From Telmatocola sphagniphila (GTDB lineage: Bacteria > Planctomycetota > Planctomycetia > Gemmatales > Gemmataceae): a stretch of DNA of 32,000 bases. The stretch covers positions 3,900,001 to 3,932,000 of the forward strand of contig NZ_CP074694.1 of assembly GCF_018398935.1 (NCBI RefSeq), in the 5' to 3' direction. This document shows positions 1-32,000 of the stretch, piece after piece. The stretch's first letter is position 1. Each line of letters begins with the position of its first letter. The notes under the pieces are model-generated. The model saw only the letters and a program-made list of their open reading frames with translations. It did not search any database and was not told where the DNA came from. Both the position numbers and the translations under genes were made by a program.

Positions 1-425
1 GTCCGATAAAGCTTGCTTTGGATCGAGGTCACCTGCGACGGGCTCTGAGTCTCGGGCTTACCGAGTTCCAGATTGCCCATCCCGATAAGCCAATTCTCTG
101 CACAGACGGACCGCGCCGCTATGTCTGTATGCCCCTGGGTAAAGCCTCGGTGATTGCGGCTTCCCCAGAAGCCGTGCAGGTAGAGTTGGGGGAGACTGCG
201 ATTCCCGGTTCGAGAAACGCGAGATCCGAAGCTGCTATTCCGGTAAGGATCCGGAAGGCCACCTCACCAGTTCTAACTGGCCTGGTTTCGGAAGCGGCGG
301 CAATCCGGTCAAGCCTTCAAGATCTACTCGAGCGACTGAGATCTTTCAGTCAACAGTTCCAGCGCTTGCTTCCTGAACAGCACAAATGGCAGGAATGTTT
401 GAAGAATCTGCCTCAAGCGAGCTAG
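1..425 (+). CDS. hypothetical protein, C-terminal part; CDS open at left window edge
   Basis: ORF track 18..425 (TTG). The same frame has no stop back to nt 3, so the gene probably begins upstream of the window. Segment LDRGHLRRALSLGLTEFQIAHPDKPILCTDGPRRYVCMPL only loosely recalls the C-terminal YV.MP strand of beta-clamp-like proteins. No function assigned. Confidence 0.4.
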   Translation, partial: PIKLALDRGHLRRALSLGLTEFQIAHPDKPILCTDGPRRYVCMPLGKASVIAASPEAVQVELGETAIPGSRNARSEAAIPVRIRKATSPVLTGLVSEAAAIRSSLQDLLERLRSFSQQFQRLLPEQHKWQECLKNLPQAS

Positions 426-492
426 CAAATTTGCGCAGTGCGTAGTTCCCAAATTCTGAATTTAAATCTCAACTCTTTCGGAGAAAATAGAC

Positions 493-648
493 ATGGGTGC
501 TAAACAAAAATTGAATGCGGCTCATCTGACGGGCACAGCTTTGGTGGCCATTCTAATCGGGGTGATCTTCCATTCAACAGCGATTGCCTTGGGAGCGTTC
601 GCGTTTTTGCTCGTTGTGGATTACGTTTCGGGGAATATTCGACGGTAG
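493..648 (+). CDS. small hydrophobic protein (51 aa), below the ORF-track size cutoff
   Basis: ATG at 493 with GGAG at 480-483. My translation is MGAKQKLNAAHLTGTALVAILIGVIFHSTAIALGAFAFLLVVDYVSGNIRR, with two hydrophobic stretches. A hairpin follows at 658-689. Confidence 0.35.
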   Translation: MGAKQKLNAAHLTGTALVAILIGVIFHSTAIALGAFAFLLVVDYVSGNIRR

Positions 649-657
649 TCTTTGCAT

Positions 658-689
658 CTCCCGATCGTAACTTCGCTTATGATCGGGAG
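658..689 (+). terminator. stem-loop CTCCCGATC-N14-GATCGGGAG downstream of the small ORF
   Basis: Perfect 9-bp inverted repeat read directly (658-666 / 681-689). There is no clear U-tract, so terminator function is tentative. Confidence 0.3.
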
Positions 690-979
690 AGTTGAATTAA
701 TTCTGGAGTTACCAAGCGAGCTTCTCTTTAGCTATCGGCGGCCTTCAGCAAAATGGATTGTCCATCAGGGAGAGCTTTAACACGGTAAAGGCGCGTTTAT
801 ATTGGTGGTTCGTGTGAGTTCAAATCGAAATAAATCTTCAGGATCATAGGTCGTTTTTTTGCAAATTCGGGTAGCGGAAATAGACGAGAAATCTTTATGG
901 AAATGCGGTTTGTTTCAGGATAAGATCAGTTCTGTAATACCTCTCTTCCTCAATCTTCAAGGCTTAAAAAGAGATATTC

Positions 980-1942
980 GTGATGTCGGAGCCTAGCCTC
1001 AAAGAACTTCCTTCAGCGAACGGTCACGTTTCGAATTTCCCGGAACTCTCCAGGGAGCTTATTCCCGCTTATTCAGAGCCAGTGCCCGCCTCGCCAAGCG
1101 AAACTCGCTATCTTCTAGTCAAAGCCCATGTTGGCTTTGGCGACCGTCTGCAGTGTCTCAGCCAAGCGATTGAGCATGCCAAAAAATACAACCGAACACT
1201 TTCCGTCGACTGGTCGGATTCGATCTGGTCTGATGGCACAGTCGATTTCGATACGTTTTTCCATATTTGCGGAGTTCAGACCGTACCTCCCGCGGAGATT
1301 TACCAGAGGAATTTTTCCACGGTAGAACCCATCGGCTGGATGAACCAGTACGATCGCAAGGCATCCTGCGATTTTATTTTTAAAACCGAGTACGAACTGA
1401 CTCTCAAGGATGAAGATCTGCCTTCGCAGCTGGTGGTTTATCCCAGCGTTGGGTTGCGAACCTATTACGTGGCCAACTTATGCATGCTCCGAGTCAAGAA
1501 GCCCTGGCGAGATAGTATCGTTCAGGAGTTAAAACGGTACTCTAAGTTCAAGACGCTGGTCCACCTGCGCGGCACGGACAAGCATGCTTCCGAAAAAATC
1601 CCGGAGTACATGGAGAAGATCAAAGCGAAGATGGCAGATATTCCAAAAACCGAACCTGTTTTGATCGTGTCCGACAGTCTGCCGCTCTACCAGGAACTTC
1701 GGGAATCTTTTCCCAATGCAGTGCTGCGAACGCCCAATTTAGATCGATTCCGAACGGATCAAGGAACGCACTTTCAGCTGCAGATCCCGAAGTCTGAGTT
1801 CAACCTGAACACTCTCATCGATTTCTTTTTAATAGCTTATTCGAGCAATTGTATCGCGGAAGGCGAATCGATGTTCTACACGATGGCGCGTTTTCTAGAT
1901 TGCGGTCCAAAGAAGGACATTCTGGGTTATGACGGGGACTGA
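980..1942 (+). CDS. putative glycosyltransferase (fucosyltransferase-like GT-B fold; function tentative)
   Basis: 320-aa ORF (GTG 980 / ATG 983). Motif LVHLRGTDK resembles the HxRRGD arginine motif of fucosyltransferase-type GT families. It lies next to a large multi-GT gene. Confidence 0.6.
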   Translation: MMSEPSLKELPSANGHVSNFPELSRELIPAYSEPVPASPSETRYLLVKAHVGFGDRLQCLSQAIEHAKKYNRTLSVDWSDSIWSDGTVDFDTFFHICGVQTVPPAEIYQRNFSTVEPIGWMNQYDRKASCDFIFKTEYELTLKDEDLPSQLVVYPSVGLRTYYVANLCMLRVKKPWRDSIVQELKRYSKFKTLVHLRGTDKHASEKIPEYMEKIKAKMADIPKTEPVLIVSDSLPLYQELRESFPNAVLRTPNLDRFRTDQGTHFQLQIPKSEFNLNTLIDFFLIAYSSNCIAEGESMFYTMARFLDCGPKKDILGYDGD

Positions 1943-2012
1943 AAAACAATCGCTCACGCGCAGAGCGATCCTTAGAGACTATACTTAACGGACTTCGTTT
2001 CCCTCTGAATTC

Positions 2013-5000
2013 TTATTCGCTCTTAAATCCCACGGTTTCGAGTACCAGGAGATTATGCTTCGCCTCCGCATTATTCGGATCGAGCTCCAATAAATCCAAC
2101 AGCGCTTTCTGAGCCACTTGCGGATCCTTCCCTTCTCTGAGAAGGGCATGCGTCAGATGCGTTCTGAGAAGCACCGATTGAGGGTATTTTTCGATTGCTT
2201 TGAATAACCGATCTCTGACTCTCGAGAACTCATTGAGATTCATGTAGTAACGAACCCAAAGGGATTCCGCTTCGATTTCACCAGTAGGACCTAACTGGGA
2301 CATGCGTTGTAAGTAGGATTCGAAGATCGCCTTATTGTTAAGACGAGCGGCGATTTCGGCAAACCCAGCCAACGCGGGGAGGAAGGTGGGTTCGCTCTCC
2401 AGAACTTGTTGCCACTGCTCCTGGGCATCCCCGAATCGTCCTTGCTCCATGTAAAGTATTGCCAGATTGTGCCGAGCTTTATAACCTCGTAAGCCCGTAT
2501 CCACTGAAGCGAAGTGATTGGATTCCCGAGTATTAATGAGATCTTTGAAGCAAGCCTCCGCTCCTGGGATGTCTCCTCGCTCTCGAAGCATCATAGCATG
2601 CAAGAAAATGAGTTCCGAGTCTTGGGGATAAACCTGAAGGCCGGCTTTCACTGCATAGAAGGCTTCGTCGTTTTGTCCCAGTTTCCGATGTGCCTGCACA
2701 ATCAGTGCATACAGTTTTCGGACAATGGAATCGGAGGGATGAGACCCGGCCAGGCTTCTACGAAAGAGGTCCAGAGCAATTTGATGTTCCCCCAATTCCT
2801 GATGGATCGATCCTAAGTTGAACAAGGTAAACGGATTACTCGGATTCTCCGCAATTTCAAGTTCCAGGAGTCGGCGGTCACGACCCAGCTTGCTTTTTCG
2901 AAGTGCGGGATCTTTGTAGCCAACATGCCGAATGGTCGCATCGGACCAACGAATTTCCGCATTGAGGGAGCGTAGATCGGGTAAAATTTGCTCGTGCACT
3001 CGAAAACGCCAGCGTAATCTGGGATCGCGACGGAATAGCCGCACATGATCGACAACCGTTTCAGCGCCTCCTGGGCCGTCACTGACGCACAAGCATTTCA
3101 TAACGTAAGATGCCATAGTGTTGTCGAGGCTGTCGAATAGCTCTTTGAGCTTCTGACGATTAGCCTCGTCGACCCGGTCATCCGCATCCATCCAGAAAAC
3201 CCAATCCCCCGTAGCGTGCTTCAGCCCTTCATTTCTCGCAGCCGCAAAACTATCGACCCAAGGGAAATCATAAACTTTAGCTCCGAGTCGCTGGGCGATT
3301 TCACGAGTTCGATCCTGGGATCCGGTATCCACGACAATCATCTCGTCGACCAAATCTCTAACACTCAATAAACAATCCTCTAGATTGGCTTCTTCATTTT
3401 TGACCATCATGGTGAGTGAAATGGAAACCGAGCGTTTTTTATCCTTCTCGATTCTACTTGAGGGAGATTGAGAATGAGCTTTGGGAGATTGACTTCGATA
3501 ACCTGCCGATTCCGCATCCCCCCATTTTTTTTGGAATAGAGCAAAGTTTTCGTTAAGGAGTCGTTTCGTATCGAGTTTCAGCCCTTTAAAGGTACAGCTT
3601 CCTTCGTGGTGAATGTACACGTCGAGCGCGACCAGCAACTTCAATCCAAGTTTACGGGTCCGAACGCAGAGATCATCATCTTCAAAAAATCCCGTTCCGA
3701 AATTTTCGTCGAGTCCTCCGAGATGATCAAAAAGCGTTTTTCGACCCAAAAGGCAAAATCCCGTCAATCTTTCCGTTTCCAGACAATGTCCCTGGTATTC
3801 TGCTTTACGAAGAGCGGCGAATGGAGAAATGCCTTCTAGCGAGTTGTAGTCGGGAATAACAAGTTGCGGCGCGCGCGTTCCATTGGAAACGGGCCCAACT
3901 AATCCGATTTGATCGGGTGCGGATATTTGCCAATCGATCAGAGCCTCCAACCAGTCCGCAGTGACTATGGTGTCATTATTCAAAAGGACGACGTATTCCC
4001 CGTGGGCCACTTTCAAGGCTTGATTCACTCCTTTTGGAAAACCCAGGTTGTGCTCATTCCGAATCATCAACCAGCGATCGGCGCCGAATTTTTCACTGTA
4101 TTCTTGGAGTAGAAACTCGGTTTCATCAGTGGAGCCATTATCGATGACTATCAATTCGTAGGGAGATCGAGTGTGTAAAAGTAGGCTTTCGAAACAGCGA
4201 CGCGTGTACGCCGCTTCATTACAGCACAAAATGATAATCGAAGTCAATTCGTCCCCTGAAAGAATCATTCCCTCGAACCAGTGCTCCTGGGGAACTACCT
4301 GCGGGGCCGACTTTTGGAGTGCTTGCTGAAGAAGTAAAAAGCGGTTTTTTTCGCGAAATGCTTGAATATCTTGAAGCGTCTGGGTATAAGCCCGAGAGGC
4401 TTGGCGATCAAAAGGGCTTGCCTTCACCGCTTGCGACAGATAATTGGATGCCGCCAGAATATGCCCTTCTCGTGCCAAAGCGCATCCTAGGGCGGCTCTA
4501 GTATGAATCATTTCTCGCTTGAAATTGACTGCTTCATAGAAAAAATAAATCTTGCCCGTTGATTTTGCGAGTTCTTCACTTATTCGAGAAAGCAGTAAAA
4601 TTTTCTTTTCGGCAAATTCGCGTTCGACATCCCCCGCATTCGACCAACCGGTTCTCTCCCATTCCACTTTAAAATAGTCATAGGGACCCGGCATTTCGCG
4701 ATCGAATCGATCTCGACCGTTGGACTTTAAAGCAGCTATTCTATTCTGCAATTCGATTAACTGCGGTACCGGAATTGATCCCGCCAATTCCGAACGTCGA
4801 AATTTTGTAGCCATCACCTCCAAAGGGGAGTCCCATCTCATTATTGAGTTTTCGTTCTTCAGCCTAAATTCCATGCGATCATCAAGAAGCGAACGATTGT
4901 CGTCGATTTTAAATTCAATATCTTTCCAAAGTTTGGGAAAGGTGAAGCGGTCCAATTTAGATTGAGCATTCTCCACTATTTCGGAAATCTCTTTCGGATG

Positions 5001-5591
5001 CTCAAGATAGTATCGGATCTTTTGTTCTAAATTTTCGCTGTTATATTCCACGTAGTCTTTTTCGGGTACTAGAAATTCTTGTACCTCCCAATTCTCTTCC
5101 TCTTGAAATAGCAAGGCACCCGACGCAATCGCTTCAAATACTCGCTTATTGCATTCACCGCGAATTGAGTGATTAAAAACGATCCTCGCTCGATTAAGCA
5201 ATCTCCTATATTCCTCACCGAAAACTCCGGTTCGGATAACGACGTTCCAATTTTTTGATAAACGCGCAATCTCACCCAGCCAAGACATGCGTTCACTTTG
5301 TACGCAGGGATTTAAATTTCCGACGAAGAGCACATCGATATCTCTCGGGATCTTTTGCCAGGCATGGTCTCTCATTGAGCGGGGAAGACCGAAAAGATTT
5401 CCACTCAAAGCGTGTTGGACATTGTCTTTTTTGAAAATTGCCACTCCGGGCTTATCGGAAATGATTAGATCGCATAAGCCGAAGTGTTTTTTATAATGAT
5501 GCCATTGTAGATTCCAATCCGGCGCAAGACCCACAATTGGAATTGGCAGTTTAAATATTGCTTCAGGTATCTGCTGATAGGCAAGCCACAA
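2013..5591 (-). CDS. multidomain glycosyltransferase: CgeB-like GT + two GT2 domains + C-terminal TPR repeats; probably 5'-truncated
   Basis: 1192-aa ORF. aa 80-230 (VLFVGNLNP...RARIVFNHSIRGECNKRVFEAIASGALLF) is CgeB/GT1-like. aa 450-690 is GT2 (IIILCCNEAAYTRRC, VIDNGSTDET, LLNNDT, FFEDDDLC). aa 722-900 is a second GT2 (LTMMVKNEEANLEDCL, VVDTGSQDRT, WMDADD). aa ~905-1185 are TPR-like repeats. The only start is a TTG at 5591. The frame stays open and coding-like (..LEQLIEDFGKPDLIY) upstream to the transposon end at 5690, with no ATG/GTG. Confidence 0.85.
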   Translation of the reverse strand: MWLAYQQIPEAIFKLPIPIVGLAPDWNLQWHHYKKHFGLCDLIISDKPGVAIFKKDNVQHALSGNLFGLPRSMRDHAWQKIPRDIDVLFVGNLNPCVQSERMSWLGEIARLSKNWNVVIRTGVFGEEYRRLLNRARIVFNHSIRGECNKRVFEAIASGALLFQEEENWEVQEFLVPEKDYVEYNSENLEQKIRYYLEHPKEISEIVENAQSKLDRFTFPKLWKDIEFKIDDNRSLLDDRMEFRLKNENSIMRWDSPLEVMATKFRRSELAGSIPVPQLIELQNRIAALKSNGRDRFDREMPGPYDYFKVEWERTGWSNAGDVEREFAEKKILLLSRISEELAKSTGKIYFFYEAVNFKREMIHTRAALGCALAREGHILAASNYLSQAVKASPFDRQASRAYTQTLQDIQAFREKNRFLLLQQALQKSAPQVVPQEHWFEGMILSGDELTSIIILCCNEAAYTRRCFESLLLHTRSPYELIVIDNGSTDETEFLLQEYSEKFGADRWLMIRNEHNLGFPKGVNQALKVAHGEYVVLLNNDTIVTADWLEALIDWQISAPDQIGLVGPVSNGTRAPQLVIPDYNSLEGISPFAALRKAEYQGHCLETERLTGFCLLGRKTLFDHLGGLDENFGTGFFEDDDLCVRTRKLGLKLLVALDVYIHHEGSCTFKGLKLDTKRLLNENFALFQKKWGDAESAGYRSQSPKAHSQSPSSRIEKDKKRSVSISLTMMVKNEEANLEDCLLSVRDLVDEMIVVDTGSQDRTREIAQRLGAKVYDFPWVDSFAAARNEGLKHATGDWVFWMDADDRVDEANRQKLKELFDSLDNTMASYVMKCLCVSDGPGGAETVVDHVRLFRRDPRLRWRFRVHEQILPDLRSLNAEIRWSDATIRHVGYKDPALRKSKLGRDRRLLELEIAENPSNPFTLFNLGSIHQELGEHQIALDLFRRSLAGSHPSDSIVRKLYALIVQAHRKLGQNDEAFYAVKAGLQVYPQDSELIFLHAMMLRERGDIPGAEACFKDLINTRESNHFASVDTGLRGYKARHNLAILYMEQGRFGDAQEQWQQVLESEPTFLPALAGFAEIAARLNNKAIFESYLQRMSQLGPTGEIEAESLWVRYYMNLNEFSRVRDRLFKAIEKYPQSVLLRTHLTHALLREGKDPQVAQKALLDLLELDPNNAEAKHNLLVLETVGFKSE

Positions 5592-5689
5592 GTAAATGAG
5601 ATCCGGTTTTCCAAAATCTTCAATGAGTTGTTCGAGATCTCGGAGTTTGGAATTGGCAGATAAGGTTAGTTCCGATGATGTATCATAAC

Positions 5690-5754
5690 TGTCCCCTTTC
5701 CTGAAATATCTACCGGTTTAGCCGTTTAAATCGCTATAGGAATTACCTTCTCTT
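5690..5754 (+). repeat. left terminal inverted repeat (IRL)
   Basis: TGTCCCCTTTCCTGAAATATCTACCGGTTTAGCCGTTTAAATCGCTATAGGAATTACCTTCTCTT. It matches the reverse complement of 9376-9440 at roughly two thirds of positions (blocks TGT, CCCCT, AATAT, CCG, TTTAA, AGGAATT, TCTCTT). Confidence 0.65.
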
Positions 5755-5788
5755 TCTTAGGCGGGAATACCGCCAGAAGAGAGGCTAT

Positions 5789-7378
5789 ATGGATGAATTC
5801 AACCAGAATGCATTTGCGGAGAAAAGAGAAGAACAACCGAGAGCTGGTCCGACGGAGGATAGGGACCCGCAGTCCGCGGCTGCCGAAGTGGGGCGGGCGG
5901 AGCCGAGCGCCCCTGAGCGCAGCGAAGGGGAGCGACGCGGAGCCCGCCCCACTTCGGAGTCCTTTCCCGATGCGGGTCTGGATTTATCGGATTCCGTGGA
6001 TTCCGAGGTAGAAGCCAGCCTTTCGAAGCGTAGGGAATTCCACTCGAGGTTATCGGTTCGGGGACCTGTTAAGGGACGGCGTTTGGTGAAAAAACCGACC
6101 GAACCCGTGCCGGCGATGACGGCGGAACAGCGGATTTTGTTGCTGGATACCTGGCAGCGGAGCGGCTTGCCCGCCGGCGATTTTGCTCCTTTGGTAGGCG
6201 TCTCGAAACACACGCTTTACGCATGGAAGAAGCGGTTTGAAATTTCTGGCCCGGCCGGATTGTTGGATCAGCCGCGGGGCAAACCTCCGGGCAGCCGCGT
6301 TCACGAGTTGACCAAGCGTACAATCCTGATGCTCAAAAAATCGAATCCGGAATGGGGGTGTCAGCGGATTAGCGACATGCTATTGCGAGGTCCGGCTTTA
6401 CCGGCGAGTGCTTCGGCGGTGGCCCGGGTGCTGCATGAAGCCGGTTATCAACTGGAGCAGGCTCCGACGCGAGGGCATCCGGACAAGGTGCGGTCCTTCG
6501 AGCGGGCCCGTCCGAATCAGTTATGGCAAACTGATCTTTTCACATTTGTGTTAAAACGTCAGAATCGGCGCGTTCATTTGGTCGGGTTCATGGACGATCA
6601 CAGTCGGTTTTTGGTCGGCTACGGCTTGCATGCGAGCCAGTCATCGGCTTTGGTGCTGGAGGTCTTGCGAGCTTCCATGGCTTCTTATGGAACGCCGGAG
6701 GAGATTCTCACCGACAACGGTACGCAGTATGTGACCTGGCGGGGTAAAAGTGCCTTCTCGAAGGAACTCGAAAAACGGGGCATTCGACAGGTAGTAGCGT
6801 CTCCGCGTCATCCGCAGACTTTGGGTAAGATCGAGCGGTTCTGGGGAACCTTGTGGCGTGAGTGCATCGAGAGTGCAATCTTCATCGACATGGGGGATGC
6901 TCAGCGTCGGATTGGGTTATTCATAGACCATTACAACTTCCAGAGGCCCCATCAGGGGATCGATGGTCTGGTGCCCGCGGACCGTTACTTCGGGGCGGCC
7001 TCGGAAGTGCGTCGGAGTCTTCAAACTCGGGTAGCCGCGAATGCCTTGGAGCTGGCTCGAAACGGGATTCCGAAGCAGCCGTTTTATCTGACCGGCCAGG
7101 TGGGAGGTCAGCCCTTCAGCGTCCATGCGGAAGGGGAACGGATGATCTTGACCCGGCCCGAAGGAGAACGGCGGGAGATAGACTTGGTGCCCCCTCCGCC
7201 GCCGGAATCGACTTCCCGAGACGAGTTGCCCAAGCCGGTCTGTCCGGTCGGCGAGGTGAGCAATCCTCAAAGCTTGGGTTCGGAAGAGCCGTCTTTGCCG
7301 GGGGAATCGCCGTTGGATGAGAGCCTGCGTCTGATCGAGGATATGTGGTCGATCCCGCCTGAGGGAGGTGACTTATGA
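5789..7378 (+). CDS. DDE (rve-type) integrase/transposase, IS481-like single-ORF architecture
   Basis: 529 aa. HTH at LPAGDFAPLVGVSKHTLYAWKKRF. Catalytic-type motifs are WQTDLF (D), ILTDNGTQY (D) and LGKIERFW (E). The first ~100 aa are low-complexity, so the true start may be the internal ATG at 6116 (MTAEQR). Confidence 0.85.
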   Translation: MDEFNQNAFAEKREEQPRAGPTEDRDPQSAAAEVGRAEPSAPERSEGERRGARPTSESFPDAGLDLSDSVDSEVEASLSKRREFHSRLSVRGPVKGRRLVKKPTEPVPAMTAEQRILLLDTWQRSGLPAGDFAPLVGVSKHTLYAWKKRFEISGPAGLLDQPRGKPPGSRVHELTKRTILMLKKSNPEWGCQRISDMLLRGPALPASASAVARVLHEAGYQLEQAPTRGHPDKVRSFERARPNQLWQTDLFTFVLKRQNRRVHLVGFMDDHSRFLVGYGLHASQSSALVLEVLRASMASYGTPEEILTDNGTQYVTWRGKSAFSKELEKRGIRQVVASPRHPQTLGKIERFWGTLWRECIESAIFIDMGDAQRRIGLFIDHYNFQRPHQGIDGLVPADRYFGAASEVRRSLQTRVAANALELARNGIPKQPFYLTGQVGGQPFSVHAEGERMILTRPEGERREIDLVPPPPPESTSRDELPKPVCPVGEVSNPQSLGSEEPSLPGESPLDESLRLIEDMWSIPPEGGDL

Positions 7379-7866
7379 CGACTAATTCCGAGGCGAAAGC
7401 ACCGCGTCGGTCTCGTTCGATAGGAGGTCCAAAACTGGGCGAGTCCTGCGGTCCGCAGGCGAAGCGTCTGGCTTCGGTGATACTGGAGGTACTCGCCGGG
7501 GCTCGCACTCCGACCGATGCGGCCACGGCGGTAGGAATCTCTTTGCCGAATTATTATCAGGTCGAAACGCGTGCCTTGCAGGGATTACTGAAAGCTTGCG
7601 AGCCGCGCCCCCGCGGTCGAGTACGGACCGATGCCAGCGAGTTAGCCTCCTTGCAAAAGGAGAATCAGCGTCTGCAACGGGAACTCGGTCGGCACCAAGC
7701 TCTGGCCCGTGCGTCGCAGCGTGCGGTGGGCCTGGCTCCGCCCCCGACGCGATCGGCTTCGGGAAAGAAGGGGCGAAAACGGCGGACCACCGTGCGTGCT
7801 TTAAGCATTGTCGCTCGGTTGAATCCCGTGCAGCAAGAGGCCCCGAAGGAAGCCGGCGTCCAGTGA
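7375..7866 (+). CDS. transposon accessory HTH/coiled-coil protein (paralog 1)
   Basis: 163 aa, start overlaps the integrase stop (ATGA). TDAATAVGISLPNYYQVETRALQGLLKACEPRPRGR...LQKENQRLQREL aligns with VTEACQILGISEPRYHQLKHQMLAAALEALEPRPAGR...LQKELREREAEL of the next ORF. Confidence 0.7.
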   Translation: MTTNSEAKAPRRSRSIGGPKLGESCGPQAKRLASVILEVLAGARTPTDAATAVGISLPNYYQVETRALQGLLKACEPRPRGRVRTDASELASLQKENQRLQRELGRHQALARASQRAVGLAPPPTRSASGKKGRKRRTTVRALSIVARLNPVQQEAPKEAGVQ

Positions 7867-7900
7867 TAACGATATCGCCCTCGATCGAGGAGGATCGGAG

Positions 7901-8374
7901 ATGCGGGGACGAAAACCGGCGGGACCGGAGTCAGTCGATGAACTGCCCGGTTCCGTCATCGCGAAGGATCGCTTGAAAACGTTGTTGCGGACGATGATCG
8001 GAGAATGCCGGGTGACGGAAGCTTGCCAGATACTGGGCATTAGCGAACCCCGTTACCATCAGTTGAAGCATCAGATGCTGGCGGCGGCCCTGGAAGCCCT
8101 GGAACCGCGTCCCGCCGGTCGTCCGGTTCAAGTGCCTTCGGCGGCGGAAGCGGAGATTCAGAAACTTCAAAAAGAATTACGGGAACGGGAAGCGGAGTTA
8201 AATGTAGCACTAGTCCGCGAAGAACTTGCATCGATATTGCCTCGCGTCGCTAAGTCAGCGACCGAACCAGAGAAAAAAAAACGGAAGCGAGGGCGACCAC
8301 CGGGGGACAAAACGGCCGGCGGCGGCGAGGTTGGGGGCGGCAAAAAGATCGCCGGGAGATCGAAAGGAATCTGA
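7901..8374 (+). CDS. transposon accessory HTH/coiled-coil protein (paralog 2); OrfA-like partner of the downstream integrase
   Basis: 157 aa, GGAGG 8 nt upstream. HTH-like ACQILGISEPRYHQLKHQ, then a coiled-coil and a basic tail. Contains an A9 run (8273-8281) near its 3' end. Confidence 0.75.
   Translation: MRGRKPAGPESVDELPGSVIAKDRLKTLLRTMIGECRVTEACQILGISEPRYHQLKHQMLAAALEALEPRPAGRPVQVPSAAEAEIQKLQKELREREAELNVALVREELASILPRVAKSATEPEKKKRKRGRPPGDKTAGGGEVGGGKKIAGRSKGI
8273..8281 (+). promoter_or_regulatory. candidate -1 programmed frameshift site (A AAA AAA) joining 7901-ORF to 8383-ORF
   Basis: The A9 run is read as AAA AAA AAA in the 7901 frame. The -1 frame (that of 8383..9432) is free of stops from 8254 onward. 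OrfA / -1 / OrfB is the classic IS3-family layout. Confidence 0.55.
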
Positions 8375-8382
8375 GGCGGCGA

Positions 8383-9432
8383 GTGGTCGAGGTAGTGGAT
8401 CGAACGCGGCAACGGGGCTTCTCGATACCTAAGATTGCCCAGCGCTTGCATATGGCAGGTCGCACTCTTCGGCATTGGGTTCAGAGCAATGCGGCGACAT
8501 CTCCTCGACCTTTGGGAAGACCGGTTGTCCGTTCGTCGCGATTGAAGCGAATGGAAGTGCTTGCTCTGTTGGCCGATCTCGGGCCGGCCACCAGCGTGGC
8601 AACTCTCAAAGAGTGCTTCCCGGAAATGACGCGTTCCGAGCTCGAAGACATGCTCAGGCGCTACCGCCGCGTCTGGCGGAAAAGGTATAAACGAACCGGC
8701 TTCCGGCTCAGGTGGACTACGCCGGGAACCGTCTGGGCGATGGATTACACGGAGACGCCACTCATTGATGGAAAGGACCAATACCTGTTGGCAGTCCGAG
8801 ATCTGAGCAGTGGTCAGCAGTTGCTAGCCTGGCCTGTGGCGGCGGCAACTGCCGAGGAAACGCTTGTGGCCCTTCGGTCATTGATCACCCGGGAGGGAGC
8901 CCCGCTGGTACTGAAAATGGATAACGGTTCTCCGTTTATTGCCGAAGTGGTCCAAGAATATTTGCAGCGAGAAGGCGTGTTCGGCTTGTACTCTCCGCCG
9001 AGGAGGCCACAATATAACGGTGCGATCGAAGCGGGCATAGGATCTTTGAAAAGTCGAATCGAACGTAGAGCTGCCTGGGAAGGCCATCCGGAAGTGTGGA
9101 ACGCTGAGGATGTGGAGGCGGCTCGACGGGAAGCCAATGCCTTGGCTCGACCGAGAGGAGGTCTGGGTCCTACTCCCGAGACGCTTTGGAAAAGTCGGGA
9201 GAGAGTCGCAACAGAATCTCGCGATCAGTTCCGAGAGCTTGTTGAAATCCATCGGAACCGAGCTATGGAGGAGGAAGGAAAATCTCCTTCGGGAGTGTTG
9301 CTCGAGCAGGAAGCTCGCCGTATCGATCGAATTGCTTTACGCCGTGCTCTCGTCGATCACGGCGATCTTTTGTTCAAGAGAGGGCCAATTCCTCTAGGAA
9401 TTAAATCGCAAAAAACGGCAAATATTACGTGA
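8383..9432 (+). CDS. DDE (rve-type) integrase, IS3-like OrfB; stop codon 8 nt from the element terminus
   Basis: 349 aa from GTG 8383 (probably also made as a fusion via the frameshift). Motifs are WAMDYT (D), LKMDNGSPF (D) and YNGAIEAGIG (E). Its 3' end lies inside IRR. Confidence 0.85.
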   Translation: MVEVVDRTRQRGFSIPKIAQRLHMAGRTLRHWVQSNAATSPRPLGRPVVRSSRLKRMEVLALLADLGPATSVATLKECFPEMTRSELEDMLRRYRRVWRKRYKRTGFRLRWTTPGTVWAMDYTETPLIDGKDQYLLAVRDLSSGQQLLAWPVAAATAEETLVALRSLITREGAPLVLKMDNGSPFIAEVVQEYLQREGVFGLYSPPRRPQYNGAIEAGIGSLKSRIERRAAWEGHPEVWNAEDVEAARREANALARPRGGLGPTPETLWKSRERVATESRDQFRELVEIHRNRAMEEEGKSPSGVLLEQEARRIDRIALRRALVDHGDLLFKRGPIPLGIKSQKTANIT

Positions 9433-9440
9433 GGGGTACA
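8927..9440 (+). repeat. right-arm repeat, copy 1 (within the complete element)
   Basis: This 514-bp segment recurs at 13309-13822 and 18139-18652. The encoded 161-aa tail differs at 4/161 (copy 2) and 2/161 (copy 3) residues. Confidence 0.95.
9376..9440 (-). repeat. right terminal inverted repeat (IRR)
   Basis: Reverse complement reads TGTACCCCTCACGTAATATTTGCCGTTTTTTGCGATTTAATTCCTAGAGGAATTGGCCCTCTCTT. Pairs with IRL. Confidence 0.65.
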
Positions 9441-10647
9441 CTGGTTAGGCGTAGGCGGGGCTTGGCGTGAAAATCCAACCCTAATAAATGAATGGTTTGA
9501 AGCGAACGATTGCAATCCTTTTAAAGGTGACCTTAATGATGCATTAAGCATCGATGCAAGTAAGTACAGCAACATAGGCACTTTTAATGGTCAATCTTAT
9601 GCACAAGCAGGAGCTGATACGGCAAAAGCAATCAAAGATATGTTGAGTGATACAGCACAATCACTCGTGGTAAATCTGGCTATTCAGTACGGAGCTCCGT
9701 TTTTTTTGAAGACTGTTGAATTCCTTGCGAAAAGCGGTTGGACAGTTGTGAGAGATCAATTCGGGAAAATTATTAGAATCGAAAAGAATGGAATCAAAAT
9801 CACTAGAGCTCAGTTTAAAGATGCGGCAACTGCACAATGTTTCCCAGCAGGAACTTTGGTAGACGCAGAATTTGGTTTGATAAAAATCGAAGAATTAAAC
9901 GTTGGAGATAAAGTTTGGTCATTCGATCACAAAAATCTGGAATGGAAACTAAAGCCAATACTAAATACCTATATCTTGAAATTTGAGAGTGGGTTAGCCT
10001 CCATTTTGGCTGCAGACGAAGTGATTGAAGCTACGGGCGGTCATCCATTCTGGGTGGTTAGAGGCGAATTTTTGGAAAACAGGCCATCTCCAAAAGTCAT
10101 CTCTCCCAGAGAGATAGATGGAAAACTTGATGGTCGCTGGGTATTAGCAGAAGATTTGAAGCCGGGTGACGAACTTTACTCTCGAAATAAATCCAAAGTA
10201 AACGTAGAATCGATTATTATTCGGACGCAACATTTATTTGTATTTAATATACAAGTTGAAGAGTTGGAAAATTATGCAATAACTTCCCTCGGTATTCTCG
10301 TTCATAATCAGAATGCGATTGCTGGATTCGAAGCATACGGTGTAAACCCTCTTCCAGGTACTCGAATCAGGCCACCAGGCATTCCGGATGGTTGGCGAAT
10401 TCGCGGAACGAAATCAAAAGGTGGAATCGAGTACTATAACCCTAATAATCCAAATGAAAGCGTAAGAATAATGCAAGGCAACCCGAACAGTCCATATCCA
10501 AATTCACAAGGGCCATATGTTCGCCAACGGGATGCGGGGGGGAATTATTTACGGCCAGATGGTACTCGTTCGCCATTACCCAATGGCGGAAATAAAGATC
10601 CCGATACTCATATCCCACTTGAAAGATATCCAGGATTTATCCAATGA
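9441..10647 (+). CDS. 5'-truncated polymorphic toxin module 1: pre-toxin region + complete Hint domain + C-terminal toxin domain (family unassigned)
   Basis: The frame is open from 9433, directly after the integrase TGA; the listed ATG is 9640. Hint hallmarks are CFPAGTLV (N-terminal Cys) ... GGHPFWV ... ILVHN (C-terminal HN). A ~110-aa tail follows (GTKSKGGIEYYNPNNPNESVRIMQGNPNSPYPNSQGPYVRQRDAGGNYLRPDG...DTHIPL). The region is AT-rich. Confidence 0.7.
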
Positions 10648-10970
10648 CTCACTATAACAAATCAACGGTATTGTCGGCACTAGATGAATTAGGGAGCCTA
10701 GAAGCTCAAAATCGTCTTTGGCTTTCGGATGGATCTTCAGGAGAAATTTCTTCCTTTGAAGAAGCGATTTGCCAGATATTTGATGCAGGCGTTACACACG
10801 AATTGGAAACACGGCAAGTCCCTGCTCCAAGCTATCTGTTATTCATTAAATTGGACCATTTAATTTCCAAAGTGCCAGAAAATATGCCGCCGAAAGATTT
10901 AATATCATTATCAATAATGACAGAAATAAGAGATTTAGCTGTAAAATTAAAAAACAGCATTACAAAATAA
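10644..10970 (+). CDS. putative cognate immunity protein 1
   Basis: 108 aa. Its ATG overlaps the toxin TGA (ATGA at 10644-10647), implying translational coupling. The product is small and acidic. The call rests on position. Confidence 0.5.
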   Translation: MTHYNKSTVLSALDELGSLEAQNRLWLSDGSSGEISSFEEAICQIFDAGVTHELETRQVPAPSYLLFIKLDHLISKVPENMPPKDLISLSIMTEIRDLAVKLKNSITK

Positions 10971-10974
10971 CGCG

Positions 10975-11030
10975 TGTCCTGGTCAAAAACTGTCCTTTAC
11001 CGCGGTTTGATCGCACTTTGGAATTAGAAT
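10975..11030 (+). repeat. IRL-like left end of a related or derivative element
   Basis: TGTCCTGGTCAAAAACTGTCCTTTACCGCGGTTTGATCGCACTTTGGAATTAGAA shares TGTCC, TACCG(C)GGTTT, ATCGC and GGAATTA blocks, in order, with IRL at 5690. The match needs gaps. Confidence 0.4.
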
Positions 11031-11232
11031 AGCCGAATAGTTATTGAATTGCCAGTCGTCGCTTACGCTGCGAATTTGGTAAGGGAATTGACCTGTTAAG
11101 TCGGTTTTTCCCCGCCGTCTTTGATCGGTGATAAATCGTACCTCGCTCCTACCCCGCCTCGGGTCTGTACAATTTTCCTTTTCCATTTTGCGGTCGCGGT
11201 AGGGACGGGGATTACTCCCCGCCCCCCGCACA

Positions 11233-11265
11233 GATCCGTGCATGCGGAATTACCGCACACGGCTC
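11233..11265 (-). ncRNA. group II intron 1 domain V
   Basis: Minus strand reads GAGCCGUGUGCGG-UAAU-UCCGC-AU-GCACGGAUC. It fits the 34-nt domain V consensus (AGC triad, two-nt bulge, tetraloop) and starts right after the RT stop. Confidence 0.8.
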
Positions 11266-12579
11266 TTACTTCGGGTGTTTGGCATAGAAGCGTTCGTTTG
11301 GAGAAGGATGAAGGATTTTCGGGGAAGCAAGAAGTCGATTGGCGAGAGGGCCGAATCGCTCCCAAATCAAGCGATTTCTCTGGCTCCGACGCCTGAGCGA
11401 CTTATACCAGATACGTACAACTTGAGTGTGAAACGATTGCAGAGCGGGCATGTTCCCTGGGATCGCATGATACTGATAGTACCCTGCCAGCACCTGGCGT
11501 AACCAACTTGCTTGCTCGGGGATTGGTTCGTGCCGCCTTTTCGAAAGCACTTCTTTCACCCGTTGCAAGCGAACCCTCATTCGCTTCTTCGCCGTCTTCC
11601 TTTTCACCAGAAATGTTCTGCTCAATCGTTTTACGCCACAACAATGGGTAAAGCCGAGGAACTCGAACGTTTCTGGTTTCCCTTGGCCACGCTTCTGACG
11701 ATCTTCGCCCGCGAACCGGCCGAATTCGATCAAGCGCGTTTTCTCGGGGTGCAATTCCAGTCCAAATTTCTGGAATCGAGCTTTCAGGTCGAATAGAAAC
11801 CGCTCGGCTTCGCGCCGATACTGGAATCCCAGTGCAAAATCATCGGCATACCGGATAACAATGACGTCTCCGTAGGCATGCTTTTGCCGCCACTGGTGCA
11901 CCCAAAGGTCGAAGACATAATGCAGATACAGATTCGCGAGGAGTGGAGAGACCACTGCCCCTTGAGGTGTACCCATTTTCGTTTCCGACCAGCGACCGTC
12001 TTCGGATACTCCCGCTTTGAGCCATTTCTGGATCAGGCGGAGAATCCTCGGATCGGCGACCCGGTGCTCGACGAATTTCAGCAGCCATTCGTGGTCGATG
12101 GTATCAAAGAAACCCCGAATGTCCGCATCGAGCACCCAATTCACCTTCTTTCCCATGATTCCGACGTGAAGGGCATCCAACGCATCGTGCGCCGAACGCT
12201 TCGGTCGAAAACCGTAGGAAAAACCCACGAAATCCGCCTCCCAAATCTCACTGAGAACCGTCACTATAGCTCGTTGGACTACCTTGTCCTCTAGAGCTGC
12301 AATGCCCAACGCTCGCATTCCTCCGTCCGCTTTTGGTATGTGCGTCCTCCTTACGGGGACAGCTCGATAGCTTCCGGTATGAATGCGGCGATGGAGATCC
12401 TCGATTCGATGAGTTAGACCAATTTCGTACTCCTTCCACGTGACACCATCATTGCCCGGAGCCGCATCCTTCTGCAAGGTTTTGAAGCTCTGAATCATTA
12501 AGGGTATTGTCACATGATGAAGTAAAGCGGTGAATTTTACCTTCTTATCCTTTCGTGCCACTTCTCGCACTCGCTGCAT
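11266..12579 (-). CDS. group II intron reverse transcriptase/maturase (no endonuclease domain evident)
   Basis: RT motifs are KFTALLHHVT, PGNDGVTW, RTHIPKADGGMRALGI and IRYADDFALGF; the C-terminal part is maturase (X)-like. The probable start is ATG 12579 (MQRVREVARK). The 602-aa track ORF (to 13074) reads through intron RNA domains I-III. Confidence 0.85.
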   Translation of the reverse strand: MQRVREVARKDKKVKFTALLHHVTIPLMIQSFKTLQKDAAPGNDGVTWKEYEIGLTHRIEDLHRRIHTGSYRAVPVRRTHIPKADGGMRALGIAALEDKVVQRAIVTVLSEIWEADFVGFSYGFRPKRSAHDALDALHVGIMGKKVNWVLDADIRGFFDTIDHEWLLKFVEHRVADPRILRLIQKWLKAGVSEDGRWSETKMGTPQGAVVSPLLANLYLHYVFDLWVHQWRQKHAYGDVIVIRYADDFALGFQYRREAERFLFDLKARFQKFGLELHPEKTRLIEFGRFAGEDRQKRGQGKPETFEFLGFTHCCGVKRLSRTFLVKRKTAKKRMRVRLQRVKEVLSKRRHEPIPEQASWLRQVLAGYYQYHAIPGNMPALQSFHTQVVRIWYKSLRRRSQRNRLIWERFGPLANRLLASPKILHPSPNERFYAKHPK

Positions 12580-13221
12580 TCCGGATGACGCGTTGGCTCC
12601 GCTCTGTGTCGGAAACGCGACCTTCTGCAGTAAGTTTCCCGATGTTGATAGCCTTCCCTCCATCGTCTCCGCCGGTCTCCGACCTTTGTTCGACGACTTC
12701 TCGGGTACTACGCCATCATCCGACTTCTCAAGGCCGTACATGTCAGGATTATGGGTTATCCCCTTTCCCGACCGATCCGACGAACCATCTTCGACGGATG
12801 AACTTGAGATCTCCCGGTTCCCGCGCAAAGAGTTTTCCCACATGCTCAGGGCCTCCGACTGCGTAGAGTTCCAGGAAGACTCGCCTATGATGCCCTCCTC
12901 GATGTGGCCTTCCGCTTCGGTTAACAGCGTCGGCACCCCAGATGACGTGATTTCGCAGCTCGATACCTGGCCTGTGTGTGCCCCTGTCAACGCTTCACCG
13001 ACAGCCTCGCGACTGGCGGCGTATGACTCGGGGTCGAGATGACTGGCTAAGTCTTCCTCGCGTGACTCTTTCATTCACTACTCCTTGCCGGTTTCGCCGG
13101 CGCACTAACCGTGCTGTGAAATGCGTCCTTGCGTACTTTGCTAGTTGTCCCGAACCGAATTCTGGTCGCATTTGTAGCCGAATTAAAGCTGTAGGGATTT
13201 TGGCATTTTGAAGGGTGTTTT

Positions 13222-13822
13222 GCCGAATACCGGGGAATTTTGGAGCGGTCTGATGACCGAGACCGGGGTGTTGCGATGGGCCGGCGTAGTCCGGCACGAG
13301 GCGCTGCCGTTCGCCGTTTATTGCCGAAGTGGTCCAAGAATATTTGCAGCGAGAAGGCGTGTTCGGCTTGTACTCTCCGCCGAGGAGGCCACAATATAAC
13401 GGTGCGATCGAAGCGGGCATAGGATCTTTGAAAAGTCGAATCGAACGTAGAGCTGCCTGGGAAGGCCATCCGGAAGTGTGGAACGCTGAGGATGTGGAGG
13501 CGGCTCGACGGGAAGCCAATGCCTTGGCTCGACCGAGAGGAGGTCTGGGTCCTACTCCCGAGACGCTTTGGAAAAGTCGGGAGAGAGTCGCGACAGAATC
13601 TCGCGATCAGTTCCGAGAGCTTGTTGAAATCCATCGGAACCGAGCTATGAAGGAGGAAGGAATATCTCCTTCGGGAGTGTTGCTCGAGCAGGAATCTCGC
13701 CGTATGGATCGAATTGCTTTACGCCGTGCTCTCGTCGATCACGGCGATCTTTTGTTCAAGAGAGGGCCAATTCCTCTAGGAATTAAATCGCAAAAAACGG
13801 CAAATATTACGTGAGGGGTACA
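13222..13822 (+). repeat. right-arm repeat, copy 2 (601 bp = 87-bp extra segment + 514-bp arm)
   Basis: 13309-13822 matches 8927-9440. 13222-13308 matches only 18052-18138 and is absent from the complete element. Confidence 0.95.
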
Positions 13823-14249
13823 TTTTTTTGATAGCACAAGAGGTTGGCTCCCTGCTAAATATTTGAAAATCGGAGACCGAATACAAGGCAACGAAAAAGA
13901 GTGGTTATCGATCACAGATTTATTCGAAGACAAAGAAGTAGAACCGGTCTATAACTTAAGAATCGCTGACTATCACACTTATTTTGTTGGAGAAGATTTT
14001 TGGAGCTGGTGCATTTGGGCGCATAATCATTATTTTGAGGTTGGCGCGTTTAATGAATTAAAGCAGATAACGGGCTGGGCGAGGCATCACGTTCCACAAA
14101 CAGTGGTCGCATTGGCTCACGGAGCCACCGATTTTGTGCGAGCAAACGGGCCTGCTATTCGTATACCAGAATGGATGCATAAGGAGATTATTCACTTAGA
14201 GTCTGTTCCAAAAGCCCCTATTTCGGATGAATTTCTCGAGGATTTGTAG
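13823..14249 (+). CDS. 5'-truncated polymorphic toxin module 2: C-terminal part of a Hint domain + toxin domain with HH motif (possible HNH/EndoVII-type)
   Basis: The frame is open from 13815, directly after the arm's TGA. GWLPAKYLKIGDRI...VYNLRIADYHTYFVGE...WAHN aligns with the distal half of the module-1 Hint domain. The ~75-aa tail contains GWARHHVPQ and IPEWMHKEI. Confidence 0.6.
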
Positions 14250-14424
14250 GGTTAGTCCCGGCTTTTGGAACAGACTCTTAACTGAGAGTGGTTTTTTTGC
14301 TAAAGAAGCTGGAAACATTTCACAGCATATTAAAAGTCATTTGCAGCAATTGAGTAACATGGGTGTGCCTAAACAATATTTGCAAGAATTGAAACAACTT
14401 ATAAAGTGGTGGGAATTCGGATAA
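14227..14424 (+). CDS. small ORF overlapping toxin-2 3' end (hypothetical)
   Basis: 65-aa track ORF in the +1 frame relative to toxin 2. The C-terminal part (HIKSHLQQLSNMGVPKQYLQELKQLIKWWEFG) looks protein-like. It is unclear whether it is a separate gene or a frameshifted continuation. Confidence 0.25.
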   Translation: MNFSRICRVSPGFWNRLLTESGFFAKEAGNISQHIKSHLQQLSNMGVPKQYLQELKQLIKWWEFG

Positions 14425-14470
14425 ATTGAACTGAAAAATATTTCTTATTTTATGAGGTATTGGTGACATT

Positions 14471-14944
14471 ATGCACTCGGAGATGATAGAAAATGTCGCC
14501 CTCCATTATTATAACTCCGTTGTTATTGGAGTTATAAGAATGCTCGGGCGAATTCGGGATTTGAATTTGGGCGATTCGCGCAATCCACGTTACAATGACT
14601 TGAAAAAATTGCTTCAAAATTTAAATAAATTTGATCCCGAAGATAAATCTTTGCTGATTTCAGGATTAGTAGCAGTGGCTGAATATTCTTGTTATGCTAC
14701 TGCTGGATTTGTTGAGCATTATAATTCATTTGAATCTGATAACAATAATGATTTATACCCTTCTCTCGTTCTATCGTACAAATATGAAAAAGATGGCGTA
14801 ATTTCATCAGAGGACGTGGCATCATATCAAGACGGCTTCTCAGATGGCTCCTTCGAATCAGCCTTCATGAAAGTTGCATCATCACCTCAAATGAAAGATC
14901 TCGTTCAAAGTAAATTGGTGGAAATATTAGCCAAACTAAATTAG
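14471..14944 (+). CDS. putative immunity protein 2
   Basis: 157-aa AT-rich ORF on the same strand, downstream of toxin 2. The call rests on position; no recognisable motif. Confidence 0.4.
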   Translation: MHSEMIENVALHYYNSVVIGVIRMLGRIRDLNLGDSRNPRYNDLKKLLQNLNKFDPEDKSLLISGLVAVAEYSCYATAGFVEHYNSFESDNNNDLYPSLVLSYKYEKDGVISSEDVASYQDGFSDGSFESAFMKVASSPQMKDLVQSKLVEILAKLN

Positions 14945-14963
14945 CAGAAATTGTTTCTAAGAA

Positions 14964-15024
14964 GCCCTAACAAAATCTCTTTTTATAGCAGTATTCAATG
15001 GACAAATTGTGGTTTTGTTAGGGC
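14964..15024 (+). terminator. long stem-loop GCCCTAACAAAA-N37-TTTTGTTAGGGC after cassette 2
   Basis: Perfect 12-bp inverted repeat (14964-14975 / 15013-15024), 20 nt after the stop of 14471..14944. Confidence 0.35.
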
Positions 15025-15295
15025 CTCTAAGGCTTTGTCTCTTCATCGTCAACGCACACACACTCACACATGTGCCTTGAATTCTATCTAAGAGACTCTA
15101 TCGATGCCTTAAATTGCCGATCGAATAACGCCAAAAACGAGGGTTCTATTAGAGCTTACAGACAATCGATCACATTGCAAACGGATTTGGTCGTTAATCT
15201 CTTGTCAATTCTTCTTGCGAGTTGATATGTGAAATTTAAAGATCGAAAAGAATTCGGAGTATTCCTTCATAACCAGTTCTTGGGATATTAGCGAT

Positions 15296-15712
15296 ATGGA
15301 TGCACTCTACATTCTCAAAAACTCTACTTTTGATAACTTTGAGATTCAGTACTCCCTCCGAAGCCTCCAAACTCATATTCCTTTCATTCGTAAGGTTTGG
15401 GTCTTCGGAGATAAGCCAACATTTCTTTCGTGCAACAAATCGATCATCGAGCATGTGCCTCATGAGTATATGGCAAGTCCTTTGGGTTTTAAATCACCAG
15501 TCACAAATACGTTTCTTATAACATTTCTTGGATCAATAATACCTGGGATGGACGAAGAATTCCTCTGGTTCTGTGATGATTTCTTCCTTCTGAAAGATTT
15601 CCCACCTGAGGAGGCTTGTAAAGATCGCTATTACGAAGATATGTCAAAAGTTACAACTCGAGGTCGACGGGTGACACTGGCACCCCATCTCAATAAACGC
15701 AAGTCGATGTAA
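15296..15712 (+). pseudogene. Stealth-family (capsule phosphotransferase-like) gene fragment, 3'-truncated
   Basis: FEIQYSLRSLQTHIPFIRKVWVFGDKPTFL...IEHVPH resembles Stealth conserved region CR2 (ELRYSLRS...W.R.I.IV). Only ~125 aa of homologous-looking sequence remain. Coding-like sequence ends at ~15668, where the first GGGTGACACTGG motif begins. Confidence 0.45.
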
Positions 15713-16466
15713 AATCTAGACTTGGGTGGCACTGTCTATCTGACAGTGCCATTTAGAACTCACCCATCCTACAACAACAAATCACCCTATTTCAACCCAG
15801 AAGGAATTCATGCCCCGGCGGGTGGCAATGGCAAGCATTCTTAATCAGCGCATGTCGTTATCCAGTAACGGTTTGAGTGGCACTGGCCATCTGCGAGTGC
15901 GTTTCTGCAATAAAGCGTTCTTTCTGCTCGAATTTGTGCCTGAGAGGGTGACAATTCTCTGGCACTTTTTTCTCCCACGCACTGGCAGTTAGCCAGTGCC
16001 ACGCGCCCGTGACTATTCGATACTAGCAGGGTGAGATTCCCTGTCGAAAGGAGGCTTGGCCTTTTGTACCCGAAGGTAACTGCGTCGCCGTGAGGCGGGG
16101 TGGGGAGCAACCCGAGGGGAGCATCTCGTCCGCAATAAAGTGAACTCGTTTCGGCAGCGGATACCGGCGAGCCTGCGTGGCTAAGGCGAAGCTAGCAAAG
16201 CCGGATTGACCGAGAGGTCCGCCAGTGGTTTGGAGAACTAATGGCGACGGCATCATCCCGAGATAAAGCCCCAAGCGAGTCGAGGGAGGTATCCGATGTG
16301 GTTGGAGGCGGAAGGAAAGCGAAGGTATCGAATGTAAGCGGGGATATCCGAGGCGCCGGGGAAGGCAAATGCCTTGTGCGTCGGAAGTCAGAGCGTTCAT
16401 AGTAGCGTAGAAATCGGGTAATACCGAGGGAGCGAAGGGACGTAGGAAGGTGGATTTCGAGGTTAC

Positions 16467-17834
16467 ATGAGCAGGAAAGAGAAACCGTCGTCAGTGCCAG
16501 TGGCTAAGCAAGGCGGAGAAGCCGGCGACCGAACTCCGGGAACCGTTAGTAGGGTCCGAGAGCAATGGTCGTGGGCGGAACCTGCGGTGTGGACTGATCG
16601 GATGTTGAGTGCGCTCGAAGCGGGCGTTAAAGGAGGCGTCTGGTTTAGCTTGATGGACAAGGTGTGCAAGAAGAGGAACCTGAAGTCGTCGGCGACGAAA
16701 GTCATAGCGAATGCGGGTTCGGCAGGCGTGGATCATGTAAGTGTCGAGGCGTTTGCAAATCATTTGGACGAGAACCTGGAAGCTTTGGAGCGGACTTTAC
16801 GGGACGGAACCTACCGTCCTTCGGCGATCCGGCGAGCGGTAATTCCGAAGCCGGGGAGTGAAGAAGGCCGTCCTCTAGGAATTCCGACGGTTCGAGACCG
16901 GGTGGTTCAAGGCGCGATTCGTCAGGTGCTGGAACCGATTTTCGAGAAGGATTTCGCCTCGAATAGTTACGGCTTTCGTCCGGGCCGGGGCTGCAAAAAT
17001 GCCTTGCGAGAGGTGGACAGACTTCTGAAAGAAGGAGGCACGCATCTGGTGGATGTCGACATCAAGGGCTACTTCGACGCGATCGATCACGATCAGTTGA
17101 TGGATGTGCTGAAGCGGAAGATCGCGGACGGAACGCTACTAGGTCTGGTGGAACAATTTCTGAAAGCCGAGATATTCTCGCCGATGGGGAGTTGGGAGCC
17201 AGATTCGGGAGCGCCGCAAGGAGCGGTTTTGAGTCCGTTGTTGAGTAACGCCTATCTGGATCCTTTGGACCATTTGATGGAATCCCTAGGTTTTCGGATG
17301 GTGCGATACGCGGATGACATGGTGATCGTCTGCCGCAGTCGAGCGGAAGCGGAAGAAGCCCTGGCGACGTTGAGCCGCTGGTGCGAATCGGCCAAGCTAC
17401 AACTGCATCCGGAAAAGACGAGAGTGGTGGACACGCAGATCGAGAGTTTCGAATTTCTAGGCTATTGCTTTGGAGTTTATAAAGGACAACGTCTGATATA
17501 TCCTCGGAAGCGAAGTCTGGAGAAACTTCGGGATGCGATTCGCGCGAAAACGAAGCGGAAAAGAGGCGATAGCCTGTCGCAGATCGTCCGCGACGTGAGC
17601 GTAACGCTACGAGGCTGGTACGGATACTTCAAGCACAGCAAAAAGGGGATCTTTCGGGACGTGGATAAATGGACTCGAATGCGGCTGCGGTGCATACTGC
17701 GTCGTCGTCTGGGTCACGATTGCAGAAGCCGAAAGAGAGATAACTTCAAGTGGCCCAAAGCTTACTTTGCCGAGGCGGGACTGTTCTCCCTGGAACAGGC
17801 ACATCGTCTGGAATCTCAATCCCTCAAGGGGTAA
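16467..17834 (+). CDS. group II intron reverse transcriptase/maturase (no endonuclease domain evident)
   Basis: 455 aa. Motifs are WTDRMLSALEAGVKGGVWFSLMDKV, AGVDHVSVEAF, RAVIPKPGSEEGRPLGIPTVRDRVVQ and VRYADDMVIVC, followed by a maturase-like C-terminus. Confidence 0.9.
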   Translation: MSRKEKPSSVPVAKQGGEAGDRTPGTVSRVREQWSWAEPAVWTDRMLSALEAGVKGGVWFSLMDKVCKKRNLKSSATKVIANAGSAGVDHVSVEAFANHLDENLEALERTLRDGTYRPSAIRRAVIPKPGSEEGRPLGIPTVRDRVVQGAIRQVLEPIFEKDFASNSYGFRPGRGCKNALREVDRLLKEGGTHLVDVDIKGYFDAIDHDQLMDVLKRKIADGTLLGLVEQFLKAEIFSPMGSWEPDSGAPQGAVLSPLLSNAYLDPLDHLMESLGFRMVRYADDMVIVCRSRAEAEEALATLSRWCESAKLQLHPEKTRVVDTQIESFEFLGYCFGVYKGQRLIYPRKRSLEKLRDAIRAKTKRKRGDSLSQIVRDVSVTLRGWYGYFKHSKKGIFRDVDKWTRMRLRCILRRRLGHDCRSRKRDNFKWPKAYFAEAGLFSLEQAHRLESQSLKG

Positions 17835-17849
17835 GACTACTGACCGGAA

Positions 17850-17882
17850 AGCCGGATGCGGGAGATCCGCCCGTCCGGTTTG
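17850..17882 (+). ncRNA. group II intron 2 domain V
   Basis: AGCCGGAUGCGG-GAGA-UCCGC-CC-GUCCGGUU matches the domain V consensus and lies 16 nt after the RT stop. Confidence 0.8.
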
Positions 17883-18051
17883 GAGGGAAGGGGGAGCCAT
17901 TAACTCCTCCTAGCCCTATACGGAAATTGGACGAGGATTGAGTCCTACAATTCGCAAAGATCAATAAAAAAAACAGCAAGTAACCAGTGCCACCCAAACT
18001 GTTACTCAATAACGACTTGAGTTGATTTAGTTAGGTTACCAGTGCCACCCC

Positions 18052-18652
18052 GCCGAACACCGGGGAATTTTGGAGCGGTCTGATGACCGAGACCGGGGTG
18101 TTGCGATGGGCCGGCGTAGACCGGCACGAGGCGCTGCCGTTCTCCGTTTATTGCCGAAGTGGTCCAAGAATATTTGCAGCGAGAAGGCGTGTTCGGCTTG
18201 TACTCTCCGCCGAGGAGGCCACAATATAACGGTGCGCTCGAAGCGGGCATTGGATCTTTGAGAAGTCGAATCGAACGTAGAGCTGCCTGGGAAGGCCATC
18301 CGGAAGTGTGGAACGCTGAGGATGTGGAGGCGGCTCGACGGGAAGCCAATGCCTTGGCTCGACCGAGAGGAGGTCTGGGTCCTACTCCCGAGACGCTTTG
18401 GAAAAGTCGGGAGAGAGTCGCGACAGAATCTCGCGATCAGTTCCGAGAGCTTGTTGAAATCCATCGGAACCGAGCTATGGAGGAGGAAGGAAAATCTCCT
18501 TCGGGAGTGTTGCTCGAGCAGGAAGCTCGCCGTATCGATCGAATTGCTTTACGCCGTGCTCTCGTCGATCACGGCGATCTTTTGTTCAAGAGAGGGCCAA
18601 TTCCTCTAGGTATTAAATCGCAAAAAACGGCAAATATTACGTGAGGGGTACA
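18052..18652 (+). repeat. right-arm repeat, copy 3 (601 bp; left side truncated at a CCAGTGCCACCC motif)
   Basis: Collinear with 13222-13822 with a few substitutions. Upstream flanks of copies 2 and 3 diverge immediately 5' of GCCGAA. Confidence 0.95.
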
Positions 18653-18881
18653 GATTCAAGGCCGTATGCCTGAAAATTTGGCAGAACAGCTAATTATGGA
18701 AGATGCATTTGAGGACGGCGGCCAAGTGATTATGAAAGGTCCTTTTGGTGATCCTTTGTATCAAGCCCCAGGCTGGGTTAAAAAGCAAATTACGCATACG
18801 CTGCCTGATGGAACAAAGATAGTAGTACATTATATGCACAACACGATTACTGGTGAAATTGCTCAGGTTAAATTCAAGTAG
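18653..18881 (+). CDS. 5'-truncated polymorphic toxin module 3: short C-terminal toxin tip (family unassigned)
   Basis: The frame is open from 18645, directly after the arm's TGA; the listed ATG is 18666. The ~75-aa peptide is ...GPFGDPLYQAPGWVKKQITHTLPDGTKIVVHYMHNTITGEIAQVKFK. It is AT-rich and an immunity-sized ORF follows. Confidence 0.4.
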
Positions 18882-18913
18882 CCTAGTAATTCCCAATTAG
18901 CGAAAGACTGAGA

Positions 18914-19351
18914 ATGAAGATTGAATGTATTTCAAAATCTGCAATCACTTTGCCAGTAGACTTGATTCGTCCCGAGCTCGGACTCGGTAGAGATCGCATT
19001 TTTTCTTTAATTACTGGAAAGCAATATGTCGTATATGGTATTACATGTTACCTCGGTCATTTATGGTACTATATTTGTGATGAAGACTACTCTTACTATC
19101 CAATATGGAACCCGGCCCCATTATTTAGAATAACAGACAATCGAATATCTAAGTACTGGGAAATAGGCGAATATCTAATAGGCTCCTCAGAAATAATCCC
19201 GATTATTTCTTTCAGCGAATGGGTACAAAATCCCATATTTTATGATCTGCTAACAGATAGGGAGCAATCCGCCGTACAAACATTTATAAAATACAAGAAG
19301 TTGATTGATGAAGAATCTAACATAATTGATCAGGATGATGCGCAACTGTAG
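18914..19351 (+). CDS. putative immunity protein 3
   Basis: 145-aa AT-rich ORF, 32 nt downstream of toxin tip 3 on the same strand. The call rests on position. Confidence 0.45.
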   Translation: MKIECISKSAITLPVDLIRPELGLGRDRIFSLITGKQYVVYGITCYLGHLWYYICDEDYSYYPIWNPAPLFRITDNRISKYWEIGEYLIGSSEIIPIISFSEWVQNPIFYDLLTDREQSAVQTFIKYKKLIDEESNIIDQDDAQL

Positions 19352-19357
19352 ACGCTC

Positions 19358-19405
19358 TGTCCTGATCAAAAACCAGTACCGTCCTGGTCGAAAACCATGT
19401 CCAAC
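19358..19405 (+). repeat. GTCCTGRTCRAAAAC motif, two tandem copies, then TGTCC
   Basis: TGTCCTGATCAAAAACCAGTACCGTCCTGGTCGAAAACCATGTCC begins 7 nt after the immunity-3 stop. The same 16-mer (TGTCCTGGTCAAAAAC + TGTCC) begins 5 nt after the immunity-1 stop, at 10975. Confidence 0.6.
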
Positions 19406-19492
19406 AGTCGGAGTGGATTTTTCGTGGTTAAAATCCAAGCTAAGATTGACCGGGGTTGTCTCAAAATAGGGGTTCGAATCCCAGCCGACTGA
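19405..19492 (+). other. tRNA-like remnant (acceptor pairing + GGTTCGAATCC T-loop, non-canonical core)
   Basis: CAGTCGG (19405-19411) pairs with CCGACTG (19485-19491), and GGGGTTCGAATCCC precedes it. However, the T stem has only 3 bp, the D-arm region forms an 8-bp hairpin, and no anticodon arm folds. Confidence 0.25.
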
Positions 19493-19837
19493 TACGATGG
19501 TTGAATTCTTGCGGTTCAGCGCGCGGAGTCGCCTTGGGAAGTTCGGATGATTTTGACTTTATGCCGCTCGGCGATAGCTTTTCAGAAGTCCGCCGAGCCG
19601 TTCTTGCACAAAACGCTGCTGAATTGCTTCACCAATCCGATGGCATTCGTGAATAGTATCCGATGCCCGCTTCGATTATTTGAGGGCGAAGATGGAAGAG
19701 ACGTCAATATTCCTCTGGCTCTGGCCGCTCGGAAAGCCGGTAAGGACTGCGAAATTGTAAACGTTACGGGAAATCATCAAGAGATGGTTTCGCCATCGGT
19801 CAAGAAATTAATCGAGTGGTTCCGGCAGTTGAAATAG
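19456..19837 (+). pseudogene. alpha/beta-hydrolase-like gene fragment (C-terminal part)
   Basis: The 96-aa ORF ends ...PLRLFEGEDGRDVNIPLALAARKAGKDCEIVNVTGNHQEM, like the distal Asp/His region of dienelactone-hydrolase/peptidase S9-type folds. Upstream sequence is in another frame, and no N-terminal nucleophile region is present. Confidence 0.3.
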
Positions 19838-19945
19838 CTCTGCAAAAAATTGTTTTTCCCTTTGCAGCAATAACAATTTCAAAAACTGTGAATATCCCTT
19901 AATTTTCGATAGCTACAAACAGATCTTATTAACATTGCTGCAGCA

Positions 19946-20148
19946 TTAGGCCACCGAGATCGTGCTCCGGTCGATGCCCAGAGCCTCGCCGATCTTCGCC
20001 TGTGTGCCCGGTGAGGCACATGTTGGCGATGATCCCCAGACGGGCATGATCGTAGACTTCCTTGCGTTGTGACTTGGTGGCGCGAGGCGGGGGCGGGAGC
20101 CGCTTCGTCAACTTCGGACGGGGATGGTTCGGTGTTTTTTTTGGCCAT
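19946..20148 (-). pseudogene. small HTH protein gene with two frame disruptions
   Basis: Reading from ATG 20148, changing A8 to A7 (20135-20142) and adding one CA to CACACA (20001-20006) gives a 67-aa product: MAKKTPNHPRPKLTKRLPPPPRATKSQRKEVYDHARLGIIANMCLTGHTQAKIGEALGIDRSTISVA. It has a typical HTH end. Confidence 0.4.
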
Positions 20149-20308
20149 GGCAGTGTGCAGGGAGTTAGTGTGCAAGCTCCCCGATTATGCCAAACGGGTC
20201 CGAACTGGGTGAGAAGCTACCGTTCCAAATAGATTTGGAAAGTGAATTTAGATTCGATTCACTCAACAGCTGAAGCAAGATCGAGAATGGAAGGCGCGAA
20301 ATTGTGGT

Positions 20309-20835
20309 TCAATTAAGCAGAGACTGAATGTTCTTGAGAACGTAGTCAAATAAGAATTGATCTGAGCAATTTTTGGAATGAGCGTTGAGTCTGATAAGTA
20401 CGTACACTCCTACAACATTTCCTCCGATACCTCCCCCCCAGGTTGTTCCAGTTGTCGCTCCGAAGGATTTATTTTTGAGTCCAATCCCTAGAGTTCTGGG
20501 TACTACACTAACGATCTCCCAACCATCGAGCCCCAATTTGGGAAGCAATCCGAGACTGAACCCTGAACACACCATTTCGTCGAGGACTTTTGAATCGATC
20601 TCAAGGTAAACACTTTCATACAAAACCACCTGTTCGCCATCCAAGATCCTTTTCTTGATCGCCTTGGCGAGGGTAAGAGCTTTATTTTTGCGTTCCTGAT
20701 TATCTTTCTCATTTTTTCGCGTTGCTCCTCGGCTGCAGCAACCTGCTCTCGATGAATTAGAATCAGGCAGTCAAAGCAATATTTTTTCATGGAAATTAGG
20801 CCCAGTGAAGCTCCACATCTTTTACATTTGGGCAT
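20309..20835 (-). pseudogene. zinc-ribbon + coiled-coil + Gly-rich C-terminal domain protein, frameshifted at an A6 run
   Basis: ATG 20835 has GGGAG upstream (MPKCKRCG...CFDC). Adding one A at 20712-20717 fuses this ORF to the 20309..20644 ORF (..QREKNEKDNQERKNKALTLAKAIKKRILDGEQVVLYE..GWEIVSVVP..WGGGIGGNVVGVYVLI), giving 176 aa in total. Confidence 0.5.
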
Positions 20836-20979
20836 CTTAAACTCCCGTTTCGCGATCTTTGAATAAGAATTTTCAGTGTCTACTTTATTGGCCGAAACGA
20901 TCATGGAAGTTCGATTGAGGAAAGCCGTCGAATCGAGATTTGCGGCCCAGATTGGTCGTCTAGTTGATGTTCCTTTTAG

Positions 20980-21216
20980 TCAGAACAAATTGCTTAAGCT
21001 GACTCTAAGATTCCGGGCGATGATCCGAAGGTTGAGTATGGAGAGGTTGCGTTCCCCACGTTCCACGGAACCGATAAATGTTCGGTGCAGCTGACATTTC
21101 TCAGCTAGTTCCGCTTGGGTTAAGCCCTTTTTTTCACGGATTTCGCGTATCCGGGAACCGAGCTGGAACAGGAATGCTTGATCGTCGAGATTCATGCTTG
21201 ACGAACATGCTGCCAT
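20980..21216 (-). CDS. XRE-family (Cro/CI-type) HTH transcriptional regulator
   Basis: LGSRIREIREKKGLTQAELAEKCQLHRTFIGSVERGERNLSILNLRIIARNL is a canonical HTH_3 pattern. The likely start is MNLDDQ at 21195. It is divergent from the 21393 gene. Confidence 0.85.
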   Translation of the reverse strand: MAACSSSMNLDDQAFLFQLGSRIREIREKKGLTQAELAEKCQLHRTFIGSVERGERNLSILNLRIIARNLRVSLSNLF

Positions 21217-21392
21217 TAGTCATGATGTGTTTAAGTAGCATTTTGGTGATGCGTTTAAGTTTCCCCTAAGTGAAGAACTGGCCCATATGAGGAAAATCGG
21301 AGATTTTGATTCAGCCTCTGGTTCCAAAAGCGTCCCAAATCTGAACTTTTGAATTCATTCTCTTGAATCTGCAAAAAGGATAGTTCGTTCAA

Positions 21393-24300
21393 ATGAGACT
21401 CGCCCATAGAGCCAATTTGGTTGCTGGTTTGCTCTTCTTGATCTCGTTGATTTCTCGGCTTGGCTGGTTTCAGACTAGCCATTCACATGCGCCACCCGAC
21501 CCAGAGAGTGCGATACTCTTTCCCGCCCTAATCCCTCCGACGGGATCAGAACGGTCCTATTATGAAGAGCTTTATCAACGCGATCCTAAGGCCATGGACT
21601 TCTATCTCCGTCTTACTCCGGCTGAGGTGCGGCGAGAAGCGTTGAATATTTTGGCCGAAAAAGAACTCCAGAAGCAACCCTGCGTCCGCTTCGAACTCCT
21701 TAAGATTATTGCTCATCAATCGGCGACAACAGCCCCAGAAAAAGCCCGCTTTCTGATCGCTCAAACCGCTTATCTGAAAACTCTCGAGAATGCTCCCGAG
21801 CGACAGAAAATCTATCTCAAGTCCTTGAGCGAAGATCCTCAGGCGGTCCGCAGCGGTTTCACCGCCTGGGACCAGTCAATTCGCACCGTCCTTGCGGATC
21901 CAGATCTTTGGTCCTTTTACCAACAAGAGAAACGCACTCAACCCCACCCCTTCTGGCTGGATGAAACGTTACTAGCGATTGTCCAAGTGAAGAAAGATGG
22001 TCAGGATCTCGTCCATAGTCCGGAATTAATACGTGAGATCGTTAGCACTGCCCGGCAGCATGGTCCAATAGCTCGTCAAATTGTCCGGGATCTCAACCTG
22101 GGTGCGGAGGGGATGCTCCTGCTGCTACAGTATGGTCCCCTGATTGAGAGAGCGGTTCACGAGCAACTGGATCTTCAAGAAGTGCTCGAAATCCTCTATG
22201 CCAATCCCGGCGAATTCGATCAGGGGGAACCATCGGAGTTGGCCCTGCAATTGAAAGAGATCTATTCGAAGAAACCGGTTGTTTGGCGGGCGGCACGCTG
22301 CTTTCCCTTATGCTGGAAACTTAACCGAGAGTATCCGATGGAGGCTTCGCGACTGTTGGAACAATTTGCGATCGATGATATTGCGAGCTTTCTCTATCTA
22401 TACTACCCGGACCAAATGCCGGAAGCTATCGCCGCACTGCGATCGACGGGCGATGCGGCCTGGGGTACTCTGAAATACTTCGCCGAACTCAAGAGCGATA
22501 ATCGGGAAATATTTAAGGAGATCCTGAAAAAACAAGGTTGGCGAGTCGTTCCCTACCTGTTGAAAAACGGCGAATCCGGATTACAGCGTCTAAGAGAAAA
22601 CCCCGACGATACCCGATGGCTGGATAAAGATTTCGATTCCGAAGGAAACATCGTCAATCAGGGATGGGCAGCGGAACTCCCCATCATTTCCGGTCCGTTT
22701 CTAGCTCTGCGACATGGAATCAACGGCACTCTCGACTGGGATGAAGCCGGCTGGGCGGCCTTAGATTTGTCCGAAGCGGCGGCCTTGGTTGGAACCTCGG
22801 GAGTTTCACTAATCTGGTCGGGGGCAAAGAATTCTGCCAAGATTGGTGCGAAGCAAGTACTGAAACGTGTTCAATCTCAGCAAGCTCGGGAATTTCTATT
22901 GAAAGAAGCTCGGTCAATGGCTTCTAAGCCCTCGATCAGTCGCTCCGCTCAACGCCAAACCTTCCGCGAAAAGGCTCTACCTTCGTTGTTCTCTAGATCC
23001 TCGACCCAGGCGACTTTCCAGAAGTATGTGATTTCGCGGGGTTCCCGTCTAGTCTCTCAAAATAACCGGAATTCACTTCAGAAAAGTTTCGAAAAAATCA
23101 AAGCATCAGTTCGCAAAATCGATGAGAAAATTTCGCAACTCAAGGATCCAAATAAAAATAGGGGAGCCTTCGGTCCCAATGATCCGACCTTCCAGGAAAA
23201 TTTACCCCACAACTTACCCCACAACGAACAATTTGTTAGCTACCTGAAGAATCCTGATAGCCTCTCAGTTCTTCAAGATCAGCTTTTCGAAGTCGCTCTT
23301 CTCAGTCGCTGGGATTCCGATTTAGAGCATATCCAGCAAGAACAAGACTCAACCGATTGCTTGGATTTAGACTCAAAGAAACTGGCTGAGGAGATGGCTT
23401 CTTTCTGGAGGCCGTCTCCTGCGTCGACAACTTCCCGGCCGGCTTCGAAAGTATTCCTCCGGATTGCTGCCGGAGCAAGTCTCATCGCACTGGTAGTGTT
23501 ATTGGTGACAGGGAAGAATAGATTCCGTCGCTCGAAGATATCTTGGTTGGTAGGGATCGGGAATTTAGTTATCCTGGGTTTCTGCCTCTTGGAGTATTGG
23601 AACCCGCATTTGCGGTCGGTAACTGCTACAGAACAGGCTTTAGCCCGGTTGAGCGATGACCAGGTGTGCTGGGAGCAGCGACTTTCGGAGGTCTTGGATA
23701 CACCCGATGAGGCGTTACAACAGGAACGCAATCGATTGGTGAATTCTCTACTGGAGGACTTTCACAAACAACTTACAGAAGGATCTGGTCTCACCGATCT
23801 CAAAAATAAAGAAGAGTCGCTCCGTGTTCTCAAACCCTTTTTCCCACTACACGCCCGCGTTCAATTGGAGGACTTGATAGTCCAAGCCAGTCAAAAACGA
23901 GAGGAGAAGGATCTCCAGAAGGTAAAGGTGGAGTTCGATTCCAGACTAGCTCCCTTTAAGGAGTCGGCCCAAAGATTCCTTAAGGAACACCCCAATTCCT
24001 CATCCAAAGCCCAGGTGCTCGGCTGGATCAACGAGAGGATTGGCAAAGATATCCGCGAGCTCAAACTTAAGATCCAGCAGATTGATAGCAGTACCCCCAC
24101 TGGAATAGCAGAACGGCTCTCAGAACTTTCCAAACTCCGAGATCAATTAAGTCCTCAGGATCCGGAACGAGCCAGGATCGCCGCTGCGATAAAAGTGGCT
24201 CATCGCCTAGCAACCGAAGAAGAATTCACGATCGTGCTCCACAATTCCGGAGAATTTAGGGTAGCTGAATTCCATCGGGTCGTGGTTTACAGCGGCGACG

Positions 24301-24617
24301 ATATCGTTTTTGATCAAAAAGGTTCTCATCGCGTTCAAATTCAGGATTGGCAGGAAGAGTTCAAGCTCAGGTGGCAGTACGATAAGCCGATCCGAATTCA
24401 AATACGTTTGGGGAGTACGGTAATCTTCTCTACTTCCTTTTGCGCCGAGAAGACGGAATCGGGTGGTTTGTCCATTCTGGCCCTCAATGGCAAGCGGGAA
24501 CTTGAATCCAAGTCTCATCGATTTACCGGGACACCCTACGTCACTTTCGAAATAAAAGATTTCACGGCCGAAGAAGAGCAGGCGTTTCGAACGTATATCC
24601 TCAGTAATGAATGGTGA
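21393..24617 (+). CDS. large membrane-anchored protein of unknown function (1074 aa)
   Basis: Long uninterrupted ORF. It has an N-terminal hydrophobic segment (LVAGLLFLISLISRLGW), two central TM-like segments (IAAGASLIALVVLLV; WLVGIGNLVILGFCLL) and a coiled-coil-like C-terminal half. I recognise no domain. Confidence 0.8.
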   Translation: MRLAHRANLVAGLLFLISLISRLGWFQTSHSHAPPDPESAILFPALIPPTGSERSYYEELYQRDPKAMDFYLRLTPAEVRREALNILAEKELQKQPCVRFELLKIIAHQSATTAPEKARFLIAQTAYLKTLENAPERQKIYLKSLSEDPQAVRSGFTAWDQSIRTVLADPDLWSFYQQEKRTQPHPFWLDETLLAIVQVKKDGQDLVHSPELIREIVSTARQHGPIARQIVRDLNLGAEGMLLLLQYGPLIERAVHEQLDLQEVLEILYANPGEFDQGEPSELALQLKEIYSKKPVVWRAARCFPLCWKLNREYPMEASRLLEQFAIDDIASFLYLYYPDQMPEAIAALRSTGDAAWGTLKYFAELKSDNREIFKEILKKQGWRVVPYLLKNGESGLQRLRENPDDTRWLDKDFDSEGNIVNQGWAAELPIISGPFLALRHGINGTLDWDEAGWAALDLSEAAALVGTSGVSLIWSGAKNSAKIGAKQVLKRVQSQQAREFLLKEARSMASKPSISRSAQRQTFREKALPSLFSRSSTQATFQKYVISRGSRLVSQNNRNSLQKSFEKIKASVRKIDEKISQLKDPNKNRGAFGPNDPTFQENLPHNLPHNEQFVSYLKNPDSLSVLQDQLFEVALLSRWDSDLEHIQQEQDSTDCLDLDSKKLAEEMASFWRPSPASTTSRPASKVFLRIAAGASLIALVVLLVTGKNRFRRSKISWLVGIGNLVILGFCLLEYWNPHLRSVTATEQALARLSDDQVCWEQRLSEVLDTPDEALQQERNRLVNSLLEDFHKQLTEGSGLTDLKNKEESLRVLKPFFPLHARVQLEDLIVQASQKREEKDLQKVKVEFDSRLAPFKESAQRFLKEHPNSSSKAQVLGWINERIGKDIRELKLKIQQIDSSTPTGIAERLSELSKLRDQLSPQDPERARIAAAIKVAHRLATEEEFTIVLHNSGEFRVAEFHRVVVYSGDDIVFDQKGSHRVQIQDWQEEFKLRWQYDKPIRIQIRLGSTVIFSTSFCAEKTESGGLSILALNGKRELESKSHRFTGTPYVTFEIKDFTAEEEQAFRTYILSNEW

Positions 24618-25165
24618 TGGATAGGGCCGGAGGTGAGCTCGAAATCGGGGTATTGGAATGCTCCCTCTTTAACTGAGAATCGCTTTCGAAGTGAGTTCAA
24701 GCCCCTGGCAAAATTTGGCCCAAGTTACTGAGAGAACTGGATCGAGAATAGATATGGAACAAGTCAGGATCGAGGTTCTTTCAAATTTGAGTTCTGATTC
24801 CGTCTAATGGCCAGATTACGAATGTTGCTCCTGTCACGTTTGAGGATTTCAGAACAGTTGTTTGGCTAGGCTGCTTATGACAATCACCTGTAGATTATAA
24901 TGACCCGCACCAAATTTAAGTGCCGAAATCGCCAAAAAACGCTGATAATCTCTGCTTTTCCGTCTCATCGACGACTTCGAAGCTAACTGGGAATAAAAAC
25001 TCGCAATTCCATCAATTCTGCTGATTCAAAGCTTTATCCGTGCAAATACCGTGCGGTCTAACTGCTGTTTGGACTTCGAGATTGATTTGGTTAAATCTTG
25101 GCCATTCTGTGTTCGCAAATCGAACTCGTTTATCGAGAATCGGCCTATTCGATTAGCATGCGGCC

Positions 25166-26420
25166 ATGGATTCGAGCGAGGAAGTTCCCGAATGTCCCGG
25201 TGGCCGCAAACGTGACGCGATCAACGCGGATTTACTTCATCGCGTCACGCCTTTGGAAGTGAAGCTTAACACTAATTCTCGCAATTTTTCCAATCCTCTT
25301 TCGGCCAATTCACTGGACGCTCCGCCGCCGGTAGTCAAGCAGAAATCGAAGCGTCGACACGGCGGTCAACAGGGTCATGCCTCATTTGAAACAGCTATTG
25401 CCTTCTGATCGAACCACACGCGTCGAACGGATTGTTCCCGATTTGTGTGGCTGTTGCGGCGTAACGACGCAGGCGAGTAGTCCTCAGTCCCTTCGACAGC
25501 ACAGCATCAGTCCTTGGTTTACGGCGACTTTATCGTATTTGAGCGGCTGTTAGTGAGTCAGCAAACGCTGCGTCGGAGAAATCGCCGAGGCGATCTTCGG
25601 CGTGCCGATTGCCTTGGGTACAGTGTCGAACCTGGAGCGGGAAGCAGCGTCGCGTTCGAGCCAGCTCATACCGAGGCGGTTCAGTCGATCTGAACTCATC
25701 CGTGAAATATGTCGACGAAACCAGCTGGAAGTTGGGGGCAAGCTGTGTTGGCTCTGGGGAGCGGCAACGACCAATTTCGAAGCCTTTGTGATTCACGGTC
25801 AAAGTGGCGTGGCGGGTTTGACGACGCTCCTGGGGAAAAACATTCGAGGGATTCTTCACATTGATCGCTGGCATGCGTATCGGCAAGTGCCCGAAGAGCG
25901 CCGACAATTGTGTTGGGCTCATCTAAAACGGGACTTTCGAAAAATTGTCGAAGGCGGCGGGCCCAGTGAGTTCGTGGGACGCCGCGGCCTTCGCTTGGTC
26001 CGGGAGTTGTTCGTGGCCTGGCAGGCCTTCCGAGCCGGCACGATTGACCGCGCGTGTCTTCGCGCTTTGATTGCGCCTTTGGAACGTTGTCTGAATAAAA
26101 CCTTGTTACAAGGAGCATTGGCGGGTGAGGAACGCATCGCGAAATTCTAAGAAAATCTCATCGCCTTGGAACCGGCGGTGTGGACCTTCGCCAAGACCGA
26201 AGGAGTCGAACCGACGAACAATCATATGGAACGATTGGTGCGGCTCGCGGTACTTTGCCGTCGTCGCAGTTTCGGCAGCAATAGCGAGATAGGTTGCCGA
26301 TTCGTCGAACGAATTCTCTCCGTTGTACAAACCTGTCGACTCAGTCGCAAAAAAGTGGTCGACTATCTTACCGCTAATACAGCCAAGCGAACCCAACCCA
26401 GATTACACATCGCCTGTTGA
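25166..26420 (+). pseudogene. IS66-family transposase, decayed (several frameshifts and in-frame stops)
   Basis: The pieces lie in three frames: RRHGGQQGH / LLPSDR..CGCCG; YVDETSWKLGGKLCWLWGAAT..DRWHAYRQV..CWAHLKRDF; and EPTNNHMERLVRLAVLCRRRSFGSNSEIG. A TAG TGA pair at ~25549-25554 interrupts the frame. Confidence 0.8.
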
Positions 26421-26689
26421 ACCGCTAACAAAATTCCATCTTTAACGAATTTTCTAGAGTAAGCAAATGTTGTGCCAGACTCTATAAAAATCGAACGAAA
26501 AAACAAAAAATGATTGCCATTTTAGAGTCGTCAAGAGGTAAGCGGATTTTTTTGGGAAAAGATATAGCCGCGTGGGCAGCCACTTTTCGGGATTCGAGGC
26601 GAACGAAAGTCTTATCAAAACGAGCGAAAAAAAAAAGAGCGGTGATAGACTTTAGTTAGTTCATGAAACTCAAATTTTAAGGAGAAGCA

Positions 26690-27301
26690 ATGTCGGCAGA
26701 AAAATTATTGAAAGCACCTCTTGACCTACACGCTACCGCTTTAAATTTACAAAAAGCCTTGGCGTCTGCAGGATACTTTGACGAATCACTTATTGAGAGC
26801 GAGCCAGAGCCTATCAAGAGAGGACATCCGGTTTACGTTGCATGGGAGGAATTCACAGACAATTTCCAAACCGGAATGATTCCTTCGGAAATCAGAATTG
26901 CGTTCTATAGACTTCGACGTCTAACACTCTTCAAGAGTTCAGAAGCTTTAGAGGCGGCCGAGTCGCTGAATCTGCTTTTGGCAAGATATACTTGCAAGGT
27001 ATTGTGCCCCGAATTAGACGGGCCGATCGAACCTTGTGGCTTGAGATATCTGGGAATTGTATACGACAAAATTCAACCTACTGCAGACAAGCTTTTGAAA
27101 CTGACTTGGAGCAAAAATATGGTTTCTGCGAGTTCTTTAGTTGAGCACTTTTGGTCTATTGACTATGAAGGTGATTCGGATCCTTTTAACTTACTAAACC
27201 AGAAGATAACCGAAGTAAATAAAGTACTTCGGCGAGCTGGATACCCGTATCGATTGAGCAAGAAATCCGGTTACGTGGTCTGGAAAAGTTTGAAAGAATA
27301 A
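26690..27301 (+). CDS. hypothetical protein, first gene of the plasmid/ICE-like module
   Basis: 203-aa ORF with AAGGAG 7 nt upstream. No recognisable motif. Confidence 0.6.
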   Translation: MSAEKLLKAPLDLHATALNLQKALASAGYFDESLIESEPEPIKRGHPVYVAWEEFTDNFQTGMIPSEIRIAFYRLRRLTLFKSSEALEAAESLNLLLARYTCKVLCPELDGPIEPCGLRYLGIVYDKIQPTADKLLKLTWSKNMVSASSLVEHFWSIDYEGDSDPFNLLNQKITEVNKVLRRAGYPYRLSKKSGYVVWKSLKE

Positions 27302-27412
27302 AGTGTTTTGACAACTTATCCAAAACCCTCAGTTGCTAAATCGAAAACATACATCTTTTCGAGCATTGAAGGATGTTTAAATCCAAAATTTAGCTGCTGA
27401 GGGACTCCAGTC

Positions 27413-28926
27413 ATGTCGAACTATCTCTTGCCTCATCATCAAGCGAAACTCCAAAATTCAGGCTTGTCGCCAGAAGCCATTTCCGCTCGCGGGTATAAAA
27501 CCCTCAGCACTAAAGTCGAGGTCGAGAGACTTTCCTTCTCTCGATCTCAAGCTACCGCGCCAGCTTTGCAGATACCGATTTGGAATGCGGAAGGTTTAAG
27601 AACAGTTAACCAAATTCGTCCAGACACACCACGAATAAATCGGGAAGGCAAATCTATCAAGTATGAATTGCCCCTTGAATCCAAAGTAGCTATTGATGTT
27701 CCCCCTTCTATCCGCGAAAAGGTATTGGATATAACCCAACCTCTTCTGGTTACGGAAGGGCCAATTAAAGCTGATGCAGCTGCTTCGAAAGGTTATGCAG
27801 CAGTCTCGGTTCTGGGTGTTTCAGGTTGGCGTGCCGATGATCCATTTTGGAAAATCGCACCCCTTAAAAATAGAACATGCTACATAATCTTCGATTCTGA
27901 TATCTCGACGAACGAAAATGTGAAGAGAAGCGCCCTGCGCCTAGCAGAAAACTTCAGAAAGCACGGGGCAATACCGGAAATTGTGATACTACCACACTCC
28001 GCCCAAAAGACTAAGCAAGGCTTGGACGATTATCTTGCTTCTGGCAAAACTGACAAGGATTTGTTGGCTCTAGACCGAATGGAAATATCCGAAATTGCCG
28101 ACTCGGAGCCTTTCAACGCCATGGCAAAATATAAATGCACAAAAAATGGCCTAGCTATGTTAAGCTCAAACAATAAAGAGCCTTCTTGGATTTTACTAAC
28201 AAATTTTATTGCTCGCATTACAGCAGAAGCGGAGATCGACGATGGTAACAGTACCCGACTTGAGTTCGAAATCACTTGCGAGTTAGGGGGAGAAACGAAG
28301 TTGTGTAAAGTCCAGGCAGAGGAATATGAAAGAATGACCTGGGTAATGCCGCATTTGGGTGCCGGCGCGATTATTTTTGCTGGAGTTATGACACGCGATC
28401 ATGCTCGAGCGGCAATCCAAGCAGTCTCGGATAAAATAGTGAAACGTAAAGTCATTGAGCATCTTGGATGGCGTAAATTTGGCATTGAATGGGTTTATTT
28501 CCATGCGGGAGGGATCATCCGGTCCAATCCAAAATCAAATGCCCAATCACATGATGGAAAATCGGACATAGAAAATTCCAACGAAAACCCGCAGAATGGT
28601 ATTCCATGCCCGAATTGTCCGACAATTTCGACTGTCGATCCGCTACAGGACGTTGAGGTGAGAGTTCCTAAGGTGTTAAGTTCCTATCGGTTGCCAGAGA
28701 AACCAAAGAAAGAATCTCTAATAAGAGATATAGCTAAGCTGATTGAACTCTTAGAGGATACAATTCCCGCGCGCCTTTGGATGCCGCTGCTCTCTGCAGC
28801 GTTTCGAATAGCTATTGACCAGGTTGATTTCAGTATTCATCTTGTGGGGGTAACTAACTCCGGAAAAACGACACTCACCTCATTGTTTTGTCAATTTTTT
28901 GGCCCAGATCTTCATGCCCGGAATTT
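27413..28926 (+). pseudogene. primase-helicase-like gene, 5' part (DUF3854/Toprim-like domain + Walker A), interrupted by ISL3
   Basis: PLLVTEGPIKADAAASKGYAAVSVLGVSGW...YIIFDSD...GLDDYL is the DUF3854/Toprim pattern, and VGVTNSGKTTL is a P-loop. Native sequence ends ...GPDLHARN(L) at 28926; the track ORF tail to 29014 is IS-encoded. Confidence 0.75.
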
Positions 28927-30350
28927 GGCTCTTCCGTTTCTAGGTGTAGCATCCAGAGAAATGCTTCTGTATCTGGTTGACGAAGCCGCGAATCTCCGCA
29001 ATGGTCGGCCCTAATTTTTTCGCTGCCCAATTCACGTCCAGGAGTATTCTCGTCCAGAGCGTAGTTAGACTCTGAATTCCATAACTTCGGCGTAGCACTA
29101 CCCGAATCTTGGTATTCAGACCCTCCACCGGGCCGCTGCTTTTGCGTTCCTCGAAGTAGGCTAAGATCCCCTCCCAGTTATTCTTGAGCATCGTGATGAA
29201 CGGCTCCCAATCCATCTCGGTCTCGCGGGCCTGGACGATCCAATCTTCCAACAGTCGCGAGGCTTCGGCTCGGTTCGGGGCACTATCGAAGATTTTGGTC
29301 GCCTCCCAACGCAGATGGTAGATCGTTCCCAACGAAGGCACCTTCTCGAACAAATCCTCGAGGGCCTGGACCTGCTCCGGTTTCAAATCCTCGGGACGAC
29401 GCCGGAAGTCGTGCATCTGAGAACGCAGCTTCTTGCGGGCTTCCCCGCTCAAACTTCGCTTGTAGGCTCGATAGTTTTTTTTCGCAGATCGTCCGCCACC
29501 TCACCCAATTTCTTGGCGACGTGAAAGCGATCTATTACCGACTGGCTGTTGGGTAAATGCACGCCGCAAGCCTTCAAATACGCCGCGCTCATGTCCGTAT
29601 GATGCCAACGCACCGCCGACCGTTGCTGGGCCGACAAATGCTCCAAACACGCTCGCCCCGCTGCTTCGTCGCGACCCTTGGACAGAGCCAGAATCTCCGG
29701 ACGCTCCCCATTCGTCAGGTCTGTGAGAATGGTCGCATATCCCTTATGCCCCTTACGCAGGCTGATCTCATCCAGACCCAAACGCTCGATCTTCCGCTGG
29801 GGATCGATCTGCTTCGCCTTGGCGTCCTCTATCCGGTTCTTGACGATTCGTTCCACCGTCTCCGCGGCGATCCCCAAACGCACCGCCACGTCTTCGGCTG
29901 TGCTCCCGATCAGACTGACCAGCACCTGCTCCTCGAAGCGAAACGTATATTTCACATCCCGACGCTTGAACGGCGGCAACAGCGATTGACGGTGACCGCA
30001 CGACGGGCAGCGGTGATACACCTCCTGGTACACGAAAAAGCTCGGCTTACCCCACAAATCCAGATCGCGGATGCTCAGAAACTTGTTCTTCTCCACCAAT
30101 TGAAGCCGAGACTCTCGCTGGCATGTCTCGCAACAAAGATTGTCGGGCAACTCCCAACTCACGTGAAAGGCGTGGCCCCCGTCGATGCGTTCGTATTCGC
30201 CAACGCTCACTCCGGCAGGGACGTCCATGTCTATGGCAATGGTAGTCGTCGTCATCGGCTCTTCCGTGAACCAGGAAAAGGGTACTCTCAATTGCAATCT
30301 ATCCCAAAATGACCGATTCGCCGAGAGTTGCGCCTAAAAACGGAAGAGCC
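28927..30350 (-). mobile_element. ISL3-family insertion sequence (1424 bp) with 8-bp target-site duplication CGGAATTT
   Basis: IRs are GGCTCTTCCGTTTCTAGGTGTAGC (28927-) and the reverse complement of 30350, GGCTCTTCCGTTTTTAGGCGCAAC. CGGAATTT occurs at 28919-28926 and 30351-30358. Confidence 0.9.
28940..30297 (-). pseudogene. ISL3-family transposase, split at an A8 run
   Basis: The 282-aa N-part (CCETC...CPSCG zinc finger, HTH, DEISLRKGHKGYATILTD) and the 170-aa C-part overlap at 29449-29452. Reading ..DDLRKK|NYRAYKRSLSGEARKKL across the homopolymer (29465-29472) restores one ~450-aa ORF. Confidence 0.85.
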
Positions 30351-30358
30351 CGGAATTT

Positions 30359-31592
30359 GCCAGGTTCTTGGCTATCGACCTCCAATTCTCTCCTGTCGAT
30401 GATGGCACTCGCTCGAAATGTCTTGCTCCCGATTGACGACTTTGTTGTAGCCGGCTCACAGTCGGATATAGACCGCGGAAATCGGGAAGCAGATCGTATT
30501 TTTCGTGCCCAGGGTAATCGTGCGGGGCGAGGTCGTTGCAACCGAGATGGAACTCCAAAAGAAACATTGGCACCTCAAGGACTGATACTGAGTACTGGTG
30601 AATCAAATCCTGAAGGCCACTCTTTACTATCTCGAATTCTTTTGCTTGAAGTATCGCCGGGAGATGTTATTCCGCCCGAGGATTCGGGAAAATTTGATGA
30701 ATTAGTGCAGATGGGAGATAGTGGGTCGCTGGCTTCCATAATGTCAGGCTTCATCCACTTTTACACTTACCAACGGCCCATCGTTCTCGATTTGATAAAG
30801 AGTCTGAAATTGGAAGCTCGAAAGGCAGATTGGGGTTGCAATTGTTTACCCCGAACGGTGGACATCTTAGGCGAGTTAAATGGAGGATTTCATGCTTTCA
30901 TTGCCTTCGCAAAGCGTGTGGGGGCAATTAGTGATTCAAAAACTAGCGAATTGGTCGAATTACTCCAAGAAACTCTTTGTGAGGTGGCAAGAGAGCAGAG
31001 TCTCGTTACCGAAGAAGCAGATCCAGTGGAGCAATTTCTTCAATATATCAGTAGTGCACTCATTGCAGGGCAATGCCACTTGCGGGATTTAGAAAACGAG
31101 AAACCAGCAGATTATGAAACAGTGCTTGGATGGCGAGTATTTCGGATTGATCACAAAACTCAAAAAGAGGATAATTCCTCCGAATCTAATCCAAATCCCA
31201 AAAAGGAACCCGTGAATGCCTTTTCAGAACAAAATTTCCAAGATCATTTTATAGCTCAAGGTGAGTGCATTGGCTGGATCGATGATGATGACATTTATCT
31301 TTCTATATCGCAAAGTTTAGAGGAAGCACAGCGATATGCAAAGAGCACAAGGCTCAAGCCCCTACCGCTTTCAGATAAGACGCTTGGAAAGCAAATGAAA
31401 GCGAAAGAACTTCTAAAAAATTCAGAAACTGATCGATGCACAACTCGAGTTTGTGTGGCTGGATCAATGACTCGAGTGCTCCATATTGAGAGACAAACTT
31501 TATTAGAGTATAAAACAGATAAAGCGAGTACAACGGAGGAATATGCATTTGAGCGAGAGAAACATGATTTTATGAAACTTTTAGGGGAATAG
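30359..31592 (+). pseudogene. primase-helicase-like gene, 3' part
   Basis: Continues in frame after removal of IS + one TSD: HARNL|PGSWLSTSNSLLSMMALARNVLLPIDDF (Walker B-like) ..RAQGNRAGRGR..LILSTGE. The track ORF start at 30309 lies inside the IS. Confidence 0.75.
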
Positions 31593-31625
31593 GCGGTTCT
31601 CATTTTAGACCGTTAATTTGATTCT

Positions 31626-31686
31626 GGAGCCCTATTCAATCCATCTTTTCTCATTTTCCAAGCAAAATGAGTTTTGTTGGGGCTCC
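31626..31686 (+). terminator. nested stem-loop after the helicase gene
   Basis: GGAGCCC...CTCATTTT-ccaagc-AAAATGAG...GGGCTCC, starting 34 nt after the stop at 31592. Confidence 0.3.
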
Positions 31687-32000
31687 AATTTCTCAATCAT
31701 TGGTACAAGTCTCCGACGATCAATAGAGCAGAAATCCAAAAGGCGATAAAAATACTAATTTATTAACTATCGCTGATCTTATTATAGATTTAAGCCTTAA
31801 ATGCTGTGCGAGAATCACCAAAACGGAAATGAATACCCAAAGAATGAGGCTGTTTCTTCCATTTTGGCAGCTGGTTTTAAGCTGCTTTCACCCTTGAATT
31901 GGAAACATACTCAAAATTCTTCGTTCAGATTCTTGGAACAGAAAACCTCAAAAGATCTGAGTAGATTGTGAACTGTCAGAAATGGAGTCACTTCAAATAA

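What the first reader, a model, noticed from the sequence alone, without database searches (positions are those of the whole stretch)
5690..9440. Four-gene transposable element carrying two distinct DDE integrases and two paralogous HTH partners
Seen: ~65-nt imperfect inverted repeats with TGT/ACA tips bound a single compact operon. The operon encodes an IS481-like integrase (529 aa), an HTH protein (163 aa, ATGA-coupled), a paralogous HTH protein (157 aa) and an IS3-like integrase (349 aa). The two integrases have clearly different sequences around their D, D and E motifs, whereas the two small proteins align with each other. Established: IS3 and IS481 elements encode one DDE enzyme. Only 34 nt separate the second and third genes, which is too little for two abutting sets of terminal repeats, although TGATAACGATATCGCCC at 7863 faintly resembles the terminus. 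No target duplication flanks the unit (ATAAC | element | CTGGT). Both flanks are 5'-truncated unrelated genes, which implies post-insertion recombination.
Basis: partly seen in the sequence, partly recalled or inferred. Interest (0 to 1): 0.75.

Follow-up and report, generated by a model that had tools for sequence, protein, structure and literature searches.

The report
Four-gene insertion sequence, two transposases
This 3.75-kb mobile element from a peat-bog planctomycete belongs to a large, apparently undescribed family of insertion sequences that always carry two different DDE transposase modules (one IS481-like, one IS3-like made by a ribosomal frameshift) and that insert without duplicating the target site.

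Summary
Window 5690-9440 is one transposable unit with ~66-nt imperfect inverted repeats (TGT...ACA) and four co-oriented genes. The source is Telmatocola sphagniphila.

The four-gene unit is what recurs. Searching with gene 4 finds gene order 1-2-3-4 in most loci from at least eight phyla. Searching with gene 1 finds gene 4 in 56 of 57 contigs long enough to show it. Several long-read genomes hold 3 to 12 or more near-identical copies with identical ends. Gene 1 and gene 4 co-diverge (r=0.82), and both keep invariant D,D,E triads.

New findings:
- Genes 3 and 4 are an IS3-type orfA/orfB pair. A conserved in-phase A_AAA_AAA slippery site and a -1 frame predict a ~510-aa fusion protein.
- Gene 1 is IS481-like but scores just below the curated cutoff.
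- Genes 2 and 3 are paralogues (hhalign 99%).
- No target duplication occurs in 69 paired copies, so its absence is a family trait and not post-insertion damage.
- The two ends differ in a conserved way.
- Right ends often abut 5'-truncated Rhs/PT-HINT toxin genes.

How the two enzymes share the work is inferred, not shown. I found no published description.

The parts
5690..5755 (+). Left terminal inverted repeat, L-type tip (TGTCCCCTTTCCTGAAATATCTACCG...)
   Evidence: Aligns with the reverse complement of 9375-9440, 50/77 columns identical, z 6.7. The family L consensus is TGTCCCCCTTCCCGAAAT..TTGCCG from 90 distinct ends. Logan contig L001 starts exactly at 5690.
5789..7378 (+). Gene 1: 529-aa IS481-like DDE transposase (HTH_28/HTH_32 + rve + rve_3, plus a conserved C-terminal extension)
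   Evidence: Pfam. The NCBIfam IS481 model scores 209 bits against a cutoff of 224. D249, D309 and E349 are invariant in 21 homologues. Median dN/dS is 0.21.
5883..5957 (+). Very stable hairpin inside the 5' part of gene 1 (16-bp perfect outer stem)
   Evidence: Found as inverted repeat I1. RNA fold -62.8 kcal/mol, z -5.1. In 30 relatives, 23 of 26 pairs show compensatory changes at the same position, about 190 nt from the left tip. Those sequences were selected for having a stem. No Rfam family matches.
7375..7866 (+). Gene 2: 163-aa HTH + coiled-coil protein, paralogue of gene 3, translationally coupled to gene 1 (ATGA)
   Evidence: Present in nearly all relatives. Median dN/dS is 0.40.
7901..8374 (+). 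Gene 3: 157-aa orfA-like HTH + coiled-coil protein
   Evidence: Weak HTH_28 and HTH_Tnp_1 hits. 49% identical to the N-terminal part of a natural gene3-gene4 fusion, P0142.
8275..8281 (+). Slippery heptamer A_AAA_AAA (within the A9 run 8272-8280), in phase with gene 3: predicted site of a -1 ribosomal frameshift into the gene 4 frame
   Evidence: An in-phase A6N heptamer lies at the conserved PEKKT motif in 46 of 59 distinct elements. Such heptamers number 0 in 26,555 gene 1 codons, 0 in gene 2, 0 in gene 4 and 41 in gene 3.
8281..9432 (+). Gene 4 reading frame (orfB): rve DDE catalytic protein. The frame is open from 8254, and the first in-frame start codon is the GTG at 8383. Its last codons (KTANIT*) lie inside the right repeat.
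   Evidence: D121, D180, E216 (DD35E) and K223 are invariant in 21 homologues. The AF2 model has pLDDT 81.7 and its best PDB matches are RSV/PFV integrases and IstA. Gene 4 lies in the -1 frame relative to gene 3 in 49 of 59 elements.
9375..9440 (-). Right terminal inverted repeat, R-type tip (TGTACCCCTCACGTAATATTTGCCG... on the - strand)
   Evidence: The family R consensus is TGTGCCCCcTACGTAAT.TTTGCCG. It differs from the L consensus at position 4 and positions 11-14.
13309..13822 (+). Partial copy: the last 514 nt of the element (98.8% identical), ending at the same tip
   Evidence: It abuts the C-terminal half of a PT-HINT domain.
18139..18652 (+). Second partial copy of the last 514 nt (99.0% identical), with the same truncation point
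   Evidence: It shares a further 87 nt upstream with the other partial copy (13222-13308 = 18052-18138).

Best explanation
Window 5690-9440 is one intact copy of an autonomous insertion-sequence family that carries two transposase modules inside a single pair of ~66-bp inverted repeats.

Module 1 is gene 1, an IS481-like HTH-HTH-rve transposase. It is followed by the translationally coupled gene 2, a small HTH/coiled-coil protein.

Module 2 is an IS3-type orfA/orfB pair (genes 3 and 4). Gene 3 is made on its own. A programmed -1 frameshift at A_AAA_AAA (8275-8281) fuses it to the gene 4 frame, giving a second transposase of about 510 aa.

Shown:
- the boundaries and the gene set;
- intact, conserved D,D,E triads in both enzymes;
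- the frameshift signals;
- the gene 2/gene 3 paralogy;
- recurrence and multi-copy state of the whole unit;
- co-divergence of the four genes and dN/dS below 1 for each;
- conserved differences between the left and right tips;
- complete absence of target-site duplications.

Inferred: both enzymes are needed and work together as a heteromeric transposase. The most likely arrangement is that each enzyme, with its cognate small HTH partner, recognises one of the two dissimilar ends, cuts at the TG/CA tips and performs strand transfer.

Also inferred: the two ends are joined to target DNA either without a staggered cut or not in concert (or by unresolved replicative transposition). This would explain why no copy has a duplication and why many copies, including this one, sit between unrelated truncated genes.
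For: Unit recurrence:
- One relative (3,784 bp) sits in at least four left and three right contexts.
- Loci found with gene 4 come from Planctomycetota, Acidobacteriota, Myxococcota, Proteobacteria, NC10, Verrucomicrobiota, Desulfobacterota and Eisenbacteria, and most carry genes 1-2-3-4 colinear.
- 56 of 57 contigs found with gene 1 that have room downstream also carry gene 4.
- Long-read MAGs hold 3 to 12 or more copies at 95.8-99.97% identity with identical ends.

Linkage and selection:
- Gene 1 and gene 4 distance matrices correlate at r = 0.82, Mantel p = 0.001, in 63 elements.
- Median dN/dS is 0.21, 0.40, 0.49 and 0.48 for genes 1 to 4.

Catalysis:
- D249/D309/E349 are invariant in gene 1.
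- D121/D180/E216/K223 are invariant in gene 4.
- The gene 4 model has an integrase fold.

Frameshift. Natural in-frame fusions exist (P0142; longer representatives).

Ends and insertion:
- L and R tips differ in a conserved way.
- No duplication: matches of 0/1/2 nt occur in 28/8/2 genome pairs, and matches of 0/1/2/3 nt in 24/5/1/1 metagenome pairs. This is chance level.
- Flanks are non-contiguous. Copies whose right flank is a 5'-truncated Rhs/YD/PT-HINT gene have no Rhs-like sequence in 4-5 kb of left flank. This includes a copy 99.97% identical to its siblings.
Against: - No experiment shows that either enzyme is active or that both are required.
- One 1,667-bp unit (L039 7350-9016) has an L-type tip, gene 3, gene 4 and an R tip but lacks genes 1 and 2. 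In the same MAG, gene1-gene2 blocks lie 2 kb away. The halves can therefore be separated, and gene 3/4 might suffice for movement or be mobilised in trans.
- Gene 4 evolves faster than gene 1 (mean distance 0.55 against 0.30).
- Two joined-flank ORFs (L064, L092) are in frame across the insertion. Some insertions may therefore be simple, but homologues could not confirm or refute contiguity.
- End-specific recognition rests only on the conserved L/R sequence differences.
- No known rve-type transposase is known to me to integrate without a stagger.
- dS is partly saturated, so the dN/dS values are rough.
Confidence: 0.7

Rival explanations
1. An ancient fusion in which only one enzyme moves the element. 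One DDE protein is the transposase and the other has become a regulator, an inhibitor or a passenger.
For: A gene3-gene4-only unit carrying both end types exists (L039). Gene 4 and gene 3 are under weaker constraint than gene 1. Many insertion sequences encode truncated or alternative transposase forms as regulators (my own knowledge of IS3 and IS911).
Against: Both catalytic triads are invariant across hundreds of 50%-identity clusters. The frameshift signal needed to make the full-length second enzyme is conserved in 46 of 59 elements. Co-occurrence is near-obligate in both directions. A pure regulator would not need D, D, E and K.
Confidence: 0.2
2. A fortuitous tandem or nested pair of two ordinary insertion sequences at this locus, with the inner ends lost.
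For: The two DDE proteins belong to different lineages. The gene 2-gene 3 spacer is where the halves separate in L039 and L041.
Against: The same four-gene order and the same outer ends recur in more than 100 loci from many phyla and in multi-copy form. The genes co-diverge. The spacers hold no conserved internal end.
Confidence: 0.02
3. An ordinary duplication-forming element whose duplications were erased by recombination between copies.
For: Multi-copy elements do recombine. The window itself holds three right ends within 13 kb. Published work links insertion-sequence copies that lack duplications to rearrangements (PMC11708052, abstract seen).
Against: None of 69 paired copies has a duplication, including copies 99.97% identical to each other. 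Among 12 copies of one genome there is no excess of left-flank/right-flank matches between different copies.
Confidence: 0.05
4. Not primarily a selfish transposon but a recombination module tied to polymorphic-toxin loci. It would displace or shuffle Rhs/PT-HINT toxin tips.
For: 13 of 69 right-flank ORFs reading outward are Rhs_assc_core, YD or PT-HINT, against 2 of 74 on the left (Fisher p = 0.002). All three right tips in the window abut 5'-truncated ORFs open from the junction, two of them with PT-HINT domains, and these cassettes form an array.
Against: About 80% of insertions are next to unrelated genes. Flanks differ immediately outside the tips, so no toxin cargo is carried. Toxin loci are large, dispensable and rich in mobile DNA, so enrichment could be passive.
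Confidence: 0.08

Closest known systems
IS3 family insertion sequences (e.g. IS911, IS3, IS150)
   Same: Genes 3 and 4 form an orfA (HTH + coiled coil) / orfB (rve, DD35E followed by K seven residues on) pair in the 0/-1 frames. An A-rich slippery heptamer predicts an OrfAB fusion. The tips are TG...CA. The IS3 HMM is the best NCBIfam hit for gene 4 and for the fusion.
   Different: The score is far below the family cutoff (76-91 bits against 160). The element is 3.4-4.8 kb instead of about 1.2-1.6 kb. It carries a second, different transposase gene plus a second orfA-like gene. It makes no 3-5 bp duplication.
IS481 family insertion sequences
   Same: Gene 1 is a single long HTH-HTH-rve ORF with no frameshift. 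IS481 is its best NCBIfam model, matched end to end (209 bits). The repeats begin with TGT.
   Different: The score is just below the cutoff (224). Gene 1 has long conserved N- and C-terminal extensions. It never occurs without the IS3-like module among close relatives. There is no duplication, whereas IS481 members make 4-15 bp duplications (my own knowledge of ISfinder descriptions).
Tn7-like elements (heteromeric TnsA/TnsB transposase)
   Same: More than one catalytic protein is encoded by one element. The ends are structurally different, begin with TGT and have subterminal conserved blocks. This is the nearest precedent for the idea that two enzymes share the work at the ends.
   Different: TnsA is a restriction-enzyme-like nuclease, not a DDE protein. 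Tn7 has an AAA+ regulator and target selectors and makes 5-bp duplications. Nothing here resembles TnsA, TnsC, TnsD or TniQ.
IS6/IS26-type replicative elements
   Same: Copies often lack flanking duplications and sit at deletion or inversion junctions, because transposition is replicative and often intramolecular (my own knowledge). Tail-to-tail copies (L031/L034) and nearby end fragments are seen here.
   Different: IS26 has a single DDE enzyme of another lineage and short repeats, and many of its copies do carry 8-bp duplications. Here none of 69 does.
H-rpt (ISAs1-family) elements next to Rhs genes in E. coli
   Different: The transposase family is unrelated. The association here is statistical, at about 19% of right ends.

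Membership tests
IS3 family | Two overlapping ORFs, orfA and orfB, with orfB in the -1 frame | tested here: met
   Gene 4 is in the -1 frame relative to gene 3 in 49 of 59 distinct elements, binomial p 5e-15. In the window the gene 4 frame is open from 8254 and overlaps gene 3 by 121 nt.
IS3 family | A-rich slippery heptamer (A AAA AAG type) in phase in the overlap, giving an OrfAB fusion | tested here: met
   A_AAA_AAA lies at 8275-8281. An in-phase A6N heptamer is present in 46 of 59 elements and absent from genes 1, 2 and 4. Actual frameshifting was not measured.
IS3 family | OrfB with the DD(35)E motif and K/R seven residues after E | tested here: met
   D121, D180, E216 and K223 are invariant. 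The D-E spacing is 36 residues.
IS3 family | Protein scores above the curated family threshold | tested here: not met
   The NCBIfam IS3 model scores 76 bits for gene 4 and 90.6 bits for the conceptual fusion, against a cutoff of 160.
IS3 family | 3-5 bp target-site duplication; length about 1.2-1.6 kb with one transposase module | tested here: not met
   There is no duplication in 69 pairs. Elements are 3.4-4.8 kb and carry a second module.
IS481 family | Single unframeshifted HTH-rve transposase scoring above the curated threshold | tested here: inconclusive
   Gene 1 matches the IS481 model end to end (1-284 of 284) at 209.4 bits, below the cutoff of 224.
IS481 family | Terminal repeats beginning with TGT | tested here: met
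   All 90 left and 83 right distinct ends begin with TGT, though TGT was a search criterion. Multi-copy alignments confirm the exact tips.
IS481 family | Target-site duplication of 4-15 bp; one transposase gene | tested here: not met
Tn7-like / heteromeric transposase elements | TnsA-type endonuclease plus TnsB DDE, an AAA+ TnsC and a target selector | tested here: not met
   Pfam and NCBIfam find only HTH and rve domains in the four genes.
Composite transposon / two abutting insertion sequences | Each half has its own pair of ends and moves independently | tested here: not met
   The gene 2-gene 3 spacers hold no conserved internal end. The whole unit recurs. The one exception is L039 7350-9016.

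The most novel reading that the evidence does not exclude
The element encodes an obligate two-DDE (heteromeric) transposase. The IS481-like enzyme and the frameshift-made IS3-like enzyme each serve one of the two dissimilar ends. The ends are joined to target DNA without a staggered cut or independently of each other. Every transposition then yields a duplication-free insertion and often a deletion or inversion. Polymorphic-toxin (Rhs/PT-HINT) genes are favoured on the right-end side, which would make the element a generator of orphan toxin tips.
Probability: 0.3. Interest if true: 0.85.

Novelty: new variant of a known kind. Interest (0 to 1): 0.68.

Why it matters
Bacterial insertion sequences are defined by one transposase, and DDE transposition is defined by a short target duplication. 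This is a large family. The gene 4 lineage alone has 923 clusters at 50% identity with E<=1e-30, and it occurs in soil and freshwater Planctomycetota, Acidobacteriota, Myxococcota and other phyla.

The family breaks both rules in a conserved way. Two different, catalytically intact DDE modules are kept together, and no duplication is ever left. If both enzymes are required, this would be a natural heteromeric DDE transposase built from IS481-like and IS3-like parts. That offers a tractable system for asking how two active sites divide the cleavage and joining steps and how target stagger is set.

There are practical consequences too:
- Annotation pipelines name these genes only 'DDE-type integrase/transposase/recombinase', so the family is invisible to insertion-sequence censuses.
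- Tools that rely on target duplications will miss its insertions.
- Its copies mark rearrangement junctions and toxin-cassette arrays.

Tried and rejected
- A genome-contig scan with gene 4 alone found nothing. The alignment-based rescan worked.
- No relative of gene 4 was found in PLSDB plasmids at E<=1e-10.
- A fuzzy-regex end search timed out. Local-alignment repeat detection was too noisy in GC-rich DNA. I replaced both with matching to known tips.
The gene 2-gene 3 spacers of about 100 relatives hold hairpins and a ribosome-binding site but no conserved tip-like sequence.
- I tested whether insertions are simple by joining flanks. Two long in-frame ORFs resulted (L064, L092). Homologues align only from the first residue after the L064 junction, so contiguity is neither shown nor excluded.
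- I looked for duplications split between different copies, as expected after replicative inversion. There is no excess over controls.
- Counts of solo left against solo right ends were uninformative, because the loci were selected through gene 4.
- The gene 1 structure model was too poor to use (pLDDT 47).
- No sigma-70-like promoter was found, and terminator-like sites were no more frequent than in shuffles.
- There is no significant RNA structure downstream of the slippery site in the window (z -0.66).
- No Rfam family matches inside the element.
- The 87 nt shared upstream of the two partial copies is not gene 4-like, because it has an in-frame stop (reasoned). It matches no Rfam family in the scanned copy, 18052-18138.
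- Six literature searches found no description of a two-DDE insertion sequence or of this family. ISfinder could not be queried.


Full report
**1. What is in the window**

Four co-oriented ORFs fill 5789-9432. Gene 1 (529 aa) carries HTH_28/HTH_32, rve and rve_3 domains. Gene 4 carries rve. Genes 2 and 3 give only weak HTH hits.

Gene 1 overlaps gene 2 by ATGA, and 34 nt separate genes 2 and 3. The unit begins TGTCCCC at 5690 and ends GGGGTACA at 9440. The two ends align as inverted repeats over about 66 nt (50 of 77 columns identical, z = 6.7 against shuffles).

The element has 55-62% G+C in a 38-42% neighbourhood. The flanking pentamers are not a duplication.

Gene 1 is identical to a protein of Telmatocola sphagniphila (Gemmataceae), annotated only as 'DDE-type integrase/transposase/recombinase'.

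A read-set assembly contig (L001) is identical to the window and starts exactly at 5690. It stops at 8956, which is where a 514-nt internal repeat begins. I infer that the left end has more than one junction in that read set, so the element is repeated.

**2. What the genes are**

Gene 1 matches the NCBIfam IS481 model end to end but scores just under its cutoff (209 against 224 bits). In 21 homologues of 67-75% identity, D249, D309 and E349 are invariant. Long N- and C-terminal extensions are conserved as well.

Gene 4 is a divergent rve protein. It scores 76 bits to the IS3 model and 69 bits to the IS481 model, both far under their cutoffs. D121, D180, E216 (a DD35E motif) and K223 are invariant.

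The gene 4 structure model (pLDDT 81.7) is closest to retroviral integrases and to IstA.

Genes 1 and 4 are only distantly related: 27% identity over 74 aa by BLASTP, and hhalign E 6e-10. Genes 2 and 3 are clear paralogues (hhalign 99.0%, E 3e-18).

**3. Genes 3 and 4 are an IS3-type frameshift pair**

Most gene 4 homologues are about 388 aa and start MKRL/VKRL...RRGxARQR. In the window that conserved N-terminal stretch is present (…RRRRGWGRQKDRREIERNLRRR…) in the gene 4 frame. It lies upstream of the GTG at 8383 and has no start codon.

Gene 3 contains an A9 run at 8272-8280. This gives an in-phase A_AAA_AAA heptamer at 8275-8281, and gene 4 lies in the -1 frame. A -1 slip would produce a 510-aa fusion.

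The pattern holds across 59 distinct elements:
- Gene 4 is in the -1 frame in 49 of them (p 5e-15).
- 46 have an in-phase A6N heptamer in the overlap, always at a conserved PEKKT motif.
- Such heptamers occur 0 times in 26,555 gene 1 codons, 0 times in gene 2, 0 times in gene 4 and 41 times in gene 3.

Natural in-frame fusions also exist (P0142; many 530-700-aa representatives). This is the expression strategy of the IS3 family (my own knowledge). Frameshifting itself was not measured, and no strong downstream structure is present in the window.

**4. Which unit recurs**

The whole unit does.

- A 72%-identical gene 1 homologue (P0072) sits in a 3,784-bp element with the same four genes. That element is joined to at least four different left flanks and three right flanks.
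- A profile of gene 4 retrieved 80 loci from MAGs of Planctomycetota (Gemmataceae, Isosphaeraceae, Pirellulales, Phycisphaerae), Acidobacteriota, Myxococcota, Alcaligenaceae and other Proteobacteria, NC10, Nitrospira, Desulfobacterales, Akkermansiaceae and Eisenbacteria. Most carry genes 1-2-3-4 colinear. The rest are mostly gene 4 fragments or contig edges.
- In the reverse test, 80 metagenome contigs were found with gene 1. Of these, 56 carry gene 4, 23 are too short to tell and 1 lacks it.
- Long-read MAGs hold multiple near-identical copies with identical ends. An Isosphaeraceae genome has at least 12 copies of 4.48 kb at 98-99% identity. An Acidobacteriota genome has copies of 3.70 kb at 99.97%. 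Three further MAGs (Gemmataceae, Isosphaeraceae and an unclassified Planctomycetota) show the same.
- Across 63 elements the gene 1 and gene 4 distance matrices correlate at r = 0.82 (Mantel p 0.001). All six gene pairs correlate.
- Median dN/dS is 0.21, 0.40, 0.49 and 0.48 for genes 1 to 4. These values are rough because dS is partly saturated.
- The gene 4 lineage has 923 clusters at 50% identity with E<=1e-30.

**5. Ends and insertion sites**

Every delimited end is TGT...ACA. The left consensus (TGTCCCCCTTCCCGAAAT..TTGCCG) and the right consensus (TGTGCCCCcTACGTAAT.TTTGCCG) differ in a conserved way. The right repeat encodes the conserved C-terminus KTANIT of gene 4.

No target duplication exists:
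- In 38 paired genome copies, the longest flank match is 0 nt in 28, 1 nt in 8 and 2 nt in 2.
- In 31 metagenome copies, it is 0 nt in 24, 1 nt in 5, 2 nt in 1 and 3 nt in 1.

This is what chance gives, and it holds for copies 99.97% identical to one another. The missing duplication in the window is therefore a family property. No target consensus is evident.

**6. Flanks**

In the window both flanks are truncated, unrelated genes. Elsewhere the right-flank ORFs that read outward include 7 Rhs_assc_core, 3 YD/RHS-core and 3 PT-HINT among 69. On the left side there are 2 of 74 (Fisher p 0.002).

Where the right flank is a 5'-truncated Rhs/YD/Hint gene (L033, L040, L080, L084 and the window), 4-5 kb of left flank holds no Rhs-like sequence. 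Those flanks are therefore not the two halves of one interrupted gene.

Two copies (L064, L092) give long in-frame ORFs when their flanks are joined. Homologues do not confirm contiguity. Whether transposition itself or later recombination creates the discontinuity is not settled. No duplication shared between different copies was detectable.

**7. Exceptions and remnants**

One Alcaligenaceae MAG has two loci with the order gene 3-gene 4-right tip, then about 2 kb, then gene 1-gene 2. An L-type tip precedes gene 1 in L041 only; none was detected upstream of gene 1 in L039. In L039, genes 3 and 4 are bounded by an L-type tip and an R tip (7350-9016, 1,667 bp). That L end is homologous over about 65 nt to the L end upstream of gene 1 in L041.

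This unit is either an internal-deletion derivative or a two-gene form. It is the only support for the halves behaving separately.

Right-end fragments with shared truncation points recur:
- two of 514 nt in the window, at 13309-13822 and 18139-18652, each preceded by the same unrelated 87 nt and each close to a group II intron;
- 1,172 nt in L035 and L052;
- 1,294 nt in L063 and 484 nt in L047.

**8. How it most likely works**

Shown: the anatomy, the conservation, the frameshift signals, the intact triads, the asymmetric ends, the multi-copy state and the absence of duplications.

Inferred:
- Two full-length transposases are made: gene 1, and the gene 3-4 fusion.
- Two small HTH/coiled-coil proteins (gene 2, and unfused gene 3) act as partners or regulators, as OrfA does in IS3-family elements (my own knowledge).
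- Each enzyme is encoded next to one end, and the ends differ. The simplest model is therefore a heteromeric synaptic complex with end-specific recognition, cleavage at the TG/CA tips and 3'-OH strand transfer.
- The lack of any duplication, together with non-contiguous flanks, points to one of three routes: joining with no stagger, non-concerted joining of the two ends, or unresolved replicative (often intramolecular) transposition. I cannot discriminate among these.

**9. Comparison with known systems and novelty**

The element works like an IS3/IS481-superfamily insertion sequence, but it fails membership tests for both families on score thresholds, size, gene content and duplication. Tn7 is the nearest precedent for a multi-protein transposase with dissimilar ends, but its second nuclease is not a DDE enzyme. 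IS26 is the nearest precedent for duplication-free copies.

Six full-text searches returned no description of such a family. PLSDB plasmids hold no relative of gene 4. ISfinder was not available, so prior curation there cannot be excluded.

I rate it a new variant of a known kind. The dual-enzyme, duplication-free behaviour would surprise a transposition specialist, but the mechanism is unproven.

Noticed in passing
window 13222-13822 and 18052-18652: Two 601-nt direct repeats (98.2% identical). Each is 87 nt of unrelated sequence followed by the last 514 nt of the element, truncated exactly inside the catalytic D-N-G codons of gene 4 (8926/8927) and ending at the same right tip. The 87-nt part has an in-frame stop. 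It matches no Rfam family in the one copy scanned (18052-18138).
   Followed up: partly
window 9441-10970, 13823-14944, 18653-19351: All three right tips are followed by ORFs that are open from the junction. These are 5'-truncated C-terminal cassettes, two of them with PT-HINT polymorphic-toxin domains (one junction lies in the middle of the PT-HINT domain), with small downstream ORFs that may be immunity genes. Together they form an array: right end-toxin tip, three times within 13 kb.
   Followed up: partly
window about 11186-13069 (- strand) and about 16000-17925 (+ strand): Two different group II introns, with Rfam D1-D4 and domain V/VI hits. Their reverse-transcriptase ORFs are at 11266-13074 (602 aa) and 16467-17834 (455 aa, RVT_1 + GIIM). 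Each lies 130-150 nt upstream of one of the partial element copies.
   Followed up: partly
window 5883-5957; same position in about half of the relatives (e.g. L017 5344-5424, L024 324-417): A very stable hairpin (-62.8 kcal/mol, z -5.1) lies inside the 5' coding part of gene 1. The outer stem sequence is hypervariable but stays paired (23 of 26 pairs show compensatory changes). The inner loop is conserved (GGAGCGGAG...CAGCGAC...GAGCGGAGC). Its function is unknown. Candidates are translational control, protection against read-through transcription, or a protein-binding site.
   Followed up: partly
L039 7350-9016 and 11023-12983; L041 7485-9019 and 11336-13301: In one Alcaligenaceae MAG the element is split at the gene 2/gene 3 spacer and arranged as gene3-gene4-right tip, about 2 kb of unrelated DNA, then gene1-gene2. 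An L-type tip precedes gene 1 in L041 but was not detected in L039. This occurs at two loci. In L039 the gene3-gene4 part has its own left-type tip, giving a 1,667-bp two-gene unit.
   Followed up: partly
gene 2-gene 3 spacers of relatives (e.g. L096, L100, L103): Most spacers are 60-120 nt long and contain a GC-rich, terminator-like hairpin followed by GGAGGA and ATGCGTGGACG. This suggests the two modules are expressed semi-independently. The window copy has only a 34-nt spacer with no hairpin.
   Followed up: no
L031/L034 (Acidobacteriota contig CAWGOF010000003, about 73.6-87.6 kb): Two 99.97%-identical copies lie tail to tail, with their right tips facing each other 4.56 kb apart. The second copy lacks its first 117 nt. 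This arrangement is expected from an intramolecular replicative inversion.
   Followed up: no
window 25602-26150 (+) and 28940-30297 (-): Other mobile-element debris: an IS66-family transposase fragment, and an ISL3-family transposase split into two ORFs (a frameshifted pseudogene or a sequencing error). A DUF3854 protein is encoded at 27413-29014. The whole window is a mobile-DNA-rich region.
   Followed up: no
P0170 (538 aa, JGI metagenome): A chimeric protein whose first ~170 residues are the gene 1 N-terminus (through the first HTH). It is fused in frame to gene 4 at the equivalent linker before the second HTH. It looks like a deletion derivative that removed the gene 1 core, gene 2 and gene 3. 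It shows that the two transposases share domain layout.
   Followed up: no

Follow-up and report, generated by a model that had tools for sequence, protein, structure and literature searches.

The 32,000-nt stretch of the Telmatocola sphagniphila chromosome analyzed here (the window) contains one intact copy of an IS481-like transposon and two decayed right-end remnants of it. Each of the three right ends is joined to a different Rhs/PT-HINT toxin gene that has lost its head, so that a toxin 3' part begins where the transposon stops.

The intact transposon and the copies of its right end

Element A (5690..9440, plus strand, 3.75 kb) is a complete four-gene IS481-like DDE transposon, which starts with TGTCCCCTTTCC and finishes with GGGGTACA. 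Its ends form an imperfect inverted repeat with a score of 25 that was reached by none of 2000 shuffles, its left end is homologous to those of relatives (L001, L002, L031 and others), and its gene order recurs in relatives. All four genes lie on the plus strand. The first (5789..7378) encodes a transposase of 529 aa with HTH, rve and rve_3 domains (Pfam rve, 2.5e-18), which scored 209 bits against the NCBIfam IS481 family, slightly below the cut-off of 224. It is followed by two accessory genes. The 163-aa product of one (7375..7866) is conserved in the family (45-85% identity in relatives by tblastn) and has no known domain and no match in Pfam or NCBIfam, while the 157-aa product of the other (7901..8374) is an HTH protein resembling IS3 OrfA, with weak Pfam matches to HTH_28 and HTH_Tnp_1, and is likewise conserved in relatives. 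The last gene (8383..9432) encodes a second rve protein, the 349-aa 'integrase' (Pfam rve, 6.6e-10), for which 1080 homologues of mostly 382-390 aa were found. The transposon ends 8 nt after the TGA of this gene, a spacing kept in most relatives. Since a short-read contig (L066, corresponding to 5690-8956) has its first base exactly at the left end, element A is probably present in several copies in the Telmatocola genome.

As the sequence-only reading had stated, the final 514 bp of element A (arm copy 1, 8927..9440, plus strand) occur three times in direct orientation, with further copies at 13309-13822 and 18139-18652 and 98.8-99.0% identity. All three finish with ...ACGTGAGGGGTACA, the exact transposon terminus. 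Compared to copy 1, the 161 encoded residues differ at four positions in copy 2 and at two in copy 3. Flanks unrelated to each other begin right after each copy, and their GC content is 38-41% as compared to 58% for element A. Because the ends of element A form a significant inverted repeat and its left end is homologous to the left ends of relatives, the assignment of the arms as genuine transposon right ends is supported.

Arm copies 2 and 3 are preceded by the same 87 bp of non-element DNA (13222-13308 and 18052-18138), which is missing in copy 1 and has an in-frame stop (at 13287 in arm unit 2). The resulting arm units (13222..13822, with a 161-aa integrase remnant, and 18052..18652, both plus strand) share 98.2% identity over 601 bp and are therefore two copies of one already truncated fragment. 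Both are without the remainder of the integrase, i.e., its start and catalytic part. Their common left boundary shows no terminal-repeat similarity, unlike a transposon end, and despite this common boundary the DNA differs on both sides. The three arms form a star phylogeny with one, five and four private changes in copies 1, 2 and 3, respectively. Since copies 2 and 3 have more private changes than copy 1, and these are mostly non-synonymous (4/5 and 2/4), they are relics.

The toxin fragments and their surroundings

The cassettes have the composition that had been read from the sequence. Cassette 1 (9441..10647, plus strand; ORF KIH39_15545, 9640-10647) comprises a pre-toxin stretch, a full PT-HINT domain (about 9823-10311; Pfam 5.3e-13) and a tip (about 10333-10644), which matches the C-termini of the RHS-repeat proteins P0125, P0128 and P0145 at 57-76% identity. 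Cassette 2 (13823..14424, plus strand) begins within PT-HINT (profile positions 66-136 of 137; Pfam 1.3e-9) and thus retains the C-terminal half of this domain and a tip. Its 2654 homologues include long proteins matched near their C-termini, such as P0204 (1423 aa, matched at 1242-1371), and a frameshift relative to P0167 and P0173 distributes tip 2 between two frames (13824-14198 and 14272-14412). Cassette 3 (18653..18881, plus strand; annotated ORF KIH39_15590, 18666-18881) is a tip alone, with no Hint domain in Pfam. It is 69% identical to P0165, which belongs to an orphan array of RHS fragments on contig L065.

Each cassette is followed by a small plus-strand ORF. Putative immunity gene 1 (10644..10970, 108 aa), the start of which overlaps the toxin stop codon, and putative immunity gene 2 (14471..14944, 157 aa) were assigned by position only, and searches gave no family match for either. 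Putative immunity gene 3 (18914..19351, 145 aa) has a 58%-identical homologue in L065 directly after the homologue of tip 3, so that the pair of tip and partner is conserved. The earlier prediction of genuine polymorphic-toxin C-termini accompanied by partner genes is supported for the cassettes.

The 16-mer TGTCCTGGTCAAAAAC (10975..10990, plus strand) is part of a 22-nt motif common to the DNA after cassettes 1 and 3. Two further plus-strand copies lie at 19358-19373 and 19380-19402, with one and two mismatches to the 16-mer, respectively. The 16-mer had been placed 5-7 nt after these cassettes; it is present, but 4 and 6 nt after the stops. The score of the alignment of the 22-nt motif was reached by 2/2000 shuffles, and the motif was not found among 66 loci. 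The 16-mer after cassette 1 leads into a left-end-like sequence (TGTCCTTTACCGCGGTTTGATCGC..., 10991..11165, plus strand), where we infer that a repeated element ('B') probably has its terminus. The similarity to the left end of element A is weak, as the score of the local alignment was reached by 111/2000 shuffles, but the independent short-read contig L067 stops at 11020, 30 nt into this sequence, as would be expected for a contig that runs into a repeat at 10991. It is supported that cassette 1 is bracketed, with a right end on one side and, on the other, a sequence behaving as a repeat boundary.

Other mobile DNA is interspersed. A minus-strand group II intron (approximately 11165..13078; Rfam RF02005 at 12849-13069 and RF00029 at 11193-11267), with a reverse transcriptase/maturase (354 bits), lies between cassette 1 and arm 2. 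A MITE-like unit (15816..18055), the inverted ends of which span 72 bp (15816-15886 and 17984-18055; 79% over 72 bp by self-BLAST), borders arm unit 3 on the left and is host to a group II intron on the plus strand (about 16003-17948; Rfam RF00029 at 17847-17919; reverse transcriptase 370 bits). The surroundings of the array include a truncated Stealth gene and IS66 fragments, and the array is located in a polysaccharide gene cluster.

Toxin fragments beside related transposons

The transposon family was surveyed at 142 related loci. Where 3 kb or more of flanking DNA was available, a toxin fragment was found within 3 kb of 10/30 right ends, but of only 1/18 left ends, and 23 of the 24 toxin-like ORFs near family members were co-oriented with the transposon. 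Right ends directly adjoined co-oriented, 5'-truncated RHS ORFs in L018, L024, L025 and L040, and such junctions were likewise observed in an independent metagenome set (L093, L096, L104, L128 and L143). In total, 12 direct right-end junctions came from at least eight genomes or samples. These data support the view that junctions between the family and Rhs fragments occur far above chance, almost always at the right end, and are no local accident. Since relatives in other bacteria show such junctions, the link between transposon and toxin is real.

In the two-sided cases (element A, L018, L024, L040 and L025), no toxin 5' half was found on the opposite side, and none read into a left end in the sampled loci. 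L040 is recent, as it differs by about 0.2% from four sister copies. In L025, the cassette lies between the right end and a following left end, and in the MAG MFD05442 (L030, L046, L047 and L057) solo arms alternate with RHS fragments. The retained Rhs core remnants are mostly shorter than 300 aa and resemble orphan modules. In L017, L018, L024, L040 and L041, the 6 kb following the cassettes contained no second right or left end. The left flanks of relatives harbor a serine recombinase, another rve insertion sequence and a TIR-domain defence-type gene. The sequence-only reading had named arms flanking arbitrary DNA in random frames as an outcome that would speak against it. Family-wide, this outcome is seen for most copies, which adjoin ordinary DNA.

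Possible origins of the array

The preferred reading, to which we give a probability of about 0.45, is that toxin genes were truncated by the transposon, kept for their immunity genes and stacked through recombination between element copies. First, rhs-type toxin genes would be cut at the transposon right end, either by insertion or by a transposon-mediated adjacent deletion running into them. Second, the part with tip and immunity gene would be retained, immunity being selected by toxin-producing kin and putatively transcribed via read-out from the last transposon gene, while the 5' part, of no further use, would disappear. Selected immunity and read-out would explain the near-constant co-orientation of toxin remnant and transposon. 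Third, three units of right end, tip and immunity gene would have been stacked in tandem in Telmatocola via recombination of directly oriented element copies, with the same geometry as in IS26-type arrays. The inner copies would then have decayed through an internal deletion, probably spread between them by gene conversion, and through the two group II introns and the MITE. Signs of decay are the frameshifted cassette-2 tip, the introns, the MITE, and the truncated Stealth gene and IS66 fragments nearby.

This truncation account has its difficulties. As the 5' half is missing in every two-sided case, it would have to be lost independently after every insertion, and co-mobilization would be simpler. 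Simple recombinational shuffling of flanks does not explain the asymmetry either, since no 5' half reads into a left end. The single boundary of arms 2 and 3 with different flanks demands an extra step, e.g., gene conversion. The truncation account also leaves the 22-nt motif behind two unrelated immunity genes unaccounted for, and a single mirror-image locus (L110) carries an outward-reading toxin remnant at the left end.

A dedicated capture of cargo is less likely, but a serious rival. Here, the family would shuttle toxin-tip/immunity cassettes on its right flank, and the array would be a platform of successive captures. The mobile unit could be a composite, bounded by the left end of a full copy and by a solo right end farther downstream. 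Arms 2 and 3, for instance, still end in an intact terminus, which could act as an alternative right end. The unit could also be a circle of one element and one cassette that re-enters beside another copy, likened to the IS26 translocatable units. The absence of toxin 5' halves at 5/5 two-sided junctions, including the recent L040, fits such capture, as do the strong right/left asymmetry and co-orientation, the short core remnants, and the cassettes lying between two boundaries at 9441..10647 and in L025. The array is located in a polysaccharide cluster, lacks a full-length toxin in its vicinity and shares its pre-toxin region with no other protein of the genome, which points the same way. However, the five loci lacking a second end downstream, the ordinary DNA beside most family copies and the left boundary shared by arms 2 and 3, which is unlike a transposon end, argue against it, and no cassette was found at two sites in the sample. 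Moreover, with cassette 2 frameshifted and the arms decaying, nothing here looks currently active. Regarding composite-like mobilization or cassette switching, as proposed from the sequence, the right-end/toxin link and the bracketing of cassette 1 stood, whereas switching and a phase rule did not. A full-length toxin is absent from the window, and the cassette-1 pre-toxin sequence has no match in any other Telmatocola protein; thus, there is nothing to switch into.

It is improbable that Rhs orphan regions and other AT-rich foreign DNA, being dispensable, gathered mobile elements by chance and that the three junctions are unrelated accidents, the element having no leaning towards toxin genes. 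The AT-rich cassettes, the wealth of mobile DNA in the window and on the left flanks of relatives and the random phases in relatives agree with such a neutral accumulation, but the co-orientation, the excess at right ends, the twelve direct junctions and the consistent lack of toxin 5' halves in the surveyed loci do not.

A functional coupling of reading phases is very improbable. The toxin frames are indeed open immediately behind the integrase TGA and continue for 404 (from 9433), 144 and 78 (from 18645) codons in cassettes 1-3, and all three junctions of the window are in phase 0. Read-through, bypass or ancestral absence of the TGA could give integrase-toxin fusions, e.g., as a transposon-stabilizing addiction module, and in the relative L002, TGG replaces the stop so that the integrase frame continues out of the element. 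However, nine Rhs junctions in relatives showed phases 0:1:2 of 3:5:1, phase 0 was not preferred among the long open frames that follow 25 canonical right ends, and none of the best 120 integrase homologues contained a toxin domain. From arms 2 and 3 no fusion is possible, as start and catalytic part are missing. On the preferred reading, the shared phase is without function and a coincidence of 1-in-9 to 1-in-27.

Mis-assembly of a single repeat can practically be dismissed: although short-read contigs break at the arm, so that short reads alone cannot order the copies, the arms have copy-specific substitutions and two distinct upstream contexts, and independent contigs from two public runs match several junctions at 99.8-100%, namely the left end (L066), the right end through cassette 1 to 11020 (L067) and the right end into cassette 3 (L004 and L005), i.e., 2/3 right-end junctions and both upstream contexts.

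The earlier statement that no equivalent has been described was too strong. IS-like H-rpt elements occur within E. coli Rhs loci. Effector/immunity pairs flanked by transposases (PMC4549250) and immunity arrays associated with recombinases and integron-like repeats (bioRxiv 10.1101/471110) have been described. What is new is that 5'-truncated Rhs toxin fragments, co-oriented with the transposon, recur beside the right ends of this family.

Layout of the locus and its recovery in short reads

The array lies to the right of a polysaccharide gene cluster (1-5689) and opens with a complete transposon, element A (5690-9440), the last 514 bp of which (arm 1, 8927-9440) recur as arms 2 (13309-13822) and 3 (18139-18652). 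Each arm is followed by a cassette, i.e., a 5'-truncated toxin C-terminus ending in a tip, with a small putative immunity ORF downstream. Element A is followed by cassette 1 with its small ORF (9441-10970), a 16-mer and left-end-like sequence (10975-11165), a group II intron on the minus strand (~11165-13078) and, after 143 bp of unassigned sequence, arm unit 2 (13222-13822). Cassette 2 with small ORFs (13823-14944), a truncated Stealth_CR2 gene (15296-15712) and a MITE-like unit hosting a plus-strand group II intron (15816-18055) lead to arm unit 3 (18052-18652), which is followed by cassette 3 with its small ORF (18653-19351) and by two further copies of the 16-mer at 19358 and 19380. The cassette-1 and cassette-3 ORFs correspond to the NCBI proteins KIH39_15545 and KIH39_15590.

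The sequence-only reading had described three copies of the 514-bp arm, and this was borne out: the copies share 98.8-99.0% identity and the identical last 14 bases at the transposon terminus. Their flanks diverge from the very next base onwards, with a GC content of 38-41% versus 58% in the element. The toxin frames were likewise confirmed to be open directly after the TGA of the integrase gene (the second rve gene of the element) in all three cases, for 404, 144 and 78 codons. The 16-mer reported after cassettes 1 and 3 is present, but it lies 4 and 6 nt past the stop codons rather than at the proposed spacing of 5-7 nt. A 22-nt motif is found 3' of cassettes 1 and 3, not of cassette 2, and was absent from the 66 loci compared, 62 of which came from relatives. 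The left-end-like repeat proposed after cassette 1 shows weak similarity, which was reached by 111 of 2000 shuffles; a repeat start at 10991 fits the end of short-read contig L067 at 11020.

Contigs from two public short-read runs matched the locus with 99.8-100% identity. They cover the left end of element A (L066, 5690-8956), the junction between the right end and cassette 1 through to 11020 (L067) and the junction between the right end and cassette 3 (L004 and L005). Since these contigs reproduce several features of the locus, including the left end and the junctions of cassettes 1 and 3, and break where a multi-copy repeat would force breaks, assembly error, which the sequence-only reading had considered as a source of the triplication, is extremely improbable. 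L066 starts at the exact first base of the left end (5690). This points to at least two left contexts among the reads, and element A is thus probably present in multiple copies in Telmatocola.

Exact-protein look-ups of the window proteins returned short-read contigs only, and none for the integrase and the cassette-2 ORF. No match was obtained when species-representative genomes were scanned for the arm peptide (a set apparently lacking a Telmatocola genome, or having it masked), when JGI metagenomes were scanned with a right-end DNA pattern, or when a plasmid collection was searched with the integrase. Matches in promoter and terminator consensus scans were no more numerous than in shuffled sequence. 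A T-loop-like string near 19460 was considered as a tRNA or att site and discarded, as neither ARAGORN nor Rfam gave a match.

Other mobile DNA is interspersed. The two group II introns (11165-13078, minus strand; 16003-17948, plus strand) are different, lie just upstream of an arm unit each and carry intact-looking reverse transcriptase/maturase ORFs; the minus-strand intron scored 179 bits against Rfam group-II-D1D4-6. The inverted ends of the MITE-like unit (15816-15886 and 17984-18055; 72 bp, 79% identical) enclose the plus-strand intron, a weaker third copy of the end sequence lies at 15669-15734, and the motif CCAGTGCCAC is repeated in hairpins around the unit. The Stealth_CR2 remnant between cassette 2 and this unit, which is capsule phosphotransferase-like, may have been displaced from the polysaccharide cluster left of element A. 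Further mobile DNA is found to the right (25166-29014), with an IS66-family transposase fragment (25602-26150) and a DUF3854 protein (27413-29014).

The transposon family, the toxin cassettes and the arms

Element A encodes four proteins: a 529-aa HTH and rve transposase, a 163-aa protein without a recognized domain, a 157-aa HTH protein and a second rve protein of 349 aa. The rve domain of the large transposase is clear, and its score against the NCBIfam IS481 model (209 bits) falls just short of the curated threshold (224); the more divergent second rve protein scored much lower. The imperfect terminal inverted repeat (left TGTCCCC..., right ...GGGGTACA) gave an alignment score that was reached in none of 2000 shuffles, and its ends begin with TGT as in IS481-type repeats. 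The same four-gene order was found in metagenome contigs and at 59 genome loci, hosted mostly by Planctomycetota MAGs, with some Acidobacteriota and others. These elements measure 3.7-4.2 kb, and their sharp ends are defined by multi-copy relatives. The left end of element A is homologous to theirs, and the integrase stop lies 8 nt before the right terminus in most relatives, as it does in element A.

No target-site duplications were seen in the window or at seven well-defined copies, five of which (L037-L040 and L050) lie in one genome at about 0.2% divergence and two (L017 and L018) in another. Such sharp ends without duplications are unexpected for an rve-type DDE element, and as a consequence flanks could not be paired by duplications. 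Inspection of the right-end flanks gave no convincing target motif. With two DDE proteins, two small proteins and no visible target duplications, the family is unusual.

Some variants were noted in passing. At L002 (9164-9197) the integrase stop near the right end reads TGG instead of TAG, so that the frame leaves the element and runs 10 codons into flanking DNA. L031 (5176-7065) is a natural half-element in which the left end is directly followed by the 157-aa gene, the integrase gene and the right end, lacking the large transposase and the 163-aa gene. In element A, the 5' part of the transposase frame contains a 32-nt imperfect palindrome (5883-5957; 78% complementary, 11-nt loop).

The toxin nature of the cassettes, as anticipated from the sequence, was confirmed by PT-HINT domains in cassettes 1 and 2 and by homologues of all tips in Rhs or long-protein contexts. 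Cassette 1 contains a complete PT-HINT domain, and its last ~100 residues are 57-76% identical to C-termini of RHS-repeat proteins, in which this region comes after the hallmark end of the Rhs core. Cassette 2 starts inside a half-present PT-HINT domain, and long proteins such as P0204 (1423 aa) carry matches to its tip close to their C-termini. Cassette 3 lacks a Hint domain and has only two database relatives; one of them, sharing 69% identity with the tip, is an orphan among arrayed RHS fragments on contig L065, where it is followed by a homologue (58% identity) of the downstream ORF of cassette 3. Thus, all three cassettes encode true C-termini of polymorphic toxins, and one partner gene at least is conserved as a companion. 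A small ORF follows each of the three cassettes, the pair of tip 3 and immunity 3 is conserved elsewhere, and the other partners are putative. None of the three downstream ORFs matched an immunity family, and no meaningful match hinting at an activity was obtained when the tips and immunity proteins were searched against Pfam (E up to 5) and PDB sequences. The tip of cassette 2 aligns to the homologues P0167 and P0173 in two frames (13824-14198 and 14272-14412), which indicates either a frameshift or an erroneous homopolymer in the reference; contigs of both short-read runs begin at 14277.

A full-length toxin sharing the pre-toxin region of cassette 1, which had been proposed as a search target, was looked for among the cassette-1 homologues, and no other Telmatocola protein was among them. 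The window holds no full-length toxin and, outside the cassettes, no Rhs or other toxin ORF.

The arm tree is a star with one private change in copy 1, which belongs to the intact element, five in copy 2 and four in copy 3. Since those of copies 2 and 3 are mostly non-synonymous, these copies are decaying relics. They share 87 bp upstream that are missing from copy 1 and contain an in-frame stop, and the same junction to this foreign DNA implies that both descend from one truncated fragment. The DNA on both sides differs between the two arm units. The resulting 601-bp unit was considered as a mini-transposon and rejected, as its left boundary shows no inverted-repeat similarity and is unlike the end of a transposon. 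The shared junction of arms 2 and 3 within different surroundings might most simply be due to gene conversion between tandem copies that were once complete.

Association of right ends with Rhs-type genes

An earlier tblastn search with the cassettes of the window had found no toxin beside relatives of the transposon. This was a false negative, since a phmmer search with 193 toxin homologues against all open frames of the related loci detected them. In the genome set, the right end directly abuts a co-oriented, 5'-truncated Rhs ORF at L018 (Acidobacteriota), L024 (Gemmataceae), L025 and L040 (both Planctomycetia), and co-oriented Rhs fragments lie 1-3 kb downstream at L017, L030, L041, L046/47 and L051. 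Their Rhs nature is confirmed by Pfam RHS_repeat matches and the DPxGL core-end motif. An independent set of 80 metagenome contigs yielded five more direct junctions (L093, L096, L104, L128 and L143), two cases of co-oriented fragments further downstream and one mirror-image case at a left end (L110).

Where 3 kb or more of flank was available, a toxin fragment was found within 3 kb of 10 of 30 right ends and of 1 of 18 left ends, the latter being the L025 cassette between two half-elements. Orientation was that of the transposon in 23 of 24 toxin-like ORFs. The 5' half of the toxin gene was absent from the opposite side wherever two sides were visible (element A, L018, L024, L025 and L040), even at L040, a copy about 0.2% divergent from its four sisters. 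Array-like arrangements occur at L025, where a right end is followed by an Rhs core end, a tip, a 237-aa ORF and the next left end, and in MAG MFD05442, where solo truncated arms alternate with Rhs fragments. Thus, the association between transposon and Rhs-type genes is real, right-end-biased and orientation-biased.

Related structures were observed beside these junctions. In one MAG, L023 (5455-10983) and L025 (5485-11301) consist of a right half (157-aa gene, integrase gene, right end), a 2-kb variable spacer, which in L025 is the Rhs tip cassette, and a left half (left end, transposase, 163-aa gene). Their outer boundaries are sharp, at the junction between the two small genes, and the arrangement resembles element plus spacer in circularly permuted order. 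In L024 (7027-11232), a second Rhs orphan (9445-11232) with a 388-aa core and its own tip lies beyond the right-end junction; since no arm precedes it, an ordinary orphan array extends past the transposon. The truncated-arm repeat seen in L046/L047 reflects a 7.6-kb segmental duplication rather than transposition.

The three toxin frames of the window continue in the same phase as the integrase, and the sequence-only reading had put the chance of this at about 1/27 for independent junctions. The relatives show no such rule: nine junctions between right ends and Rhs-like ORFs fell into phases 0, 1 and 2 at 3:5:1, and long open frames past the terminus showed no phase-0 excess among 25 canonical right ends. 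With mixed phases in relatives, the three-for-three match, which has a chance of 1 in 9 for any common phase and of 1 in 27 for phase 0, is best read as coincidence. A phase-dependent fusion of integrase and toxin, for which this match would speak, is therefore very improbable, and a fusion protein would in any case be impossible from arms 2 and 3.

Known systems and possible origins of the array

Orphan toxin-immunity arrays of Rhs and CDI systems reportedly arise by C-terminal displacement. The Telmatocola array resembles them in its tandem, co-oriented, 5'-truncated C-termini, each with a following ORF (putatively immunity here), in its AT-rich polymorphic tips, and in that tip 3 and immunity 3 occur as an orphan pair in the true Rhs array of L065. 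By analogy, the locus may work like an orphan toxin/immunity array. However, classical orphans carry a piece of their own toxin core as 5' homology and lie downstream of a recombinable full-length gene, whereas the cassettes described here lie in a polysaccharide cluster with no such toxin nearby or detectable among the proteins of the genome. As the sequence-only reading had claimed, their conserved 5' homology is transposon DNA rather than toxin core. With neither a parent gene nor toxin-derived 5' homology, one defining feature of classical Rhs/CDI orphans is thus lacking.

IS-like elements of the H-rpt type (ISAs1 family) lie inside E. coli Rhs elements. Likewise, MIX V effector/immunity pairs are flanked by transposases (PMC4549250). 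In both cases IS or transposases lie within or beside toxin/immunity loci and are invoked for horizontal spread; in contrast to the present junctions, the toxin genes are complete there, or the IS lies between modules. Insertion-sequence sites adjoining poly-immunity clusters are also mentioned in the literature. The rAID-1 arrays of Bacteroidales are recombinase-associated orphan immunity arrays with integron-like intergenic repeats (bioRxiv 10.1101/471110). As in these arrays and in integrons, immunity genes are arrayed behind a recombinase or integrase gene, a structure suggestive of active acquisition. However, rAID-1 arrays and integrons combine a tyrosine recombinase with short repeated sites, whereas the enzymes adjoining the array are rve-type DDE proteins, 514-601 bp of transposon are repeated, and a single short motif (22 nt) is shared, after two of three cassettes.

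IS26, a single-gene element of the IS6 family, uses a demonstrated conservative targeted reaction. As in IS26-type arrays, pseudo-compound transposons and translocatable units, directly oriented copies alternate with different cargo and show no matching target duplications; such arrays can grow by recombination beside an existing copy. Unlike IS26, the present element is a four-gene IS481-like transposon with truncated inner copies, known from its sequence. IS481 of Bordetella pertussis, to which the transposase type is related (209 bits), has one gene, 1 kb and 6-bp target duplications, and is a multi-copy element whose inter-copy recombination reshapes the genome and whose outward transcription can drive neighbours. 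The present family differs in its four genes, its length of 3.7-4.2 kb and the lack of duplications at seven well-defined copies. The sequence-only reading knew of no equivalent; this was too broad, given the H-rpt, MIX V and rAID-1 precedents, and stands for one aspect. To our knowledge, no case has been described in which one transposon terminus is repeatedly and exactly fused to beheaded toxin genes with a bias in side and orientation across phyla, and this fusion of one family's terminus to Rhs toxin genes looks new.

The explanation slightly favoured here, at a probability of about 0.45, is truncation followed by selection. The element would cut into rhs-type genes, the 5' part of the toxin would be lost and the tip and immunity part retained, because immunity would be selected and transcribable from the transposon. 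Units would then be stacked by recombination between directly oriented copies, as in IS26-type arrays. Introns, MITE, frameshift and truncated arms would represent later decay and fit relics better than a working switch. Cassette switching through the arms, as proposed from the sequence, was not upheld, since no full-length toxin was found in the window, no other Telmatocola protein shares the cassette-1 pre-toxin region, and the decay features fit relics.

Capture of the cassettes as cargo and their mobilization by the transposon are possible, if rather unlikely. This would be the more economical account of why the 5' half is always missing and why the array stands isolated. Cassettes 1 and 2 lie between an intact left end, that of element A, and the exact right termini of arms 2 and 3, which are likewise intact; this is the layout of a composite transposon, here with truncated inner copies. 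Thus, the transposon-bracketed arrangement suggested by the sequence-only reading exists in the window, but there is no direct sign of movement, and a search downstream of the cassettes in relatives revealed no second right or left end. It is doubtful that the widespread four-gene IS481-like family, which is present in soil and freshwater bacteria including Planctomycetota and Acidobacteriota, is a dedicated vehicle for Rhs-type tip/immunity cassettes, capturing 3' ends of toxin genes on its right flank and then moving or stacking them. A neutral junkyard of mobile DNA is improbable, as it would leave the side and orientation bias unexplained.

Strain-level warfare and kin discrimination are driven by orphan tips and immunity genes, whose movement from genome to genome is poorly understood. 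If it were a dedicated vehicle, the family would match integrons and rAID arrays as their DDE-transposon counterpart and provide a missing vector for the horizontal supply of these genes. If the 3'-end bias holds true, it may reflect either the recurrent knockout of costly toxins with immunity kept, yielding 'immune cheaters', or a vehicle spreading tip and immunity cassettes. Either reading would provide a testable handle in Planctomycetota, a phylum in which such systems are essentially unstudied.

Follow-up and report, generated by a model that had tools for sequence, protein, structure and literature searches.

Two right-arm fragments in the window, by which we mean the whole 32,000-nt stretch of Telmatocola sphagniphila DNA analysed here, share one truncation junction, and we give about even chances to the reading that they are coding-dead remnants of the right end of a resident four-gene transposon, in a multicopy lineage that multiplied through transposase supplied in trans. 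These fragments, copies 2 and 3 (13222-13822 and 18052-18652), are 98.2% identical over 601 nt in a self-BLAST of the window, and their common sequence is confined to these 601 nt. The last 514 nt of each (13309-13822 and 18139-18652, plus strand) are the right arm, 98.8-99.0% identical to 8927-9440 of the full-length element, and the first 87 nt are not element sequence. The first-pass annotation had set the two copies apart as a distinct lineage, and a common junction indeed defines them as such. Trans mobilisation of the remnants is plausible but unproven, and neither a two-ended 0.9-kb mini-element nor a defined left end is demonstrated.

The full-length element and its truncated copies

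The parent element spans 3,751 bp (5690-9440, plus strand) between TGT...ACA termini and, according to the alignment of its terminal inverted repeats (TIRs), is bounded by imperfect repeats of about 65 nt (5690-5759, IRL; 9371-9440, IRR). It contains four plus-strand ORFs, namely, ORF1 (5789-7378), with an IS481-like rve domain identified by Pfam/NCBIfam, ORF2 (7375-7866), ORF3 (7901-8374), encoding an HTH protein, and ORF4 (8383-9432), with a further rve domain and a frame open from 8252. ORF3 is connected to ORF4 by an A9 run (8273-8281) and a -1 frame that stays open. ORF1 scored 209.4 bits on the IS481 model (cut-off 224), while ORF4 reached 76 bits with the IS3 model (cut-off 160). The ends of the element match the family end HMM with E-values of 1e-13 to 1e-17. 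The same architecture was found in four related loci (L003, L007, L008 and L013); it is conserved at ~50% identity across Planctomycetota, and the element type is widespread in metagenomes of this phylum. The Logan contig L001 equals 5690-8956 exactly, beginning at the left terminus and ending at the 8926/8927 breakpoint described below, where an assembly graph at k=31 should branch. No target-site duplication was seen in the six elements with both ends. A both-ended internal-deletion derivative of the family is present in another genome (L002, 8623-10512). Our search of the literature on this element type and on the T. sphagniphila genome found nothing relevant.

The element resembles IS3 and IS481 in its rve domains with a D, D, E triad, in its TGT...ACA termini, and in the succession of an HTH ORF and, past the A9 run, an rve ORF in the -1 frame. 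However, it differs from them in that its TIRs enclose, within 3.75 kb, two distinct rve genes together with a fourth ORF, and in showing no target duplication.

Copy 1 of the right arm (8927-9440, plus strand) lies within the full element and runs from the ORF4 codons SPF... through the stop codon and the right TIR. In copies 2 and 3, homology to the element begins inside the codons for KMDNG/SPF, as stated in the first-pass annotation; the breakpoint (8926/8927) falls within the Gly codon, immediately 3' of the second catalytic Asp. Alignment of ORF4 with ORF1 identifies the D of KMDNG as this Asp and the E at NGAIEAG as the catalytic E. The fragments comprise the last 167 codons of ORF4 and an intact right TIR (57-58 bits on the family end profile in both copies), and of the catalytic residues they retain the E only. 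As both Asp residues are missing and the upstream frame contains stop codons, no active enzyme can be made from them, in agreement with the earlier claim. Copy 2 has five private substitutions in the arm, four of them nonsynonymous, and copy 3 has four; taken together, the private changes are mostly nonsynonymous, while both right termini are intact. Only a single shared site distinguishes the two arms from that of the full copy, indicating that copies 2 and 3 derive from this very element; they are not a mere relative of it, as had been supposed.

The 87-nt segment (13222-13308 in copy 2, 18052-18138 in copy 3, plus strand) has a GC content of 0.67 in copy 2, where GGAG is followed 8 nt on by an ATG at 13253. 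Two positions within it (13228 and 13290) differ between the copies; the third substitution previously counted there (13313) belongs to the arm. Using blastn-short and six-frame tblastn, we found no match to it in 5690-9440, which bears out its reported absence from the full element, or in the rest of the window and in related elements. A 22-mer from it gave one chance match in metagenome contigs. The segment was also considered as a structured RNA, but its folding z-scores were +0.65 to -1.08 and it had no Rfam match even at E 1. Likewise, the reading of the 87 nt, or of the 344 nt of non-coding DNA upstream of it in copy 2, as diverged element sequence was dropped: blastn and tblastn gave no match to the full element or to L002 and L003, the ORF4 family profile was negative in all six frames, and the 87-nt peptides from five reading frames gave only noise against the family loci.

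Distribution and flanks of the fragments

The annotation of the T. sphagniphila genome, from which the ten fragment loci outside the window are known, contains 12 C-terminal ORF4 fragments and three full-length elements. The 87-nt junction is present at at least four loci, and the 151-aa fragments presumably carry the 87 nt. Two further fragments start within the 87 nt, suggesting that the junction arose once and was then multiplied. Additional copies, for which the first-pass annotation had proposed a search, thus exist, and the possibility it raised that there are no others is removed. It is with the peptide MTETGVLRWAGVVRHEALP, encoded from 13253, that these two annotated fragments begin, and in the window copies its ATG is out of frame with ORF4. 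DNA searches for more copies gave none in viral contigs and only distant relatives in the genome collection, and exact-protein look-ups with the fragment ORFs returned no record.

Of the three full-length elements, the one in the window keeps its four ORFs intact, ORF2 being split in the other two, and this complete partner lies 4 kb away from the fragments. The latter are decaying through nonsynonymous changes, frameshifts, truncations and, in the P0155 fragment, loss of the stop codon, with reading through the terminus. Some polymorphisms, such as RRMDR, are common to certain fragments and a full copy. Judging from the locus tags, the fragments mostly occur in pairs a few genes apart, an arrangement as easily explained by array-type duplication as by local hopping.

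The homology of all arms reaches to the terminal ACA and no further, and four different flanks follow on the right. The three right termini in the window all adjoin 5'-truncated RHS/PT-HINT toxin genes: toxin ORF 1 (9442-10647) follows the full element and is itself followed by an immunity-like ORF (10644-10970), toxin ORF 2 (13824-14249) begins in the middle of its HINT domain at the copy 2 junction, and a short C-terminal ORF 3 (18654-18881) follows copy 3. Each of the three toxin ORFs, on the plus strand, is open where it meets the terminus and shares the frame of ORF4, for which the probability by chance is ~1/27, and a stop codon stands between ORF4 and the toxin frame in all three copies. 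The right flanks conform to orphan cassettes of RHS/PT-HINT polymorphic toxins, in which a variable C-terminal domain and a small ORF come after the PT-HINT domain or the RHS-core C-terminus: PT-HINT was detected with E-values of 5e-13 and 8e-9, the third cassette having no domain match, and RHS repeat-associated proteins show 69-76% identity to the region preceding HINT. The toxin ORFs, used as queries, returned no paralogues from the T. sphagniphila genome, and in other genomes the element's relatives do not have toxin genes as neighbours.

Neither copy 2 nor copy 3 has, on its left, the 5' part that is missing from the toxin gene at its right end; for every copy, the full one included, the left and right flanks are not contiguous target DNA, and none fits a simple insertion. 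A second set of copy 2, toxin 2, immunity 2 and a Stealth fragment, with the gene order reversed, lies at KIH39_15930-15945: this twin of copy 2 sits in a segmental duplication, inverted and at least 2.4 kb long, which takes in the adjacent toxin-immunity cassette. The restriction of the shared sequence to 601 nt, the nature of the left flanks and this duplication all argue against simple trans-mobilisation of a two-ended unit.

We propose that one ancestral event may have removed the left 3.2 kb of an element and, in doing so, fused the Gly codon of DNG in ORF4 to an unrelated GC-rich stretch of 87 bp. The scarred fragment would then have multiplied to give the roughly 12 annotated fragments that now face three full elements. 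One multiplication step is seen in the inverted duplication just described; other steps are suggested by the exact right terminus being set against different 5'-truncated toxin genes. In these, transposase from a full copy may act in trans on the intact right end, and rearrangement on the left side would follow or accompany it.

Candidate left ends and alternative explanations

The DNA upstream of copy 2 is interrupted by a group II intron with a reverse transcriptase ORF (intron 1; 11199-13105, minus strand), whose ends we place at GUGCG (13105) and ...CUAC (11199). Rfam models match its minus strand (RF02005, 179 bits; RF00029, 42 bits), RVT_1 is detected with an E-value of 9e-40, and the ORF is annotated as a group II intron RT/maturase; this interval thus combines the ribozyme domains and the encoded reverse transcriptase by which group II introns are recognised. 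Removal of the intron leaves 228 nt from immunity gene 1 to the intron (10971-11198) and 116 nt from the intron to the 87 nt (13106-13221), that is, 344 nt with no Pfam or Rfam match, agreeing with the ~340 bp of non-coding DNA noted previously. A minus-strand ORF open across the intron-less join has no Pfam match and no homology, and we take it as unproven. GCCGAAT, considered as a repeated binding motif, was rejected, as it occurs 8 times in the window against 7.7 expected, with a post hoc p of ~0.05 for its local cluster. At copy 3, CCAGTGCCACCC, the motif said to cut the copy at 18052, does directly adjoin that position, but it is part of a 67-nt repeat unit (17984-18050, plus strand; two 13-nt direct repeats 55 nt apart) found three times around the second intron, the other two units lying on the minus strand (15669-15736 and 15820-15886).

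It is possible, though in our estimate unlikely, that the fragments are MITE-like deletion derivatives with a left repeat of their own, moved as a unit by the transposases of the full element, copy 3 having lost its left end later. Such a unit would measure 0.9 kb with a left end near 10975-11046, or 677 bp with one at 13146. The excess of 12 fragments over three full elements, the exact right-terminus boundaries with differing flanks, and the capacity of the family to form two-ended deletion derivatives, as seen in L002, are all consistent with this explanation. On the left side, the IRL-like sequence proposed at 10975 (10975-11030) scored 16 against IRL in a strict local alignment, the mean for shuffled sequences being 15.9 (SD 2.3), and 40.5 in a lenient one, against a mean of 27.7 and a maximum of 43 for the real-sequence background. 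We rejected it, since its local alignments to both IRL and IRR are no better than background.

Two other sequences came closer to an end. Relic A (11046-11094, plus strand), in the 344-nt region and in the correct orientation, scores higher against the family end profile than any other non-element sequence of the window (nhmmer E 0.0066 when window sequences were kept out of the model, and E 0.09 with other models), and 2 of 3000 dinucleotide shuffles reached its score. However, it covers only the subterminal profile positions 14-59, and the terminal 13 nt with TGTCCCC are missing. Candidate B (13146-13206, plus strand), 76 nt upstream of the 87 nt, does start with TGTCCC, and its distance of 107 nt to the following ATG is similar to the 99-102 nt between terminus and ORF1 start in real elements. 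Yet with 3.3-4.7 bits in nhmmer and an E-value of ~1 window-wide it is not significant alone, 9-16 of 1314 background windows score as high in pairwise alignment with IRL, and its score did not improve when the left-end model was lengthened to span terminus to ORF1 start. These relics are ~60-65% similar to IRL, against 99% identity in the arm.

Copy 3, moreover, has none of these candidates and no other end-like sequence upstream, and it shares no left terminal repeat with copy 2; the only left boundary common to both in the window is 13222/18052, where there is no terminal repeat. The left flank of either candidate unit does not match the upstream half of the interrupted HINT gene, and the segmental origin of the copy 2 twin also speaks against movement as a unit. 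No direct repeat flanks any candidate unit, which is uninformative, because all six complete family elements likewise lack one. The ~0.9-kb unit with both ends envisaged in the first-pass annotation is thus not borne out.

Somewhat less probable still is that the fragments spread passively, by segmental duplication and by exchange of flanks through homologous recombination in the 514-bp arm within arrays of RHS toxin orphans, with no transposase involved after the truncation. The sole duplication with a traceable extent is an inverted segmental one, the fragments pair up by locus tag, all right ends in the window lie in one toxin-cassette array, and RRMDR-type polymorphisms shared with a full copy suggest exchange between copies. 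However, crossover in the arm swaps flanks and cannot add 87-nt junctions, nor can gene conversion copy the junction, because no homology is left of it. In addition, the ACA-exact junctions with at least three flanks for truncated copies are most simply obtained by strand transfer at a transposon end.

More speculatively, and with little confidence, we consider the scarred fragment as the joint of a transposon-end cassette system, in which the right terminus, served in trans, would capture and join toxin-immunity modules in frame, the parent being an undescribed two-DDE IS type without target-site duplication. Hardly credible, finally, is a fragment that is no junk but a functional module of the toxin array, a block for homology or expression placed in frame before each orphan cassette: although three termini adjoin open in-frame toxin ORFs, P0155 reads through the terminus, and the 87 nt offers GGAG and an ATG, frameshifts, truncations and mostly nonsynonymous changes build up in the fragments, the window copies have a stop codon between ORF4 and the toxin frame and an ATG that is not in the ORF4 frame, and relatives of the element in other genomes do not lie beside toxin genes.

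Relation to known systems and implications

Like MITE-like IS derivatives, the remnants have a resident autonomous parent, no working transposase, an intact terminal repeat and a copy number (12 against 3) above that of the parent. They differ in that only the right repeat is demonstrable, the 87 nt on the left are not parent sequence, and neither a shared left boundary beyond them nor target-site duplications are seen. They also resemble solo IS ends and "graveyard" remnants in having a truncated transposase gene that decays by point mutation and frameshift, and in having group II introns, further IS fragments and repeat units around them. In contrast to solo ends, one truncation scar recurs here at at least four loci, which argues that the remnant was copied and not repeatedly formed.

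ISEcp1/IS1247-type units carry DNA beyond an end of an active IS, through one-ended or surrogate-end mobilisation. The remnants share with them one intact end with a variable other side, and exact boundaries at the intact end only, but the moving piece here would be a dead fragment served in trans, and neither 13222 nor 18052 has a TGT...-like surrogate end. As in orphan RHS/CdiA-type toxin-immunity arrays, 5'-truncated PT-HINT/RHS C-terminal modules with small immunity-like ORFs follow one another with mobile-element debris between the cassettes; here, however, the cassettes start exactly at a transposon terminus instead of within a retained toxin core.

For annotators, the 12 fragments against three full elements are a warning, since "hypothetical proteins" of 128-186 aa are in this case transposase pseudogenes. 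Of greater interest, probably, is the parent, which has four genes and two different rve transposases and shows no target duplications. Even if the fragments were passive debris, they would be useful markers for reconstructing genome rearrangements, and if they were joints of a cassette system, orphan toxin arrays would be built and reshuffled at several loci of the genome. If, on the other hand, the remnants were mobilised in trans, a DDE element could amplify a derivative with one recognisable end, and in a planctomycete the turnover of RHS toxin cassettes would be tied to transposon activity.

Architecture of the parent element

The region 5690-9440 is a single element bounded by TGT...ACA and by imperfect ~65-nt terminal inverted repeats; it encodes an IS481-like rve protein (ORF1, 529 aa), a protein without a family match (ORF2, 163 aa), an HTH protein (ORF3, 157 aa) and a second rve protein (ORF4). 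The same gene order and similar ends, with ~50% protein identity, are found in Planctomycetota contigs (L003, L007, L008 and L013). This conserved unit of four genes, two of them encoding different rve transposases, is common in metagenomes of Planctomycetota, with over 1000 homologues of ORF4. No target-site duplication flanks any of the six family elements with both ends readable. An A9 run near the end of ORF3 (8273-8281), together with an ORF4 frame open from 8252 (region 8252-8383), suggests that an IS3-like -1 frameshift may fuse ORF3 (HTH) to ORF4 (the second transposase); fused forms occur in a Logan variant (P0282) and in some homologues of 538-556 aa. Among the three full-length copies in T. 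sphagniphila, only that in the window has all four ORFs intact: in the other two (KIH39_19580-19600 and KIH39_11200-11220) ORF2 is broken into one piece of 89 aa and one of 71 aa, and ORF3 is also truncated in one of these copies.

Truncated right-arm copies and their left side

Self-comparison revealed a 514-nt segment present three times in the window with 98.8-99.0% identity, namely at 8927-9440 in the full element (copy 1), 13309-13822 (copy 2) and 18139-18652 (copy 3). Copies 2 and 3 are alike for 87 nt further to the left (13222-13822 = 18052-18652, 601 nt, 98.2%). As the first-pass annotation had stated, these 87 nt (13222-13308 and 18052-18138) have no counterpart in 5690-9440, nor did we find one in the rest of the window or among related elements; two of the three substitutions it placed within them are indeed there, but the third, at 13313, lies in the arm. 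Translation and alignment likewise agree with a breakpoint at the DNG motif, where the Gly codon of KMDNG|SPF is interrupted at 8926/8927. Since alignment of ORF4 with ORF1 pairs the D of KMDNG with LTDNG and the E with GKIERF, the fragments lack both catalytic Asp residues, as had been proposed, and retain the Glu alone. The 87 nt contain stop codons when read in the transposase frame, have a GC content of 0.67 versus 0.45-0.49 in the flanks, fold no better than shuffled sequences, and have no match in Rfam, in Pfam or to the family profiles, whichever frame is read; a 22-mer from them gave one chance match in metagenomes and nothing else.

Upstream of copy 2, a genuine group II intron occupies 11199-13105. 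Excising it leaves a frame on the minus strand, in the intron's orientation, that runs open from 13519 down to ~10985, some 209 codons spanning the join; this frame has no Pfam or family similarity. In copy 3, the 87 nt adjoin a 67-nt repeat unit found three times around a second group II intron, at 15669-15736 (-), 15820-15886 (-) and 17984-18050 (+). The unit comprises two 13-nt direct repeats (GGGTGGCACTGGC-like) with a spacing of 55 nt, and the units flank the intron as inverted copies; immediately before the intron's 5' end lies a perfect hairpin, GGCACTGGC-agtta-GCCAGTGCC (15977-16002). Elsewhere in the window, DUF6444 and DDE_Tnp_IS66 fragments at 25166-26150 are remnants of an IS66-type element, and a GC-rich block at ~28950-30300, starting where Logan contig L004 ends (28952), suggests another repeated element.

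Copies 2 and 3 had been read as a ~0.9-kb non-autonomous derivative with an IRL-like left end at 10975, mobilisable in trans; the score of that site equals background. A profile of family ends, built from 15 ends, was scanned across the window, and its best match on either strand after the four true ends was relic A (11046-11094), in left-end orientation (E = 0.0066 with a model excluding the window's own ends, 0.09 with other all-ends models and 0.27 with a left-ends-only model). Among 3000 dinucleotide-shuffled versions of the 344-nt non-coding region upstream of copy 2, two reached its score, and no match exceeded 5.2 bits in 65 kb of other loci. Relic A covers subterminal positions only, and the terminal TGTCCCC is missing. 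Candidate B (13146-13206), which starts with TGTCCC, scored 3.3-4.7 bits (E ~1; pairwise p ~0.01 against IRL), and a longer left-end model brought no gain. Thus, relics of family ends probably lie upstream of copy 2; copy 3 has a counterpart of neither, and neither the profile scan nor the pairwise comparison with IRL demonstrated a functional left terminus upstream of either copy.

Genomic copies and right-terminal flanks

Searching with the arm protein led to a 186-aa T. sphagniphila protein (98% identity), whose 90% cluster in this genome comprises 12 fragment loci (85-186 aa) and three full-length ORF4 loci. By exact look-up, the window spans KIH39_15525-15600, and copies 2 and 3 are QVL30269 and QVL30273. 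Because the fragments KIH39_15980 and KIH39_10440 start with MTETGVLRWAGVVRHEALP, the peptide that the 87 nt encode from their ATG at 13253, the junction of the 87 nt with the arm is present at at least four loci, so that further copies do exist; the two fragments differ in the indels that bring this peptide into the ORF4 frame. Seven 151-aa annotations at other loci share one GTG start, which fits the same junction structure but does not prove it. Copies 2 and 3 together differ from the full copy at a single arm site, most private changes are nonsynonymous, and other fragment loci carry frameshifts, truncations and one lost stop codon. The lineage is recent, stems from the full element described here, and is decaying. 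Contig L001, from short reads, corresponds exactly to 5690-8956, as would be expected of a k=31 assembly graph branching at the left terminus and the breakpoint. A near-identical arm ORF (P0162) on a 542-nt ENA metagenome contig from another sample, about the length of the arm plus k-mer overhang, hints at the same truncated repeat in a related population.

To the right of all three right termini, the first flank base (9441, 13823 and 18653) already lies in an open ORF that shares the frame of ORF4, with only TGA GGG GTA CA in between; all three junctions would be in frame by chance with a probability of ~1/27. These ORFs encode a pre-HINT plus HINT toxin (pre-HINT part 69-76% identical to RHS-associated proteins), a toxin beginning mid-HINT domain, and a 75-codon C-terminal piece, respectively. 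Each of these 5'-truncated RHS/PT-HINT toxin ORFs is followed by a small ORF, and the missing 5' part is in the left flank of none of the three copies, the full copy included.

Multiplication of the fragment lineage

A single origin, coding death and multiplication of the fragment lineage are well supported. Segmental duplication is demonstrated for one step: KIH39_15560-15575 (copy 2, the second toxin, the next ORF and a Stealth-CR2 fragment; window extent 13329-15712) recur ~75 genes away at KIH39_15930-15945 in reverse gene order, with identical or near-identical proteins, amounting to an inverted duplication of at least 2.4 kb. Among the truncated copies, the terminal ACA forms the exact boundary with no fewer than three different flanks. 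Crossover in the arm could swap flanks without adding 87-nt junctions, and gene conversion cannot copy the junction, because no homology is left of it; given this, new terminal-ACA junctions would be made most simply by a transposase acting on the intact right end. As the copies share no common left end and their flanks are non-contiguous, further rearrangements would also be needed, or else an unconventional reaction of the one-ended or surrogate-end type. We give this combination of segmental duplication, transposase action at the right end and left-side rearrangement about an even chance.

That the fragments are a true two-ended mini-element is unlikely. They resemble solo ends or non-autonomous elements derived from an IS in that they are multicopy, have no transposase of their own and share the genome with an autonomous partner, but only their right end is demonstrable. 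A 1.9-kb family member in a Gemmataceae MAG contig (L002, 8623-10512) has both ends; in it the start of ORF1 is retained and runs straight into ORF3 and ORF4, which makes it an internal-deletion derivative of the same family. Purely passive spread is slightly less probable still, and a functional module is very improbable. What merits follow-up is the architecture of the parent element, together with the systematic in-frame position of toxin cassettes next to the right termini.
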